A DNA stretch of 64,000 bases, taken from assembly GCA_044892525.1 (NCBI GenBank), contig CM097885.1:24492001-24556000 (forward strand). The letters run 5' to 3'. The stretch is from Schmidtea polychroa. Taxonomy: Eukaryota. This document shows, in pieces, positions 1 to 64,000 of this stretch. The notes under the pieces were generated by a model. The model ran no database searches. It saw nothing but the letters and a program-made list of their open reading frames with translations, and was not told where the DNA came from. The position numbers were made by a program, and so were the translations under genes. Each line of letters opens with the position of its first letter. The stretch's first letter is position 1.

Positions 1-555
1 ATCTTGTCGGATAAACACAGAGTATATATAATAATAATCCCTGTGTTTCAAAGACCTTTATTTTCAAATAATAATATCTCTTGTCGGGAACTCTCAAATT
101 TCATATTAAAAAAAAATGAACTTTACATTAAAAAATTTGACCTTGAAAAGAATTTTAAAAATTTCCCCTAGGAGGGGTGGGTGGAGGGTATGTGATCCAG
201 CGGAGTCCTGATCTAGCGGTGCCCTATCTATCTACTCTAAATAGATATTTCGCAAATATTTGGAGTATATTTAGAAAATTGAACATATTCTACTTCATAA
301 TGAAAGACGAGCGACGATTAAACTTCATTGAACAAAATACAAAAATAGACTCGGATCCACGACATATATGAGAATACAACTGACCAATATTGTGCCTGAT
401 ATAAAAAAAATTTTTAATTTAAGAACCCAAAATCATCAAAGTCGTTAGGAGTTTTATTTATTTGTATTTTTATGTTTATTAAATAATTAATATTTCTTTA
501 ATAACATTTTTTATTTTTATTTATACTATTATGAATTACCCAACCTAAAAAATAA

Positions 556-623
556 GCTAAGTGTTCTGCCAAAATTTTCGGATTTGCCAAGTGTTCCGTC
601 ACTGAAAAATTTGGTAAACCCTG
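556..623 (-). mobile_element. Single end of a hAT-type non-autonomous element
   Basis: Reverse strand begins CAGGGTTTACCAAATTTTTCAGTGACGGAACAC, resembling the hAT MITE ends at 2044 and 30520; no partner end or TSD was found. Confidence 0.4.
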
Positions 624-629
624 GTCTAG

Positions 630-1562
630 TGAAATCTAAATCTGTAAGCCTTGGTCGATATGGTGCTGAAATGATTGCTGCGTTGTGGAATCCAAAGGGA
701 ATTTTACGTACTCAAAATGTCCGATGGATGTAATTAGTGACCTTTTTGGATTATTTTCAGTAAACGCAAGTATTTGGTTGTAAGGCTTTACGTAAATCAA
801 TTTTGGAGGATATGGTGTTACCGTGTAGATTATTTATATATCGGTAATAAAAAGCATAGGGTATGCGTCGTGCATAACTGATTGTTGAAATGTTGTTGAA
901 ATGTGATAAAAAACGTTGTTTTGTAAAATTTTATTTTTGTTTAAATTTAAACTATTAAAGCATTTCGAAGTGATAAGTTTGGTAATTTTCCCTTTCCTGG
1001 AACGTAATTTGTTTTATCTGTGATACTGTAATACAAAGATGATCAGTAAGATCCTTCTATAACACATTGACAGATTTAACAGAGAGTGGTATATTTCTGG
1101 CGATTATAGTTCTATCTCTACAATCTACTAAGTATCCGAAGAACGCAAAAACATTTGCTCCGAGGATAGGTTGTAAAGTGTTACCTATTGTGAAATTTGA
1201 TTTGATTTGAGTGTTAATGGTTTCTAATTGAAATGTAAGGTTGAATTTAGAAATGTCAATACTATTAGCTGCTTTTGATTTACCTATGGGAATAGAGGAT
1301 GATGCAAAAGAAAGTAGTATTATTGAAAATGGCAACAGCATAAGCTTAACGGCATTTGTATGAGATCTTGTTAGGTTTTTTCGTAGTTGCAACAGTCGAG
1401 ACATTTGCGGACTTTACTGCCGAAGATAAAATGAAAAACACTGAGAAACATGATCTTTACATCGTCATTTTTGGCCAATCGCAGCCTATGCAACCTTTTG
1501 TTGCTGAATCTTTTTGTTTAAAATGGAAAATCAATAAAAACCTATGGTTTGATTTATTTATC

Positions 1563-1659
<97 letters not shown>

Positions 1660-1930
1660 CGTTATATTTGTGAGAGCCTCTTGGGCTATAATATGAAGAC
1701 ACTTCTAGTTGAAAAGATGTAATTTGATCTATTATGAGTAAATCTGCATTGTTAATTGATGTGTTTGACGGTTCCGGAATATTTGGTGTGATTTTATCGG
1801 ATACCACAGCCAGGTCCACTATGGAAGTTTTATCGGACCCCGGCAGAATAGGACGGACTGCAGGGAATAGCAATGATTTTATTACATAATGCTTGTAAAA
1901 CTTCTGTTGGTAGCAATGACATAACAAATT
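630..1930 (-). pseudogene. Highly decayed Gypsy gag-protease-RT relic
   Basis: Minus-strand fragments with frameshifts: PILGANVFAFFGYLVD (retropepsin C-terminal half), HDAYPM, SKIDLRKA and KIPFGFHNAA (RT motifs). Interrupted by a (TTA)n tract. Confidence 0.6.
1563..1658. repeat. (TTA)n microsatellite
   Basis: About 30 perfect TTA units; source of the poly-L and poly-N ORFs. Confidence 0.97.
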
Positions 1931-2043
1931 ATGCTTTTGTACTCTGTGTGATGCGTTTTTTAGAAAATAAAATTTCGCTTAGTAATAACCATGTTAAGTT
2001 AATATTATATTAATAAGTGTAAAACCAAATGGTTTATCTAGAA

Positions 2044-2755
2044 CAGGAGTGGCCAACCGGTGGCCCGCATGCTTTAATATTTTGAAAATATAATAAAAAC
2101 TTTTTAAAATACGATATAATACAAAAAATGTAATAAATGGAACACAAAGAATATATAGTTAATAATTACAATACAAACTATAAAAATTTTTATCAAAAAA
2201 ACGAAACCTAACCAATAAATTAAAAAGGTAAATTCTCACTGAAAGACATTTGCCCTGAATAGTTAAAACGTAATGTTTTTGTGCAAGAATGTTTTTTGAA
2301 TGTAAAGTTTTAAATATCTCTTTCTTTTCTTTTTTTCAGTTGGTAGCTTTACGAACTGTAGTAAAAAATGTAATAATGGGCCGCCGGTAAATATTGAACA
2401 AAATTTATTGTTTATTTCATATTTTTATCTATTTTAACCAATTAGTTTTGTATGCTACATTTTGAAAATTTGCTCGATTCATTATGCTTTATAATCAGGG
2501 CTATCAAGTATAAATTGTGCCAGTTTATCCTGTACCTAAGAAGCATAATTTATTTAACATGCACGCAAATGCTTTATTGTTTTTTTAGCGGTTGTCTCAG
2601 ACCCCACTACGGGCTATTACTGCGCTTCTCCTGTTCCTTAGTTGGAATTAGCACAGAAGCATTAGTTAAAAATTTACGCCTTTCAAACCTGCGGCCCGCC
2701 GCATTATTCAAAAATATTGTAATGGCCCTTTTACCAAAAAGGTTGGCCACCCCTG
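2044..2755. mobile_element. hAT-type MITE
   Basis: TIRs CAGGAGTGGCCAACC / GGTTGGCCACCCCTG (14 of 15 match); 8-bp TSD ATCTAGAA at 2036-2043 and 2756-2763. Confidence 0.93.
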
Positions 2756-3609
2756 ATCTAGAACGTTTACAAACCCATCAACCATGGGAAATAAAATTAT
2801 GAAATTATTTAACTTATTGCTACGGTTGCACTCGATAGAAATAAGCACTATATCAGGAACTCGAGATTACCCGAATCTATAACTTGTTGGTGCCTTTCAT
2901 GGAACTAAATCTTCATTCATGTAAGGTAGTTCAAAATTTCTATTTAAAAATAAATATATAAATGCTATAAGTGTGATCAGTTAGTTGAAATAACTATTAG
3001 AGTTAAGTTAGTATATTAAAATCAAAATATTAAATTATATCATATTATATTAAACTATATTAAACTATTTTAAATTAAACCAATTATATGTATGATCAAT
3101 AATTGCATTAATATTAATAACTACTACGCCTCAGCTGTTTAAATTTTCCGAAAAAATGAGAGAATATAAAACTGTAATTAATAAATAAATGTTGAAAGAA
3201 GACTTGAATTTAATTGCGTTTAACAGTTCACAAGGAGCACTAAAACTGGTATAAATAAGAGTTTCAGCAAATGCATAAAAAAAAGCATTTAAATACTGTG
3301 TCGAATTTCTCACTCACTATTAAATTCTTAACAACCGGTAATTGAGACTGTAAAGATTTGATATCAATTCATAAGCGGCAAAATAGTGACTGAAGCTTAA
3401 ATAACTTCATTGAGTAACATGGTACTTTGAAGATCCTTAACCAATAATTCACTCTTTGAATCTTCTCTAGATGATAATCTAAAATTCATTTGAGCTTAGA
3501 AATTCTCTGTTACTTCACAGTACATGCTTCGGAGAATTTCTTTCTTATCAGCAACATCTGGTACACTATGAGACCCGGTGATTATGCTTTGTTTTGATTT
3601 GATTCATTC

Positions 3610-3627
3610 TGGTAGCAGAGCGTGGTT
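3610..3627 (+). promoter_or_regulatory. Primer-binding site complementary to the initiator tRNA-Met 3' end
   Basis: TGGTAGCAGAGCGTGGTT, the typical animal tRNA-iMet PBS; lies just after a CA (3605-3606) and upstream of the ubiquitin-gag region. Confidence 0.75.
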
Positions 3628-3820
3628 CTGGCTATTCAGCCAGAACAAAGTAACACATGATTGTTGTCTTTATTATATTTTGTATTTTTAAATTTATGTA
3701 CATTAAATTAAATTTTAATATAAGTTTAAAAATGTTAAAGGCTAATAAATGTAACTTTTTCGGCGAAACATTTACCCTAGGGCCTTCCCTTCCAAAAAAT
3801 TATAAAAATAATAAAAAGAA

Positions 3821-4033
3821 ATGTTTTCAAATATTTATAAAATCTTTGTCAGGAAAGACTATTACAATTAAGGTTGAGTCAAGTGACACCATTAAAAATG
3901 TAAAAGATAAGATTCAGGAAAAAGAAGAGTCAATTTTGCTTGTAAAGCATTAAAAGACGGCTTTACTTTATCAGACTATAGTATTAAGAGAAAATCTACG
4001 CTACGTCTGGTCTTGGGTCTTACAGCGGGAGGT
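3821..4033 (+). pseudogene. Ubiquitin-like domain (frameshifted) at the N-terminus of BEL/Pao gag
   Basis: [34 protein letters not shown], then after a frameshift [28 protein letters not shown]; colinear with ubiquitin. Confidence 0.85.
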
Positions 4034-5662
4034 CTGGTATCAGATGCGGAGTTCGAGGCCGGTTACAGAAAACGAACAGGGTTGAAGATTGCATTTACGG
4101 AACAGGGCTTTAGCAGATAGGGTGGACATTACGGAAGAACAAAGGAGAAGTATGAAAATCTCATGACAGAATTCGAGCAGCTGAAGAATAATGTCCTGAA
4201 GTTAGGACGAGAGAAGGTAGTGAAAGAAATTGAAGCAGATCTGAAACGATTAGAAGCGGATTTTAGCAGAATTGGTTTATCTATTCTTCACGTAGAAGAA
4301 AGAAAGTTTTAAAGTGGAATCACTGAAGGTCACAGAAAAATCATTTAGGAGTAAAGACCCTAATGAAAAACCGAAGTTAATAGTGGGATTGAAGCCCTTA
4401 TAACTTCCGATATATAATGGAGGAGTAAATGAATACTTGGCGTGGCGATCAATAGTACAAGCCTGCATTGAAGATACGGACGAGCCTAGCCAAATAAAGT
4501 ACTTATATCTAAGGCAATATTTGAAAGGAGAGGCTCTAAGACTAATATTGAAGCGTTTGAAGCCGCAGTGAAGCGGTTAGACCAGCGATATGGCGGTGCC
4601 GAAAGAAATTATTCAATGATGATGGAGTTCGTGCAGCGCTTTTATCCTATCAGAAACAATGAGTTGAAGGATCTCGATAGGTTTTCCGAATTGCTTCAAA
4701 ACTTAATATTGAGATTGAAAGTCTTGAATAAAAAGCAGAAGTTAAAAGATGGCATGATGTATCAATGCTTTTTAAAAAATTGCGAGAGATAATGATTGTT
4801 CAGTGGGAACGTAACATTGAGACAGGCAGGGAAAGGACGGTTGAAAGCTCGGCACAGTGGATCGAAAGTGAAGCAGAAAACACCGTAGAGCAATCAGTGT
4901 CTTGTTTGGAGAAAGACCAACAAAAAGTAGAAACATAAAACCAACAACAAACTTCGGAAATGCGAATAGGTACACTAACTTTGCGGACAGTGGGCGAAAG
5001 ATAGAAGTTAGTAGTGTGCGTAAAAAAGGGAACCAACCTGTATTAAATGTGAAGGAAGCCATTACTTAAACCAATTTTCAGAGTTCCTAAATCTGAATTT
5101 CAAGGAACGACATGAGTTTATGGCCAAGAAGCAACAGCTCACATGGTTCGAGAATGTGAAAAACCGTGTTTTTGTAAGGACAGGGACTGTACTTGAAAGC
5201 ATCATAATTTTCTCCATGACTCAGAGGACAAAATTGATGAAAATCAAGAGCCGAACAATGAAAACACGTCAATGATGACTCCTCAAGATAGACAGAGTCA
5301 GAAGATGTATTTTATTTTACAAACTATTTCTACAAAGTTAATTCATAAAGGGAGAGGGATCAGAATCAATGCATTACTGGACGGATTGCTGAACTGACTT
5401 CTAGACCCAAAACTCTAAGTTGTGACTGAAATGCGTAGGTACATAACATGCAAAAAGCAAAAAGTATAGTTAAATATAAAAAATACACCAATTAAACAAT
5501 ATTAATTAAAAGAGAAAACAGCAAAAATATAAACACAGAAATTAAATAAAATTATACAAAAGCAAGAAGTTATGCAAAATCGAACTCAAAAATAACCAAA
5601 TAAACATAGAGTTACAAAAAACAGACTCGAATAACTTAAAAGACGGGGAAAACAGTAAAAAA

Positions 5663-6071
5663 TTCCAGAAAAACCCAGAACATTCCATAAAATGGCGATG
5701 ACCATCATAAAAGCCATCTAGAGCAATAAAAGTTAGAAAAATAAATAAATTAGTAATAAAAATAAAAAATCTTAAAAAGAAATTCAGAAAACATCAGTTA
5801 AAATAAAAATTAAATTAAAAGTAATATGGAATGTTCTGGAACCGTTCCAAATCCATCATGGACGTAAAAATAACAAGAAATAATTAAAAAATAAAAATTT
5901 AAAAATAAAAACAAAAATTATGGCACAAAAATTGCCATTAAAAATATCAAAATCGCAAAATAGAAAATTCTGGAATAAAAAGAATTCGAGTTTGTTTTAA
6001 TGCATCAATACATACACGTGTACTTGCACACACAAAAATAGGTATATATACCGACGCATTTTAGTCACAAT
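5663..6071 (+). promoter_or_regulatory. Putative promoter of copy A: heat-shock elements, E-box, TATA box
   Basis: GAAtgTTCtgGAA (5829-5841), GAAaaTTCtgGAA (5963-5975), CACGTG (6015-6020), TATATATA (6043-6050); all conserved in copy B. Confidence 0.6.
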
Positions 6072-7849
6072 TAATCTCTTTATGCCAAATTTTTAATTCT
6101 TCTCAACTTCGGAATAATAGTAAGATTTTTCTTGTATTTGTTATATGTATTGTATTTGTTATATAATTTAAGTTTGATAATCATGCCTATTCTATTTAAT
6201 TTATTCCAATATTAGTTGAATGTAAGAGTGTTCAGAGACACATAGATTCATCTGCGTCTCTGCTCAGTCGTGCATTCAACTACATCTTTTAACTATTGGC
6301 ATTTCACATGCAGACACGCATTATCTATATTATAGTTTATTCTTTTTGTTCGGTCATCGTAGGTCGTCCACTTCAATGGTTCTGCCTTGGAGTTGTGTCG
6401 ATAAAATCCCTCCGCTATGGCTTTAATTATTTATCATCGGTCGACCACGGTAGGTTTCGACCTGACATAACATTAAGGTTTGTCGTAGTGGTCACAGTGG
6501 GGCCATGAAAGCAAACACTCTTCCCGACTTCAAAGCATGACATAATTAAAATCAACATTAAAAATCTCTACAACACAAACATCCTAAGGTTAATAAACAG
6601 AGTAGAACTCAGACCTAAATTAATCACAACTCAACACTCATACCTAATGTGGACGGTTGAATTCATCAAAATTCGGCCTATGCGTTGTCGAACATAGATT
6701 TGGAGATGTCCCAAATAAAAGTTCTAGTAAAATAATGATTTCCTTCAATGATTGATTTAGTAATACGGGCCTTCATGAAAGTGTTAGACATGCGTATCGG
6801 CAGGGTTTGGATGTTAAATTGAATCAACTTCAAACGAACGATAAAAATACTAACCGTAGTAGTATAAAACTCCATAGAACCATGAATTGTATTTATAGTT
6901 TTAGTTACTTTTGAAGAGAAATTCGGATTAATTATAAATGTATAAATCATAAATTTAACTTCTGGAAATTATAAATTACTAATTTATATTAACGTTAAAA
7001 ACTATAAACTATAACCTATGTCAATTATAAAATATAAATCATGAATAGTGCTATATAAATAGTAAATGTATCCAATCCTTAAATACTTGTATATAAATTT
7101 ATAAATTGTAAATAGTCATGTATAAATTATAAATGTATCGGGGTTATAAAATATAAGTTATAAATAATTATATAAAAATTTTTTTGATTATAAAATATAA
7201 AGTATAGATGGTTGCACCTAACTTATGCATGAATCTTGATGCTCGGAAATAGAACCCATAATTAGCTATAGATAAATTCTGTCTACGAAAATAGTAATTC
7301 TAAATAATTATATAAAATTTTTGATTACAAAATATAAAGTATAAATGATTGATTACAAAATATAAAGTATAAATGATTGAATATAAATTATACATATATC
7401 TTGATTTTATAAAAATAAACTATATATAAATTTTGATCATAAAATATAAAGTTAAATGGTTATATATAGAGGTTGAGTATAAAATATAAATAGTTATATA
7501 TATATAACTTGTAAATATAGAACTAAATCATAACTGGCTATATATCAATTTTGATCGAAAACTATGAAGTATAAACAGCTATATATAAATTGAGTATAGA
7601 TCTTAATTAGTAAAATGTGAATTAGAGATAACCATTTGTAAAGTATAGAAACATAATTCATGAACCATACCTAAAGTATAAACTAGAATTCATATTAACT
7701 ACCCAGGTTCCGAACGTAACCTGCAAAATTTGTAAAGTCTAATATCAGTCACCTCCAGAGATATGATCCTATGCCAAGGATATGAAATATAAATTTTTGT
7801 TAAATTATAAATTCTAAATGCATACAAATTAAACAAAGAAATATAATTC

Positions 7850-7994
7850 GTATTAGTATTATCATTATTGTTATTATTATTATTGTCAGTATTATCACTA
7901 TTATTACCCTTATTATTATTATTGTTAGTGTTATTATTATTATTATTATTATCATTATTATTATTATTATAATTATTACTATTATTATTCTTCA

Positions 7995-8051
<57 letters not shown>

Positions 8052-8060
8052 TATTTATTA
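7850..8060. repeat. Degenerate (TTA)n microsatellite inside copy A
   Basis: Visible TTA tract at the same relative position as the tract in copy B. Confidence 0.9.
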
Positions 8061-9748
8061 GTAACTTCCAAAAATCCAAATTTGATTGAATAATCGATTT
8101 AGGATTTCCCCTCACAACTAAATTTAGAACCTACCCTTTTGCCCCAATAAGAATGATCATAATTCCTAAAGTCTATTTTTAGTAACACCCCCCCCCCTCG
8201 GAGAAAATGCTAGGACTATTAATTAAATAAGAACATGGGTGGATACATCTATATAGATATGTGTGTAAACGTAGGTAACTATACGTATATAATAAGTTAA
8301 TTTAACCCAAGCTTATCAGTGACGGATACATCTTAGTTAACTTAGCGGCCCCAGAAATTAAAAGCCATGTAAAACCTACATTGTTGACTTAAACTAATTC
8401 ATCGAGAACACTAGGAATGCATTGAGACAGCCGATACCAACTATTGAACTCCACGGAATCAACTGCATGAATTATCGATAAATGACAAAAGTACATCTTA
8501 CTTAAAATTAAAAGCGTTATCAAAAGGGAATACTAAATTAAATTATTCAGCAAAATTTCTAACATAATTAGATACAAATCAAACTAAAGATACCAACACA
8601 GAGTCATATAAAATTCCTTAAAGGCTTTGAACAATCGACCATTCCGTCCGAGTGAAAGATTTCCACCAAATATATCTAAAATCGAAAAGTTATTATTGAT
8701 AAATAAAGTACTTACAAGTTAATCAAAGGGGATTACACCACTCATGACGAGCACAACCGAGGGATAAGTAAGTAAAATGAGAAGCTAGGCTCGTCAATGA
8801 TACTTATCGCCCCAGTGTACCCGAATTTAGTGGTAAAATATCGGAATACAAAAGAAAAAAAAATTATATATACATATATAGGCAGAAAATTAACTGATTG
8901 CATTTTAAATTACCATCTAGTGGTAAACAAAATTCGGAAAATTCAAGTGGTTAAGTTAAACAAAATGAATTTTCAATAAATTTTTGAGATACTATCAGAT
9001 AAGGTATAGGATTCATTACATTGATATTTAGGGTTAACTAAAGTTTTTATTAAAAGGATAAAATGAAAAAATTTAAATTCGAAATTCTAAGTTATAGTTA
9101 TTCCACTAGTCGTATTACCCCATTTAATTCGGCAACCAAATTACAAATCTAAGAGGTAGATAATTTAGAATAAAAAGTTGGAATGAAGAACTCCGTGACT
9201 GAGGCCCTTGTCCATACGTTTTATCATCGTGTCATTCGATAACTTTCATAAACATCATGTCAAAATCAAAACTTGGACAATACCATGGCACTACCAATGT
9301 TTCCGTCCGCCCGTCGATGTTTTCGTCGGTTGTTCTAGCATTCGTAGCGTCAAACGATGGCAGTGTGCGTTAGTAGGTCGGGAGGAGCGTTAACAAAAAG
9401 CCTGTGTTTAAAGACTCATCTCAGTCTGTTGGTGGGTTACAGGTACTGAAAAATCTTTACCCCCTCATGCTGTTTCCAGCGTAACCCAGAATACAATTTA
9501 TAGCCGACCACTTGATACCCGTTGAGCAATCAACGTTGGTACTGTATCAAGGGTTTCGGCACTAGCAAAAAGTGAGCATGCCTAGCATACTATAATTGTC
9601 TAGTACCCACTAGGGTTCACGGACTGCCGATAGAAGGCCTATGTCCGTTTTTCTTTAGTCCCCATTCCGAAAATCAACATTATGGCAAATTCGAAATGCC
9701 CAGATATGAATACACCCGTAATATTTATTCACAACACAAAATCAAAAC

Positions 9749-10211
9749 TCATAGAGTTATAGTCGGTTCTTTCGGTGCAGACTCTGACGCAGTAGCCTTG
9801 AGCGTCACTTGGGCCTGACAGGCTTGGCGGATTCTCGCCCGCGCCGCTTTACCCGGCCGGATCTTCTTCTTCGAGATCTTCGACGCTGCGCATTCCTTTC
9901 GTTGGTGGAGCAGCTCATTCATAGGGCGGATCCTGGAGATGACCTCTCGATCAAGGTTTTGTTGGTGCGACTGGACCTCCAGCTCTCTCACTCTCAGGCG
10001 GAGGGCCCGCAACTCAACTTGATCTTGGGCGCTCTGGAGTTGCAATTGAGTGATGAGTTTCATTCGCTTCTTCATCTCTGTGGGCGGGAACCAGGTGCTC
10101 TCGAAATTTCGGCAATGGGCCTTAAGTCGCATTAACTTGGCCCGATATTCTTCTACCTGTTGTTGCGCCCTCTCTCTGTCTGCTCTCATTTCTTCCAGGA
10201 GTTTTAACACT
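9749..10211 (-). CDS. Element ORF2, copy B: coiled-coil protein with basic C-terminus, function unknown (probably a spliced exon)
   Basis: Open frame homologous to ORF2 of copies A and C (WFxPxEMKKR, QLQxQxxQDQxExRAL); begins just after TTATTTCAG, with no shared ATG. Confidence 0.75.
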
Positions 10212-10662
10212 GAAATAAGTAAAAATTAGTATCCTTTCGCACTTTCGTCAAGTATCCACGTTATATCGCTAACACCATTGTGGCATAAGCTATAATCTCC
10301 CCGTCGCAGCCCGCATCAGTGCGCACCTAAACCCCAAATCCAGTCCTATGAGTTTCACTAAGATGTTATGAGGTTGGTAATAATAGTCAACATTTAGAGG
10401 AATATCAGTATATACGTATACAATAAGGGAATCCAAACAATTAGCTTAATATTAATAAACAAAACATAAAAGAACAACACTTTGCACATAGGTTAAAAGA
10501 AAATCAAATACAGAATTGCATGACAACCCCACTTTACACTGCGATGATAACGAAGTCGAGACATGCTAATCATTATAGTGAGTAAGATCATTATTATCAA
10601 TGGTATCGGAAAGCGAGTCCACTCGAAGTCGTATCACAAGGTGCGGATATTTGGCCCGGCGA

Positions 10663-11127
10663 TTATCTTGGTTGAATTGGGCGGGTTTTCCGCGGACGCC
10701 CGCGTTTTCTCGCCGGTTCCGCTCCCCGTCGAGAAGTTCTTAGGTACCCCAGCCCCCGGCGAAGAGCTGCGGTCCGCTTTGGGTGGCACTGGGCTCGGGC
10801 GTAGCCGTCGATGTCTTCCAACTCGCCGGCCAGGACTGATGTTTCGAGCCGGTCCAGTCGGTCTACCGCCTCCTTCACATTGTCGAAGGCGTCGCTCAGA
10901 GCCAGTGACGTATAGTTAATATACGGTTCGATCTTCGGGGTCACTGGAACCACATTCTGGTAGGTCCAATCGTGGATTTTGTACCATATCCACCGGGACC
11001 TTAGGCGAGCAACCTCTGCATCCTCCCGTAATCGTACGGCTTCGTCTGTTTCCTCGCGAGCTGGTCCGCGGCTTGAATCGGAGGATGAGGGTCCGACCTG
11101 TGCTTTCCATACCATGGTGTTGGACAT
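10663..11127 (-). CDS. Element ORF1, copy B: orphan protein with C-terminal AT-hook
   Basis: RLRSRWIWYKIHDW motif and RKRGRPRK shared with copies A and C; ATG at 11127 follows the acceptor-like TTTTATCATTGCAG. Confidence 0.78.
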   Translation of the reverse strand: MSNTMVWKAQVGPSSSDSSRGPAREETDEAVRLREDAEVARLRSRWIWYKIHDWTYQNVVPVTPKIEPYINYTSLALSDAFDNVKEAVDRLDRLETSVLAGELEDIDGYARAQCHPKRTAALRRGLGYLRTSRRGAEPARKRGRPRKTRPIQPR

Positions 11128-12676
11128 ATCTGCAATGATAAAAGAGGCATTTAGAACGACTCCTGGCTCTTCCAACTACGGGGTTATTTCAATCCGTCTG
11201 AATATGCCTTCAAAGTTACATTCTAATCTGATGTGCATTTCGCCCAATCGACCATATTCTTTGTATGCGGTTTAGTTTAAATTATGAGCTACTTTTCGTA
11301 ATCGCTTTTATACCCCCTTCTACTAGCTTTAGTCGACTCTACCACCTTGCTTTAGGTTCGCGTACTAGAAATCCGAGTTTTATCATCCTAGTTTTCACTG
11401 GGTCGATAGTCCAAATGGATGACTTAACCTTAACGAAATTTTTACGAAATAACTGTAAAGTCACTCTCGTCAATTTAATAGTCAATACCATAAAAGGGTA
11501 ATTTATGAATTAAATCCAAAAATTAAGTATTAATAAAATAAATCAAACGTCGCTACTACAGATTGAATAATTAATATAAAAAAAATTTGATTTATATTTT
11601 ATAAATTCAATATTAAACTATCTGTTGTTTAAGTTAATTAAACAAAAATATTTTATTTGTTAATTTGATGAGTTAACTTTCACAAGGAAATCCGTTATTT
11701 ATGGAGTTATTAGAATTTGGCTGCTCTAACCCACTATGGGAAGTGGATGTCGCGAAGGGTATGAATTTGTATTCAGCTCTTTGTGAATCCCTGACCATAG
11801 TGGTTGTAAGCGGCTCTTTCCTCAGCTGGTGCTCGATAGTAAGTAGAAGTTTTTATCTGTCGTAGTTGTATAATTTCAGGAATGGGTCTCTAATCCCTCG
11901 GTGTTTTGTATTTCAATCATCCACCGTATTGGAGCTATTACTGTTTAATGGAATCTAAAGCATGGCTATACTCCCAATTCGTGGCCATTTAGGGAAAGAT
12001 TTTTGGAATTTCATGGTTGTTTCATGATTTTATTGATCTATGCTACATGAATTTAAAGTGAAAATTGGGACTCGAGTTTTTCTGAGTTGTCCCCTTCTAG
12101 ACACTCCTTAATATTACCAGTAAGATTCCTTTTGTGATTAGAATAGTTTTGTAAACAAAAATTTTTTGATTTTATTAAATACATTTTCGCTTTTGTTGAT
12201 TCCTATTTAAGTAATTTTGTTTGACGTAAATTAATACTTATCGAGTAATTTTGTCAACTTCTCATGAGAACCTATATAGTTAGAATCACGACTGGTTATT
12301 ATTCCTTACTTTTGGTCCTATTGAGTGGGTATTCCTATTCAGAACTCACTTTCGGGGACCAGGCTCCGTGGCTTACACGCGATCTACTTCTGGGGTAACA
12401 AGGGTTAAATTCGCATGGGTGAGATAATTTTCATCGAAAGATTAGAGTTTCGACTGACATGGTCGATGGCGATTGGCTCGTGTAGGGGAGAGTAGGTGCC
12501 ACCTATCCGGTCAGTTAGGAGTAGTTCGTAGGGGGTAACCCTTGGTTTGCGGGGTTGTTACTAATAATAGAAGCGGTATTATTGGTCTAACTTTGTTATG
12601 AGGGGAAAAAAATCGATACTGTCGGTTTCGAATTTTCCTATTAATAGTAACGTGCTATTGATAATCATGTTACTAA

Positions 12677-12732
<56 letters not shown>

Positions 12733-12748
12733 TTAAGGGTAATAATAA

Positions 12749-12780
<32 letters not shown>

Positions 12781-12965
12781 AATTAATAGTATTAGTAATG
12801 ATAATAATAATGGTAATGATAATAATAATGATAATAACAATAATAATTTTTAATAATAATGATTATAATAATAGAAATAGTAATAATAGTGATACATTAC
12901 CAATAATAATAATGATAATACTAATAATAATAATAATAATAACGATAATCATAATCGTAACATTA
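12677..12965. repeat. Degenerate (TAA)n microsatellite inside copy B
   Basis: Visible TAA tract; source of the poly-I ORFs. Confidence 0.9.
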
Positions 12966-13389
12966 AAGATAATCCAATAGCAATGCTAATAATGGCAATA
13001 ACGATAAGGTTAATCCTGATAAGAAGTGTAAGTTTTATGCAGTGGGTAATAAATGTATAATTCAGGGGGGGGGGGGTGTTCATGAAATTATTAGTTTACC
13101 ATTTTACCGACTAAGTATATATTGAATAGGTTACTTTCAGATATCAGTACAATAGATAATGAAGGTAGGATTCAGGGGGGGGGGGACGTTTATGAATATT
13201 TATAAATTAGTAGTTCCATATTATATAAGCTAAATATATATAAAAATAAGTGAATCTAGGACAATTAGGTAAATATATAACATAGAGGCTAATTACGTAG
13301 ATTTATCATTTTGACATTTTGTAAGTTAATTATATATCAGAATAAATTAGGATTTTTAGGTACTGGACGGTAAGTATATAATTCAGAGG

Positions 13390-13850
13390 ATCGTCTTATG
13401 AGAATTCATAAACTATCATTTTTACATTTTATAAGTAAATATAGATATCAACATAAGGTAGGATATTTATGCATGAAATTTTACAAGCTATCATTTTAAT
13501 ATTTTATAAGATAAATATATACCTCAGAATAAGTTAGGATACTTATGAATGAAAATTTACTATCATTTTAATATTTTATAGGATAAATATATACATCAGG
13601 ATGAGTAGTGCATTTATGAATAAAAATCTACAAACTATCATTTTAATATTTTATAGGATGAAGATACACATCATAATAAGTTAGGGTATTTATGAATGAA
13701 AATTTACAAATTATCATTTTAATATTTTATAGGATAAATATGCGTCAGAATAAGTTAGGATATTTATGAATGAAAATTTACCAACTATCATTTTAATATT
13801 TCATAAGATAAATATCTATACCAGAACCAGTTAGGATATTTATGAATCGG
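13390..13850. repeat. Tandem minisatellite, about 74-bp unit, about 6 copies
   Basis: Recurring TATTTATGAATGAAAATTTAC...CTATCATTTTAATATTTTATAG near 13465, 13540, 13613, 13688, 13761; a related array lies in copy A at about 7140-7560. Confidence 0.8.
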
Positions 13851-14867
13851 ACAATAAATATATAATTCAAAGAACCATTTATGAAACCAGGTAAGTTGTA
13901 CATATTCCAGTTGGGTTATAACCATGAACTGGTGATTCGACGACTTTACGACATTGGTAAGAAAGGTTGCCTTTTAAATTTAATCTGCTGATTTATGCAA
14001 TTTCGTACTGATGATAATGACACACTCTCTATGGAGATAACGAGAAAAGGGTGGTGAGGATAATGATAATAATTCTGGGGGTGATATTACTATTAAGGCA
14101 AAATGGAATTCCAATACCCATAAGGTAAGGATAAAGACTTGTAATTAATATATCATTGAACGTGATTAGATTATCTTTAAAATCGAACATAATTATGAAT
14201 AATATCAATAAAATCTAATAACAATAGTTAATATTTAGCATATTGAATGATAGTTTGTGCAATTAGCCGACTACTTGATAACTTTTGTGATAAATTGAGT
14301 CTGGGATCTTTCCCGTTTAGCTGTTTCTAATGATGTATTTCCTATAGAATATTTGAGTGTGTACTTTAGATGTGTCGTTTACCGGAAGGTCGAATTAATT
14401 AAAATTTTCCTACTTTCCCGATTCAACTGAATACGGTACGATAGGCCTTATTGTAATATGTTTCCCGCGATTACTTGCCCGCATTTTATTTCGTCCGCAT
14501 AGTCCCTGCGACTATGCCAACTACCTGGATGGATTTACCGCCCTACTCCTGGTTAGAAACCATTTGTTCGTGGCGACCTTCCGGTTAAAAAATTGAAATT
14601 TAGTGCATGTGGGGTCGTAGACCCGTATCGTGCATGTGAATTAGTTATTGGAAACAAGGCTGATCAGCGTCGTGGATGTAATCCGCTCACGACGACGCTG
14701 GTCACTCTTGTTGTGAATAATCGGATCATAATAAAAAGGTGACAAAAATTAGAATCATTATAATATATCATAAAAATGAATAATAGTTATACAATAAATA
14801 TACCATCCTTACTTTCAATATGGTTCGAAAATTCGGCAGAAAAATTTTTTGGCATACAAAAATATCT

Positions 14868-15275
14868 GAATTGTGACGAAAATGCGTCGGTATATATACC
14901 TATTTTGTACACGTGTATGTATTGACGCATTAAAACAAACTCGAATTCTTTTTATTCCAGAACTTTCTATTTTGTAATTTTGATATTTTTAATGGCGATT
15001 TTTGCGTCATAATTTTTATTTTTATTTTTAAAATTTTATTTCCTAAATATTTTTTGCTAATTTTTCCTCCATGATGGATTTGGAACGGTTCCAGAAAATT
15101 CCATATTACTTTTAATTCAAGTTTTATTTTTAACTGATATTTTACGAATTTCTTTTTTAAGAAATTTTATTTTTAATACTAATTTATTTATTTTTCTAAA
15201 TTTTATTGTTTAAGGTAGCTTTTATGATGGTCATCGCCATTTTTATGGAATGTTCTGGGTTTTTCTGGAATTTTT
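14868..15275 (-). promoter_or_regulatory. Putative promoter of copy B: heat-shock elements, E-box, TATA box
   Basis: TTCcaGAAaaTTC (15089-15101), TTCcaGAActTTC (14955-14967), CACGTG (14910-14915), TATATATA (14891-14898). Confidence 0.6.
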
Positions 15276-15586
15276 TGCTATTTTTACCATCTTTTAAGTT
15301 ATTCGAGTTTGTTTTTTGTAACTCTGTGTTTATTTGGCTATTTTGAGTTAGATTTTGCATAACTTCTTGTTTTTGTATAATTTTATTTAATTTCTGTGTT
15401 TTAGGTTTTTGTTGTTTTTTCCTTTAATTACTATGGGTTATTTGGTGTAGTTTTAATATTTAACTATACTTTTTGCTTTTTTGCATGCTGTGTACCTACA
15501 CATTTCGGTCACAATTAGAAATTTGGGTCTAGAAGTCAGTTCTAGCCCAACACTGTGTAAAGTGTCCTGATTTTTGTATTATAGAA

Positions 15587-15952
15587 ATGTCTCATTCTGA
15601 CGATTACAGCGATGGTGAAGCCTGCAGGTAAATGATAACGCGGCTCCGGACCCGGTACATCTGGTACCGGATTCATGATTGGAACCGGGGGCTGGACTTG
15701 GATAATTACGGCCCGGTTATCCGGAGTGGCCCAGAGCCCGACGCACTGGCGTGGATGAAGACGGAGCCCACTAACGACTTGCTACGAGAGGCCCGCGATC
15801 GAGCGGCTATCGCAGTGGAAGCTGCCCAAATGCGGCTGAAGAAAATCGAGCTCCAGCTCAGGGCGTAAAAGGAAGGAGTGCCGCTAGAAGAGCTGGAGGA
15901 TGCAGAAGCGCCCCCACGGAAGCGAGGGAGGCCCCGTAAGAGCGCAGCATAA
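15587..15952 (+). pseudogene. Element ORF1, copy A (premature stops)
   Basis: Protein nearly identical to copy C ORF1, with in-frame TAA near 15629 and at 15866; ends RKRGRPRKSAA. Confidence 0.8.
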
Positions 15953-16215
15953 CCCACCAACAATTTCTCTTTATTTATGACTCGAATTGAAATATTTGAC
16001 TTGTTTTAATTGGTGATATTTTTTTTGTTATGTTTGTAGTTCGTGCAATAAATTATTTCTTTGTCAAATTATTGGCTTTATAGATTATGGTGTATTCTGG
16101 TGATTTAAGCGACCCCTTTTTCGACACCCAACTAATAATTTTATGATGAGAATAAGCAAATCACCTTTATGTGCATGGAAGTCAGTCATAGAATTTTATT
16201 ATTGTCTTCATTCAG

Positions 16216-16714
16216 TGTTCAAATTACTCGAAAATTTACGCAAGGACCGCGAGCAGGCCCAACAACAAGCCGAAGACCTCCGAGGCCGAGTCGAGAAACT
16301 CAAAATGAAGTGCCGAGAACTCGAGGGCACTTGGTTCAGTCCGACCGAGTCAAGAAACTCAAAATGAAGTGCCGAGAACTCGAGGGCACTTGGTTCAGTC
16401 CGGCCGAGATGAAGAAACGAACGGCACACATCTTGCAACTCCAGACCCAGGTGGAGCAGGATCAACTGGAAATACGGGCACTGAAGTTACAAGTGCGCAC
16501 GCTCGAGGTCAAGCTGAACGAAAGGTTCATTCAGGACACTCTCCGAGAGCAGATTCGCCCATTACCCGTGGAGCTGGCCAAGATATACCCACCGGCCCAG
16601 GCAAGCAAGCCGAAACGCAAACGGCTAGGGCGGAATACCCGAGAAAAGTTGAAAAGGGCCTGGCTGGCCGAACAGGAAAAGCTAAGAGAGTCCGAGGCCG
16701 CCCCACGATCCTGA
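16216..16714 (+). pseudogene. Element ORF2, copy A (frameshifted by a 59-bp tandem duplication)
   Basis: AGAAACTCAAAATGAAGTGCC...GGTTCAGTCCG occurs at 16294 and 16353; otherwise matches copy C ORF2. Confidence 0.8.
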
Positions 16715-17133
16715 AGGGTGATTGAGAGTGCGACCCCTCCTGGGTAAAACGGATACCGTAACATTGTGATGTCTAAATAAATAATTTTCACCATCTGATG
16801 TGTATGTGGTTGAATCTTATGATTGTTGAGAACAAGGCGGTTGACATAAGAGTGTTTGGGAAAGCAATCTCGATAAGGGACCGAAGTAAATCGGACACAT
16901 GCCTTCTAACGGCGTCCGTGAACCCATAGAGTGCTCGACAATTATAGTGCTCTTAACGCGCTCACTTTTTGCGAGTACTCAACCCCTTGGTACAGTACCA
17001 ACGTTGATTACTCAACGGGTACCAGGCGGAAAATAACGTTGTATTCTGGGTTACGCTGGTAACAGCACTAGATAAGAATTATTCGACCACCTGTAACCCA
17101 CCACAAGCTTTGTGATATCCATTGCAAATCCCA

Positions 17134-17175
17134 ATAGTAGACTAGTTTCAAGCATTTGGCTCTCATCAGTACTAT
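17134..17175 (-). ncRNA. Minimal type I hammerhead ribozyme
   Basis: Minus strand reads ATAGTA CTGATGA GAGC-CAAAT-GCTT GAAA CTA GTC TACTAT: 6-bp stem I, intact CUGAUGA and GAAA core, 4-bp stem II, palindromic ACTAGT stem III, GUC cleavage triplet. Confidence 0.85.
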
Positions 17176-18099
17176 GCAAAAGACGCGAAGATTTCTCTTC
17201 ACACCAGGTATACAATATAGCTGATTCAACTCTATTGCATATTTTACCTGATACACTGGAAATCACATCACTTGCAAATTCGCTAAATCACAGAAAAAAT
17301 ATTTATTCCAGTGAACCCGTATATTTCCTGGGCAAATTTGAATAATTCATTCCCTTAATCCTAGTATCGAAAAATAGATGGAACACCTATAGTAAATTGA
17401 GTTAGTGTCTTCTATTAACACCTTGAATCATAAGAATCCGCAACTTGTTTTCAAATTTCACATAGTATCAACATTAATTGTGAATGGTGTGGTTTAGTTG
17501 TATTGCATTTTCATTGAATGTTCTAACTGTTAAATTTCGAGCCATGTGAATAATTACGAGATTGAACTACGTTAGTAGGCAAGGCGTCAAATATAGGTCA
17601 ACAACTACAACCCCACAATTCTCTTTTGTCCTTCCCTTAATTAATTAACTCCATGGTTTTGCCCTCCCTAATATATTACCATCTTGTTTTAATGGCGTTT
17701 TATATCAATTGTATATTTTCGATTTTTATGTGTGAACTGAAATGGTTGTTATTTTCAAAACTAGTATCTATGCATGTAAACTTAAATAAATTTATATGTT
17801 AATAGGTCAGGTACTTATTGAACGCGCATCGAGTGTACGATTTGTAAATAAATTTAATTTAAAATTAAATCTAATTTATGAAAATTTATCATTTAGTTTT
17901 GTATTTCAAAATTTTTAATGTTATTTTGAGTTTCATTATTTTTCAAATGAAAATTTTTTCACATTATTATATTTCTTAAACATTTATTATTTTGTTATAA
18001 TATAGATTTAAAATAGCGGTATTTTAATTTCATGTAATTTCGATCTTATATTTTTCGTGTTCCATTTGTATTAAAATCATTTAGATTTTATTTAAAAAT

Positions 18100-35462
<17,363 letters not shown>

Positions 35463-36114
35463 TACTTATCAATGGAATTTATTTTATGAAACATTTTATT
35501 TATATTGTTGATTAATAAATTGGTTTTTTAAAATTGTTTTATTTTTTTTTTTAAAAATATCAAATTTTAAAATTATATTGTTATCAAATTCCTAATTCGA
35601 TCAATCATAAAAATAATATTAATATATAAGTCAATTCCTGAATTATTAATTAAATGTTACCTGGAAATATTTCTTTTTCCAATTCATCCCAATAAAGATA
35701 AAATGTAGAATGCAATAGGGTAAAAAGCACATATGGAATCTTTTTCGTTAAATGATATGCAATTTCTACGCTCCCAATTCCCAGGCAAGGTAATAAAATC
35801 TTTACATATATGGACTCCTGTAAGGAAATACGGAGCACAATAATCAAGTCTTGTGAAATATTATACTGTATTGTGATATATTATATAAGGACGGCTTTGT
35901 ATTTTTTGTATATCACTATGGTTCGACCTCACTGAAGTCTAGTCATCGAAAAATGATTAAAATATTACTAATAAAATTTAATTTCTTGGCATTATTTATA
36001 CCCATCTAATGACATATATTTCCCTAAGAACGTGTAATACTTGTTTGGCGGACGATATAATTGTTGCGCTGCAATTCAACAAGCCGAACTTACAATCCAT
36101 CATAAATTGATCTA

Positions 36115-36274
36115 CCGTATATACTCGCGTATAGGTCGACTTATAAGCGGGTCAAAAAACGTACAAATAAACTGTTAATTAAGTCATTATATGAAGTCTT
36201 CTTTTTTTATTTTTGTTACTTCGACTTATAAGTGGGTTTCCAATGTACTAGACTTATACGCCAGTATTATACGG
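36115..36274. mobile_element. Tc1/mariner-type MITE
   Basis: Imperfect TIRs CCGTATATACTCGCGTATA / TATACGCCAGTATTATACGG with TA flanks. Confidence 0.8.
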
Positions 36275-36573
36275 TATTTGTTTTCACATATCTTCATTAT
36301 TGTAGACGAACATGCAAAAGCATTTTTCAGTTTGTTAGATTAAATATTTTGAGTACTCAATAATGAAACTAAAAACCATTCACAAAACTAGATCAAAATT
36401 TATCACTAGTATTACCAGCCAGTTTTTTCTACAAAAAAAATAAAACCAGATTGATAATTTTAATAATCTACATTCAGTGAACACGAATTTGAAATACTTT
36501 GTAATTTAATAATTAATGTTTATCAATAAAAAACAATAAAGAAATAAGAATCCAAAATATTTATTAAAACGAT

Positions 36574-37367
36574 CTATAAGAATTTGGCGTGTTCATCGAA
36601 TGGATATTGAGTACTTGGTGCTACATTCCATAATTCGGGTGACAAGTATTCATAGGTTTTCCTAATGGCCATGTATGTTGCTTTAGCTAAAAATAGTAAT
36701 AATTAATTACCTTATTTAAATAATATAAATTATTACCAAAATTTTCTAAAGTTGCAGTTTGCCCATTAGCACTAGTATAAACATCTTGAATACCAGCCAT
36801 ACTTAACAGTTTCTTTGTAACTGGAGCTCCGACAATTCCTGTACCTCTTGGGGCTGGAATAAGTCTGACACTTACAGATCCACATTTTCCAGTAACCTTT
36901 GATGGCACGGTGTGAGTGTCACCAATTTTGTTACCCCAATATCCTTTTCTTACGGGAATAACTGAAAGTTTGGCTTGGATAATTGCTCCTCTAATTGCAG
37001 TTGCAACTTCTTTAGCACATTTAACTCCAAGTCCAACGTGACCGTTATTATCTCCAAGAGCAACAACAGCCTTAAATCGAGTTCTCTGGCCAGCACGAGT
37101 TTGTTTTTGAACTGGTTTAATTGAGAGAACTTCGTCTTTTAAATCAGGTAAAAAGTGATCGATGATTTCAGCTTCTTTAATTGGTAAACTGTAAATGTAG
37201 GTGTCTTCCAAACTCTTAACCTTTCCAGCTTTAACCAATTGACCCAATTTAGTGCAAGGTTCCCATTCCTTTGAATCTTTTTCTCCTCGTCCTCGTCCAC
37301 GTCCTCGACCTCGTCCACGTCCCCTTCGACCTCTGCCAAAACTTGTTCTTGCTGGTACTGTTGACAT
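36574..37367 (-). CDS. RPS2: 40S ribosomal protein S2 (uS5), two coding exons 37367-36737 and 36686-36574
   Basis: RG-rich N-terminus, [28 protein letters not shown]; a 50-bp GT-AG intron restores NFAKATY...FDEHAKFL*. Confidence 0.97.
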
Positions 37368-38559
37368 CTAATTATAACTATTTATAGTAATTATTCATTT
37401 TATTTTGTAAATCACTTACTTCAAAATATAATATTTAACATAAATTCAATAATTTAAACAAAGTTTGATGATAGATATTTTTTAATAAAATTATTTTAAA
37501 GTCATTTTTTTTTAATATTATAATTGTAATGTAAATTATTTTAAATACAAATTTTTTTTTAAATTTTCAATATTTAATAGCATAATTTCAGCATTTTATA
37601 TTTTAAAATTATTCAACTTACAAATGAGGTTTAATAATTTATCATAAAATTGAATTTAAATGCTTTTAAAATGTTAAAAAATATTTCGAAACTCGTTATC
37701 ATTAATTAAATATTCTAATTCCATTAAATAAAAATTGAAAGATATCAATTTTTAAAACATTAATAATGTGATTTTTCAAAGATTTAAATATTAAAAAAAT
37801 ATTTTAAACATCTAAATATTCTAAAATACAAAATAATTAGAAAGTAATAAGTCAATAATGAACAATGATTAAAATTTGAAACTGGTTTTAAAAATATTAA
37901 CTGATATTTAAAAAATTATCATAATATAATTTTAAAAATTAAATGGTTTAGATTTTCGAATGACTTATTGTTCAAAATAAAAATTTTAAGGCGTTTCGTA
38001 AAAAATTCACTGAATATGGGAAAAATAACAGTTTCCTTCTATCACTTCTACTCAATATTTGTATCTCGTTTTCTATTCCACTAATTTACCCACAGTCTAC
38101 CAAAAATTCAATCTATAAATTTAAGTTCTACCTAAATTGCTTTTTTGTGCAAAACCACTCTTTTAACTCATTTAGTTGCTCTTATGATCCAATTTAACAA
38201 TTGAACGTTGTGCTATCTAATCCAATTATTTTCTTAAATATAGAATCCCCTCGAAGTTCCCTCGAAGCGATTGTCTTAGTATTTTCATTAGTTGTTTAAA
38301 TGTTCTACTATGATACATATTTGCTTCATAACATTCAGCACAATTTTTTATTACAGTTAACGTTTTCTCAAGCTCAAAGGTATTTTAGTCAGTTTTGGTA
38401 ATACCTCAATCAATTTTTGAGAATTTACTTCTAGCGAAAAGTCGGCACAACATGACAAGGAAAAAAACAGGGCATATCTCGACATCTGTCAGAGATAAGG
38501 TTGACGTAGCTGGCAATACAGGGGAAAATGAAAATGGAAAACAAAATCTGCAAAATGAC

Positions 38560-39336
38560 CTACGAAATGGTAAATTAAGTTCAGCCATTTTCAAAATAAT
38601 TTGCGTTACTCTTTCAAATACGTCACGCCAATGTTGTTTTTCATTCTGCAAAAGCCGTTCATATTCTGCATTGATGGTTTTATTTAATAGTTTTTTTTGA
38701 GAAGCTCCGACCAATCATTAAATGATCTTAAGTGGAAGAAATTTTTCTCATGATTATTAATGGCATAACTCAAATTTTTCCAACCATTATAGGCTGTAAC
38801 AAACTTTGTGCTTAATGAAGAAAATAATTTACAACAAAAACAGTAAATTTTATCTTCCGAAACAGAATAAACGAGCCATGTCCTTTTAATACGTTCTCTA
38901 TTTGATAAAACCAACTATAAATGTTTCGATGAAAAATGTCTCTCATTTTCATCTACAGGATATGAAAAGTTATTAGGAATATCTATGGGGCCTTTTTCCA
39001 CAATGATTTGCTTAATTTGGTTTGACAATACCTTCAGCCATTTGGCAGGATTGAAATCAACATCCGTATCTACTTTATCGTTGGCTTCCTTCTCCTTCTC
39101 ATGTGATGGTAATATTGCATCTGGTAATTGGTTTTCAATTTAGCTTTGATCAACAGGAAAATCAACTGTTAGTGAATCATCAGCTGCCATTGGAATATTG
39201 GAACAACTTTCTTGGTTTTTATGACTTCCCAGAAATTTTTCCAGCCCGCTTTTTGTACTTGCAGTTCCTCAGCTTTCTTAGCTCGCTTCTTTTTGTAGAA
39301 AGCTCCAGATTCCCTATTTGTTTTTCTATCCGACAT
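38560..39336 (-). pseudogene. hAT (ZMYM1-like) transposase N-terminal relic
   Basis: RTWLVYSVSEDKIYCFCCKLF...NHEKNFFH (TTF-type zinc finger) and ILKMAELNLPFR (DUF4371-like); frameshifts and stops; truncated at a repeat related to 27.9 kb. Confidence 0.8.
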
Positions 39337-41554
39337 TCTAACAATAAGAAAAATAAAATTATAAATATTTTGTATATATTTTGTAAAGAAAGAAGTCAAA
39401 AGTTAACTTAATTATTATATATTTTTTACATTTAAGAATATTTAACTATCAATCAATCTATTACTTTTAAGTTTTTAACCAGTTGACTAAAGAATATTGT
39501 AATGCATGAGTTAATGTACATTACTTAGCATATGAAGTAGCACACAAAATATAATAATAAGTGTACCAGTATAAGATAATTGACAACTTTTCGTCCTACA
39601 CCTAATTCCGAAAGTTAAAAGTTTTATTATAGGAATTGAGAAAGTGACAGAAAAATAATTTTACATACAAACACAGCACACATAATATAAAATACACGCA
39701 AAATTAATATAGCTTTTTTATTCCGAAAGTTAAAAGTAATTAACATATTGTTAACATATAATTATTTTTAAAATTCATGGCGGAAAAAATTTGGATTTTC
39801 AATCGGACAACTCTACTTTGAACTTTTGATAAAGGACGACAAAACATCGTAAAATCTATTTAAAAAATATTTTTGAAATATTATTTCTTTAGATTTTTAG
39901 ATATTTCTCTGGAAACGCTAGCTTTTTGCGAAGGTCAAGAATTGACAATGTATGAATTTTTTCATTTAATTACAAATAATTAAAATATTTTAAAGTATAT
40001 CAGATATTTCTTGTCAAACGACTTTATGTGAAGATAGCATTTCTAATATTCAACAAGGTCCATCAACATTTGCAGAAAAAAATTTGAAAATCGTAAATTT
40101 TAATAACTTGTATAAAAGAATAATAATTTCATAGAATTACATAAAATGACAAAATTCGCCATATAAATGAGCTGGAGAAAGAAGATTACAAAAACTTAAA
40201 AAACTACTCCGCTTCTTATTATATGTCTTAAAAAAATAAATGTGTTTGATGATTTCTTTATTTATTTATAGTTAAAAATATTAATCTAACTTACATTTTA
40301 TCGAAATTATTCCAAATAAATTGATAGTCATAAAAATCCTAAAAAAACTTGAAAATTAATTAAAAATAATTTATTATCAAAATGTTGACTACAAGTAACA
40401 TTTAAGAGCTTGAATAGTGATCTCATAATTTTATAAAATCAAAATTCTTAAACTTAAATAAAAAAACTTTCTTGTAAAATTGAATAAATAAAATGAAGTA
40501 AATAACTTCACATTGTCATAAGTGGTGAGTCATCGACTGATGATCACACCAACATGTATTATAGAGACTTTTAACTTGTGGAATTAAGTGTAATAGCTCG
40601 CAAAATCAAAATCTACAGAGTTTTGTCTCTCATACATTAAAGTGCATGTTGCAATGGCTTGTAACCTATACAAGCTCTGGGAAATAGCTATAATGTTATT
40701 TATTGCATAGAAATCGCTTTACTGATTTTTCCGAGATTATTCTTTGTACACTTATTTTTTGTTTTTTAAATTTGAATTTTGTTTTTCAATTTTTGCTATT
40801 AAGTATTAAAAAGGCGAGGGCCGCCTGCTCTGCCTGTGCGTAACGCCGAGCATGGTAGACACATTTAGAATATTTGGCATGGAGCTTAAAGAAGTCAATA
40901 ATATTGATGCGGCATTGGTTACTAAGAGATTTACAGATCTGATCGGTTAGAGTTTGTGTTATCGATGCTCGAGTTGGACAGGAATTCGAAGTTGGGTACT
41001 TTAATATATTTAAGTATAATATATAAGTATGAATGTTATACTTCGTGAATTTTGTCGAATTTATTTTCTTATATTATTTTGCCAATCTTCTTTTGACGTT
41101 TGAAGGGGATAACGGATGGCCAGATAGATGTTATGGAATTAATTTATTTATATTATAGTTGGGATTCGTTTTTGAATGAAAGTTGGAATTAGAATTTGTA
41201 ATTCAGTTTTCTATTTTTTTATTGAGTTGTTTTTGTCGATATTTGAATTGTTACATTATATGTTTAGTTATAGTATATATTTTAATCGAAAATGAACATT
41301 GTATTGTTAGAATATACGTTTAGTTATAAATACATATTTACTTGAATTAAAAATGAATATAAATTGTTACAGTCATCTCAAGTTGAAATTTTATATGAAT
41401 CACTAAACTTACTTAGTGGCCCATTTGGCCGACGATTAAACTAAATCTAACAACCCAGCATAGGTGGGAATAAGGTGGGAGCTCACGAGGAGTTCCAACA
41501 GCTTACCCGACACCGGCTGAGCTGATTTATTCAGCAGTACATCATATTTTCAAA

Positions 41555-42047
41555 AGTAGTGGGCATAATGGGAATCGTTGGCAACACCACCCACCCAATT
41601 CACTCATTAAAAAAAACAAGTTTTTTTACTCGCTCACCCTTCGGGTGGTTGGGATGGTGTGACCAACGATTCCCATTATGCCCACTTACAAATCTGATAT
41701 TTTAATATTTTAATAATTTTAAAATAAAAATAATTTTAATAATTTTAAAATAAAAATAATTTCAATAATTCAAGGATTTAATAATTTCACATTTCTATAT
41801 TTTAATAATTTCACATTTCTATATTTTAATAATTTCACATGTCTATATTTTAATAATTTTATCATTTTAATATTTTTTAAATATTGATGGGTACTTGAGA
41901 AATAATATTTTAAACAATTATGGGTACTAGTGAATTTACTAGTACCCAAGATTCTCACTAGTACCCAAGGTTAGAGTTCGAATCAAGGTTTGAGATCAAA
42001 TCAAGGTTTGAGTTCGAATCAAGGTTTGAGTTCATACCCAAGATTAT
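41555..42047 (+). repeat. Left TIR of the Polinton
   Basis: Reverse complement of 52689-53094, with extra copies of 24-bp and 18-bp tandem units. Confidence 0.92.
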
Positions 42048-44026
42048 AAACTTGACAAATTTTTTATTATAAAAAATCCAGTAAAAAAAAATTGAAATAA
42101 AAAAATGCCTACTTCAAAAAACTTGGATACCCAAGATTCTCACTCAAACCAAGATTATTTTTGTGATTCATGTAATAGGAGTTTCAAAGCAAAAACAGCA
42201 TTAATGTCACATGAAAGATCAAAAGGTCATTTAAAGAAATTAAATTTATTAGATGATAGCAACTCTAAAATTTGTACCAAGTGTAAAGAAAGATATTTAT
42301 TTTCAGGGTTTGATAAGCATTTTAGAAATTGTATTGTAATAAAAAAAATAAGAGAATCATTTTCATGTCTCAAATGCATAAAGTCTTCAAAAGTAAATTT
42401 GAATTAAAGGAACATGCTAAAGAATGTGAAGATGATGATGATGATGATGAGGAGGTTGAAGGTTGGGATGAATTTAATCATGTTGATGAAGAAATTGGAG
42501 CATCTATAATTTCTTCATATATTAAAAAAAATTTAAGAGAAATAAAAGAATCAATGGAAAGATCTATAGCAAGGTTCAAAGGTACAAGGTTTAATATTAT
42601 AAAATATAAAATAGGAATAAACGCAAAATATTGTCGACAAACTAATCAAGCTTCTCACTCAAACCCAAATTTTCTAAAGTTTATGATTCAAATTGATTAT
42701 AAATATTTATATTCAATGAAGGGATTTAAAAAAAACAATCAAAGAAATTATTCCAGCGTTGCAAGAACAATCTGAACATGAATTAGGAGAATCAGATTTA
42801 TGTTTCCATTCCTTTGAAAATATTCAAATAGACTATTGGAAAGGAAACCCCCAGTTCCCAAATCCTTTATTCCAACACCTTTTATTTTTAAACATGTAAT
42901 AAATGTCAAAAATGGTGATAACAAATGTTTCCTATGGACAATACTATCAGCTTTACATCCTCAAGAACAACATTCTTATCGAGTATCTAAATATCGACAA
43001 TATGAACATGAAATTTTATTCTGGGATGGTTTTGAGCACCCAATGAAAATTGAACACATGTCAAAATTTGAAATATTGAATCAACTTAGAATTAATATTT
43101 ATGAATTAGATGGTGACAGGGTTATACCAATTTATATTTCAGATCAAGATGAAAATTCTTCAACTGTAACTTTTAATACAATAAGTTTATTAATATTAGA
43201 AAATATTGATGGTGATGATTTACTTTCTCATTATGTTTGGATAAAAAATTTTCAAAGCTTTATGAGATCTCGATCATCATTCTGTCATCGAGTACGAGGA
43301 CACACTTGTGAAAGATGTCTTTATTATTCAACTTCTGATGCTGTCAGAATAAAATATGAAAGATTATGTCGATATAATGAACCGGCATTAATTAAAATGC
43401 CAGAGAATCTTGAAATGAAATTTAATAATTATTCGATTTTATTAGAATCTCTTGATACAATTTATGGGGATTTTGAAACAATTAATAAACCACAAAATTT
43501 AGAACAAGAATATCTAAATATCATAGAAAACAATAAATTATTAGATTCTTGGTATGAGTATAGATTGAATCAACTGAATCAATTGAATCAATCGAACCAA
43601 ATGAATCAATTGGAAAAAATGAAAGATTTTCTCGAACTAAACAAAAAATCTTTTACAATAAAATTAACTAAACAAGTTCCATCAGCATATCGTTTATTCA
43701 TTGTGAAAGTAATTAAATTGAAGTATTTAATTTCCAGATTTAAATAGATTTAAATAATATAATTAAAGTAAATAATAAAATTATAAATTAAAATAATAAA
43801 TTAAATATATTTAAGGATGATTGAAGATTAAAATATAAAATATTTATTGAATGCTTGTGTACGAATATTCCCTATTCAAATATTAACTCATGCTTGCGAA
43901 AATATCCTCTAAGCTAAAAACAGTGATTGTTTTAATAATAGAGATTTTTGTGTTGTTTTTAAAAATAAAGTTTTGTTTTGTTTTTAAAATATGGATGTGA
44001 TTAATTTAAGAAACCAAACTTCTAAT

Positions 44027-45043
44027 ATGGCGACCACGATGGCCAATTTCATCAAAGCACCAGAAAATTTCAAGATGGGAACCGATGTTGAAGATTTCAT
44101 CAAGGAAACCGAAAGATTTTTCGAATTAATGTCGATAGCTGAGGACTTCAAAGGTAGATTTGTCAAAGCTTTTTTATCAACAGATGCAATTAAGAAATAT
44201 GATTCAACTGATGAGAAACAAAGTTATATGGATAGACTGAGAGAAGTCTTCAAAAAACCAATGGATCTGATGGAAGACTTAAGTGAAGCACTAGATTATA
44301 GACAAGGAGATGATTCCGCTGATGATTTCTGCGAAAAAATTGAGAAATTATCAAAAGGAATTCTGAAACATGAGTTAAATGAAGAAGAACTTCAAAGATT
44401 TCTCATATTCAATGCAGTGGAAGACCAAGATTTGATAAAAGATTTGAGATTAAATGAATATAAATCTGTGAATGAAATGAAAAAGAGAATTAAAAAACAC
44501 GAGAAAGTAATTAAAGAATTAAATCGAAATAGTGACTCGATGGCAGTTGTGGGAACTGAAACGAGATATGCGGATATGGTAAAAAAAGCTATAAATATTC
44601 CAGCAAGACCAATATTACGCAGATATAACGATATGCCTAGAAGAAATACGTTCAGCGAGCCAAGACAGAATCGAGAATATCAGAACAAACAATCGAATTT
44701 TAATAATCAAGAATTCCAAACAAACAATAGGCCAAAGTTCAGATGCTGGGCATGTCATGAAGAAGGCCATAGAAGAGCAGAATGTCCGAATGTTAAATGT
44801 TATCATTGTCACAGAGCAGGTCATTTCAAACACCAGTCCTTTCAATTAAGAAAGAATTTTAGAGATGTAAGAGAAAATGAAGAAGAAAACATACGGGGAA
44901 AATTCCAAGGAAATCGCAGAAATTTCAGAAACCGACAATATCAGAAACCAGTTGCGGCAATGGAAGAAGAAGAAGAGCATGAAAATCAATACCCAAATGG
45001 ATATGCTCCACCACGAGAGGAGGTGATCGGAGCACTGCAGTAA
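44027..45043 (+). CDS. Gypsy Gag
   Basis: Open frame with CWACHEEGHRRAEC and a second, degenerate CCHC knuckle. Confidence 0.85.
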   Translation: MATTMANFIKAPENFKMGTDVEDFIKETERFFELMSIAEDFKGRFVKAFLSTDAIKKYDSTDEKQSYMDRLREVFKKPMDLMEDLSEALDYRQGDDSADDFCEKIEKLSKGILKHELNEEELQRFLIFNAVEDQDLIKDLRLNEYKSVNEMKKRIKKHEKVIKELNRNSDSMAVVGTETRYADMVKKAINIPARPILRRYNDMPRRNTFSEPRQNREYQNKQSNFNNQEFQTNNRPKFRCWACHEEGHRRAECPNVKCYHCHRAGHFKHQSFQLRKNFRDVRENEEENIRGKFQGNRRNFRNRQYQKPVAAMEEEEEHENQYPNGYAPPREEVIGALQ

Positions 45044-45785
45044 GTATGAGTTATATGTTGAATGGGGAATTGTATGATGATTGTTTGCATGCATTTAATA
45101 ATGAGAAATATGAATATATAAGTAATGATGATAATTGTAAATGCGTCTCCGATGCAGATATTTATAGTGATTGGTGTAATAATGGATTGAGGTTAGATGA
45201 TTTTGGAAATGTTGTAGAGCATGTTTGTAATATTAATGATATAAGTTATAATAGTAATATAATTAAATATAATAAATTAAATGGTAGACCAAGTGTCACA
45301 TTATTGATCAATGAGAACGAAGTATGCTGTTTATTAGATACAGGAGCAAAGATCAGTGTGATGGATGAAAGTGTATTAGAAAATATAGGAAAGTTTAATT
45401 TAGAAAAATGTTATGTTAAATTGAGATGTGCAAATAAGTCACCGATATCTATAGTAGGAAAGGTAAATATTACAGTTCAAATAGTGAGAACGAAAGAGGC
45501 GAGAATAATTGAATTTATTGTGGCCAAAGAGATTTCACCAAAGGTAATTGGAGGTATAGACTTCTTGAGAAAATTCGACATAATGTTAAAGATGAAGGAT
45601 AGTTTATTAAATGATGATGTAACTATTGCTGGAATAAAAAACTTAAAAGAATTGAGTGAATCTAATCAATGTAAAGATGGTAATGTTAGAGAGCTATTCA
45701 GAAAATTTGAGTCAATTTTTATGAAACACAAATGGGATGTGGGTAAGACAAATTTAATAACGCATGAAATTTTAACACCAGGAAG
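44992..45785 (+). pseudogene. Gypsy Pol N-terminus (aspartic protease), truncated before RT
   Basis: CLLDTGAKISV and IGGIDFL motifs in the -1 frame relative to gag; runs directly into the 3' LTR remnant. Confidence 0.85.
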
Positions 45786-46139
45786 ATTTATTGAATGCTT
45801 GTGTACAAATATACCTTATTCAAATATTAACTCATGCTTGCGAAAATATCCTCTAAGCTAAAAACAGTGATTGTTTTAATAATAGAGATTTTTGTGTTGT
45901 TTTTAAAATATGGATGTGATTAATTTAAGAAACCAAACTTCTAATATTCATCAAAAGTAATTATCCAGAAATAATTGAATCATATGAAACAGCATATCGA
46001 GGAACTTCTCCACGGGATACTCTAGATCATTTTGTTACAAGTATAAATTCCTTGGAATCATTCTTGCATAAAAAATTAAAAACTGATTTTCCAATAAATA
46101 TTTCACCAGAACAATTAATAGAATATATTTTTAATATTA

Positions 46140-46778
46140 CATATATTTTTTCTACACAAGGGTAAATAATTTGGAGGATTCATTCTTTCGATTATTTTGT
46201 ATCCCACTCTAACAGTATTTGATGGAAAAGAATATAAAATGTTTGTTTGTTTTCCATTATTGTATGATCCCGTTATACAATTACACTCTATATTTATTGA
46301 ATTTGTATTTGTTATTTTTATAATATTTTGGATTTTATAATTGCAATATTTGGAATACCACTATATTCTTTGGATTCAAAACTCAAAATAGTATGAAAGA
46401 AACTAGAATTATCAAATCTAAGTGTAATATTTTTTATTGTCAAGATACATTTTGATGTTTGTACATCTGCTTTTATTTCTACATTTCCACTTGTTTCTTT
46501 TAAAATTATTTTATTTAAATCTATTATTTCATATAACCCTGGTTCAATTGTTTTAATTTTTTTTGTCCTATATCATTAGTTGTAGAAAAATTATTATTAT
46601 TAATATTTATATTGAAAACAGTGTTGTAACAACTAAACCATAATAATCCTAATTCATGATTTAAATTTATGGAGTCTTCAAAATTTATTGTAAAATCAGA
46701 TTCGGTAGAATTAATTAATAGGGTTCTTGAATATTTATCAGACATTATATTTTCCATTTTTTTAAAACTTTCTTCCAT
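46140..46778 (-). pseudogene. Polinton minor capsid (penton) protein, frameshifted and C-truncated
   Basis: SDFTINFEDSINL...ELGL...YNTVFNI, then IEPGLYEI and INIECNCITGSYNNGKQTNILYSFP...GYKIIE...YLP, typical of Polinton penton. Confidence 0.72.
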
Positions 46779-46824
46779 TTTTATAGATTTTAACATCAAA
46801 ACAGAATTTTAATATCAAAACAAA

Positions 46825-47355
46825 TCAAAATAATATTTTTAAATCATTATACATTTCTTGGATTATATTTATAAAATTCTGTTTGATATTTTCTTTTTCT
46901 TGTTTGTCGAGATTATTTAATTTGTACAAAACATATAAACACAAAATTCCACATATTTTAGTATTATCGGGTTGTACTTGTCGAGTATTATAAATATATT
47001 CTCCTCGATCAGAATCTTGATTCTGATTGAAGAGTTCTTGTTTTGTTGGTGTTGTATCAACATGAAGAAAACCTTGTCCCAAATATTGCTCAACTTCTTT
47101 TGTTGGTTTAATTCCATAAGAATCGAAATAAAGAACTCTATTATAAACCCCATCCCAATGAGATCCTTTTTTATCCGAGTTTTGATAATTGATAATTATA
47201 TTATTTTTCTTGGTTTTACCGATCTTGTGCAATTCATCATTCATTAATATTTTAATTGGTAAATTTAAATAATTTGCATAGTCTTTTAAATCAAAATTTG
47301 TTTTTGTATCAATTCCAAATGTTTTTAAAAAATCCAATATTGAATATTCGGTCAT
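46825..47355 (-). CDS. Adenain-like cysteine maturation protease
   Basis: GSHW, YFDSYG and Q...CG.LCLY catalytic motifs. Confidence 0.9.
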   Translation of the reverse strand: MTEYSILDFLKTFGIDTKTNFDLKDYANYLNLPIKILMNDELHKIGKTKKNNIIINYQNSDKKGSHWDGVYNRVLYFDSYGIKPTKEVEQYLGQGFLHVDTTPTKQELFNQNQDSDRGEYIYNTRQVQPDNTKICGILCLYVLYKLNNLDKQEKENIKQNFINIIQEMYNDLKILF

Positions 47356-47399
47356 TTTGTTTTTAAAATTTTGGAAAAATTTTAAAAACTTAAAGTGTA

Positions 47400-48312
47400 T
47401 ATCTATTAACGAGTATATTCATTAAATTTATCTTGTGAAATTATTCCATGTTTTAATAATTTTTAGACATGTTTAAAATATCACCATTCAAATTATTATG
47501 ACCTGCTTTCTTTGCTGCTAATATTTTTCTTAGTTGAATAAAAAGATTAATAAAATCTTTTCCATTAATAGAATCCTGTTTTGTTACAAAACCCATTCCT
47601 TTTTCTTCTTTAACAGTATAACCCATTTCATTTTGATTTAAATAATGATTTAAACTCAGTATATATTTTGCTTTTGAACTATCTCCTACTAATTTTATTA
47701 AATGTAAATATTTTTTAATTTCATTTTTATCATCTGAAGAATATCCTTTAATTAATTTATCCAAATCTTTTGTGTATTCTACATTTAAACGTTGACTGTT
47801 GAAACTCTTTTCCCCTGTAAAATTGTTTAGAGTGAGAAAGCTATTTTCAGAATGAATATGTGGTTGGCCATTATTATTTTTATACAACACAAATCTTTGA
47901 TTATTAATTGTTATAATTTGATATCCTTTATCAATAGAAAAAGTTGGTTTAATTGTTGCAGGCAAACCATTATTAATTGTTGTATCAACTTTGTATTGTT
48001 TTGAATTTATTTCTAAATCTTCAAGTTCAAATCCCAAGATTCCAATTGCTCCAATTGGTCCAATTGTTCTAAATGTCCAGATTCTAATTCTTTGGGTTTT
48101 AAATGTCCAGATTCTAATTCCTTGGGTTTTAATTCATTCAAAGCTTTAAGAGTTGGTTGTTGTTGTTCCATCATTAATTCATTTAAAATTATGGATTCAG
48201 TATGCTGACTTAAATCTTTTTTGTTATACTTGTCTTGTTCAAAATGTAATTTTTTTAAAAGAGCTAATCTTTCTTCATTAACCATCTTATATACCATTTT
48301 ATGGTATACCAT
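47400..48312 (-). pseudogene. Polinton conserved protein of unknown function (frameshifted)
   Basis: Two overlapping ORFs (48312-48013, 48037-47453); C-terminal LRKILAAKKAGHNN resembles a motif recurrent in Polinton accessory proteins. Confidence 0.5.
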
Positions 48313-48369
48313 TTTTTATACCATTTTATGGTACATGTTCCTTTATTAGTAAAGTTCTTTCCAAGTTTT

Positions 48370-48904
48370 CAACGTGGAGATTTCTCCTCATTAGAAAAAG
48401 GTTTCAAATATAAACCCTTACCATCTTTTGATTTACAAATACAACCATTTTTCAAAGACTTACATATTTTTTTAAACTATCTTTATCTTTTGAAGATAAT
48501 TCAGACGTTGAAATTTGATTTTTGAGAAAATCATTTAAACCTCTACCTTTGTAAGGATCAAGGTATAATCAAGGTATAATATCAACACTTGTAGGACCTG
48601 TTCCTTTCTTTTTTTGAATTGAATCAATTTCATTTTGTAATTTTTGTTTTTCTAATTCAGTTTTTTGAGCTTCTTTAGATTTTTGAACTGTAGTTGCAAT
48701 CCCTTCAGCTATTCCAGCAGCACCAGATAAACCTGCAATGATTGCTGGTATTAAAGCAGCCAAGGGTAAAATACCACCTTGTTTAATTTTCTCGCGCACT
48801 TGCTCCTTGACAAGTTTTCCAACAAAATATTTCTTGCCATCAATTACTACTGATTTATTTTTGTTTGAGTTGATTAATTCTTTCAGAGATTCTTAAGTCG
48901 TCAT
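48370..48904 (-). pseudogene. Putative Polinton virion core protein with an adenovirus pX-like segment
   Basis: IKQGGILPLAALIPAIIAGL, followed after a frameshift by LYLDPYKGRG and GKGLYLKPF. Confidence 0.6.
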
Positions 48905-48919
48905 TTTTAAATAAATAAA

Positions 48920-49682
48920 ATGGTTAGTTGGAAACCAATTTTAACGCGACACAAAAGTAAATTTAATAATAAAATTTTTCCTGATAATTTTAGATTATTA
49001 ATTGTTAGATCTTCGGGTTGTGGAAAGAATGTTCTTCTTTTGAAAATGTTTTTCGAGGATGGGTTTTTAGATTATAATAATTTATAATTTTATTCTACAA
49101 CTATAAACCAACCAGAATTACAACTTTTGAAATGTGGATTTGAAAATAAATTAACTAAAAAAGAAATCATTGATATTTTTAAAAATCAACACACATGTCC
49201 CGATGAAGTTTTTCAACCGTGTGATATGGTTGATTGGTACAAGGAAGAGAATTCCGAGTCAGATATTATTTTCCAACAAATCTGAAGATGTAGTACATTG
49301 TGATTTTCTTTCCAAAGATAAAAAGAATCTAGTTATATTTGATGATGTTGTAAATATGAAAAATCAAGAAATTCAAAAATGTTATTTTACTCGAGGACGT
49401 CATAATAATTGTAATGTGATTTACATCTCTCAAACTTATTATGCTTTGGATAAAAATTCAATTAGAAACAACTCCAATTGTTTCATCTTTTTTAAATTAG
49501 ACAAGCGTGACAGGAATATGATTTATGGTGATTTATTTTCAAATGTTGAACCCGACAAGAACATGTTTGATATGTTTGTTGACAATCATTGGAAAAAAAA
49601 TATAATTATATTTATTTGGATAGAAAAGGGGATGAGATGCAGAGAAGCTTGTTTCAGACTTGAAACTTTGTTTCAGGTGTGA
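48920..49682 (+). pseudogene. A32/FtsK-type packaging ATPase (frameshifted)
   Basis: Degenerate Walker A RSSGCGKN, Walker B LVIFDD, RGRHNNCNVIYISQ. Confidence 0.9.
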
Positions 49683-49722
49683 AACCTTGTTTTAAAGCTT
49701 TAAACAAAATTTAGGAAAAATA

Positions 49723-50590
49723 TTAAAAACTTGATTTCTGTAATTCATTATTGTAAAATCTACCCAATATTTCTTCATTATTTAAATCGATGATACTATA
49801 TGTAATTGGAATTGTATGATGTATTTTATTTATAATAAAAATTTCATTTGTCCATTTCGTAGTGAATCCTTTTTCAAATTTATTTTTATATTTAAATATT
49901 CTTACTCGTTCACCAATTTTAAACTTTGGTTTTATAAGTGTTGTATAAACACTCATAAAACATTTTTCTACACCATTTTCAATATTTATTTCTTTAACTC
50001 TTTCAGGGTTTATAGAAGCTTTTCCTCCAAACTTGTTTGGAGGGAAAGAAGCATTTAAATGTGTTTCTTTTATAGAACTATGTACATCATTATTATATTC
50101 ATTTACCATCTTTTGTAACATTTCATTGTTCCATTTTTGTTTTCCAATAGCAGTAAAATATTTCCACATTTTATTTTTTAATGTTCTATTTAATCTTTCA
50201 ACTACGACTGCTTTTCCTTCATTTTCTGTTGAATATAATTTAATATCATTTTCTTGCAAATATTTTGTAAAAACTTTGTTATAAAATTCTGTTCCTTTAT
50301 CACACCATAAATATTTTGGAATTCTTTGATGTTCTTCAAATATATTTTCAAATGCTTCTGTAATAGAATATCCTGTTTTATTTTCTAAACATCTTGCAAA
50401 AGCAAATCTTGTATATAAATCTATTACAGTTTAAATTATTTTATATTTTTCGGGGTCTGATGATTTGGTTGGCATAAAGACTAAGTCAGCAGACCAAGTA
50501 TGATCTTTTTCATAAACTTGAACTTTTAGATATTTTTTATTTTTTCTAAATTCATTGTGTAATTCGTTGGCATATTTTATTTGTGATTCT
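49723..50590 (-). pseudogene. Polinton retroviral-type integrase (one frameshift near 50431)
   Basis: WSADLVFM, TVIDLYTRFAF, LWCDKGTEFYN, VVERLNRTLK (D,D,E triad), KFEKGFTTKWTNEIF. Confidence 0.92.
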
Positions 50591-50749
50591 GTTGGGATTA
50601 ATAAATTAGTCTTGGACGCACTCTCTCGATCTAAACTTGGTTTAGAAAGAGAGAGGTGTTTTTCAATGTCTGCTTGTTCAATAATCTTTTTATTAGCAAC
50701 ATCTTTTGCCATCCTTGGTACTCCTGCACCTATGAGAATCATAGGTGTA

Positions 50750-51321
50750 GGAGGTAGACCTGCACCTATGAAAATTTTACCCTTCATTGCTAATTTAACT
50801 AGAGCTCTTTGAATCTTTTCTTGGGTTGATGGATTTTGTATACTATTTAAATCATGAATTAAATTAACATCAGCAACATGTCTATCTCTAAGATTTTTTG
50901 AATTGTAAGCAATGTCATGTTTCAAAGCAGCTTGGTCAATTCTATTTATTGGTTCCTCTCCTTGTTTGGGATTATTATTTTCATCAAGTCTAATATCTAA
51001 TCGTGTTCCAGGTCCAGTATAGTTGTGTTTAAATTGATGTTAATTTTGAAGATTGTAAATCACTACCCTGTTTTTCAAAAGCAAATCTACTTGAAGGATC
51101 GAAATCTAACCATGGAGTATTATTTGAAGATGAAATTATTTCACCTTCAAAATTATTTGATGGAATATTATTATTATTACTTGATTGAGTTAAAACCTCT
51201 CTCTCTCTCAAGCAAGTTTAAATCAAGATGTGTGTTTTCTAGTTTTAAGATGACTCGCTTTATGGTGTGTTGTAACATCACAACAACAAGTTTCACATCT
51301 CCAATAACGTTTAGTAGTCAT
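50750..51321 (-). pseudogene. Zinc finger plus parvovirus-type phospholipase A2 domain
   Basis: MTTKRYWRCETC...HLKTRKH from 51321; HNYTGPGT Ca-binding loop and DQAALKHDIAY catalytic helix at about 51030-50905. Confidence 0.82.
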
Positions 51322-51425
51322 TTTTAAAAAGTTAAAATTTAATTATAATAATTTTCTTTTATTACTAAAACTTGTTTTCTTAATAAAACTTGTTTATTTC
51401 TCCAAACAAGTTTGGAGAATTAAAC

Positions 51426-52658
51426 TTAATCTCCTCTAACATTCTCAATTATTGAAATCTTTCCACCATATAACTTCATTTCTATTTTCTTTTCTTCAAG
51501 AATTAATGTATATATTTTTGCTTTAAAATTAAAATCCTTTGTTATATGAAGAGTAACATCAACATTATTTATGGTTAATCTATCATCTTGATCTGAAACA
51601 TTTATACAGAATATAGAATACAAATTTTTGAAATCTTCTAACTTAATTGTGGTTTTCTTTTGAAGTCTTGGCATATTTGAATATAATTTTTATATGGAAA
51701 TATATTTTCATTGTTTTCAACATTAAACTCCATTCCATTTACTGGATAATAAGAATTATTCAATTGAATTTGAATTGATTTTAAATTATCATCTCCAATC
51801 TTTTGAATAAACAAGTTGTTATTTTTTTGAAAGGATCGATCTAATTCTTTGAATCCAATTAAAATATATCTTGGACGATATGCTAAATTTGCTACCTTTA
51901 TAGAGTATGTTGAACCTTTTCTCATGTCAAATACACTACAAATTCTATTTAAATAATTAACATTTATAGACTTGTTGGAATTTAATCTTTCAAGGAGTTT
52001 AATTTCAGCATGTGGATTTAATGTCCATTCGGGTATATTTGTATCTGCAGCTCCATAGAATAATACTTTATCATCTTCTATTCTATTGTATGAAAGCATA
52101 TACGATTATAGTTTTGAAGGAATCCAAATAAATATTTTAATTCAAAATAACCTTCAAATTTTTTAGACTTGTAAAGTTTAACACGTTTATTATAACCATA
52201 ATTTGTATCTAAATCATCTTTATCTGTATCACCTTTATTTACATCAGGGATACAACCTGTTAATTCACCATATTCATTTTTGTAATCACAACCAGTCAAA
52301 ACAAAATTTAACATTGAAGAATATACACCTGGATACAAAATATTTGCAACTTCTGAGGGTCCTAATTTTAATCTCATGTTGGAGAAGAAATTTGGGAAGA
52401 AATTATTTTCTAGGGTTATATCTTTGTTTGGTTCAATCTCTAATTCAATTTTGTAATATAATTTTGCATTACAAATATCTATAGGGTTTGATGTTTGAAG
52501 AGATTGAAAAACCATATCACCTGAACGATTTAAATTTGAAATGGAACCAGAGGTTGGACAAATTTTAAGTACATCATTTTTCTTAATTTCATGAATAAAC
52601 TGTTATAATCAAGATTTAATTTATTTTTTTCTGAAATCTCGAGATTTATATTGTTCAT
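51426..52658 (-). pseudogene. Polinton major capsid protein (double jelly-roll), several frameshifts
   Basis: NNFFPNFFSNMRLKLG, LKYLFGF, RPRYILIGF, IQLNNSYYP, FKNLYSIFCINVSDQ across overlapping ORFs. Confidence 0.82.
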
Positions 52659-52688
52659 TTTTATAATAGAATTTTTAGAATTTTATAA

Positions 52689-53094
52689 TATAATCTTGGG
52701 TATGAACTCAAACCTTGATTCGAACTCAAACCTTGGGTACTAGTGAGAATCTTGGGTACTAGTAAATTCACTAGTACCCATAATTATTTAAAATATTATT
52801 TCTCAAGCACCCATCAATATTTAAAAAATATTAAAATGATAAAATTATTAAAATATAGAAATGTGAAATTATTAAATCCTTGAATTATTGAAATTATTTT
52901 TATTTTAAAATTATTAAAATTATTTTTATTTTAAAATTATTAAAATATTAGATTTGTAAGTAGTGGGAATAATGGGAATCGTTGGTCACACCATCCCAAC
53001 CACCCGAAGGGTGAGCGAGTAAAAAATAACTTGTTTCTTTTATGAGTGAATTGGGTGGGTGGTGTGGCCAACGATTCCCATTATGCCCACTACT
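52689..53094 (-). repeat. Right TIR of the Polinton
   Basis: Reverse complement of the left TIR. Confidence 0.92.
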
Positions 53095-53649
53095 TTCAAA
53101 AGATAGGATTAAAAATAGTTAATTTAAAGGATATTGTGGACAATGAATTATATAAATAATAAATTAAATGAATAATAAATAGCTAATTAATAATTTAGGT
53201 TGGTAAAACAACCATTTTTGTTGTAAACTAAATTCTCACTTATGAAAAAGCAAACTGTAGAGAACGTAGAATTTATTATTAATTATTACTAGGATAGAAT
53301 ATCCTTGTAATTAAATTTTTTTTGCATAAAGATCTGAAATTTTGAAATTTTAAAATTTATCAATTTAATTTATTATTTAAGTAAACCCCAATGAGTTGTA
53401 ATAATTGTAATAATTGCAAATAGATGGTTTAAATTCTTTGGGTTAAATCCTTGATTTTAATTTTTATTAATTAAAATTGTAATTACGTTGGAAAAGGAAT
53501 CTAGATAGTTAGACTCACTTTGATTTAACATGGATTCGTCCGAGTTGGAATTGGATATAATTTGTTAATGTCAGGATAAGCGGAAACATAATTTTAAAAA
53601 TATATAGAAATGTCTCAATCCAGTAGCCACGACGAGAAGGAGCAGGACA

Positions 53650-56583
53650 ATATATAGACCCTTCCCATCTGAAAATGTAGTTGTCCTTCTATCTTCCTTT
53701 TTGACTTTAAATTGATTGTATCCTTTATTAAGATCTATTACCGTAAAATATTGCACCTCCCCCATCTGATTGAACATTTCCTGTGGAACAGGAATAGGAT
53801 ATGTATCTTTTCTCGTAACTTGATTCAATTTTCGATAGTCGACACAAAATCTTAAATCACCGTCCTTCTTTTTAACTACTACTATTGATGATGAGAATGG
53901 TGAGGAACTATCTCTTATTATATTAAATTCTTTCATTGATTTGATTTGCCGATCACTTTCTTCCTGATGTATGTATGGTATTCTATACGGCCGTATTTTT
54001 ATTGGGGTTTCGTTGAGTAATGGTATTTCATGCTCAATCACCTGAGTGAGTCCCAGATCATACTCATGCTTTGCGAATACATTTCTATATTTCTTTAATA
54101 ATGAACCAAATTCTTGTTTTTGCAAATCCGTTAAATCGTTGCTTGTGATCTGAGGTTCTTTATAGATTTTGATATTTCTCGGTAACTTCTGAACTTCCTC
54201 TGATTTGATTTTGTTAATTTTCCCAATTTGGTTTTGGGCTTTATTTCAACGTATTTTGCGCTACAATTCGCTATTCTAACTGGTACTGACTTATTTTGGA
54301 CTTTCACTACTTCGTCACACATAGGTACATCGTATTTTTCAACCAACTTTTGGTTTGGCTCAAATATGTACTCCTCATCTGAGACCCTCATGACATCTGC
54401 ATAGTATATTACTTCATTTTTTGGTGGTACTTCCAATATTTGGTTTAGAAATACCTCTCCTACTTCAGGCACTATTTCACCCATTTGTCCTTTTATTAGT
54501 TTTCCAGTTCTCAGATCAAGAGAGACTCCATGTAGTTGCTCCATGACATCCATGCCAATAAGACATTTTACAGGACTTTTTCTCACCATTGATACCCAAT
54601 GAATTATTTCTTGATCTCCAATTATCAGTTTAACTTCTAATTTTCCAACAATATTTAGTGCATTATGTGACATTGATTTAATAATGTGATTCGTTGGTTT
54701 TATTTTGGCTTTCTCCTGATACGTTAAGAAGCTTTCCGCTACTATAGTATGACTTGAGCCTGAATCTAATAAAGCTTCCACTTTTCTTTTGTCAAACTGT
54801 ATGTAAATTTTCGTAATTTACCGTTCCTTCTCCATTCGGTAATACCGTGTCAATCATTTCTGAAATTATCCGTTCCTTCTTGGATGGAAACAACAAATTC
54901 TTTTGAGCTTCTTAGATATCTTCTCTCGCATACAAACCCGTTTGTGCCATTTTGTTTAGTGATGTGAAATTTATCAGGTATTCTAAATTTGTTAATTCTA
55001 GTTTTATATCCCCTCCGATTAATTTCGTGGCTAGCGCGTCTTTCAACTTGGTCCAGTCATTTGCTACTAATCTTTTATCAATTTGTTGCCACGCTTCTCT
55101 GGCTGCTCCTTTCAGGTATAGTGGTAATCTTTGCACCATTATCGATTGGCTCCATCCATAGTCTGTCGCATACATATAATAATCTGCCATAAAGTCGACA
55201 AATAACAGCCTTCCTTGCCGCTGCCCACCGTGGACACAGGTGTTTCGTCATTGTTATTTGTATTATTGGTTAGTCTTTGGGTACTCATTATATTCTCTAC
55301 TAGTTTTTGGCTTCTCAATTTATAAAATGATCGGGTCAACACAGGTTTCACTCTTCTAAAATTTAAAGTGTTACAATTACAAAATTTACCTTTCGTTTTA
55401 ATTTTGACTTTTCAACAATCAATTTCCACAAATATTTTCACTTTGCTTCAATAATAAAATCACCACTTTGATAATTCTCCGATAATGTTCAACACTTTCA
55501 AATAAACTTTTCACTTCAATATTTATTTATTTAATTATTATTATCTTTTTCCAATTTTTCAATACTTTACCAATCTCAAAAAATTTTCACCGATCTTTTT
55601 ATCCCTCGGTAATTTTCGATATATCAATCAAATATTATTAAGATTTTAACAATATTCCACCGACTTTTGATCACGTCGGTATTATCCAATAATTACTCAA
55701 ATATTATCACAATTTCAACAAATTTTCACCGAATTTTAATCACGTCGAGCTCACCAAATATGTTGGGTTTTTAATGTAAGTCGGTACTACGATCTGACTC
55801 CTTTGTGTTCTTTTCAAAATAAATAAACGACCCAACACAAAATCTTTATTAACACTGATGCAGTTAGATTTTTACACTTTTTATTAGTTTACTAACACTT
55901 GATACAATCAGGTTTTGTCTGCACTTTTCAATTTGCCAACAAATCTCACGCAGCGGTAGATCTTCCAACGGGAGATGTCCCTTTCTGGTACGTTCGATTT
56001 TTAAATTATTTATTTTCTACTAACTTTAATGTTTCCTTTTTCGCTCTCGTCAAACTTCTATTTTCTTTTCTTCGACCAACTGGCAGTTTTGTTTACCACT
56101 TGGTAATTGACTTTTTTTTGGTAAATTAGTTTGGGTATATCTTCTTCCGGGCTTCTTCTTGTCTAATTCAATTTAAGGGAATTGCCCCTTTTTCTTTTAC
56201 GGCTCGCGTCACTTTTATTTTATTCGGCTAATTTAATTGCCTTACCAAAATTGGATTGCTAATTCAGGTTTTCTCAAATCGCTCAGGTTTTCCATTGTCT
56301 CGGGTTTCCCATTAGCTCGGGTTCTCCATTAGTTAATTAATTTTTAATTAATTTTTGTTTTTTGTAATTTATTCCTTTTAGGGACCCCCCATTGATTTTA
56401 TTTTATTATAACTGAACTCATCTCATTATGTAGCATTCGCCCATACCAGTTTTCCCCGGAAAATATTCATTTTTAAAATTTTTGATTTTTAATTAATATT
56501 TTGTACTTTAAATTTTTATTTTGAATTTGGTGTTTTTATCGATTTTCACCTCATTTTTGTGCCTTTCCTGTTGAACTCCAACA
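53650..56583 (-). mobile_element. Gypsy element, 3'-truncated (LTR, PBS, gag, protease, partial RT)
   Basis: LTR about 56583-55761 (TGTTGG...CCAACA), PBS TGGTGAGCTCGACGTGA (degenerate tRNA-Trp type), LPLYLKGAAREAW gag, ALLDSGS protease, LRFCVDYRKLN RT. Confidence 0.85.
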
Positions 56584-57400
56584 AAATTAGTAAATAGAAG
56601 ATAAACGAAGACAAAATTTTTTCAGAAATCATATCACATCTTAATGGAAATGAGGCTCATATATCTTATGAAACAATCAGTAGTAGTATTTTCAAGTATT
56701 TAAAAATATTACAGATACAAGGCTATGTATTGATGATTAATATAGATGGAAAATTGCAGTTGTAGTACCTGACACGTACGCAAAAACATTGGTAAATTAT
56801 TTTCATATTGAACTATGCCATCTGGGCATTAAGAAGACCTTATGTTATTTAAAAGATTTTTTCTTTTGGCCATCCATGAATCAGAGTATTACGGAATGTA
56901 TTAATAAATGCAAGATCTGTGCTAGTAGAAAGATTGATCAAGGAAGAACAAAGGAAATCCTATTGCCAAGAATAGGAAAACGGTTTTTAGAACAGATAGT
57001 AGTGGATATTGCATATATGGAAACAAAAGCAAGTAAGAAATATATGATAGTGGTAATATATCGTTTTAGTAAATTGGTCAGTCTATCAGCAACAAGTACT
57101 CAGGATGAATCAACGATTTTGAAGGAGGGAATTCAATATGAGAGACCTTACAAAATTTTAAAATTCCTATCACCAAGACAAGTTGAATTACAATTTCCAA
57201 ACTCAATCATATCAAGAAGAATTGAATGGTTGAAGAGATTCAAAGAAAATGAAGAAGAGGAAAGTAATGTTCAATAATTAATGTTTATTAATTATAGTTG
57301 TTTTTATAATAATAGAACACGTTGGATTATTTAAATATTTAAATATACTTTATTTGCTATTTGTTATTTGTTATTATGATTTGTGAAGAAATTGTAACTA
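56584..57400 (+). mobile_element. Gypsy integrase remnant with polypurine tract and LTR fragment
   Basis: HIELCHLG...CKIC HHCC finger, IVVDIAY, internal deletion, purine tract GAAGAAGAGGAAAG. Confidence 0.75.
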
Positions 57401-57632
57401 TTACTGTTAGGGATATTTAAATAATTAATTTATAAATAAAATATATATTATATTATAAGAAAAAGTATAATAAGTATAAAAGCTGGCACGCATAATTATC
57501 ATTATTATTTAATTAATTAATTCGCCATTTAAATCGGGTGTTTTAATAATACCAGATTTGGGCAATAATTTGTATTTTGCATTTTGTATTAAAAAATAAA
57601 TATTTTTAGATTATTAACTGGTTATTATTAAC

Positions 57633-58753
57633 ATGACGACCCTGGCAATGATCAATAAAATGATCCCGGATATTTACGATGGCAGCGTCGATGTAGACGT
57701 TTTTATTGGAGAATGCAAGAGGTATTTCCAATTATGTGGACTAGAACAATCCAGCCAAAGTATGATGATCAAATGTTTAATCGCAAGAGAGTTGTTGCCA
57801 ATTTATGAAGCAATAGAAGAAAATGAAATTTGTTTTGAAGACAGATTGAAAAAGGCTTTCAAGAAACCAACGACGTTGATAGGGGATTTTCTAACCCTCT
57901 GCAATTATGAAAAGAACGATGATACTGCTCAGTATATTTCGAAAATATAGAAAAGATGGTTGACCAAGTTCTGAAGCACAAATGAAACAAGAAAGAATTA
58001 ATGTCATATTTTTTGGTCCATTGTATCAAAGACAAGGATACACAGAAAGAAATAAAGATGAGAGATGCGATGAGCGTCGACGAAATAAAAGGAGTGATAA
58101 AGAAGGTCGATGATATAAACATTGAAGTATCCGGAATTTCAGTTTTGAATAGAAGGAAGGAAACGTTTGCGAGTATTGTCAAGACGAGACAAGGATTTGC
58201 CGATAGACAGAACCAAAGCAGAACTTTTACAAATTCACAACGAAGTGAACACAGATATGATTCAACACCGAGGATGAAAGCCGATAATTTCCAGAACAGA
58301 TTCCAACAAAGAGAAATGCCGGTTAGAAGCAGACCAGTTATTACATGTTGGAATTGTCAGGAGGTGGGTCATATGAGTCGAGAATGTCGGAAACCAAGGG
58401 TTCAGAAATGCTTCCAATGTGGAAAAGAAGGGCACCAATCCAGAGAGTGCAATCAGAGATTACAGAATGCAGAGATGAGATGTTTTGCGTGTAAAGATAT
58501 TGGACACAACAGAAGAGAATGCCCATCAATATCGTGCTCAGGATGCGGTAGAAGAGGCCACCTACGATTTCAATGCTGGAATCAGACAGACAGAAGAAGA
58601 TACGCAGACGAGCCGGGACCACCGAGACGGACACAGGTAGCCGCGTTTCAGACTGATCAAGCCGAGAACGACGAAAAGATTTCATGCCAAGACGAAGACT
58701 ACCCAAACCAAGAAGCTCCATCGTTGGGCGAGATGATCGGAGCAATGAATTAA
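57633..58753 (+). pseudogene. Gypsy Gag with four CCHC knuckles (frameshift and stop near 57945-57985)
   Basis: CWNC..GH...EC, CFQC..GH...EC, CFAC..GH...EC, CSGC..GH...QC. Confidence 0.88.
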
Positions 58754-61700
58754 TGGGTAATAATGACGATTGTGTATGCCAGTATAATTGTATAAGTAAA
58801 TATAAATATATTAATAGTATTAGTAGTAAAGAGAATAGTATAATTCCTTTTGTAAATAATGTATATAATATAGAAAATATTAATAATAACGTGAATAGTA
58901 TAAGTCCTTTAGTAGATAATTTAAATAAAGTAAATAATAAAATGTTGGATGAGAATAATGAGCTAGAAACAAATTTTAAAAAAGCGAATCAATGTGATAT
59001 AATAGAAAGTGTAAAAAATAAAGTTACGGATATTCATGATGCAATTATTTTAAATATGCCTAATGAAAACAATTTTGAAAAAATAAAAATTGATGACGAT
59101 AATAAAAAAGAATGTAAAAATAATTGTACTCAGATTTTATCGATAGATGACGTAAAAAAATTAAAAAAACCAGAAAATATGATTTATGTACATAATGAAA
59201 AGGATAAAATATTTGATACATGTGACTGTAAAATACAATATAGAAGTGAAACATATTTGAAGAAGGATAATATTGTTTATGATAAAATGGGTGGACGTCC
59301 AAGTGTAATAATAGGCATAAATAATTACTTTAAGAATTGTTTGTTGGATACAGGAGCTAGAATGAATGTGATTGATAGTTCGATTATAAAGGAGATCGGA
59401 AATCCAGTTTTAAACGAACACGGAGACAAAATCTGGTGCGCAAATGGTAGTCCATTAAAAACTTTGGGAAGAATCAAGCTTAGAATAAATATAGGAAGTA
59501 GAGAAAAAAATATTGTTTTTGTAGTAGTTTAAAATGTATCTCCATCGATAATTGAAGGAATCGATTTATTACGTAGGTTTGACATAAAACTAATGAAAGT
59601 TATCGGAAATAACATCGAAAATGCAAGCGAATATAATAATATGGAAATATGCAACATTGAAGCCAAATTTGGGAAAAGAACGAGTGATGAACTTCGATTT
59701 AAAAGAGCAATAGAATTAATAGGATTAAGGTGTGACAACAAACTTTATGGAGTAATAAAAAAAATGCCGAAGTATTTATGATAGATAAGTGGGATATAGG
59801 CAAAACCAATATATTAAAGCATGATATTAAAACTGTTGAAGGACCAATCCATTTGAACCCAAGAAGACAGCCAGCCCACCTAGAAGAAAAGATTGAAGAA
59901 GCTATTAAAAATTTGGAAGAAAACGGCATAATTAGGAAGTGTGACTCACCGTGGAATACGCCGTTAGTATGTGTTTGGAAGAAGGAGAAAAATGATATTC
60001 GATTATGTTTAGATTTTAGAAGTTTAAATAAAATGACAGAAAGACAAATCTTCCCAATGCCTAATATCGAACAGATGTTAGATTCATTAAATGAATCAAT
60101 GTACTTTAGCACCATTGATCTGGGAAGCGCGTATTATCAGGTTGAATTGACAGCAAATTCGCAAGAAAAGACAGCGTTCTCAACAAGATCTGGGCAGTTC
60201 TGCTTTAATAGGATGCCATTTGGGATTGCTGCTGCTCCAGCTACATTCCAAAAATTAATGAATATGGTTTTAGGAAAATTATTATGGAAAAATGCTATAG
60301 TGTATTTAGATGATATTTTAATATTCTCAAAAGACAAAGAAGATCATATAAAAAGAATAAATGAAGTATTAGAAAAAATAAAAGAAGCAGGATTGAGAAT
60401 AAATCCTGAAAAATGGAAATTTTTGGTGAAGGAAACAAAATTTCTTGGTCACATTATAACTTGCGAAGGTGTTAAAGTCGATGAAGCTAAAATAGAAGCA
60501 ATAAAGGGGTTTCAAAGACCAAAATGTTTAAAGCAATTGAGGAGTTTCTTAGGACTGTGTAATTATTACAGAAAATTTATAAAAAATTATTCAAAATTCG
60601 CAAGAATATTAGAATCGATGTGCGGAAACAATAAAGACAAGTTAGTTTGGTCACAAGAATGTCAAGAAAGTTTTGAGGAATTGAAGAAAGCACTATCAAC
60701 TACACCAGTTCTAATATATCCTGATTATGAGAAAGAATTTATTTTGGATACGGATGCCAGTTTCGACACTATAGGAGCTGTTTTGTCACAGATTGATGAT
60801 CTAGGTAATGAACGTGTTATTGCCTATGGTTCACATACGATGAGTAAACATGAAATAGGATACTGTATCACGAGAAAGGAACTTTTAGCAATTTATTACT
60901 TTGCACAGCATTTTAAGCACTATCTTTACGGCAAGCGATTCCAGCTAAGAACGGATCACAAGGCTATAAAATTTATGATGACAACAAAAAAACCTATAAC
61001 GGCACAATTTCAGACATGGATAAACTTCTTGAGTAGTTTAGATATGGATATTAAATATCGAAAAGGAATTGACCATTCGAACGCTGACGCATTATCGAGA
61101 GATAAATGTGGGAAATGTACACAGTGTATGGAAGTCCATGAAGATGCCAAGACAGAGAAAGTAAAAACCAGATTGTTGGCAATGACAGCCACTAAACATG
61201 GATTGCAATGGCAAAAAGGTAATGAAGAGATAGAACATATGAGAAAAGCAATAGATAAAAATGAGACTACAAGATTTAAAATCATCGAAGATTTAATTTT
61301 AACAAGAGAAAATAAAATTTGGATTCCAAAAGTAAATAGAATAGAATTTGTCAAAGAGATGCACAAAATGTTGTGTCACGCTGGATGCAAGAAGGTAATC
61401 GATTATATAAAAGTTAATTACGATATGGAGGAATTAAATACAATCGCGAATCAATATATTCAAAGTTGTGAAATATGCCAGAAACGAAAAACATTGACAA
61501 CAAAAACAAAAGAACTAATTGTAAAAACACAAGTGGCGGAACCGTTTGAGGTTATAGCGATAGATTTTTGTGGACCTTTGCAGGCAAACATTCATGGAAA
61601 GAAATATATTTTGGGAATTATAGATATGTGTAGTTGATACATTTCGTTGACAGCAGTAGCAAAGCAGGACGAAAAAACTACAGCGGATACTATTGTGAAA

Positions 61701-61849
61701 TTCTGGATATTAAAATACGGGGCACCGAGAATTATTCATGTTGATTGTGGAAAAACATTTGAGTCTAACTTGATAAAAGAGTTGGCTAAGAATCACAATA
61801 TACAGCTACAATTTTCTAGCCCTTATCATCATAGCCCTTATCATCATAG
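58702..61849 (+). pseudogene. Gypsy Pol (protease, RT, RNase H, integrase), several lesions
   Basis: LLDTGA, RLCLDFRSLN, YLDD, LDTDAS, TDHK, HKMLCHAG...CEIC, IAIDF, HVDCG; stops at 59532 and 61637, frameshift near 59770. Confidence 0.95.
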
Positions 61850-62232
61850 TGGTGGGTTACTGGTGGTTGAATGTTTAAGTGCTGTTACCAGCGTAACCCA
61901 GAATACAACATTGTTTTCCTCTTGGTACCCGTTGAGCAATCAACGTTGGTACTGTACCAAGGGGTTGAGTGCTCGCAAAAAGTGAGCGCGTTAAGAGCAC
62001 TATAATTGTCGAGCACTCTATGGGTTCACGGACGCCGATAGAAGGCACGTGTCCGATTTATTTCGGTCCCTCATCGAGATTGTTTTCCCAAATGCCTTTC
62101 TGTCGTCCATCTTGTTCTAGACAATCGCAAAGTTTAATCACATACTCATTAGACAACAAGAATCATTTATTTAATCACTACTATATTACAAGGTCTGTTT
62201 TACTCAGGAGGGGTCGCACTCTCGAATATTCC

Positions 62233-62673
62233 TCAGGATCGTGGAATGGCTGCAGGCTCTTTCGATTTTTCTTGCTCGGCCAGCCAGGCCCTTTTCAATT
62301 TGTCTCTTGTATTCCGCCCCAGTCGTTTACGTTTCGGCTTGCTTGCCTGGGCAGGTGGATATATCTTGGCCAGCTTTACCGGAAGTGGGCGAATCTGCTC
62401 ACAGAGAGTGTCCTGGATGAACCTTTCGTTCAGTTTACTCTCGAGCGAGCGCACTTGTAGCTTCAGCGCTCGGATTTCGAGTTGATCTTGCTCCGCCTGG
62501 GTCTGGAGTTGTGAGATGTGTGTTGTCCGTTTCTTCATCTCAGCCGGACTGAACCAAGTACCTTTGAGTTCTTGGCACTTGACCTTGAGCTTCTCGACCC
62601 GACTTCGAAGGTCTTTGGCTTGTTGCTGGGCCTGTTCGCGGTCCTTTCGTAGATTTTCGAGGAATTTGTACAC
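62233..62673 (-). CDS. Element ORF2, copy C
   Basis: Open frame after the acceptor-like CTTCGTTTAG; homologous to copies A and B. Confidence 0.78.
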   Translation of the reverse strand: MYKFLENLRKDREQAQQQAKDLRSRVEKLKVKCQELKGTWFSPAEMKKRTTHISQLQTQAEQDQLEIRALKLQVRSLESKLNERFIQDTLCEQIRPLPVKLAKIYPPAQASKPKRKRLGRNTRDKLKRAWLAEQEKSKEPAAIPRS

Positions 62674-62997
62674 TAAACGAAGATAATAATGAAGTTCCAT
62701 AACTAGCCTTCATATGCGTAAAAGTGATTCGATTAATTGTATAGAATTAATAGATGAAGGATAGGGAGGGTCATCTCGTCCCTGGGGACACCCCATACGC
62801 AATAAGACCTATATGCAATGACTAAAAGATGATCTATTATACGACGAATATGCACGATGAACAATAATATAAAAGTTCTAATAATAAAAATTTCACAAAT
62901 TGTCATAATTGCTACAAAAACAGAAAAATCAAACGCAACACAGTATCACTAATTGTATCACTCAAATAATTTCGTCCGAATTGTCACTACTGATGAG

Positions 62998-63363
62998 TTA
63001 GACCGGGTTCTTGCGGGGCCTTCCTCGTTTTCGTGGAGGGGCATCTGCCTCCTCCAGCTCTTCGGGGGTTACTCCCTCTGCTTCGGCTCTGAGCTGGAGT
63101 TCGAGTCTCCTCAGCCGCATCTGGGCCACTTCTACTTCGACGGCCGCTCGATCGCGGGCTTCTCGCAACTCATTGTTGGTGGGCTCTGTTTTCACCCACG
63201 CCGGGGCATCGGGCTCTGGGCCACTTCGGATGACCGGACCGTAATTATCTAGGTCCAACCCCCGGTTCCAATCGTGGATCCGGTACCAGATGTACCGGGT
63301 TCGGAGTCGCGTGATCATTTGATTGTAGGCTTCATCACCGTTAGAGTCGTCAGAGTGAGACAT
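62998..63363 (-). CDS. Element ORF1, copy C (AT-hook)
   Basis: MSHSDD...RLRTRYIWYRIHDW...RKRGRPRKNPV; differences from copy A are mostly synonymous. Confidence 0.8.
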   Translation of the reverse strand: MSHSDDSNGDEAYNQMITRLRTRYIWYRIHDWNRGLDLDNYGPVIRSGPEPDAPAWVKTEPTNNELREARDRAAVEVEVAQMRLRRLELQLRAEAEGVTPEELEEADAPPRKRGRPRKNPV

Positions 63364-64000
63364 TCTATAATACACAGCCTGATATGAGTCTTTAAGGGAC
63401 TCGGACAACGGAGTTCATAATTAAAACCTTGCATTCAAAGTTAATCATTTTCGATAGTTGTAACTTGAAAAAAAAATTTAATGAAGTTGTATGACTAGAG
63501 AAACGACTGCAATTACAACCTGGATTTCCGCAATTAATTTTTAGTTAAAAAGAAATTCAAAAGTCCTGCGTAAATTTTTAGTAAATCTTACGCTTTAACT
63601 GAATATATCCTAAAATTGATAACTAAACATATCCTAAAATTGATTAGCAATTAACTTTGTTTAATTTAATCATTTAAATTTTCAGAATCTTATTTACCAC
63701 TAGATGGTAATTCAAAATTTTATACATTAATTTTTCCTACTAATTTATGAAATTAGACCATTTTGGTAATTCACCACTAAATTCGGGTGCACTGGGGCGA
63801 TAAGTATTAGTGACGAGCTTAGTTTCTCGTTTACTTACTGCTCCCTCGGTTGTGCTCGTCGTGAGTAGTATAATCTTCTCTGGCTAGCTTGGAAGTAATT
63901 TATTTATTAACAATAAATTTTCAATTTCAGGTACGTTTGGTGGGAATGGCCGATTTTAACTTTTGAGAGATTGTCATACGACTCCTTGCTGGTACTTTTG

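What the first reader, a model, noticed from the sequence alone, without database searches (positions are those of the whole stretch)
3610..4600. Ubiquitin fused to the N-terminus of a BEL/Pao Gag, inside the element
Seen: a tRNA-iMet-type PBS at 3610, then a ubiquitin domain whose C-terminus (STLRLVLGLTAGG) runs without a stop into LVSDAEFEAGYRKRTGLKIAFT and on, across lesions, to DUF1759-type gag. Because it lies between PBS and gag it looks like element cargo, not a neighbouring host pseudogene. Known: host deubiquitinases cleave after ubiquitin di-Gly, and pestiviruses use captured ubiquitin as a processing signal. Inferred: this lineage may use ubiquitin to generate or regulate the Gag N-terminus. 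This copy is degraded.
Basis: partly seen in the sequence, partly recalled or inferred. Interest (0 to 1): 0.75.

Follow-up and report, generated by a model that had tools for sequence, protein, structure and literature searches.

The report
Retrotransposon clade with ubiquitin-fused Gag
This is a decayed copy of a large jumping-gene family whose capsid gene sits in one reading frame behind a captured ubiquitin and swappable pieces of host messenger RNA, and the ubiquitin likely acts as a cut site that would let host enzymes free the capsid protein.

Summary
Real and family-wide. The window holds a broken, 5'- and 3'-truncated BEL/Pao copy: LTR end, tRNA-Met primer site, leader, ubiquitin (Ub), gag, start of protease. 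All 114 examined copies of its lineage keep Ub or its tail against Gag. A second lineage (35% Gag identity) has intact 2,189-codon frames running from inside the LTR through Ub into gag-pol. LTRs carry spliced host-mRNA mosaics in the Gag frame. Five of 153 database Gag relatives also carry Ub. All Ub-bearing Gags form one clade with invariant L-x-L-x-G-G. Ub is under purifying selection, has lost recognition surfaces, and one subfamily recaptured fresh host polyubiquitin. Correction: in this copy the 'GG' is out of register; position 75 is Ala. The lineage's tail (R72G/R74A) resembles a deubiquitinase-resistant mutant, so cleavage is likely for the clade but uncertain here. No cleavage, translation or start site was shown. 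The scan already reported this family at other loci of this genome. New here: the clade outside this genome, the tail analysis and the recapture.

The parts
3579..3606 (+). 3' remnant of the 5' LTR (ends in CA, then 3 nt to the primer site); the rest of the LTR is not recognisable
   Evidence: 93-95% over 57 nt (3579-3635) to L052/L053; 3235-3609 has no other match in the genome
3610..3627 (+). Primer-binding site complementary to tRNA-Met(CAT) 3' end; read as G-S-R-A-W in the Gag frame
   Evidence: only such site in the window
3628..3824 (+). AT-rich leader between primer site and ubiquitin; open in the Gag frame in most relatives, broken here
   Evidence: primer-to-gag distance 421 = 1 mod 3, as in 59 of 86 copies
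3825..4030 (+). Single diverged ubiquitin unit (older 'A1' type), split by an internal deletion with frameshift; tail reads L-T-A-G
   Evidence: PF00240 in two frames; register against relatives
4031..5250 (+). BEL/Pao gag (N-terminal helical part, DUF1759, Cys/His knuckle region) with several stops and frameshifts
   Evidence: intact relatives score DUF1759 above cut-off
5290..5383 (+). Start of the protease region; family homology ends at about 5383
   Evidence: 75 local alignments end at about 5380; translation

Best explanation
The window holds a decayed copy of a BEL/Pao retrotransposon clade in which one reading frame runs from host-mRNA pieces inside the LTR, through the primer site and a ubiquitin unit, into gag-pol, and the ubiquitin likely serves as a processing adaptor that a host ubiquitin-type protease would cut after Gly-Gly to free Gag from the variable leader. 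SHOWN: the anatomy; spliced, sense-strand host cargo in both LTRs, in the Gag frame; one captured host 5' UTR and start codon checked against its source gene; no Met at Ub position 1 in single-Ub lineages; Gag homology beginning right after the di-Gly; purifying selection on Ub; invariant L69/L71/L73/G75/G76; repeated loss of recognition-surface residues; recapture of host polyubiquitin in one subfamily. INFERRED: that cargo is captured by template switching during reverse transcription of a long R region; that translation starts at the captured start codons; that cleavage occurs; that the surface changes keep the released or uncut unit from being conjugated or degraded. I put cleavage at about 0.7 for tails that keep R72 (lineage B, the recaptured unit, most outside relatives) and about 0.45 for the R72G/R74A tail of the window's lineage.
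For: Ub or its tail is against Gag in 114 of 114 lineage-A loci (104 with at least 190 nt of Ub, 71 with two units), and in 28 of 30 lineage-B loci found by DUF1759 alone; the 2 without also lack the first 83 and 113 Gag residues. Intact 2,189-aa frame: Ub, DUF1759, RT, Peptidase_A17, DUF5641, starting about 250 nt into the LTR. Stop-free for at least 100 codons upstream of the primer site in the Gag frame in 62 of 90 A and 22 of 30 B loci, against 1/0 and 1/0 in the other two frames. Leader open in 22 of 25 length classes against 1.1 expected from shuffles. Seven host exons joined without introns in one cargo, with 5' UTR and ATG. Ub dN/dS 0.24 (A1 vs A2) and 0.29 (B subgroups; gag 0.14 and 0.27). 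5 of 153 database Gag relatives carry Ub ending in GG; all 8 Ub-bearing tips sit in one 12-tip clade (FastTree support 0.96) of 143; one outside protein also has a primer-site-like motif and an HSP90 piece before Ub. Naive chance that seven lineages keep both Gly is 3e-4 (not independent). A Gypsy-type element in this genome has a 29%-identical Ub-like unit ending in GG before its Gag. Leaders hold a 19-aa hydrophobic stretch (Kyte-Doolittle at least 1.6) in 30 of 44 open copies, a reason to cut it off. Precedent: Ub inserts are processing signals in pestiviruses, even when N-terminally truncated (PMC8310069 passages); R74N stays cleavable (PMC11503651 passage).
Against: No cleavage, protein, ribosome or start-site data. 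Lineage A's Gag-proximal tail has G at 72 and A at 74 in 58 of 60 two-unit and 14-15 of 15 one-unit copies, plus I44N; R72A/R74T conjugates resisted deubiquitinases (PMC11503651; isopeptide bonds, other organisms). G76V occurs in 12 of 56 recaptured units, scattered in a shallow clade of young copies, so cleavage there is not needed for those non-autonomous copies to spread. Two loci (L138, L139) share an in-frame loss of most of Ub. In-frame Met codons also exist in the leader shortly before Ub, and the first ATG of the LTR is often out of frame. Within A and B alone GG retention is not beyond chance. Glycines can be conserved as a flexible linker.
Confidence: 0.6

Rival explanations
1. The ubiquitin is not cut. 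It stays as a stable, disarmed N-terminal domain of Gag that aids folding or insulates the capsid domain from the cargo, which is either tolerated or removed by the element's own protease.
For: Radical changes at 8 of 29 recognition positions against 0 of 45 core positions (Fisher p 3e-4) and 15 of 133 others (p 0.036) (position sets are from my recall of Ub surfaces). The only two majority changes in the fresh unit are I36S and H68R. R72G/R74A resembles a resistant mutant. G76V in 12 of 56.
Against: A passive domain does not need L-x-L-x-G-G invariant across tails that are 40-81% identical to host Ub, nor Gag starting right behind it, mostly with a small residue (S, G, N; M in one). Surface loss is also expected if a released cargo-Ub must not be conjugated.
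Confidence: 0.25
2. Fused ubiquitin recruits host ubiquitin-binding machinery (ESCRT late-domain mimic, or a degron that limits Gag).
For: Engineered Gag-ubiquitin fusions replace late domains (PMC2958808 passages). K48 is kept in nearly all units.
Against: That activity needs L8 and I44 (same paper). I44 is N in lineage A (59 of 60, 14 of 15) and V with V70S in B (30 of 30). No env gene was seen in the four lineage-B frames scanned.
Confidence: 0.07
3. Translation starts at a leader Met just before Ub, or the leader is spliced out, so the LTR cargo is untranslated and Ub is simply the start of Gag.
For: In-frame Met codons lie 8-25 codons before Ub. Donor-like and acceptor-like motifs flank the AT-rich leader (sequence).
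Against: Does not explain open frames of 100-300 codons upstream of the primer site in the Gag frame only, 22 of 25 open leaders, or 13 host families in the Gag frame.
Confidence: 0.05
4. The ubiquitin is neutral cargo or a processed pseudogene inserted into one copy.
For: Ubiquitin mRNA is abundant (recalled) and this family captures many host mRNAs. This copy is degraded.
Against: Same junction in all examined copies of two lineages and in five outside proteins; dN/dS 0.24-0.29; no poly(A) at its ends.
Confidence: 0.03

Closest known systems
Belpaoviridae / BEL-Pao LTR retrotransposons (ICTV profile PMC8742986, whole text read); nearest described group probably the Flow superfamily (PMC3118150, passages and supplement 6 entries)
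   Same: LTRs of 0.76-1.07 kb, 18-nt primer site, polypurine tract, single gag-pol frame with DUF1759, PR, RT, Peptidase_A17, integrase. Lineage-B RT resembles Flow family NC-63 (roughly 55-60% by eye; no tree).
   Different: The profile describes a non-coding region at the primer site and tRNA-Arg or Gly priming. Here the frame crosses the primer site, priming is by tRNA-Met, LTRs are host-mRNA mosaics and Ub precedes Gag. 'Ubiquitin' occurs 0 times in the main text of either paper.
Ubiquitin insertions of cytopathogenic pestiviruses (PMC8310069, passages)
   Same: Captured cellular ubiquitin placed in frame before a viral protein and behind foreign sequence; host hydrolases give the authentic N-terminus.
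   Different: There the inserts are sporadic and near wild type in an RNA virus. Here Ub is fixed across an old retrotransposon clade, is 40-81% identical to host Ub, and the upstream part is exchangeable.
LTR-mediated retrocopies (Tan et al. 2016, PMC5131818, passages)
   Same: Spliced host mRNA pieces, some multi-gene chimeras, captured by template switching, including by a BEL element.
   Different: Those are internal inserts flanked by discontinuous element sequence. Here the pieces are inside both LTRs of intact elements and in frame with gag-pol.
Burro giant Gypsy elements of planarians (PMC6431247, section 7 read)
   Same: A ubiquitin/SUMO-like domain inside an LTR-element polyprotein.
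   Different: Gypsy type, over 30 kb, Gag at the N-terminus and the Ub-like domain far downstream; not a Ub-Gag junction.
Engineered Gag-ubiquitin fusions as late domains (PMC2958808, passages)
   Same: Ubiquitin directly fused to Gag.
   Different: Artificial, C-terminal, without GG and dependent on I44, which lineages A and B have changed.

Membership tests
Belpaoviridae (BEL/Pao) | LTRs of 0.2-1.2 kb flanking gag-pol, with target-site duplication | tested here: met
   33 relatives with both LTRs: 763-1073 nt, median identity 99.4%; exact 5-bp TSD in 23, 6-bp match in 6 (five inside microsatellite), none in 4. The window copy keeps only 28 nt of LTR.
Belpaoviridae (BEL/Pao) | Gag (DUF1759) then PR-RT-RNase H-IN with BEL-specific domains | tested here: met
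   L223 and L228: DUF1759, RVT_1, Peptidase_A17, DUF5641 in one frame; lineage-A copy L058 has RT, Peptidase_A17, integrase in broken frames. Absent from the window copy beyond the protease start.
Belpaoviridae (BEL/Pao) | 18-nt primer site and polypurine tract | tested here: met
Belpaoviridae (BEL/Pao) | Primer is tRNA-Arg or tRNA-Gly and the region at the primer site is non-coding (wording of the ICTV profile) | tested here: not met
   Primer matches tRNA-Met; frame open through it in 46 of 91 A loci with a primer site. I read this as a deviation from the typical description, not as exclusion, because the family is delimited by pol homology.
Flow superfamily of BEL/Pao | PR-RT-IN phylogeny groups with Flow families | tested here: inconclusive
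   Visual similarity to NC-63 and NC-703 only; four exact 8-aa motifs not found in the supplements; no tree built.
Pestivirus-type ubiquitin processing signal (works-like claim) | Host-derived Ub in frame, ending in Gly-Gly directly before the released protein, non-Pro at the next position | tested here: met
   not met in the window copy itself (Ala at 75)
Pestivirus-type ubiquitin processing signal (works-like claim) | Intact L-R-L-R-G-G and I44 surface for hydrolase recognition | tested here: not met
   Lineage A: G72, A74, N44; lineage B: C74, V44, M42. Met only in the recaptured unit (44 of 56 with G76) and in three outside proteins with L-R-G-G.
Pestivirus-type ubiquitin processing signal (works-like claim) | Cleavage by host hydrolases demonstrated | not testable with these tools
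   needs a biochemical assay or N-terminal proteomics
Processed pseudogene inserted into an element | Own poly(A)/TSD, restricted to one or few copies, neutral evolution | tested here: not met

The most novel reading that the evidence does not exclude
An old BEL/Pao clade, present beyond this genome, has given up a fixed start codon. It initiates Gag-Pol from exchangeable host mRNA 5' ends recorded in its LTR and uses a domesticated, surface-disarmed ubiquitin, refreshed from host polyubiquitin when captured again, as a universal protease-cleavable adaptor that restores a constant Gag N-terminus. A Gypsy family in the same host reached the same design independently.
Probability: 0.45. Interest if true: 0.88.

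Novelty: new variant of a known kind. Interest (0 to 1): 0.76.

Why it matters
If true, a retrotransposon clade uses the host ubiquitin-processing system as its first maturation step and turns its LTR into a recorder of host mRNA 5' ends. That would explain how an element can keep swapping its leader without breaking capsid assembly. It gives a natural series of ubiquitin tails (L-R-G-G, L-C-G-G, L-A-G-G, L-Y-G-G, L-K-G-G, L-R-G-V) for asking which residues linear-fusion cleavage needs. It also predicts hundreds of host-gene look-alikes in this genome that can mislead annotation, RNAi design and small-RNA mapping. I found no description in eight paper searches on the element side, but Repbase reports (for example the BEL1_SM entry cited in PMC3118150) and subscription journals were not searchable.

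Tried and rejected
Expression: no listed holder was on record as RNA. Contigs of runs guessed to be RNA cover parts of both lineages but cannot show start, strand or level. Table 5 listed no GT..AG joint across the leader, which proves nothing either way. Homology search with Ub+Gag as query was swamped by polyubiquitins: none of the best 120 shown of 1,245 carried a Gag family in its listed domains. The gag-only search at near length gave 3 proteins, none with Ub. Source gene for the chaperonin cargo was not found; the candidate fetched was only 68-75% identical. Selection on cargo protein: inconclusive, 6 non-synonymous and 4 synonymous shared changes, p 0.23 against neutrality; rare changes pN/pS 1.1. 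No Ub-free BEL family was found as an in-genome control: the 30 of 150 DUF1759 hits examined were all lineage B. Rfam on 2500-6500 gave one sub-threshold hit, taken as chance. The window's sequence upstream of the LTR remnant matched no other copy, and 3050-3228 is a different high-copy repeat, so this copy's cargo is unknown. Independent capture of Ub in A and B was considered (each is closer to host than to the other) and set aside in favour of one old fusion with refreshing, after the clade result; the tree is midpoint-rooted and covers about 190 residues. No structure or complex prediction was run. PMC8690248 passages added nothing decisive. The organism looks planarian-like (AT-rich, four large contigs, Flow-like RT); this was not established.

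Full report
OBSERVATION. The primer site at 3610-3627 matches the 3' end of host tRNA-Met(CAT) genes. Ubiquitin spans about 3825-4030 in two frames (PF00240 model 1-33 and 40-69), and its second half runs without a stop into Gag at 4031. Gag is broken by stops and frameshifts, family homology ends at about 5383 in the protease region, and only 28 nt of LTR end survive upstream.

FAMILY. A DNA search with 3780-4400 listed 41 matches, 29 of them (self included) spanning Ub through gag. A Gag-only protein search gave 108. I examined 114 loci from these two searches; about a dozen protein matches, mostly tandem or unplaced duplicates, were not included. 104 have at least 190 nt of Ub and 71 have two units; the other 10 still show the Ub tail DNA at the junction. 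A second lineage, B, has 149 scored matches to a Ub-Gag query. Of 30 loci found by DUF1759 alone, 28 carry Ub (26 ending in GG), and the 2 without lack the Gag N-terminus too. A and B are 35% identical in Gag and 45% in pol but share primer site, leader start and LTR cargo. B includes intact elements with one 2,189-aa frame holding Ub, DUF1759, RT, Peptidase_A17 and DUF5641. The window's one-Ub type had autonomous members (L058, broken pol). In a midpoint-rooted tree of 99 lineage-A gag stretches the window groups with old one-Ub copies. The 66 two-Ub copies form one clade (support 0.93), which also holds one locus that was cut too short to class.

THE FRAME STARTS IN THE LTR. In 33 elements with both LTRs, LTRs are 763-1073 nt and a median 99.4% identical, with 5-bp TSDs in 23. 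Upstream of the primer site the Gag frame is stop-free for at least 100 codons in 62 of 90 A and 22 of 30 B loci; the other two frames reach this in 1 and 0, and 1 and 0. I scanned 111 of 305 representative segments, the longest of each class. Host families hit 21 of 39 Gag-frame segments, 4 of 48 off-frame sense segments (three are cargoes seen in frame in other copies, one a WD40 hit in a decayed copy) and 0 of 24 antisense segments (2 hit other retroelements). With this gives 13 host families in the Gag frame: proteasome, dual-specificity phosphatase, chaperonin, Ras, LIM, EAP30, Adaptin_N, ClpP, myotubularin, cofilin, SelR, perilipin, DEAD. One cargo matches seven exons of a host gene at 95-100% without introns, including the 5' UTR and start codon. 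The AT-rich leader varies in length and sequence, yet the primer-to-Gag distance is 1 mod 3 in 59 of 86 copies and in 10 of 12 lengths seen twice or more. It is open in 22 of 25 length classes against 1.1 expected. Copies are related, so these counts are not independent events.

THE UBIQUITIN. Pairwise dN/dS is 0.24 between one- and two-Ub subfamilies (gag 0.14) and 0.29 between B subgroups (gag 0.27). Single-unit lineages have no Met at Ub position 1. In the two-unit subfamily, unit 1 from nt 39 onward and the first 76 nt of unit 2 are 93-98% identical to host ubiquitin DNA. The last half of unit 2 is 64-72% identical to host and 86-87% to the old unit. This is the footprint of one repeat length of host polyubiquitin mRNA recombined into the old unit (inference). 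Changes fall on recognition surfaces: A has I44N, R72G, R74A; B has R42M, I44V, V70S, R74C; the fresh unit has only I36S and H68R as majority changes. Radical changes hit 8 of 29 recognition positions, 0 of 45 core, 15 of 133 other and 0 of 6 di-Gly positions (position sets recalled, chosen after seeing some of the data). G76V is in 12 of 56 fresh units.

BEYOND THIS GENOME. A Gag-only search of 1.84 billion representatives listed 150 of 7,616 hits. With 3, 5 of 153 carry Ub directly before Gag, four confirmed by Pfam and one truncated. Four checked are 33-40% identical to the local families, and all five come from unnamed ENA and JGI contigs. In a 143-sequence Gag tree all 8 Ub-bearing tips lie in one 12-tip clade (support 0.96). 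Of the other 4 tips, two begin within or close to DUF1759, one inside the Gag N-terminal region, and one with a Ub-like tail. Across units 40-81% identical to host Ub, L69, L71, L73, G75 and G76 never vary, while 72 and 74 do; the next residue is S, G, N or M. P0157 has a primer-site-like motif, then an HSP90 piece, then Ub, then Gag. Ub-less relatives begin their Gag homology at about the place where Gag follows the di-Gly here.

MECHANISM. Most likely (0.6), translation starts at a captured host start codon in the LTR, and a host ubiquitin-type protease cuts after Gly76, giving Gag a constant N-terminus whatever the cargo; lost surfaces would keep the by-product from being conjugated or degraded. 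Capture, initiation and cleavage are inferred. Pestiviruses give the precedent (PMC8310069, passages). The main doubt concerns the window's own lineage: R72A/R74T ubiquitin resists deubiquitinases whereas R74N does not (PMC11503651, passages of sections 15 and 17), so the G72/A74 tail may be uncut or need an unusual enzyme. The stable-domain rival gets 0.25. A late-domain or degron role gets 0.07, because fused-Ub budding needs I44 (PMC2958808, passages). Untranslated cargo gets 0.05 and neutral insertion 0.03.

KNOWN SYSTEMS AND NOVELTY. The family is BEL/Pao by LTRs, TSD and domain order, probably near Flow (by eye only). It departs from the ICTV description in primer tRNA and in coding through the primer site (PMC8742986, whole text). 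LTR-mediated capture of host mRNA is known, but as internal inserts (PMC5131818, passages); Burro elements have a Ub-like domain far from the Gag N-terminus (PMC6431247, section 7). The scan has noted this family at several other loci of this genome, after I had recorded the same reading. One note led me to a Gypsy element with a GG-ended Ub-like unit before Gag, which I confirmed in part. Verdict: a new variant of a known kind, interest 0.76; this particular copy is a poor, decayed example of it.

Noticed in passing
L297:785-6382 (G000:C1, about 19.588-19.594 Mb): Gypsy-type element (RT, RNase H, integrase) whose 744-aa first frame has about 330 residues, then a Ub-like unit (29% to host Ub, ending in GG), then DUF7041 Gag. 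The lead came from note e1-8073826; its LTRs were not checked. A related frame is nested in L036.
   Followed up: partly
L115:4902-5600: In non-autonomous two-Ub copies the place of pol is taken by an in-frame acidic stretch that matches part of a longer 2.2-2.4 kb contig in the laid runs, probably another captured host mRNA; the frame stays open to the polypurine tract.
   Followed up: no
33 LTRs: The last AATAAA begins 35 nt from the LTR end in 26 of 33 and appears as Asn-Lys in Gag-frame translations, so U5 would be very short and R very long. A donor-like motif about 30 nt after the primer site might suppress the 5' poly(A) signal (speculation).
   Followed up: partly
L013, L009-L011, L019-L021, L109: A DEAD-box (eIF4A-like) fragment lies between primer site and Ub, in frame, in part of lineage A.
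   Followed up: partly
LTR 5' flanks of many A2 and B copies: Many insertions sit in ATT/AAT microsatellites, suggesting a target preference or a survival bias.
   Followed up: no
G000:C1:79326093 onward (L285): Tandem array of tRNA-Met genes with a 454-bp period; the pattern has 1,228 matches genome-wide.
   Followed up: no
window 9430-9652: 72-76% match over about 200 nt to sequence upstream of the primer site in L144 and L156, but not to the 33 delimited LTRs; probably an unrelated repeat.
   Followed up: partly
window 36690-37367 (-): 226-aa frame that looks like a ribosomal protein S2 start with RG repeats (name recalled, not scanned).
   Followed up: no
window 42800-61600: Other mobile-element frames: Gypsy-like gag/pol pieces (43988-45040, 57986-61634, 53574-54817) and polinton-like frames (42818-43744, 46828-52602), by appearance only.
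   Followed up: no
P0148: A Gag in the Ub clade whose predicted start is a Ub-like tail ending in K-G-G followed by Ser, so it is probably a sixth outside member cut at its N-terminus.
   Followed up: partly

Follow-up and report, generated by a model that had tools for sequence, protein, structure and literature searches.

The repeated element described here, which is bounded by TG..CA ends, is tentatively read as the solo LTR of a large planarian retrotransposon, in which heat-shock elements (HSEs) and a TATA box would form an HSF-driven U3 promoter giving a spliced RNA for two ORFs. Judging from the arrangement of motifs, ends, and frames, we place this reading slightly short of an even chance. 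The fuller version, namely an LTR with an R region of ~5 kb, an intron, two alternatively spliced accessory genes, and an HSF promoter, so that each solo LTR would be a complete stress-inducible two-gene unit, is possible, if rather doubtful. The first-pass annotation had proposed a U3-like promoter serving the two genes of the element. The anatomy supports this, as the motifs lie within 0.7 kb of the start of a TG..CA element (copy B) that is flanked by a 4-bp duplication and whose donor is in frame with both ORF acceptors. No intact products can come from copy A, which is decayed and interrupted by B. The window, i.e., the whole 64-kb stretch of DNA that was analysed, is AT-rich eukaryotic DNA dense in mobile elements.

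Element copies and the promoter block

Three copies of the element (A, B, and C, Table 1) are found in the window. Nine of the 12 terminal bases of B form an imperfect inverted repeat, and its target duplication is perfect (ACAG on both sides) and lies within the 4-6 bp characteristic of LTR elements. B is nested in A, a decayed relative: once B is removed, A runs colinear with C to the left and to the right of the insertion point (8659-9209, and 15575-17104 at 74% identity). For A itself no matching target duplication was found, its 5' junction being damaged. DIRS and other tyrosine-recombinase elements have inverted or split repeats and no target duplication; a DIRS-like reading of the inverted A/B pair was rejected, as the pair is a nested insertion and B has a 4-bp duplication. 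The 3' end is the same in A, B, and C, and the silent sites between B and C are saturated. On the stretch 13900-17300, two DNA-like public runs gave 24,396 and 6,779 contigs, whose summed depth, which is no measure of copy number, was about 10 times or more higher over the promoter and terminal blocks than over the ORFs. Several contig joints in other copies begin at 15552-15553. Clearly, the element belongs to an abundant family whose copies have their ends in common and differ in their interiors. At the 3' junction of C (61820-61849), in the Gypsy integrase region, a 15-bp tandem duplication of the target DNA was observed. Furthermore, a second copy of the terminal motif TAACCCACCA is located directly at the ORF1 stop of A (15950-15962) and is absent from C.

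Table 1. Positions in the window of the element copies and of their promoter, coding, and terminal features
Feature	Position	Strand	Remark
Element copy A, 5' part	5387..9429	+	first few bases lost; abuts BEL/Pao-like gag-protease remnant
HSE 1 of A	5663..5685	+	five in-register units, middle one degenerate
HSE 2 of A	5829..5841	+	perfect three-unit array
HSE 3 of A	5963..5975	+	perfect three-unit array
Initiator-like motif of A	5991..6002	+	match to putative planarian initiator, 13.5 of 14.6 bits; inside longest invariant A/B run
CACGTG E-box of A	6015..6020	.	
TATATATA (TATA) of A	6043..6050	+	
GTAAG donor-like site of A	6120..6124	+	preceding exon lost its frame
Target-site duplication, left	9426..9429	.	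ACAG in element sense
Element copy B	9430..15552	-	complete, 6,123 bp, TGTTGGG..CCCACCA ends
Terminal block of B	9430..9662	-	conserved, hairpin-rich
AATAAA after ORF2 of B	9724..9729	-	sole one in the last 2.2 kb of B
ORF2 exon of B	9749..10209	-	intact, coiled-coil-like, basic tail; starts at phase-1 acceptor
ORF1 of B	10663..11127	-	intact, AT-hook-like RGRPRK end; acceptor 2 nt before ATG
Predicted intron of B	11130..14812	-	3,683 bp, GTAAG..CAG; ~75-bp tandem array and (ATT)n tract
GTAAG donor of B	14812	-	
Predicted coding part of exon 1 of B	14813..14855	-	ATG at 14855, 14 codons, phase-1 end
TATATATA (TATA) of B	14891..14898	-	
CACGTG of B	14910..14915	.	
Initiator-like motif of B	14928..14939	-	
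HSE 3 of B	14955..14967	-	perfect three-unit array
HSE 2 of B	15089..15101	-	perfect three-unit array
HSE 1 of B	15248..15270	-	
Target-site duplication, right	15553..15556	.	
Element copy A, 3' part	15557..17103	+	beyond nested B
ORF1 of A	15587..15952	+	broken by two stops
ORF2 exon of A	16216..16714	+	broken by internal duplication
Terminal block of A	16877-17103	+	
Element copy C, 3' part	61850..64000	-	inserted in Gypsy integrase region; 5' end outside window
Terminal block of C	62070-61850	-	
ORF2 exon of C	62233..62672	-	open
ORF1 of C	62998..63363	-	open

The motif set of the first-pass annotation (two three-unit HSEs, CACGTG, TATATATA, and GTAAG) was recovered at homologous places in A and B, and its presence in both copies is confirmed. 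Each copy carries two perfect arrays and one gapped five-unit array, i.e., at least three inverted nGAAn units in 5-bp phase. Perfect GAAnnTTCnnGAA arrays occur five times in the whole window, for which 1.2 are expected, and four of them are inside copies A and B; the fifth (34557-34569) lies in sequence unlike the A/B/C element. When the promoter block was dinucleotide-shuffled 5000 times, two or more arrays were obtained in no trial for A and in 1 trial for B, and six two-unit sites are present where the shuffles give 0.33. The two-unit sites found at 5663 and 5678 share one register and make up one five-unit HSE with a bad middle unit, which matches 13 of 15 bases in both copies and has the top five-unit score of the window. 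All HSEs lie upstream of the putative core promoter, the distances to the first T of the TATA box in A being 380, 214, and 80 bp, and the donors are found 69 nt (A) and 78 nt (B) past the TATA end and align as homologues, in agreement with the donor-like site that had been placed downstream of the TATA box. Taken singly, neither TATATATA nor GTAAG is rare, with 15 and 67 occurrences in the window. The HSE region shows a faint offset self-similarity (59% over 425 nt), so a common origin of the HSE modules is possible, in which case the significance obtained with the shuffles would be inflated. A recent duplication of HSE modules is unsupported, the modules being 38% and 49% alike without gaps.

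It had also been claimed that differences between the copies fall in spacer bases of the arrays. Both array differences are indeed spacer bases, and as an argument for conservation this is weak, with two changes and P ~0.04. Counted over the block, the differences between A and B number 0 among 30 HSE core bases, 2 among 16 spacer bases, and 62 among 640 other positions; compared with this background of 9.7%, the core yields P of about 0.04-0.05, a post hoc value since the motifs were chosen after both copies had been seen. Of the five longest stretches without a difference between A and B, four fall on HSE 1, HSE 2, HSE 3 together with the initiator-like motif, and the TATA box. Among the 40 of 633 variant rows listed for the public-run contigs, both HSE variants are spacer bases. 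At 15097, the base of B is near-private, as 99% of the contig depth in run X2 carries the base of A. A and B are 91% identical as far as the TATA region; in the 400 bp that follow, identity drops to 69% (57% when shuffled), and in the last 230 bp it is 81%. The promoter has either been exchanged recently between subfamilies or is strongly constrained.

A start of transcription 25-30 nt after the TATA box had been predicted. This is uncertain because a strong match to a putative planarian initiator motif, taken from Table S3 of PMC10558129 and missed in the first-pass annotation, lies 30-50 bp upstream of the TATA box, with 13.5 of 14.6 bits in both copies; only five sites in the window score as high. 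The start could be at this initiator-like site, ~20 nt past the TATA box, where a (T/C)AGTC-like motif is conserved, or ~31 nt past the TATA box.

Predicted transcript, coding exons, and 3' end

In the solo-LTR reading, the three HSEs would recruit HSF trimers to an A-tract-rich block, and transcription by Pol II would begin downstream of the proximal HSE and ahead of the ATG. A single donor would be spliced across 3.7 kb to either of two acceptors, delivering the AT-hook protein of ORF1 or the coiled-coil protein of ORF2, and the RNA would end after the AATAAA downstream of ORF2. The genomic RNA of a full-length parent would begin at this start as well, which would place the two genes in an R region of ~5 kb and leave the last ~270 bp as U5. 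The order of promoter and poly(A) signal within one repeat is that of an LTR at the sequence level.

The donor of B is in frame both with the ORF1 acceptor and with the ORF2 acceptor, and the ORF2 exon of B lacks its own ATG where the conserved part begins. Acceptors are present at matching places in A, B, and C, with the ORF1 acceptor of C one base off the frame of A and B. A tandem array of ~75 bp and an (ATT)n tract also occur in A, at positions similar to those in B. Between A and C, dN/dS is 0.13 for ORF1 (119 codons) and 0.12 for ORF2 (120 codons); both ORFs are under purifying selection. No homologue of ORF1 was found in protein searches, which covered proteins of near length only, and neither ORF matched a polyprotein in these searches. 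Pfam returned weak coiled-coil and AT-hook matches below the cut-off; the ORFs had no usable match in the ESM Atlas and no match among PDB sequences or viral contigs. A single metagenome match (L001) was discarded as an off-frame chance match in unrelated DNA. Among 1.84 billion representatives, the ORF2 profile identified two proteins, 80% (P0001/P0003, relative to B) and 27% (P0002) identical. In P0002 the ORF2 relative is joined to a calponin-homology region at the first residue of ORF2, as expected of a gene model using the ORF2 acceptor. This record is parvin-like with the ORF2 relative as its C-terminus, and represents either a gene-model error or a real exon capture.

Public-run contigs were also inspected for traces of transcription. 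No joint leading from the donor was seen among the 15 of 53 joints listed for the stretch 13900-17300, outside of which the acceptors of B lie. The sequence was located in eight public runs from three studies, none of them recorded as RNA. Two runs might be RNA: the depth profile of X7 mirrors that of the DNA-like runs, and X9 is deepest upstream of the TATA box and thin after it. Neither is counted as evidence, since contigs cannot show start, strand, or level. In X9, oligo-T loose ends occur at 15165 in seven contigs, just downstream of an AATAAA cluster on the A-rich promoter strand, and represent either internal priming or a poly(A) site of read-in transcripts.

An AATAAA also follows ORF2 in A (16776) and C (62171). 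The terminal block is, besides the promoter, the best-kept part of the element, with 80-94% identity between distant copies. Its 230 bp fold into shared hairpins with four double changes in 37 pairs, a count from three sequences only that was reached by 15 of 500 shuffles. At the very 3' end, a 7-bp stem followed by ACCA has the geometry of a tRNA acceptor end around a GNRA-like hairpin. The structure (9430-9490 on the minus strand, 17045-17103 on the plus strand, and 61850-61900 on the minus strand) has an invariant stem in all three copies and may be just the LTR end; a tRNA search found none. A very abundant, different repeat begins at the last base of A (17103, to 17300+), where run X2 has 93 loose-end contigs. 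Within this repeat, a hammerhead-like core lies at 17169 on the minus strand, with an unsupportive Rfam result and fold z-score. A Penelope-like reading was rejected, as such elements carry the hammerhead motif inside the element according to the cited part of PMC6431247, and here the core lies outside A, Rfam reports no hammerhead, and the fold z is 0.54.

Alternative readings of the element and its promoter

A promoter that is real and in practice not heat-inducible is unlikely, and among the alternatives it survives best; it would serve a developmental HSF or another factor reading TTCnnGAA, or piRNA silencing would override it. In line with this, planarian transposons are described as being under PIWI control with tissue-specific expression in the relevant part of PMC8532177. 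A-tracts and the initiator-like motif characterise promoters of the constitutive and stem-cell types in S. mediterranea (PMC10558129), yet in those it is T that abounds on the sense strand, whereas the block here is A-rich, with 53% A. The HSEs themselves argue the other way: three arrays are present with correct alternation, a 5-bp phase, and a distance of 68 bp between the nearest one and the TATA box. The results given in PMC12801592 for Macrostomum lignano bear on both sides, as four of the six HSE-bearing LTR families were heat-induced, including all three with at least two HSEs, whereas in two single-HSE families, which were not induced, the HSE was insufficient.

Quite unlikely is a solo LTR in which the HSE promoter is internal to a U3 of ~5.9 kb, driving the accessory genes or, should the LTR read in the opposite direction, acting as an antisense promoter, with the genomic RNA starting in the structured terminal 230 bp. 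Retroviral R regions are typically short, which this arrangement would respect, and the terminal block is both well kept and folded into hairpins. However, the sole conserved AATAAA lies upstream of the terminal block and would cut a genomic RNA short, and by eye the block has no TATA box at canonical spacing. Against the U3-promoter reading favoured above, an R of several kb that includes an intron departs from the LTRs of the papers cited here and would require that splicing and 5' polyadenylation be suppressed. No copy adjoining a PBS, a PPT, or gag-pol was found in the window or among the 24 loose ends listed (1686 more exist), and paired direct repeats around a gag-pol with PBS and PPT are absent within the window.

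Distinctly improbable is a self-contained non-autonomous element that is no LTR at all, mobilised by a Ginger-like integrase-type DDE transposase and carrying its own stress-inducible genes. TG..CA ends and 4-bp duplications also fit Ginger-like elements, as do conserved ends around a variable interior and the lack of a visible parent. Ginger-like transposons, however, have terminal inverted repeats of tens to hundreds of bp, and a self-comparison of B gave no inverted repeat beyond the imperfect 12 bp, the two conserved ends being unrelated to each other. In addition, where hairpins of the 3' block have changed, G-U pairs are retained on the gene strand in three of three cases, which is a weak argument against this reading.

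It is hardly credible that the motifs arose by chance in AT-rich repeat DNA and are common only by descent: A and B are 88-91% identical and thus not independent, and TATATATA and GTAAG are frequent motifs, but each copy alone beats its shuffles and the layout is ordered ahead of an in-frame exon. Helitrons have TC..CTRR ends and no target duplication, and a Helitron is contradicted by the TG..CA ends and the duplication found here.

Known systems, significance, and the surrounding DNA

The first-pass annotation had pointed to heat-activated LTRs such as ONSEN as precedent, and heat-induced, HSE-dependent LTRs are documented in Arabidopsis (PMC13602373) and Macrostomum (PMC12801592); the solo-LTR promoter would thus work like a known kind. 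What is known is the HSE-driven LTR, and what is unusual is the gene-bearing, multi-kb layout. As HSE capture by LTRs is established, the motif finding alone would count as a further independent example, from a second flatworm lineage. The Macrostomum families belong to Ty3/Mdg4 clades (Mlig-id115 to Mag, id36 and id55 to CsRN1, and id38 to Gmr1/Osvaldo) and, as here, have canonical three-unit HSEs upstream of a TATA box; the present promoter fits the regular expression given in PMC12801592 twice. In contrast to the present case, which is known from sequence, their induction (mean log2FC of 8) and HSE dependence were measured and their clade was assigned from the RT (PMC12801592). The element here is 6.1 kb long with an intron and two ORFs, whereas the Macrostomum LTRs are described without genes in the cited text (PMC12801592). 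ONSEN, a Ty1/copia element of Arabidopsis, likewise has HSF motifs in its LTR promoter; as it is a plant copia element, the likeness is convergent and no sequence relation is expected (PMC13602373, cited part). HSEs are also spread by Helitron1_CE of C. elegans, a rolling-circle element and in this unlike the present one with its TG..CA ends and target duplication (PMC12801592, cited part).

With regard to size, the giant planarian Gypsy elements Burro and GYPSM1 exceed 30 kb in total with up to 25 kb internal, which implies long LTRs, and carry accessory ORFs and tandem repeats (PMC6431247). They resemble the present element in these features and in the likely host group. Burro has a region for a Gag-Env-Pol polyprotein of ~5,000 aa; no such ORF lies beside A, B, or C, and the ORF2 profile matches only P0001 and P0002. 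Foamy viruses are vertebrate retroviruses with a short R. In their LTR, the major splice donor is located upstream of the poly(A) signal and U1 binding suppresses 5' polyadenylation, as stated in the cited part of PMC3694450, which offers, by analogy only, a precedent for the control that the layout of the element would need. The plant LTRs of Ogre are 1.9-6.5 kb long (PMC6431247), and Retrosat2 has an LTR of >3.2 kb and many solo LTRs (PMC3485330), which agrees with the length and the abundant solo LTRs assumed here. In the cited descriptions, their extra ORFs are internal, upstream of gag-pol, and not inside the LTR (PMC6431247, PMC3485330). In the literature searched, no description of the element was found; Grohme 2018 with its supplements and Repbase, which lay outside the search, may list it.

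If the promoter is a U3, the picture of a short R would be broken and solo LTRs would keep whole genes; furthermore, many dispersed HSE clusters could rewire the heat-shock response of the host or fire after wounding. If the two-gene reading holds, AT-hook and coiled-coil proteins would be made from every solo LTR in a regenerating flatworm. Being compact and native, the promoter is in addition a candidate for inducible expression in planarians.

The surrounding DNA contains several other mobile elements. At 3830-5390, a ubiquitin remnant, a BEL/Pao-like gag (DUF1759), and the beginning of a protease motif succeed one another and are cut by copy A. A Maverick/Polinton-like remnant (41541-53109) has inverted repeats of ~460 bp, an rve integrase, and a phospholipase A2-like ORF, and encloses a Gypsy gag-protease fragment (43988-45861). 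Two decayed Gypsy elements in opposite orientations occupy 53571-61985, with an RT at 53571-54245 on the minus strand and gag-pol at 57618-61985 on the plus strand. At 36687-37367 (minus strand), a ribosomal protein S2 (uS5) frame is intronless over 210 codons and is possibly a retrocopy. The only Rfam match was a sub-threshold one, a hairpin at 40399-40460 (minus strand) matching mir-753, a planarian family, with 40.9 bits against a family threshold of 62, which hints at a planarian source. Finally, a degenerate, extremely AT-rich tandem array (7-13% GC) is located at 19061-20779 and an imperfect palindrome of ~410 bp at 29919-30329.

What the first reader, a model, noticed from the sequence alone, without database searches (positions are those of the whole stretch)
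10663..11127. ORF1: orphan AT-hook protein with an RLRxRxIWYxIHDW motif under purifying selection
Seen: the aromatic motif, a helical or coiled-coil middle and a terminal RKRGRPRK are retained in all three copies. A-versus-C substitutions are mostly third-position (ATA/ATC, CGG/CGA, ATT/ATC, CAT/CAC, GGC/GGT). The ORFs are GC-rich islands in AT-rich DNA. Known: RGRP is the AT-hook core. Inferred: a nuclear DNA-binding accessory protein, for example a transactivator, anti-silencing factor or integration tether.
Basis: partly seen in the sequence, partly recalled or inferred. Interest (0 to 1): 0.75.

Follow-up and report, generated by a model that had tools for sequence, protein, structure and literature searches.

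The report
AT-hook gene inside giant retrotransposon LTRs
A small gene kept intact by natural selection sits inside the terminal repeat of a giant virus-like jumping element present in over a thousand copies, and it likely makes a nuclear DNA-binding regulator from the repeat's own predicted promoter, so even lone leftover repeats would be able to supply it.

Summary
The ORF is real and selected, but it is not a host orphan. It lies inside a 6,123-bp solo LTR (9430-15552, TG…CA, 4-bp target duplication) of a Burro-like giant gypsy element with env, MATH, BIR and ankyrin domains. LTR-end motifs match 1,208 and 1,797 times in the genome. In copies sampled by a non-coding LTR motif, dN/dS is 0.19-0.21 (shifted frames 1.2-1.6), and the aromatic motif and RKRGRPRK are the most constrained parts. 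Window copy B is broken by two stops. No homologue or fold was found. A TATA box, initiator-like motif and splice donor near LTR base 650-740, plus conserved acceptors before ORF1 and ORF2, predict a short common leader; ORF2's start codon is probably built by the splice (A+TG). Two cassette types (about 40% identical) ride on 89-97% identical backbones and never mix (0 of 124); a pol-less family lacks the cassette. Best reading: a trans-acting nuclear regulator that binds AT-rich DNA; binding, splicing and expression are unshown. This scan noted the same LTR cassette and leader idea earlier, elsewhere in this genome.

The parts
9430..15552 (-). Solo LTR A, 6,123 bp, TG...CA ends, flanked by a 4-bp target-site duplication (9426-9429 and 15553-15556); inserted in opposite orientation into LTR B
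14891..14900 (-). TATA-box-like motif (LTR nt 653), found in 30 of 31 LTR starts counting both promoter variants
14813..14882 (-). Predicted short leader exon: initiator-like motif near LTR nt 675 to a splice donor A|GTAAGG after nt 740; a GT[AG]AG donor lies 77-105 nt behind the TATA in 29 of 31 LTR starts
   Evidence: transcription start not measured
13398..13847 (-). AT-rich tandem array (76-nt unit, 6 copies); other LTR subtypes carry arrays of 63-, 75- or 109-118-nt units; candidate AT-hook target
   Evidence: target role inferred
11130..11131 (-). Splice-acceptor-like yAG 2 nt before the ORF1 ATG; present 0-2 nt before the ATG in 87 of 89 intact copies
10663..11127 (-). ORF1, type A, 154 aa, open; the finding
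10966..11007 (-). Aromatic motif RLRSRWIWYKIHDW, pN/pS 0.03 (type A) and 0.13 (type C)
10687..10710 (-). AT-hook/NLS-like RKRGRPRK, pN/pS 0.07 (A) and 0.01 (C)
9749..10209 (-). ORF2 exon (coiled coil plus basic tail); starts yAG|TG in 33 of 33 copies read; start codon predicted to be formed by splicing leader A to TG; dN/dS 0.11-0.17
9724..9729 (-). AATAAA after ORF2, candidate poly(A) signal (AATAAA or ATTAAA in 24 of 39 sampled LTR ends)
9430..9662 (-). Conserved structured LTR end before the primer-binding site; 9 of 50 predicted pairs show changes on both sides
5391..17103 (+). LTR B (type C cassette), split by LTR A; TATA 6041, donor A|GTAAGA 6120, ORF1-B 15587-15952 with two in-frame stops, ORF2-B from 16216 with an internal duplication
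61850..64000 (-). 3' part of LTR C (runs on to 68066 beyond the window); a 3' LTR whose internal accessory ORFs lie in L048-L049; ORF1-C 62998-63363 (121 aa, open), ORF2-C exon 62233-62672

Best explanation
ORF1 is a selected accessory gene inside the LTR of a Burro-like giant gypsy retroelement, and it likely encodes a nuclear AT-hook protein that is predicted to be made from a short spliced leader of the LTR's own promoter and to act in trans on the AT-rich LTR DNA to keep the element transcribed. Shown: position in the LTR, family size, purifying selection, conserved TATA/donor/acceptor sequences, absence from a pol-less family. Inferred: transcription starts near LTR nt 675; a leader of about 60 nt is spliced either to the ORF1 acceptor (own ATG) or to the ORF2 acceptor (A+TG makes the ATG), and in full elements to the internal accessory ORFs; the RNA ends at the AATAAA after ORF2, so solo LTRs would be complete two-gene units. 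[quoted passage not shown]
For: LTR position: direct repeats of 5.3-6.5 kb, 97-100% identical, flank 31-41 kb elements with 4-bp duplications and a tRNA-Pro-like primer site (the tRNA identity is recalled). Polyprotein domains zf-CCHC, MATH, viral fusion glycoprotein, protease, RT, RNase H, integrase, ankyrin, plus TRAF and BIR-RING ORFs match the Burro description in PMC6431247 section 7. Selection: dN/dS 0.21 (7 type-A copies) and 0.19 (15 type-C copies) in LTRs picked by a non-coding motif, shifted frames 1.24-1.58, disjoint-pair binomial p <= 1e-14. RGR of the hook is kept in 28 of 28 hooks found, with up to six different Arg codons per site; 23 of 30 aligned proteins match Pfam AT_hook at E <= 5. 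Promoter and splicing: TATA in 30 and donor in 29 of 31 LTR starts; yAG before the ATG in 87 of 89; yAG|TG before ORF2 in 33 of 33 while an invariant Val codon varies GTG 73 / GTA 11; base before the donor is A in 21 of 22 standard-promoter LTRs and 1 of 7 LTRs with another promoter. Five internal accessory ORFs (RING, TRAF, IAP, 533-aa, 281-aa) also start 0-3 nt after yAG in every copy found (4-5 elements each). Trans action: none of 7 other-promoter LTRs shows ORF1 or ORF2 (5 of them read to their far end), and the one such element examined keeps gag, an AT-rich array and the structured end but lacks env and pol. AT-rich stretches of 14-28% GC, mostly tandem arrays, occupy the middle of the 13 LTRs examined.
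Against: No spliced RNA was seen: in a run only guessed to be RNA, contigs spanning the ORF1 and ORF2 acceptors are unspliced (records 3 and 6); the predicted donor lay outside the stretch laid and 263 loose-end rows were not shown. The Pfam AT_hook score of copy A (13.2 bits) is below the cut-off of 17.4. There is one hook only, and G-R-P motifs flanked by basic residues can prefer RNA (PMC4615771, abstract). The host genome is itself about 29% GC (window), so an AT-hook alone gives little specificity, and array type does not follow cassette type (118-nt units in type C F1, 112-116-nt units in type A L134/L136). The A-before-donor contrast rests on essentially one cassette-less lineage; 1 of 22 standard LTRs has G there yet carries ORF2 (L242), and 2 of 31 starts lack the donor. 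Only 18 of 28 sampled ORF1 copies are intact. The structure model is poor (pTM 0.22).
Confidence: 0.45

Rival explanations
1. ORF1 works like Rev, Rex or Tat: the basic motif binds the structured RNA at the LTR end and promotes export, elongation or read-through of the 5' poly(A) site, switching between short spliced RNAs and the unspliced genome.
For: An element that makes many spliced RNAs from one leader and also needs an unspliced genome has this problem; a covarying structure lies 1 kb downstream (9 of 50 pairs) and is kept by the cassette-less family; AT-hook-like motifs can bind RNA (PMC4615771 abstract). Earlier scan note e1-9240899 proposes this.
Against: The motif is a canonical RGRP core with invariant G and P rather than an arginine run. 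The RNA structure is about 78% identical between types while ORF1 is about 40% identical. No export signal was tested.
Confidence: 0.25
2. RKRGRPRK is mainly a nuclear localisation signal, and the protein is a host-directed antagonist that binds a chromatin or piRNA-pathway factor through the aromatic helix, without binding nucleic acid itself.
For: The aromatic motif is as constrained as the hook (pN/pS 0.03-0.13). The element carries other host-modulating ORFs (IAP, TRAF, RING). Two deep cassette types on one backbone resemble an arms race. Burro elements are silenced by nuclear PIWI (PMC8532177, passages).
Against: An NLS does not need the invariant G-R-P, which is kept across both types through synonymous change. 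No positive selection was seen in any segment (all pN/pS <= 0.6).
Confidence: 0.18
3. ORF1 is an integration tether like LEDGF: it binds integrase and AT-rich chromatin and steers insertion.
For: LEDGF uses NLS plus AT-hooks to tether integrase (PMC11354804, passages). Several copies sit inside other LTRs or gypsy elements (window A in B; E1, F1 and C in one gypsy family).
Against: Flanks of 26 sampled LTR ends are ordinary (19-47% GC in the first 100 nt) and only 2 match the family's LTR within 1.4 kb, none at the junction. Integrase-bearing polyproteins are 93-97% identical between types whose ORF1 is about 40% identical.
Confidence: 0.08
4. The ORF is a neutral open frame in GC-rich LTR DNA, or a domesticated host gene.
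For: GC-rich DNA has few stop codons; 10 of 28 sampled copies are broken; no homologue in any library.
Against: dN/dS about 0.2 in this frame only; motif codons vary synonymously; copies lie in LTRs with target-site duplications and decay after insertion (dN/dS rises to 0.53 among the closest type-A copies).
Confidence: 0.03

Closest known systems
Burro / GYPSM1 giant gypsy-like LTR elements of planarians (PMC6431247 section 7, read whole)
   Same: Over 30 kb, multi-kb LTRs, one giant polyprotein with Gag CCHC knuckles, MATH, env-like fusion protein between gag and protease, PR-RT-RH-IN, ankyrin; BIR accessory ORF.
   Different: The text read describes no ORF, promoter or splicing inside the LTR; its figure and the original genome paper with supplements could not be seen. 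Identity to the deposited Burro sequences was not testable.
MMTV sag and rem exon 2, HIV nef (PMC12789967, passages)
   Same: Accessory coding sequence inside an LTR, reached by splicing; one ORF with its own start and one exon without.
   Different: Those lie in U3, upstream of the start site, and are made only from the 3' LTR. Here the ORFs lie 3.7-5.1 kb downstream of the predicted TATA/initiator, i.e. in R or U5; retroviral R is 15-250 nt. No sequence likeness.
Foamy virus Tas, HIV Tat/Rev, HTLV Rex (PMC12789967 passages for Tas and Tat; Rev/Rex basic motifs recalled)
   Same: Small basic regulators made from spliced RNAs that act in trans on the element's own LTR DNA or RNA.
   Different: No homology or fold match; target not shown.
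VANC anti-silencing proteins of Arabidopsis VANDAL transposons (PMC5735166, abstract)
   Same: Transposon-encoded, fast-diverging protein beside non-coding tandem repeats that differ between related elements.
   Different: DNA transposon, plant DNA methylation; no homology; here array type does not track cassette type.
Additional ORFs of plant Retand/Grande elements, TRP28 (PMC11963269, passages)
   Same: Extra ORF of a gypsy element with predicted DNA binding and nuclear location, function unknown.
   Different: Those are antisense and lie between pol and the 3' LTR; ORF1 is sense and inside the LTR; no TRP28 match.
HMGA-type AT-hook proteins (PMC11354804, passages)
   Same: R-G-R-P core with basic flanks.
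   Different: One hook at the C-terminus of a helical protein; score below the Pfam cut-off in copy A.

Membership tests
Burro-like giant gypsy element | Total length over 30 kb with multi-kb LTRs | tested here: met
   E1 36.9 kb, E3 37.8 kb, F1 41 kb; LTRs 4.3-6.8 kb
Burro-like giant gypsy element | PR-RT-RNase H-IN order, TG...CA ends, primer-binding site, target-site duplication | tested here: met
   duplication in 13 of 19 LTRs with both ends held, the other 6 being 5' or 3' LTRs of full elements
Burro-like giant gypsy element | Gag with CCHC knuckles, MATH, env-like domain between gag and protease, ankyrin, BIR | tested here: met
   (element E3)
Burro-like giant gypsy element | BCL2-like, ubiquitin-like and dUTPase-like motifs | tested here: inconclusive
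   No Pfam hit at E <= 0.01 in the ten frames scanned; the paper used HHpred
Burro-like giant gypsy element | Sequence identity to Burro1/GYPSM1 | not testable with these tools
   No repeat library held
AT-hook protein | R-G-R-P core flanked by basic residues, conserved at protein level | tested here: met
   RKRGRPRK in 85 of 98 and 22 of 28 hooks found, the rest close variants; pN/pS 0.01-0.07
AT-hook protein | Pfam PF02178 at gathering score | tested here: inconclusive
   Copy A 13.2 bits vs 17.4; 23 of 30 members match at E <= 5, best E 0.0033
AT-hook protein | [quoted passage not shown] | not testable with these tools
   Needs a binding assay
U3-encoded retroviral accessory gene (sag, nef) | ORF lies upstream of the transcription start, in U3 | tested here: inconclusive
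   Conserved TATA, initiator-like motif and donor lie 3.7 kb upstream of ORF1, which argues for R/U5, but the start was not measured
Rev/Rex/Tat-like RNA regulator | Basic motif binding a structured element RNA | not testable with these tools
   Basic motif and covarying RNA both present; binding unknown
Gag or known host domain | Sequence or profile match | tested here: not met
   No Pfam domain, no solved relative (one hit at E 0.76), 4 weak low-complexity hits among 1.84 billion proteins; the element's Gag lies elsewhere
Protein-coding gene under purifying selection | dN/dS well below 1 in its own frame only | tested here: met
   0.19-0.21 vs 1.24-1.58 in shifted frames; 0.11-0.29 among diverged protein-selected copies

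The most novel reading that the evidence does not exclude
The LTR of this retroelement is itself a spliced two-gene transcription unit lying in a roughly 5-kb R region: every solo LTR can supply an AT-hook regulator and a coiled-coil partner in trans, ORF2's start codon is built by the splice, two deeply diverged cassette alleles are maintained on one backbone by conflict with host silencing, and a pol-less family has dropped the cassette and parasitises it. The thousand-plus solo LTRs would then be an active helper gene family rather than debris.
Probability: 0.3. Interest if true: 0.85.

Novelty: new variant of a known kind. Interest (0 to 1): 0.62.

Why it matters
Solo LTRs are normally counted as non-coding remains. 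Here they carry two selected genes with a predicted promoter, leader, introns and poly(A) signal, in more than a thousand copies. If confirmed, this extends the complex-retrovirus plan (regulatory genes reached by splicing from one leader) to an invertebrate gypsy element, with the genes downstream of the start site instead of in U3. It offers a concrete candidate for how Burro elements stay transcribed against PIWI silencing, testable with 5'-end and long-read RNA data, RNAi and a binding assay.

Tried and rejected
Homologues: none for ORF1 alone (242 candidates), for the ORF1 alignment (997 scored) or for longer forms of ORF2 (998 scored); the profile search of 1.84 billion proteins gave 4 hits at E 8e-6 to 7e-4, three multi-AT-hook proteins and one repetitive protein; protein atlas blank. 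Folds: Foldseek PDB 0 matches, viral best E 1.7, VIA best Z 5.7 (rmsd 3.7, 68 aligned) for ORF1 and 6.8 (rmsd 16-18) for ORF2, generic helices. Complex prediction ORF1 with ORF2: no answer, score 0.00. RNA: no RNA holder listed; the joints 10217-10749 and 10219-10342 in run X1 were rejected as splices because they keep the intron end and lack intron-type ends; an A-rich loose end in X6 resembles templated sequence of other subtypes, so it was not taken as a poly(A) tail; a second read-laying gave no result, so splicing stays open. Rfam: nothing near a gathering score. An ORF1-to-ORF2 splice or a coding mini-exon between them was rejected: no conserved phase-1 donor. The leader's own ATG as a common start was rejected: phases 0, 1 and 2 all occur and 10 of 22 have a stop before the donor. 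Papers: five searches for LTR-internal ORFs, AT-hooks in retrotransposons and splice-built start codons returned 0 papers or nothing relevant; two searches listed no paper on Burro LTR genes. The 2018 genome paper and its supplements are not held and may annotate these ORFs.

Full report
Observation. The frame 10663-11127 (-) encodes 154 aa with RLRSRWIWYKIHDW and a C-terminal RKRGRPRK. Copies B (15587-15952, +) and C (62998-63363, -) keep both motifs; B has two in-frame stops, C is open. All three are 58% GC against 29% for the window, and differences fall mostly on third positions (A vs C 6 of 11 and 6 of 8 in the two motifs; B vs C 43 of 72). Each ORF1 is followed 300-450 nt later by a second frame, ORF2, a coiled coil with a basic tail.

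What the gene sits in. Searches of the window's own genome gave 1,691 and 2,765 first-look candidates for the A and C proteins (150 scored each), many in same-strand pairs 25-46 kb apart. Five such pairs were fetched; each is an element bounded by 5.3-6.5 kb direct repeats, 97-100% identical. The repeats start TGTTGGGC and end CACCA, are flanked by 4-bp duplications and are followed by a primer-binding site (its likeness to tRNA-Pro is recalled). Between them lie a giant polyprotein (zinc knuckles, MATH, viral fusion glycoprotein, protease, RT, RNase H, integrase, ankyrin) and RING, TRAF and BIR-RING accessory ORFs. This is the architecture of planarian Burro elements (PMC6431247, section 7 read whole), whose env-like domain led its authors to suggest they are proviruses. 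Window copy A is a solo LTR, 9430-15552, with its own 4-bp duplication, inserted into LTR B; copy C is the 3' LTR of an element continuing beyond the window. Exact non-coding motifs give 1,208 LTR ends, 1,797 LTR starts and 373 primer sites, with 0 control matches.

Selection. Among copies chosen by protein similarity, dN/dS is 0.22-0.29 (type A, 47 distinct) and 0.11-0.27 (type C, 38 distinct), rising to 0.53 among the closest A copies as expected from decay after insertion. To avoid selecting on the protein I took 39 LTR ends from the first 48 listed of the 1,208 matches to a non-coding 27-mer (left out: the window's three copies, two already held, three second LTRs or near neighbours of a sampled match, and one stretch fetched too short). 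Of these 28 carry ORF1, 34 carry ORF2 and 18 ORF1 copies are intact. Using the 7 A and 15 C copies that lie in one frame, dN/dS is 0.21 and 0.19; shifted frames give 1.24-1.58; random disjoint pairs give pN/pS 0.26-0.41 with p <= 1e-14. ORF2 gives 0.17 and 0.11. By segment, the aromatic 14 codons (pN/pS 0.03, 0.13) and the hook (0.07, 0.01) are the most constrained, the N-terminus least (0.60, 0.27). Pairs are not independent of the tree, but the frame control is clear.

Two cassette types and a family without one. Type A and type C ORF1 are 35-44% identical, ORF2 37-40%. Their elements are 89-97% identical in DNA across nearly all of the internal region (79-83% in the leader), while the LTR between about nt 750 and the last 230 nt does not align between types. 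In 124 ORF1-ORF2 pairs, 57 are A-A, 67 C-C and none mixed, although ORF1 and ORF2 trees disagree within type A. Seven LTRs with a different promoter variant show neither ORF (five were read to their far end); the one element of this kind examined has gag but no env or pol, and keeps an AT-rich array and the structured end. Its promoter motif matches 565 times against 1,538 for the standard one. The cassette is therefore not needed in cis, which fits products acting in trans.

How it is likely expressed. ORF1's ATG follows a yAG by 0-2 nt in 87 of 89 intact copies (100 loci, 11 not intact). ORF2 has no conserved ATG at its start and begins yAG|TG in 33 of 33 copies read without assuming the codon, whereas an invariant internal Val varies GTG 73 / GTA 11. 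No phase-1 donor is conserved in ORF1 or between the ORFs. Five internal accessory ORFs start 0-3 nt after yAG in every copy found, the 341-aa ORF after AAG. In 31 LTR starts (30 taken in list order plus copy A) a TATA motif occurs in 30, followed by an initiator-like motif and, 77-105 nt after the TATA, a GT[AG]AG donor in 29, right where conservation ends. The base before the donor is A in 21 of 22 standard LTRs and 1 of 7 other-promoter LTRs. A leader ending in A spliced to TG makes ATG, which explains the invariant TG. An AATAAA or ATTAAA follows ORF2 in 24 of 39 ends. The predicted unit is promoter, 60-nt leader, alternative acceptors for ORF1 and ORF2, poly(A) site, all inside one LTR. 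That would place the genes in R (or U5); retroviral R is 15-250 nt, and sag, rem exon 2 and nef lie in U3 (PMC12789967, passages). None of this is shown by RNA: contigs of a run only guessed to be RNA cover both ORFs, and those spanning the acceptors are unspliced; the donor was outside the stretch laid.

What the protein does. No homologue, Pfam domain or fold was found. The model is three helices with disordered ends (pTM 0.22). The hook matches Pfam AT_hook in 23 of 30 members, below the cut-off in copy A; the central RGR is what inserts in the AT-rich minor groove (PMC11354804, passages), but related motifs bind RNA (PMC4615771, abstract). The LTR middle is AT-rich (14-28% GC) with subtype-specific tandem arrays, recalling VANC anti-silencing proteins and their tandem targets (PMC5735166, abstract), and Burro elements are held down by nuclear PIWI (PMC8532177, passages); but array type does not follow cassette type. 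I put a DNA-binding regulator of the element's own transcription at 0.45, a Rev/Tat-like RNA regulator at 0.25 (also proposed in note e1-9240899), an NLS-bearing host antagonist at 0.18, an integration tether at 0.08 and neutrality at 0.03. The location and selection are near certain; the spliced-leader model I put at about 0.75.

Novelty. Burro elements and LTR-encoded accessory genes are known kinds. In the papers I could read (PMC6431247 section 7 whole; passages of PMC11410931, PMC8532177, PMC13238120, PMC11963269, PMC12789967, PMC11354804; abstracts of PMC5735166 and PMC4615771; the rest as search listings) no gene inside a Burro LTR is described, and searches found none; the original genome paper, its supplements and the review's figure were not visible and may show these ORFs. 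The scan itself noted this cassette, the leader idea and the structured end in other windows of the same genome. New here are the unbiased selection test, the promoter-donor anatomy with a predicted splice-built start codon, the two non-mixing cassette types and the cassette-less pol-less family. Verdict: new variant of a known kind, interest 0.62.

Noticed in passing
G000:C1:19484048-19505057 (L244, L261, L262, L245): A non-autonomous family of about 21 kb: own promoter variant (565 exact matches, many in same-strand pairs 14-17.5 kb apart), open gag, no env or pol, LTRs without ORF1/ORF2.
   Followed up: partly
L249:5802-6443; L191:1070-1354; L031:5161-5874: A third, more distant ORF2-like protein with the TWF motif (about 214-238 aa) near or in LTR-flanking DNA; weak profile score (13-16 bits). 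Probably another Burro family.
   Followed up: no
window 9430-9662: Multi-stem structured LTR end with GNRA-type loop, conserved in all three LTR types; no Rfam match.
   Followed up: partly
window 57405-61849; L031/L035, L121: Elements E1, F1 and window copy C are all inserted in the same ordinary gypsy family (92-97% identical flanks), and A sits inside B; a sample of 26 other flanks did not show this bias.
   Followed up: partly
L043:5482; L261:4149: The polyprotein frame is conserved for about 90 codons before its first Met in five elements, so its start is unexplained.
   Followed up: partly
L085, L086, L193: Mosaic cassettes within type A: ORF1 and ORF2 trees disagree, showing recombination within, but never between, types.
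   Followed up: partly
window 42096-43747 and 46825-52602: Polinton/adintovirus-like stretch: integrase-like, ATPase-like, capsid-like and phospholipase-like frames and DNA polymerase-like pieces, with inverted repeats at 41541-42075 / 52658-53109 (labels recalled from the sequences, only 42326-43747 was scanned and gave no named family).
   Followed up: no
window 43839-45947, 53571-57277, 57407-61985: Ordinary gypsy elements (gag with zinc knuckles, RT, RNase H, integrase zinc finger), one with 190-bp direct repeats at 43839 and 45783.
   Followed up: no
window 36687-37367 (-) and about 28871-32642 (+): Host genes: ribosomal protein uS5/S2 (Pfam) and exons resembling a PI3-kinase (recalled, not scanned).
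   Followed up: no
window 18900-20800: Extremely AT-rich degenerate repeat array (7-13% GC).
   Followed up: no
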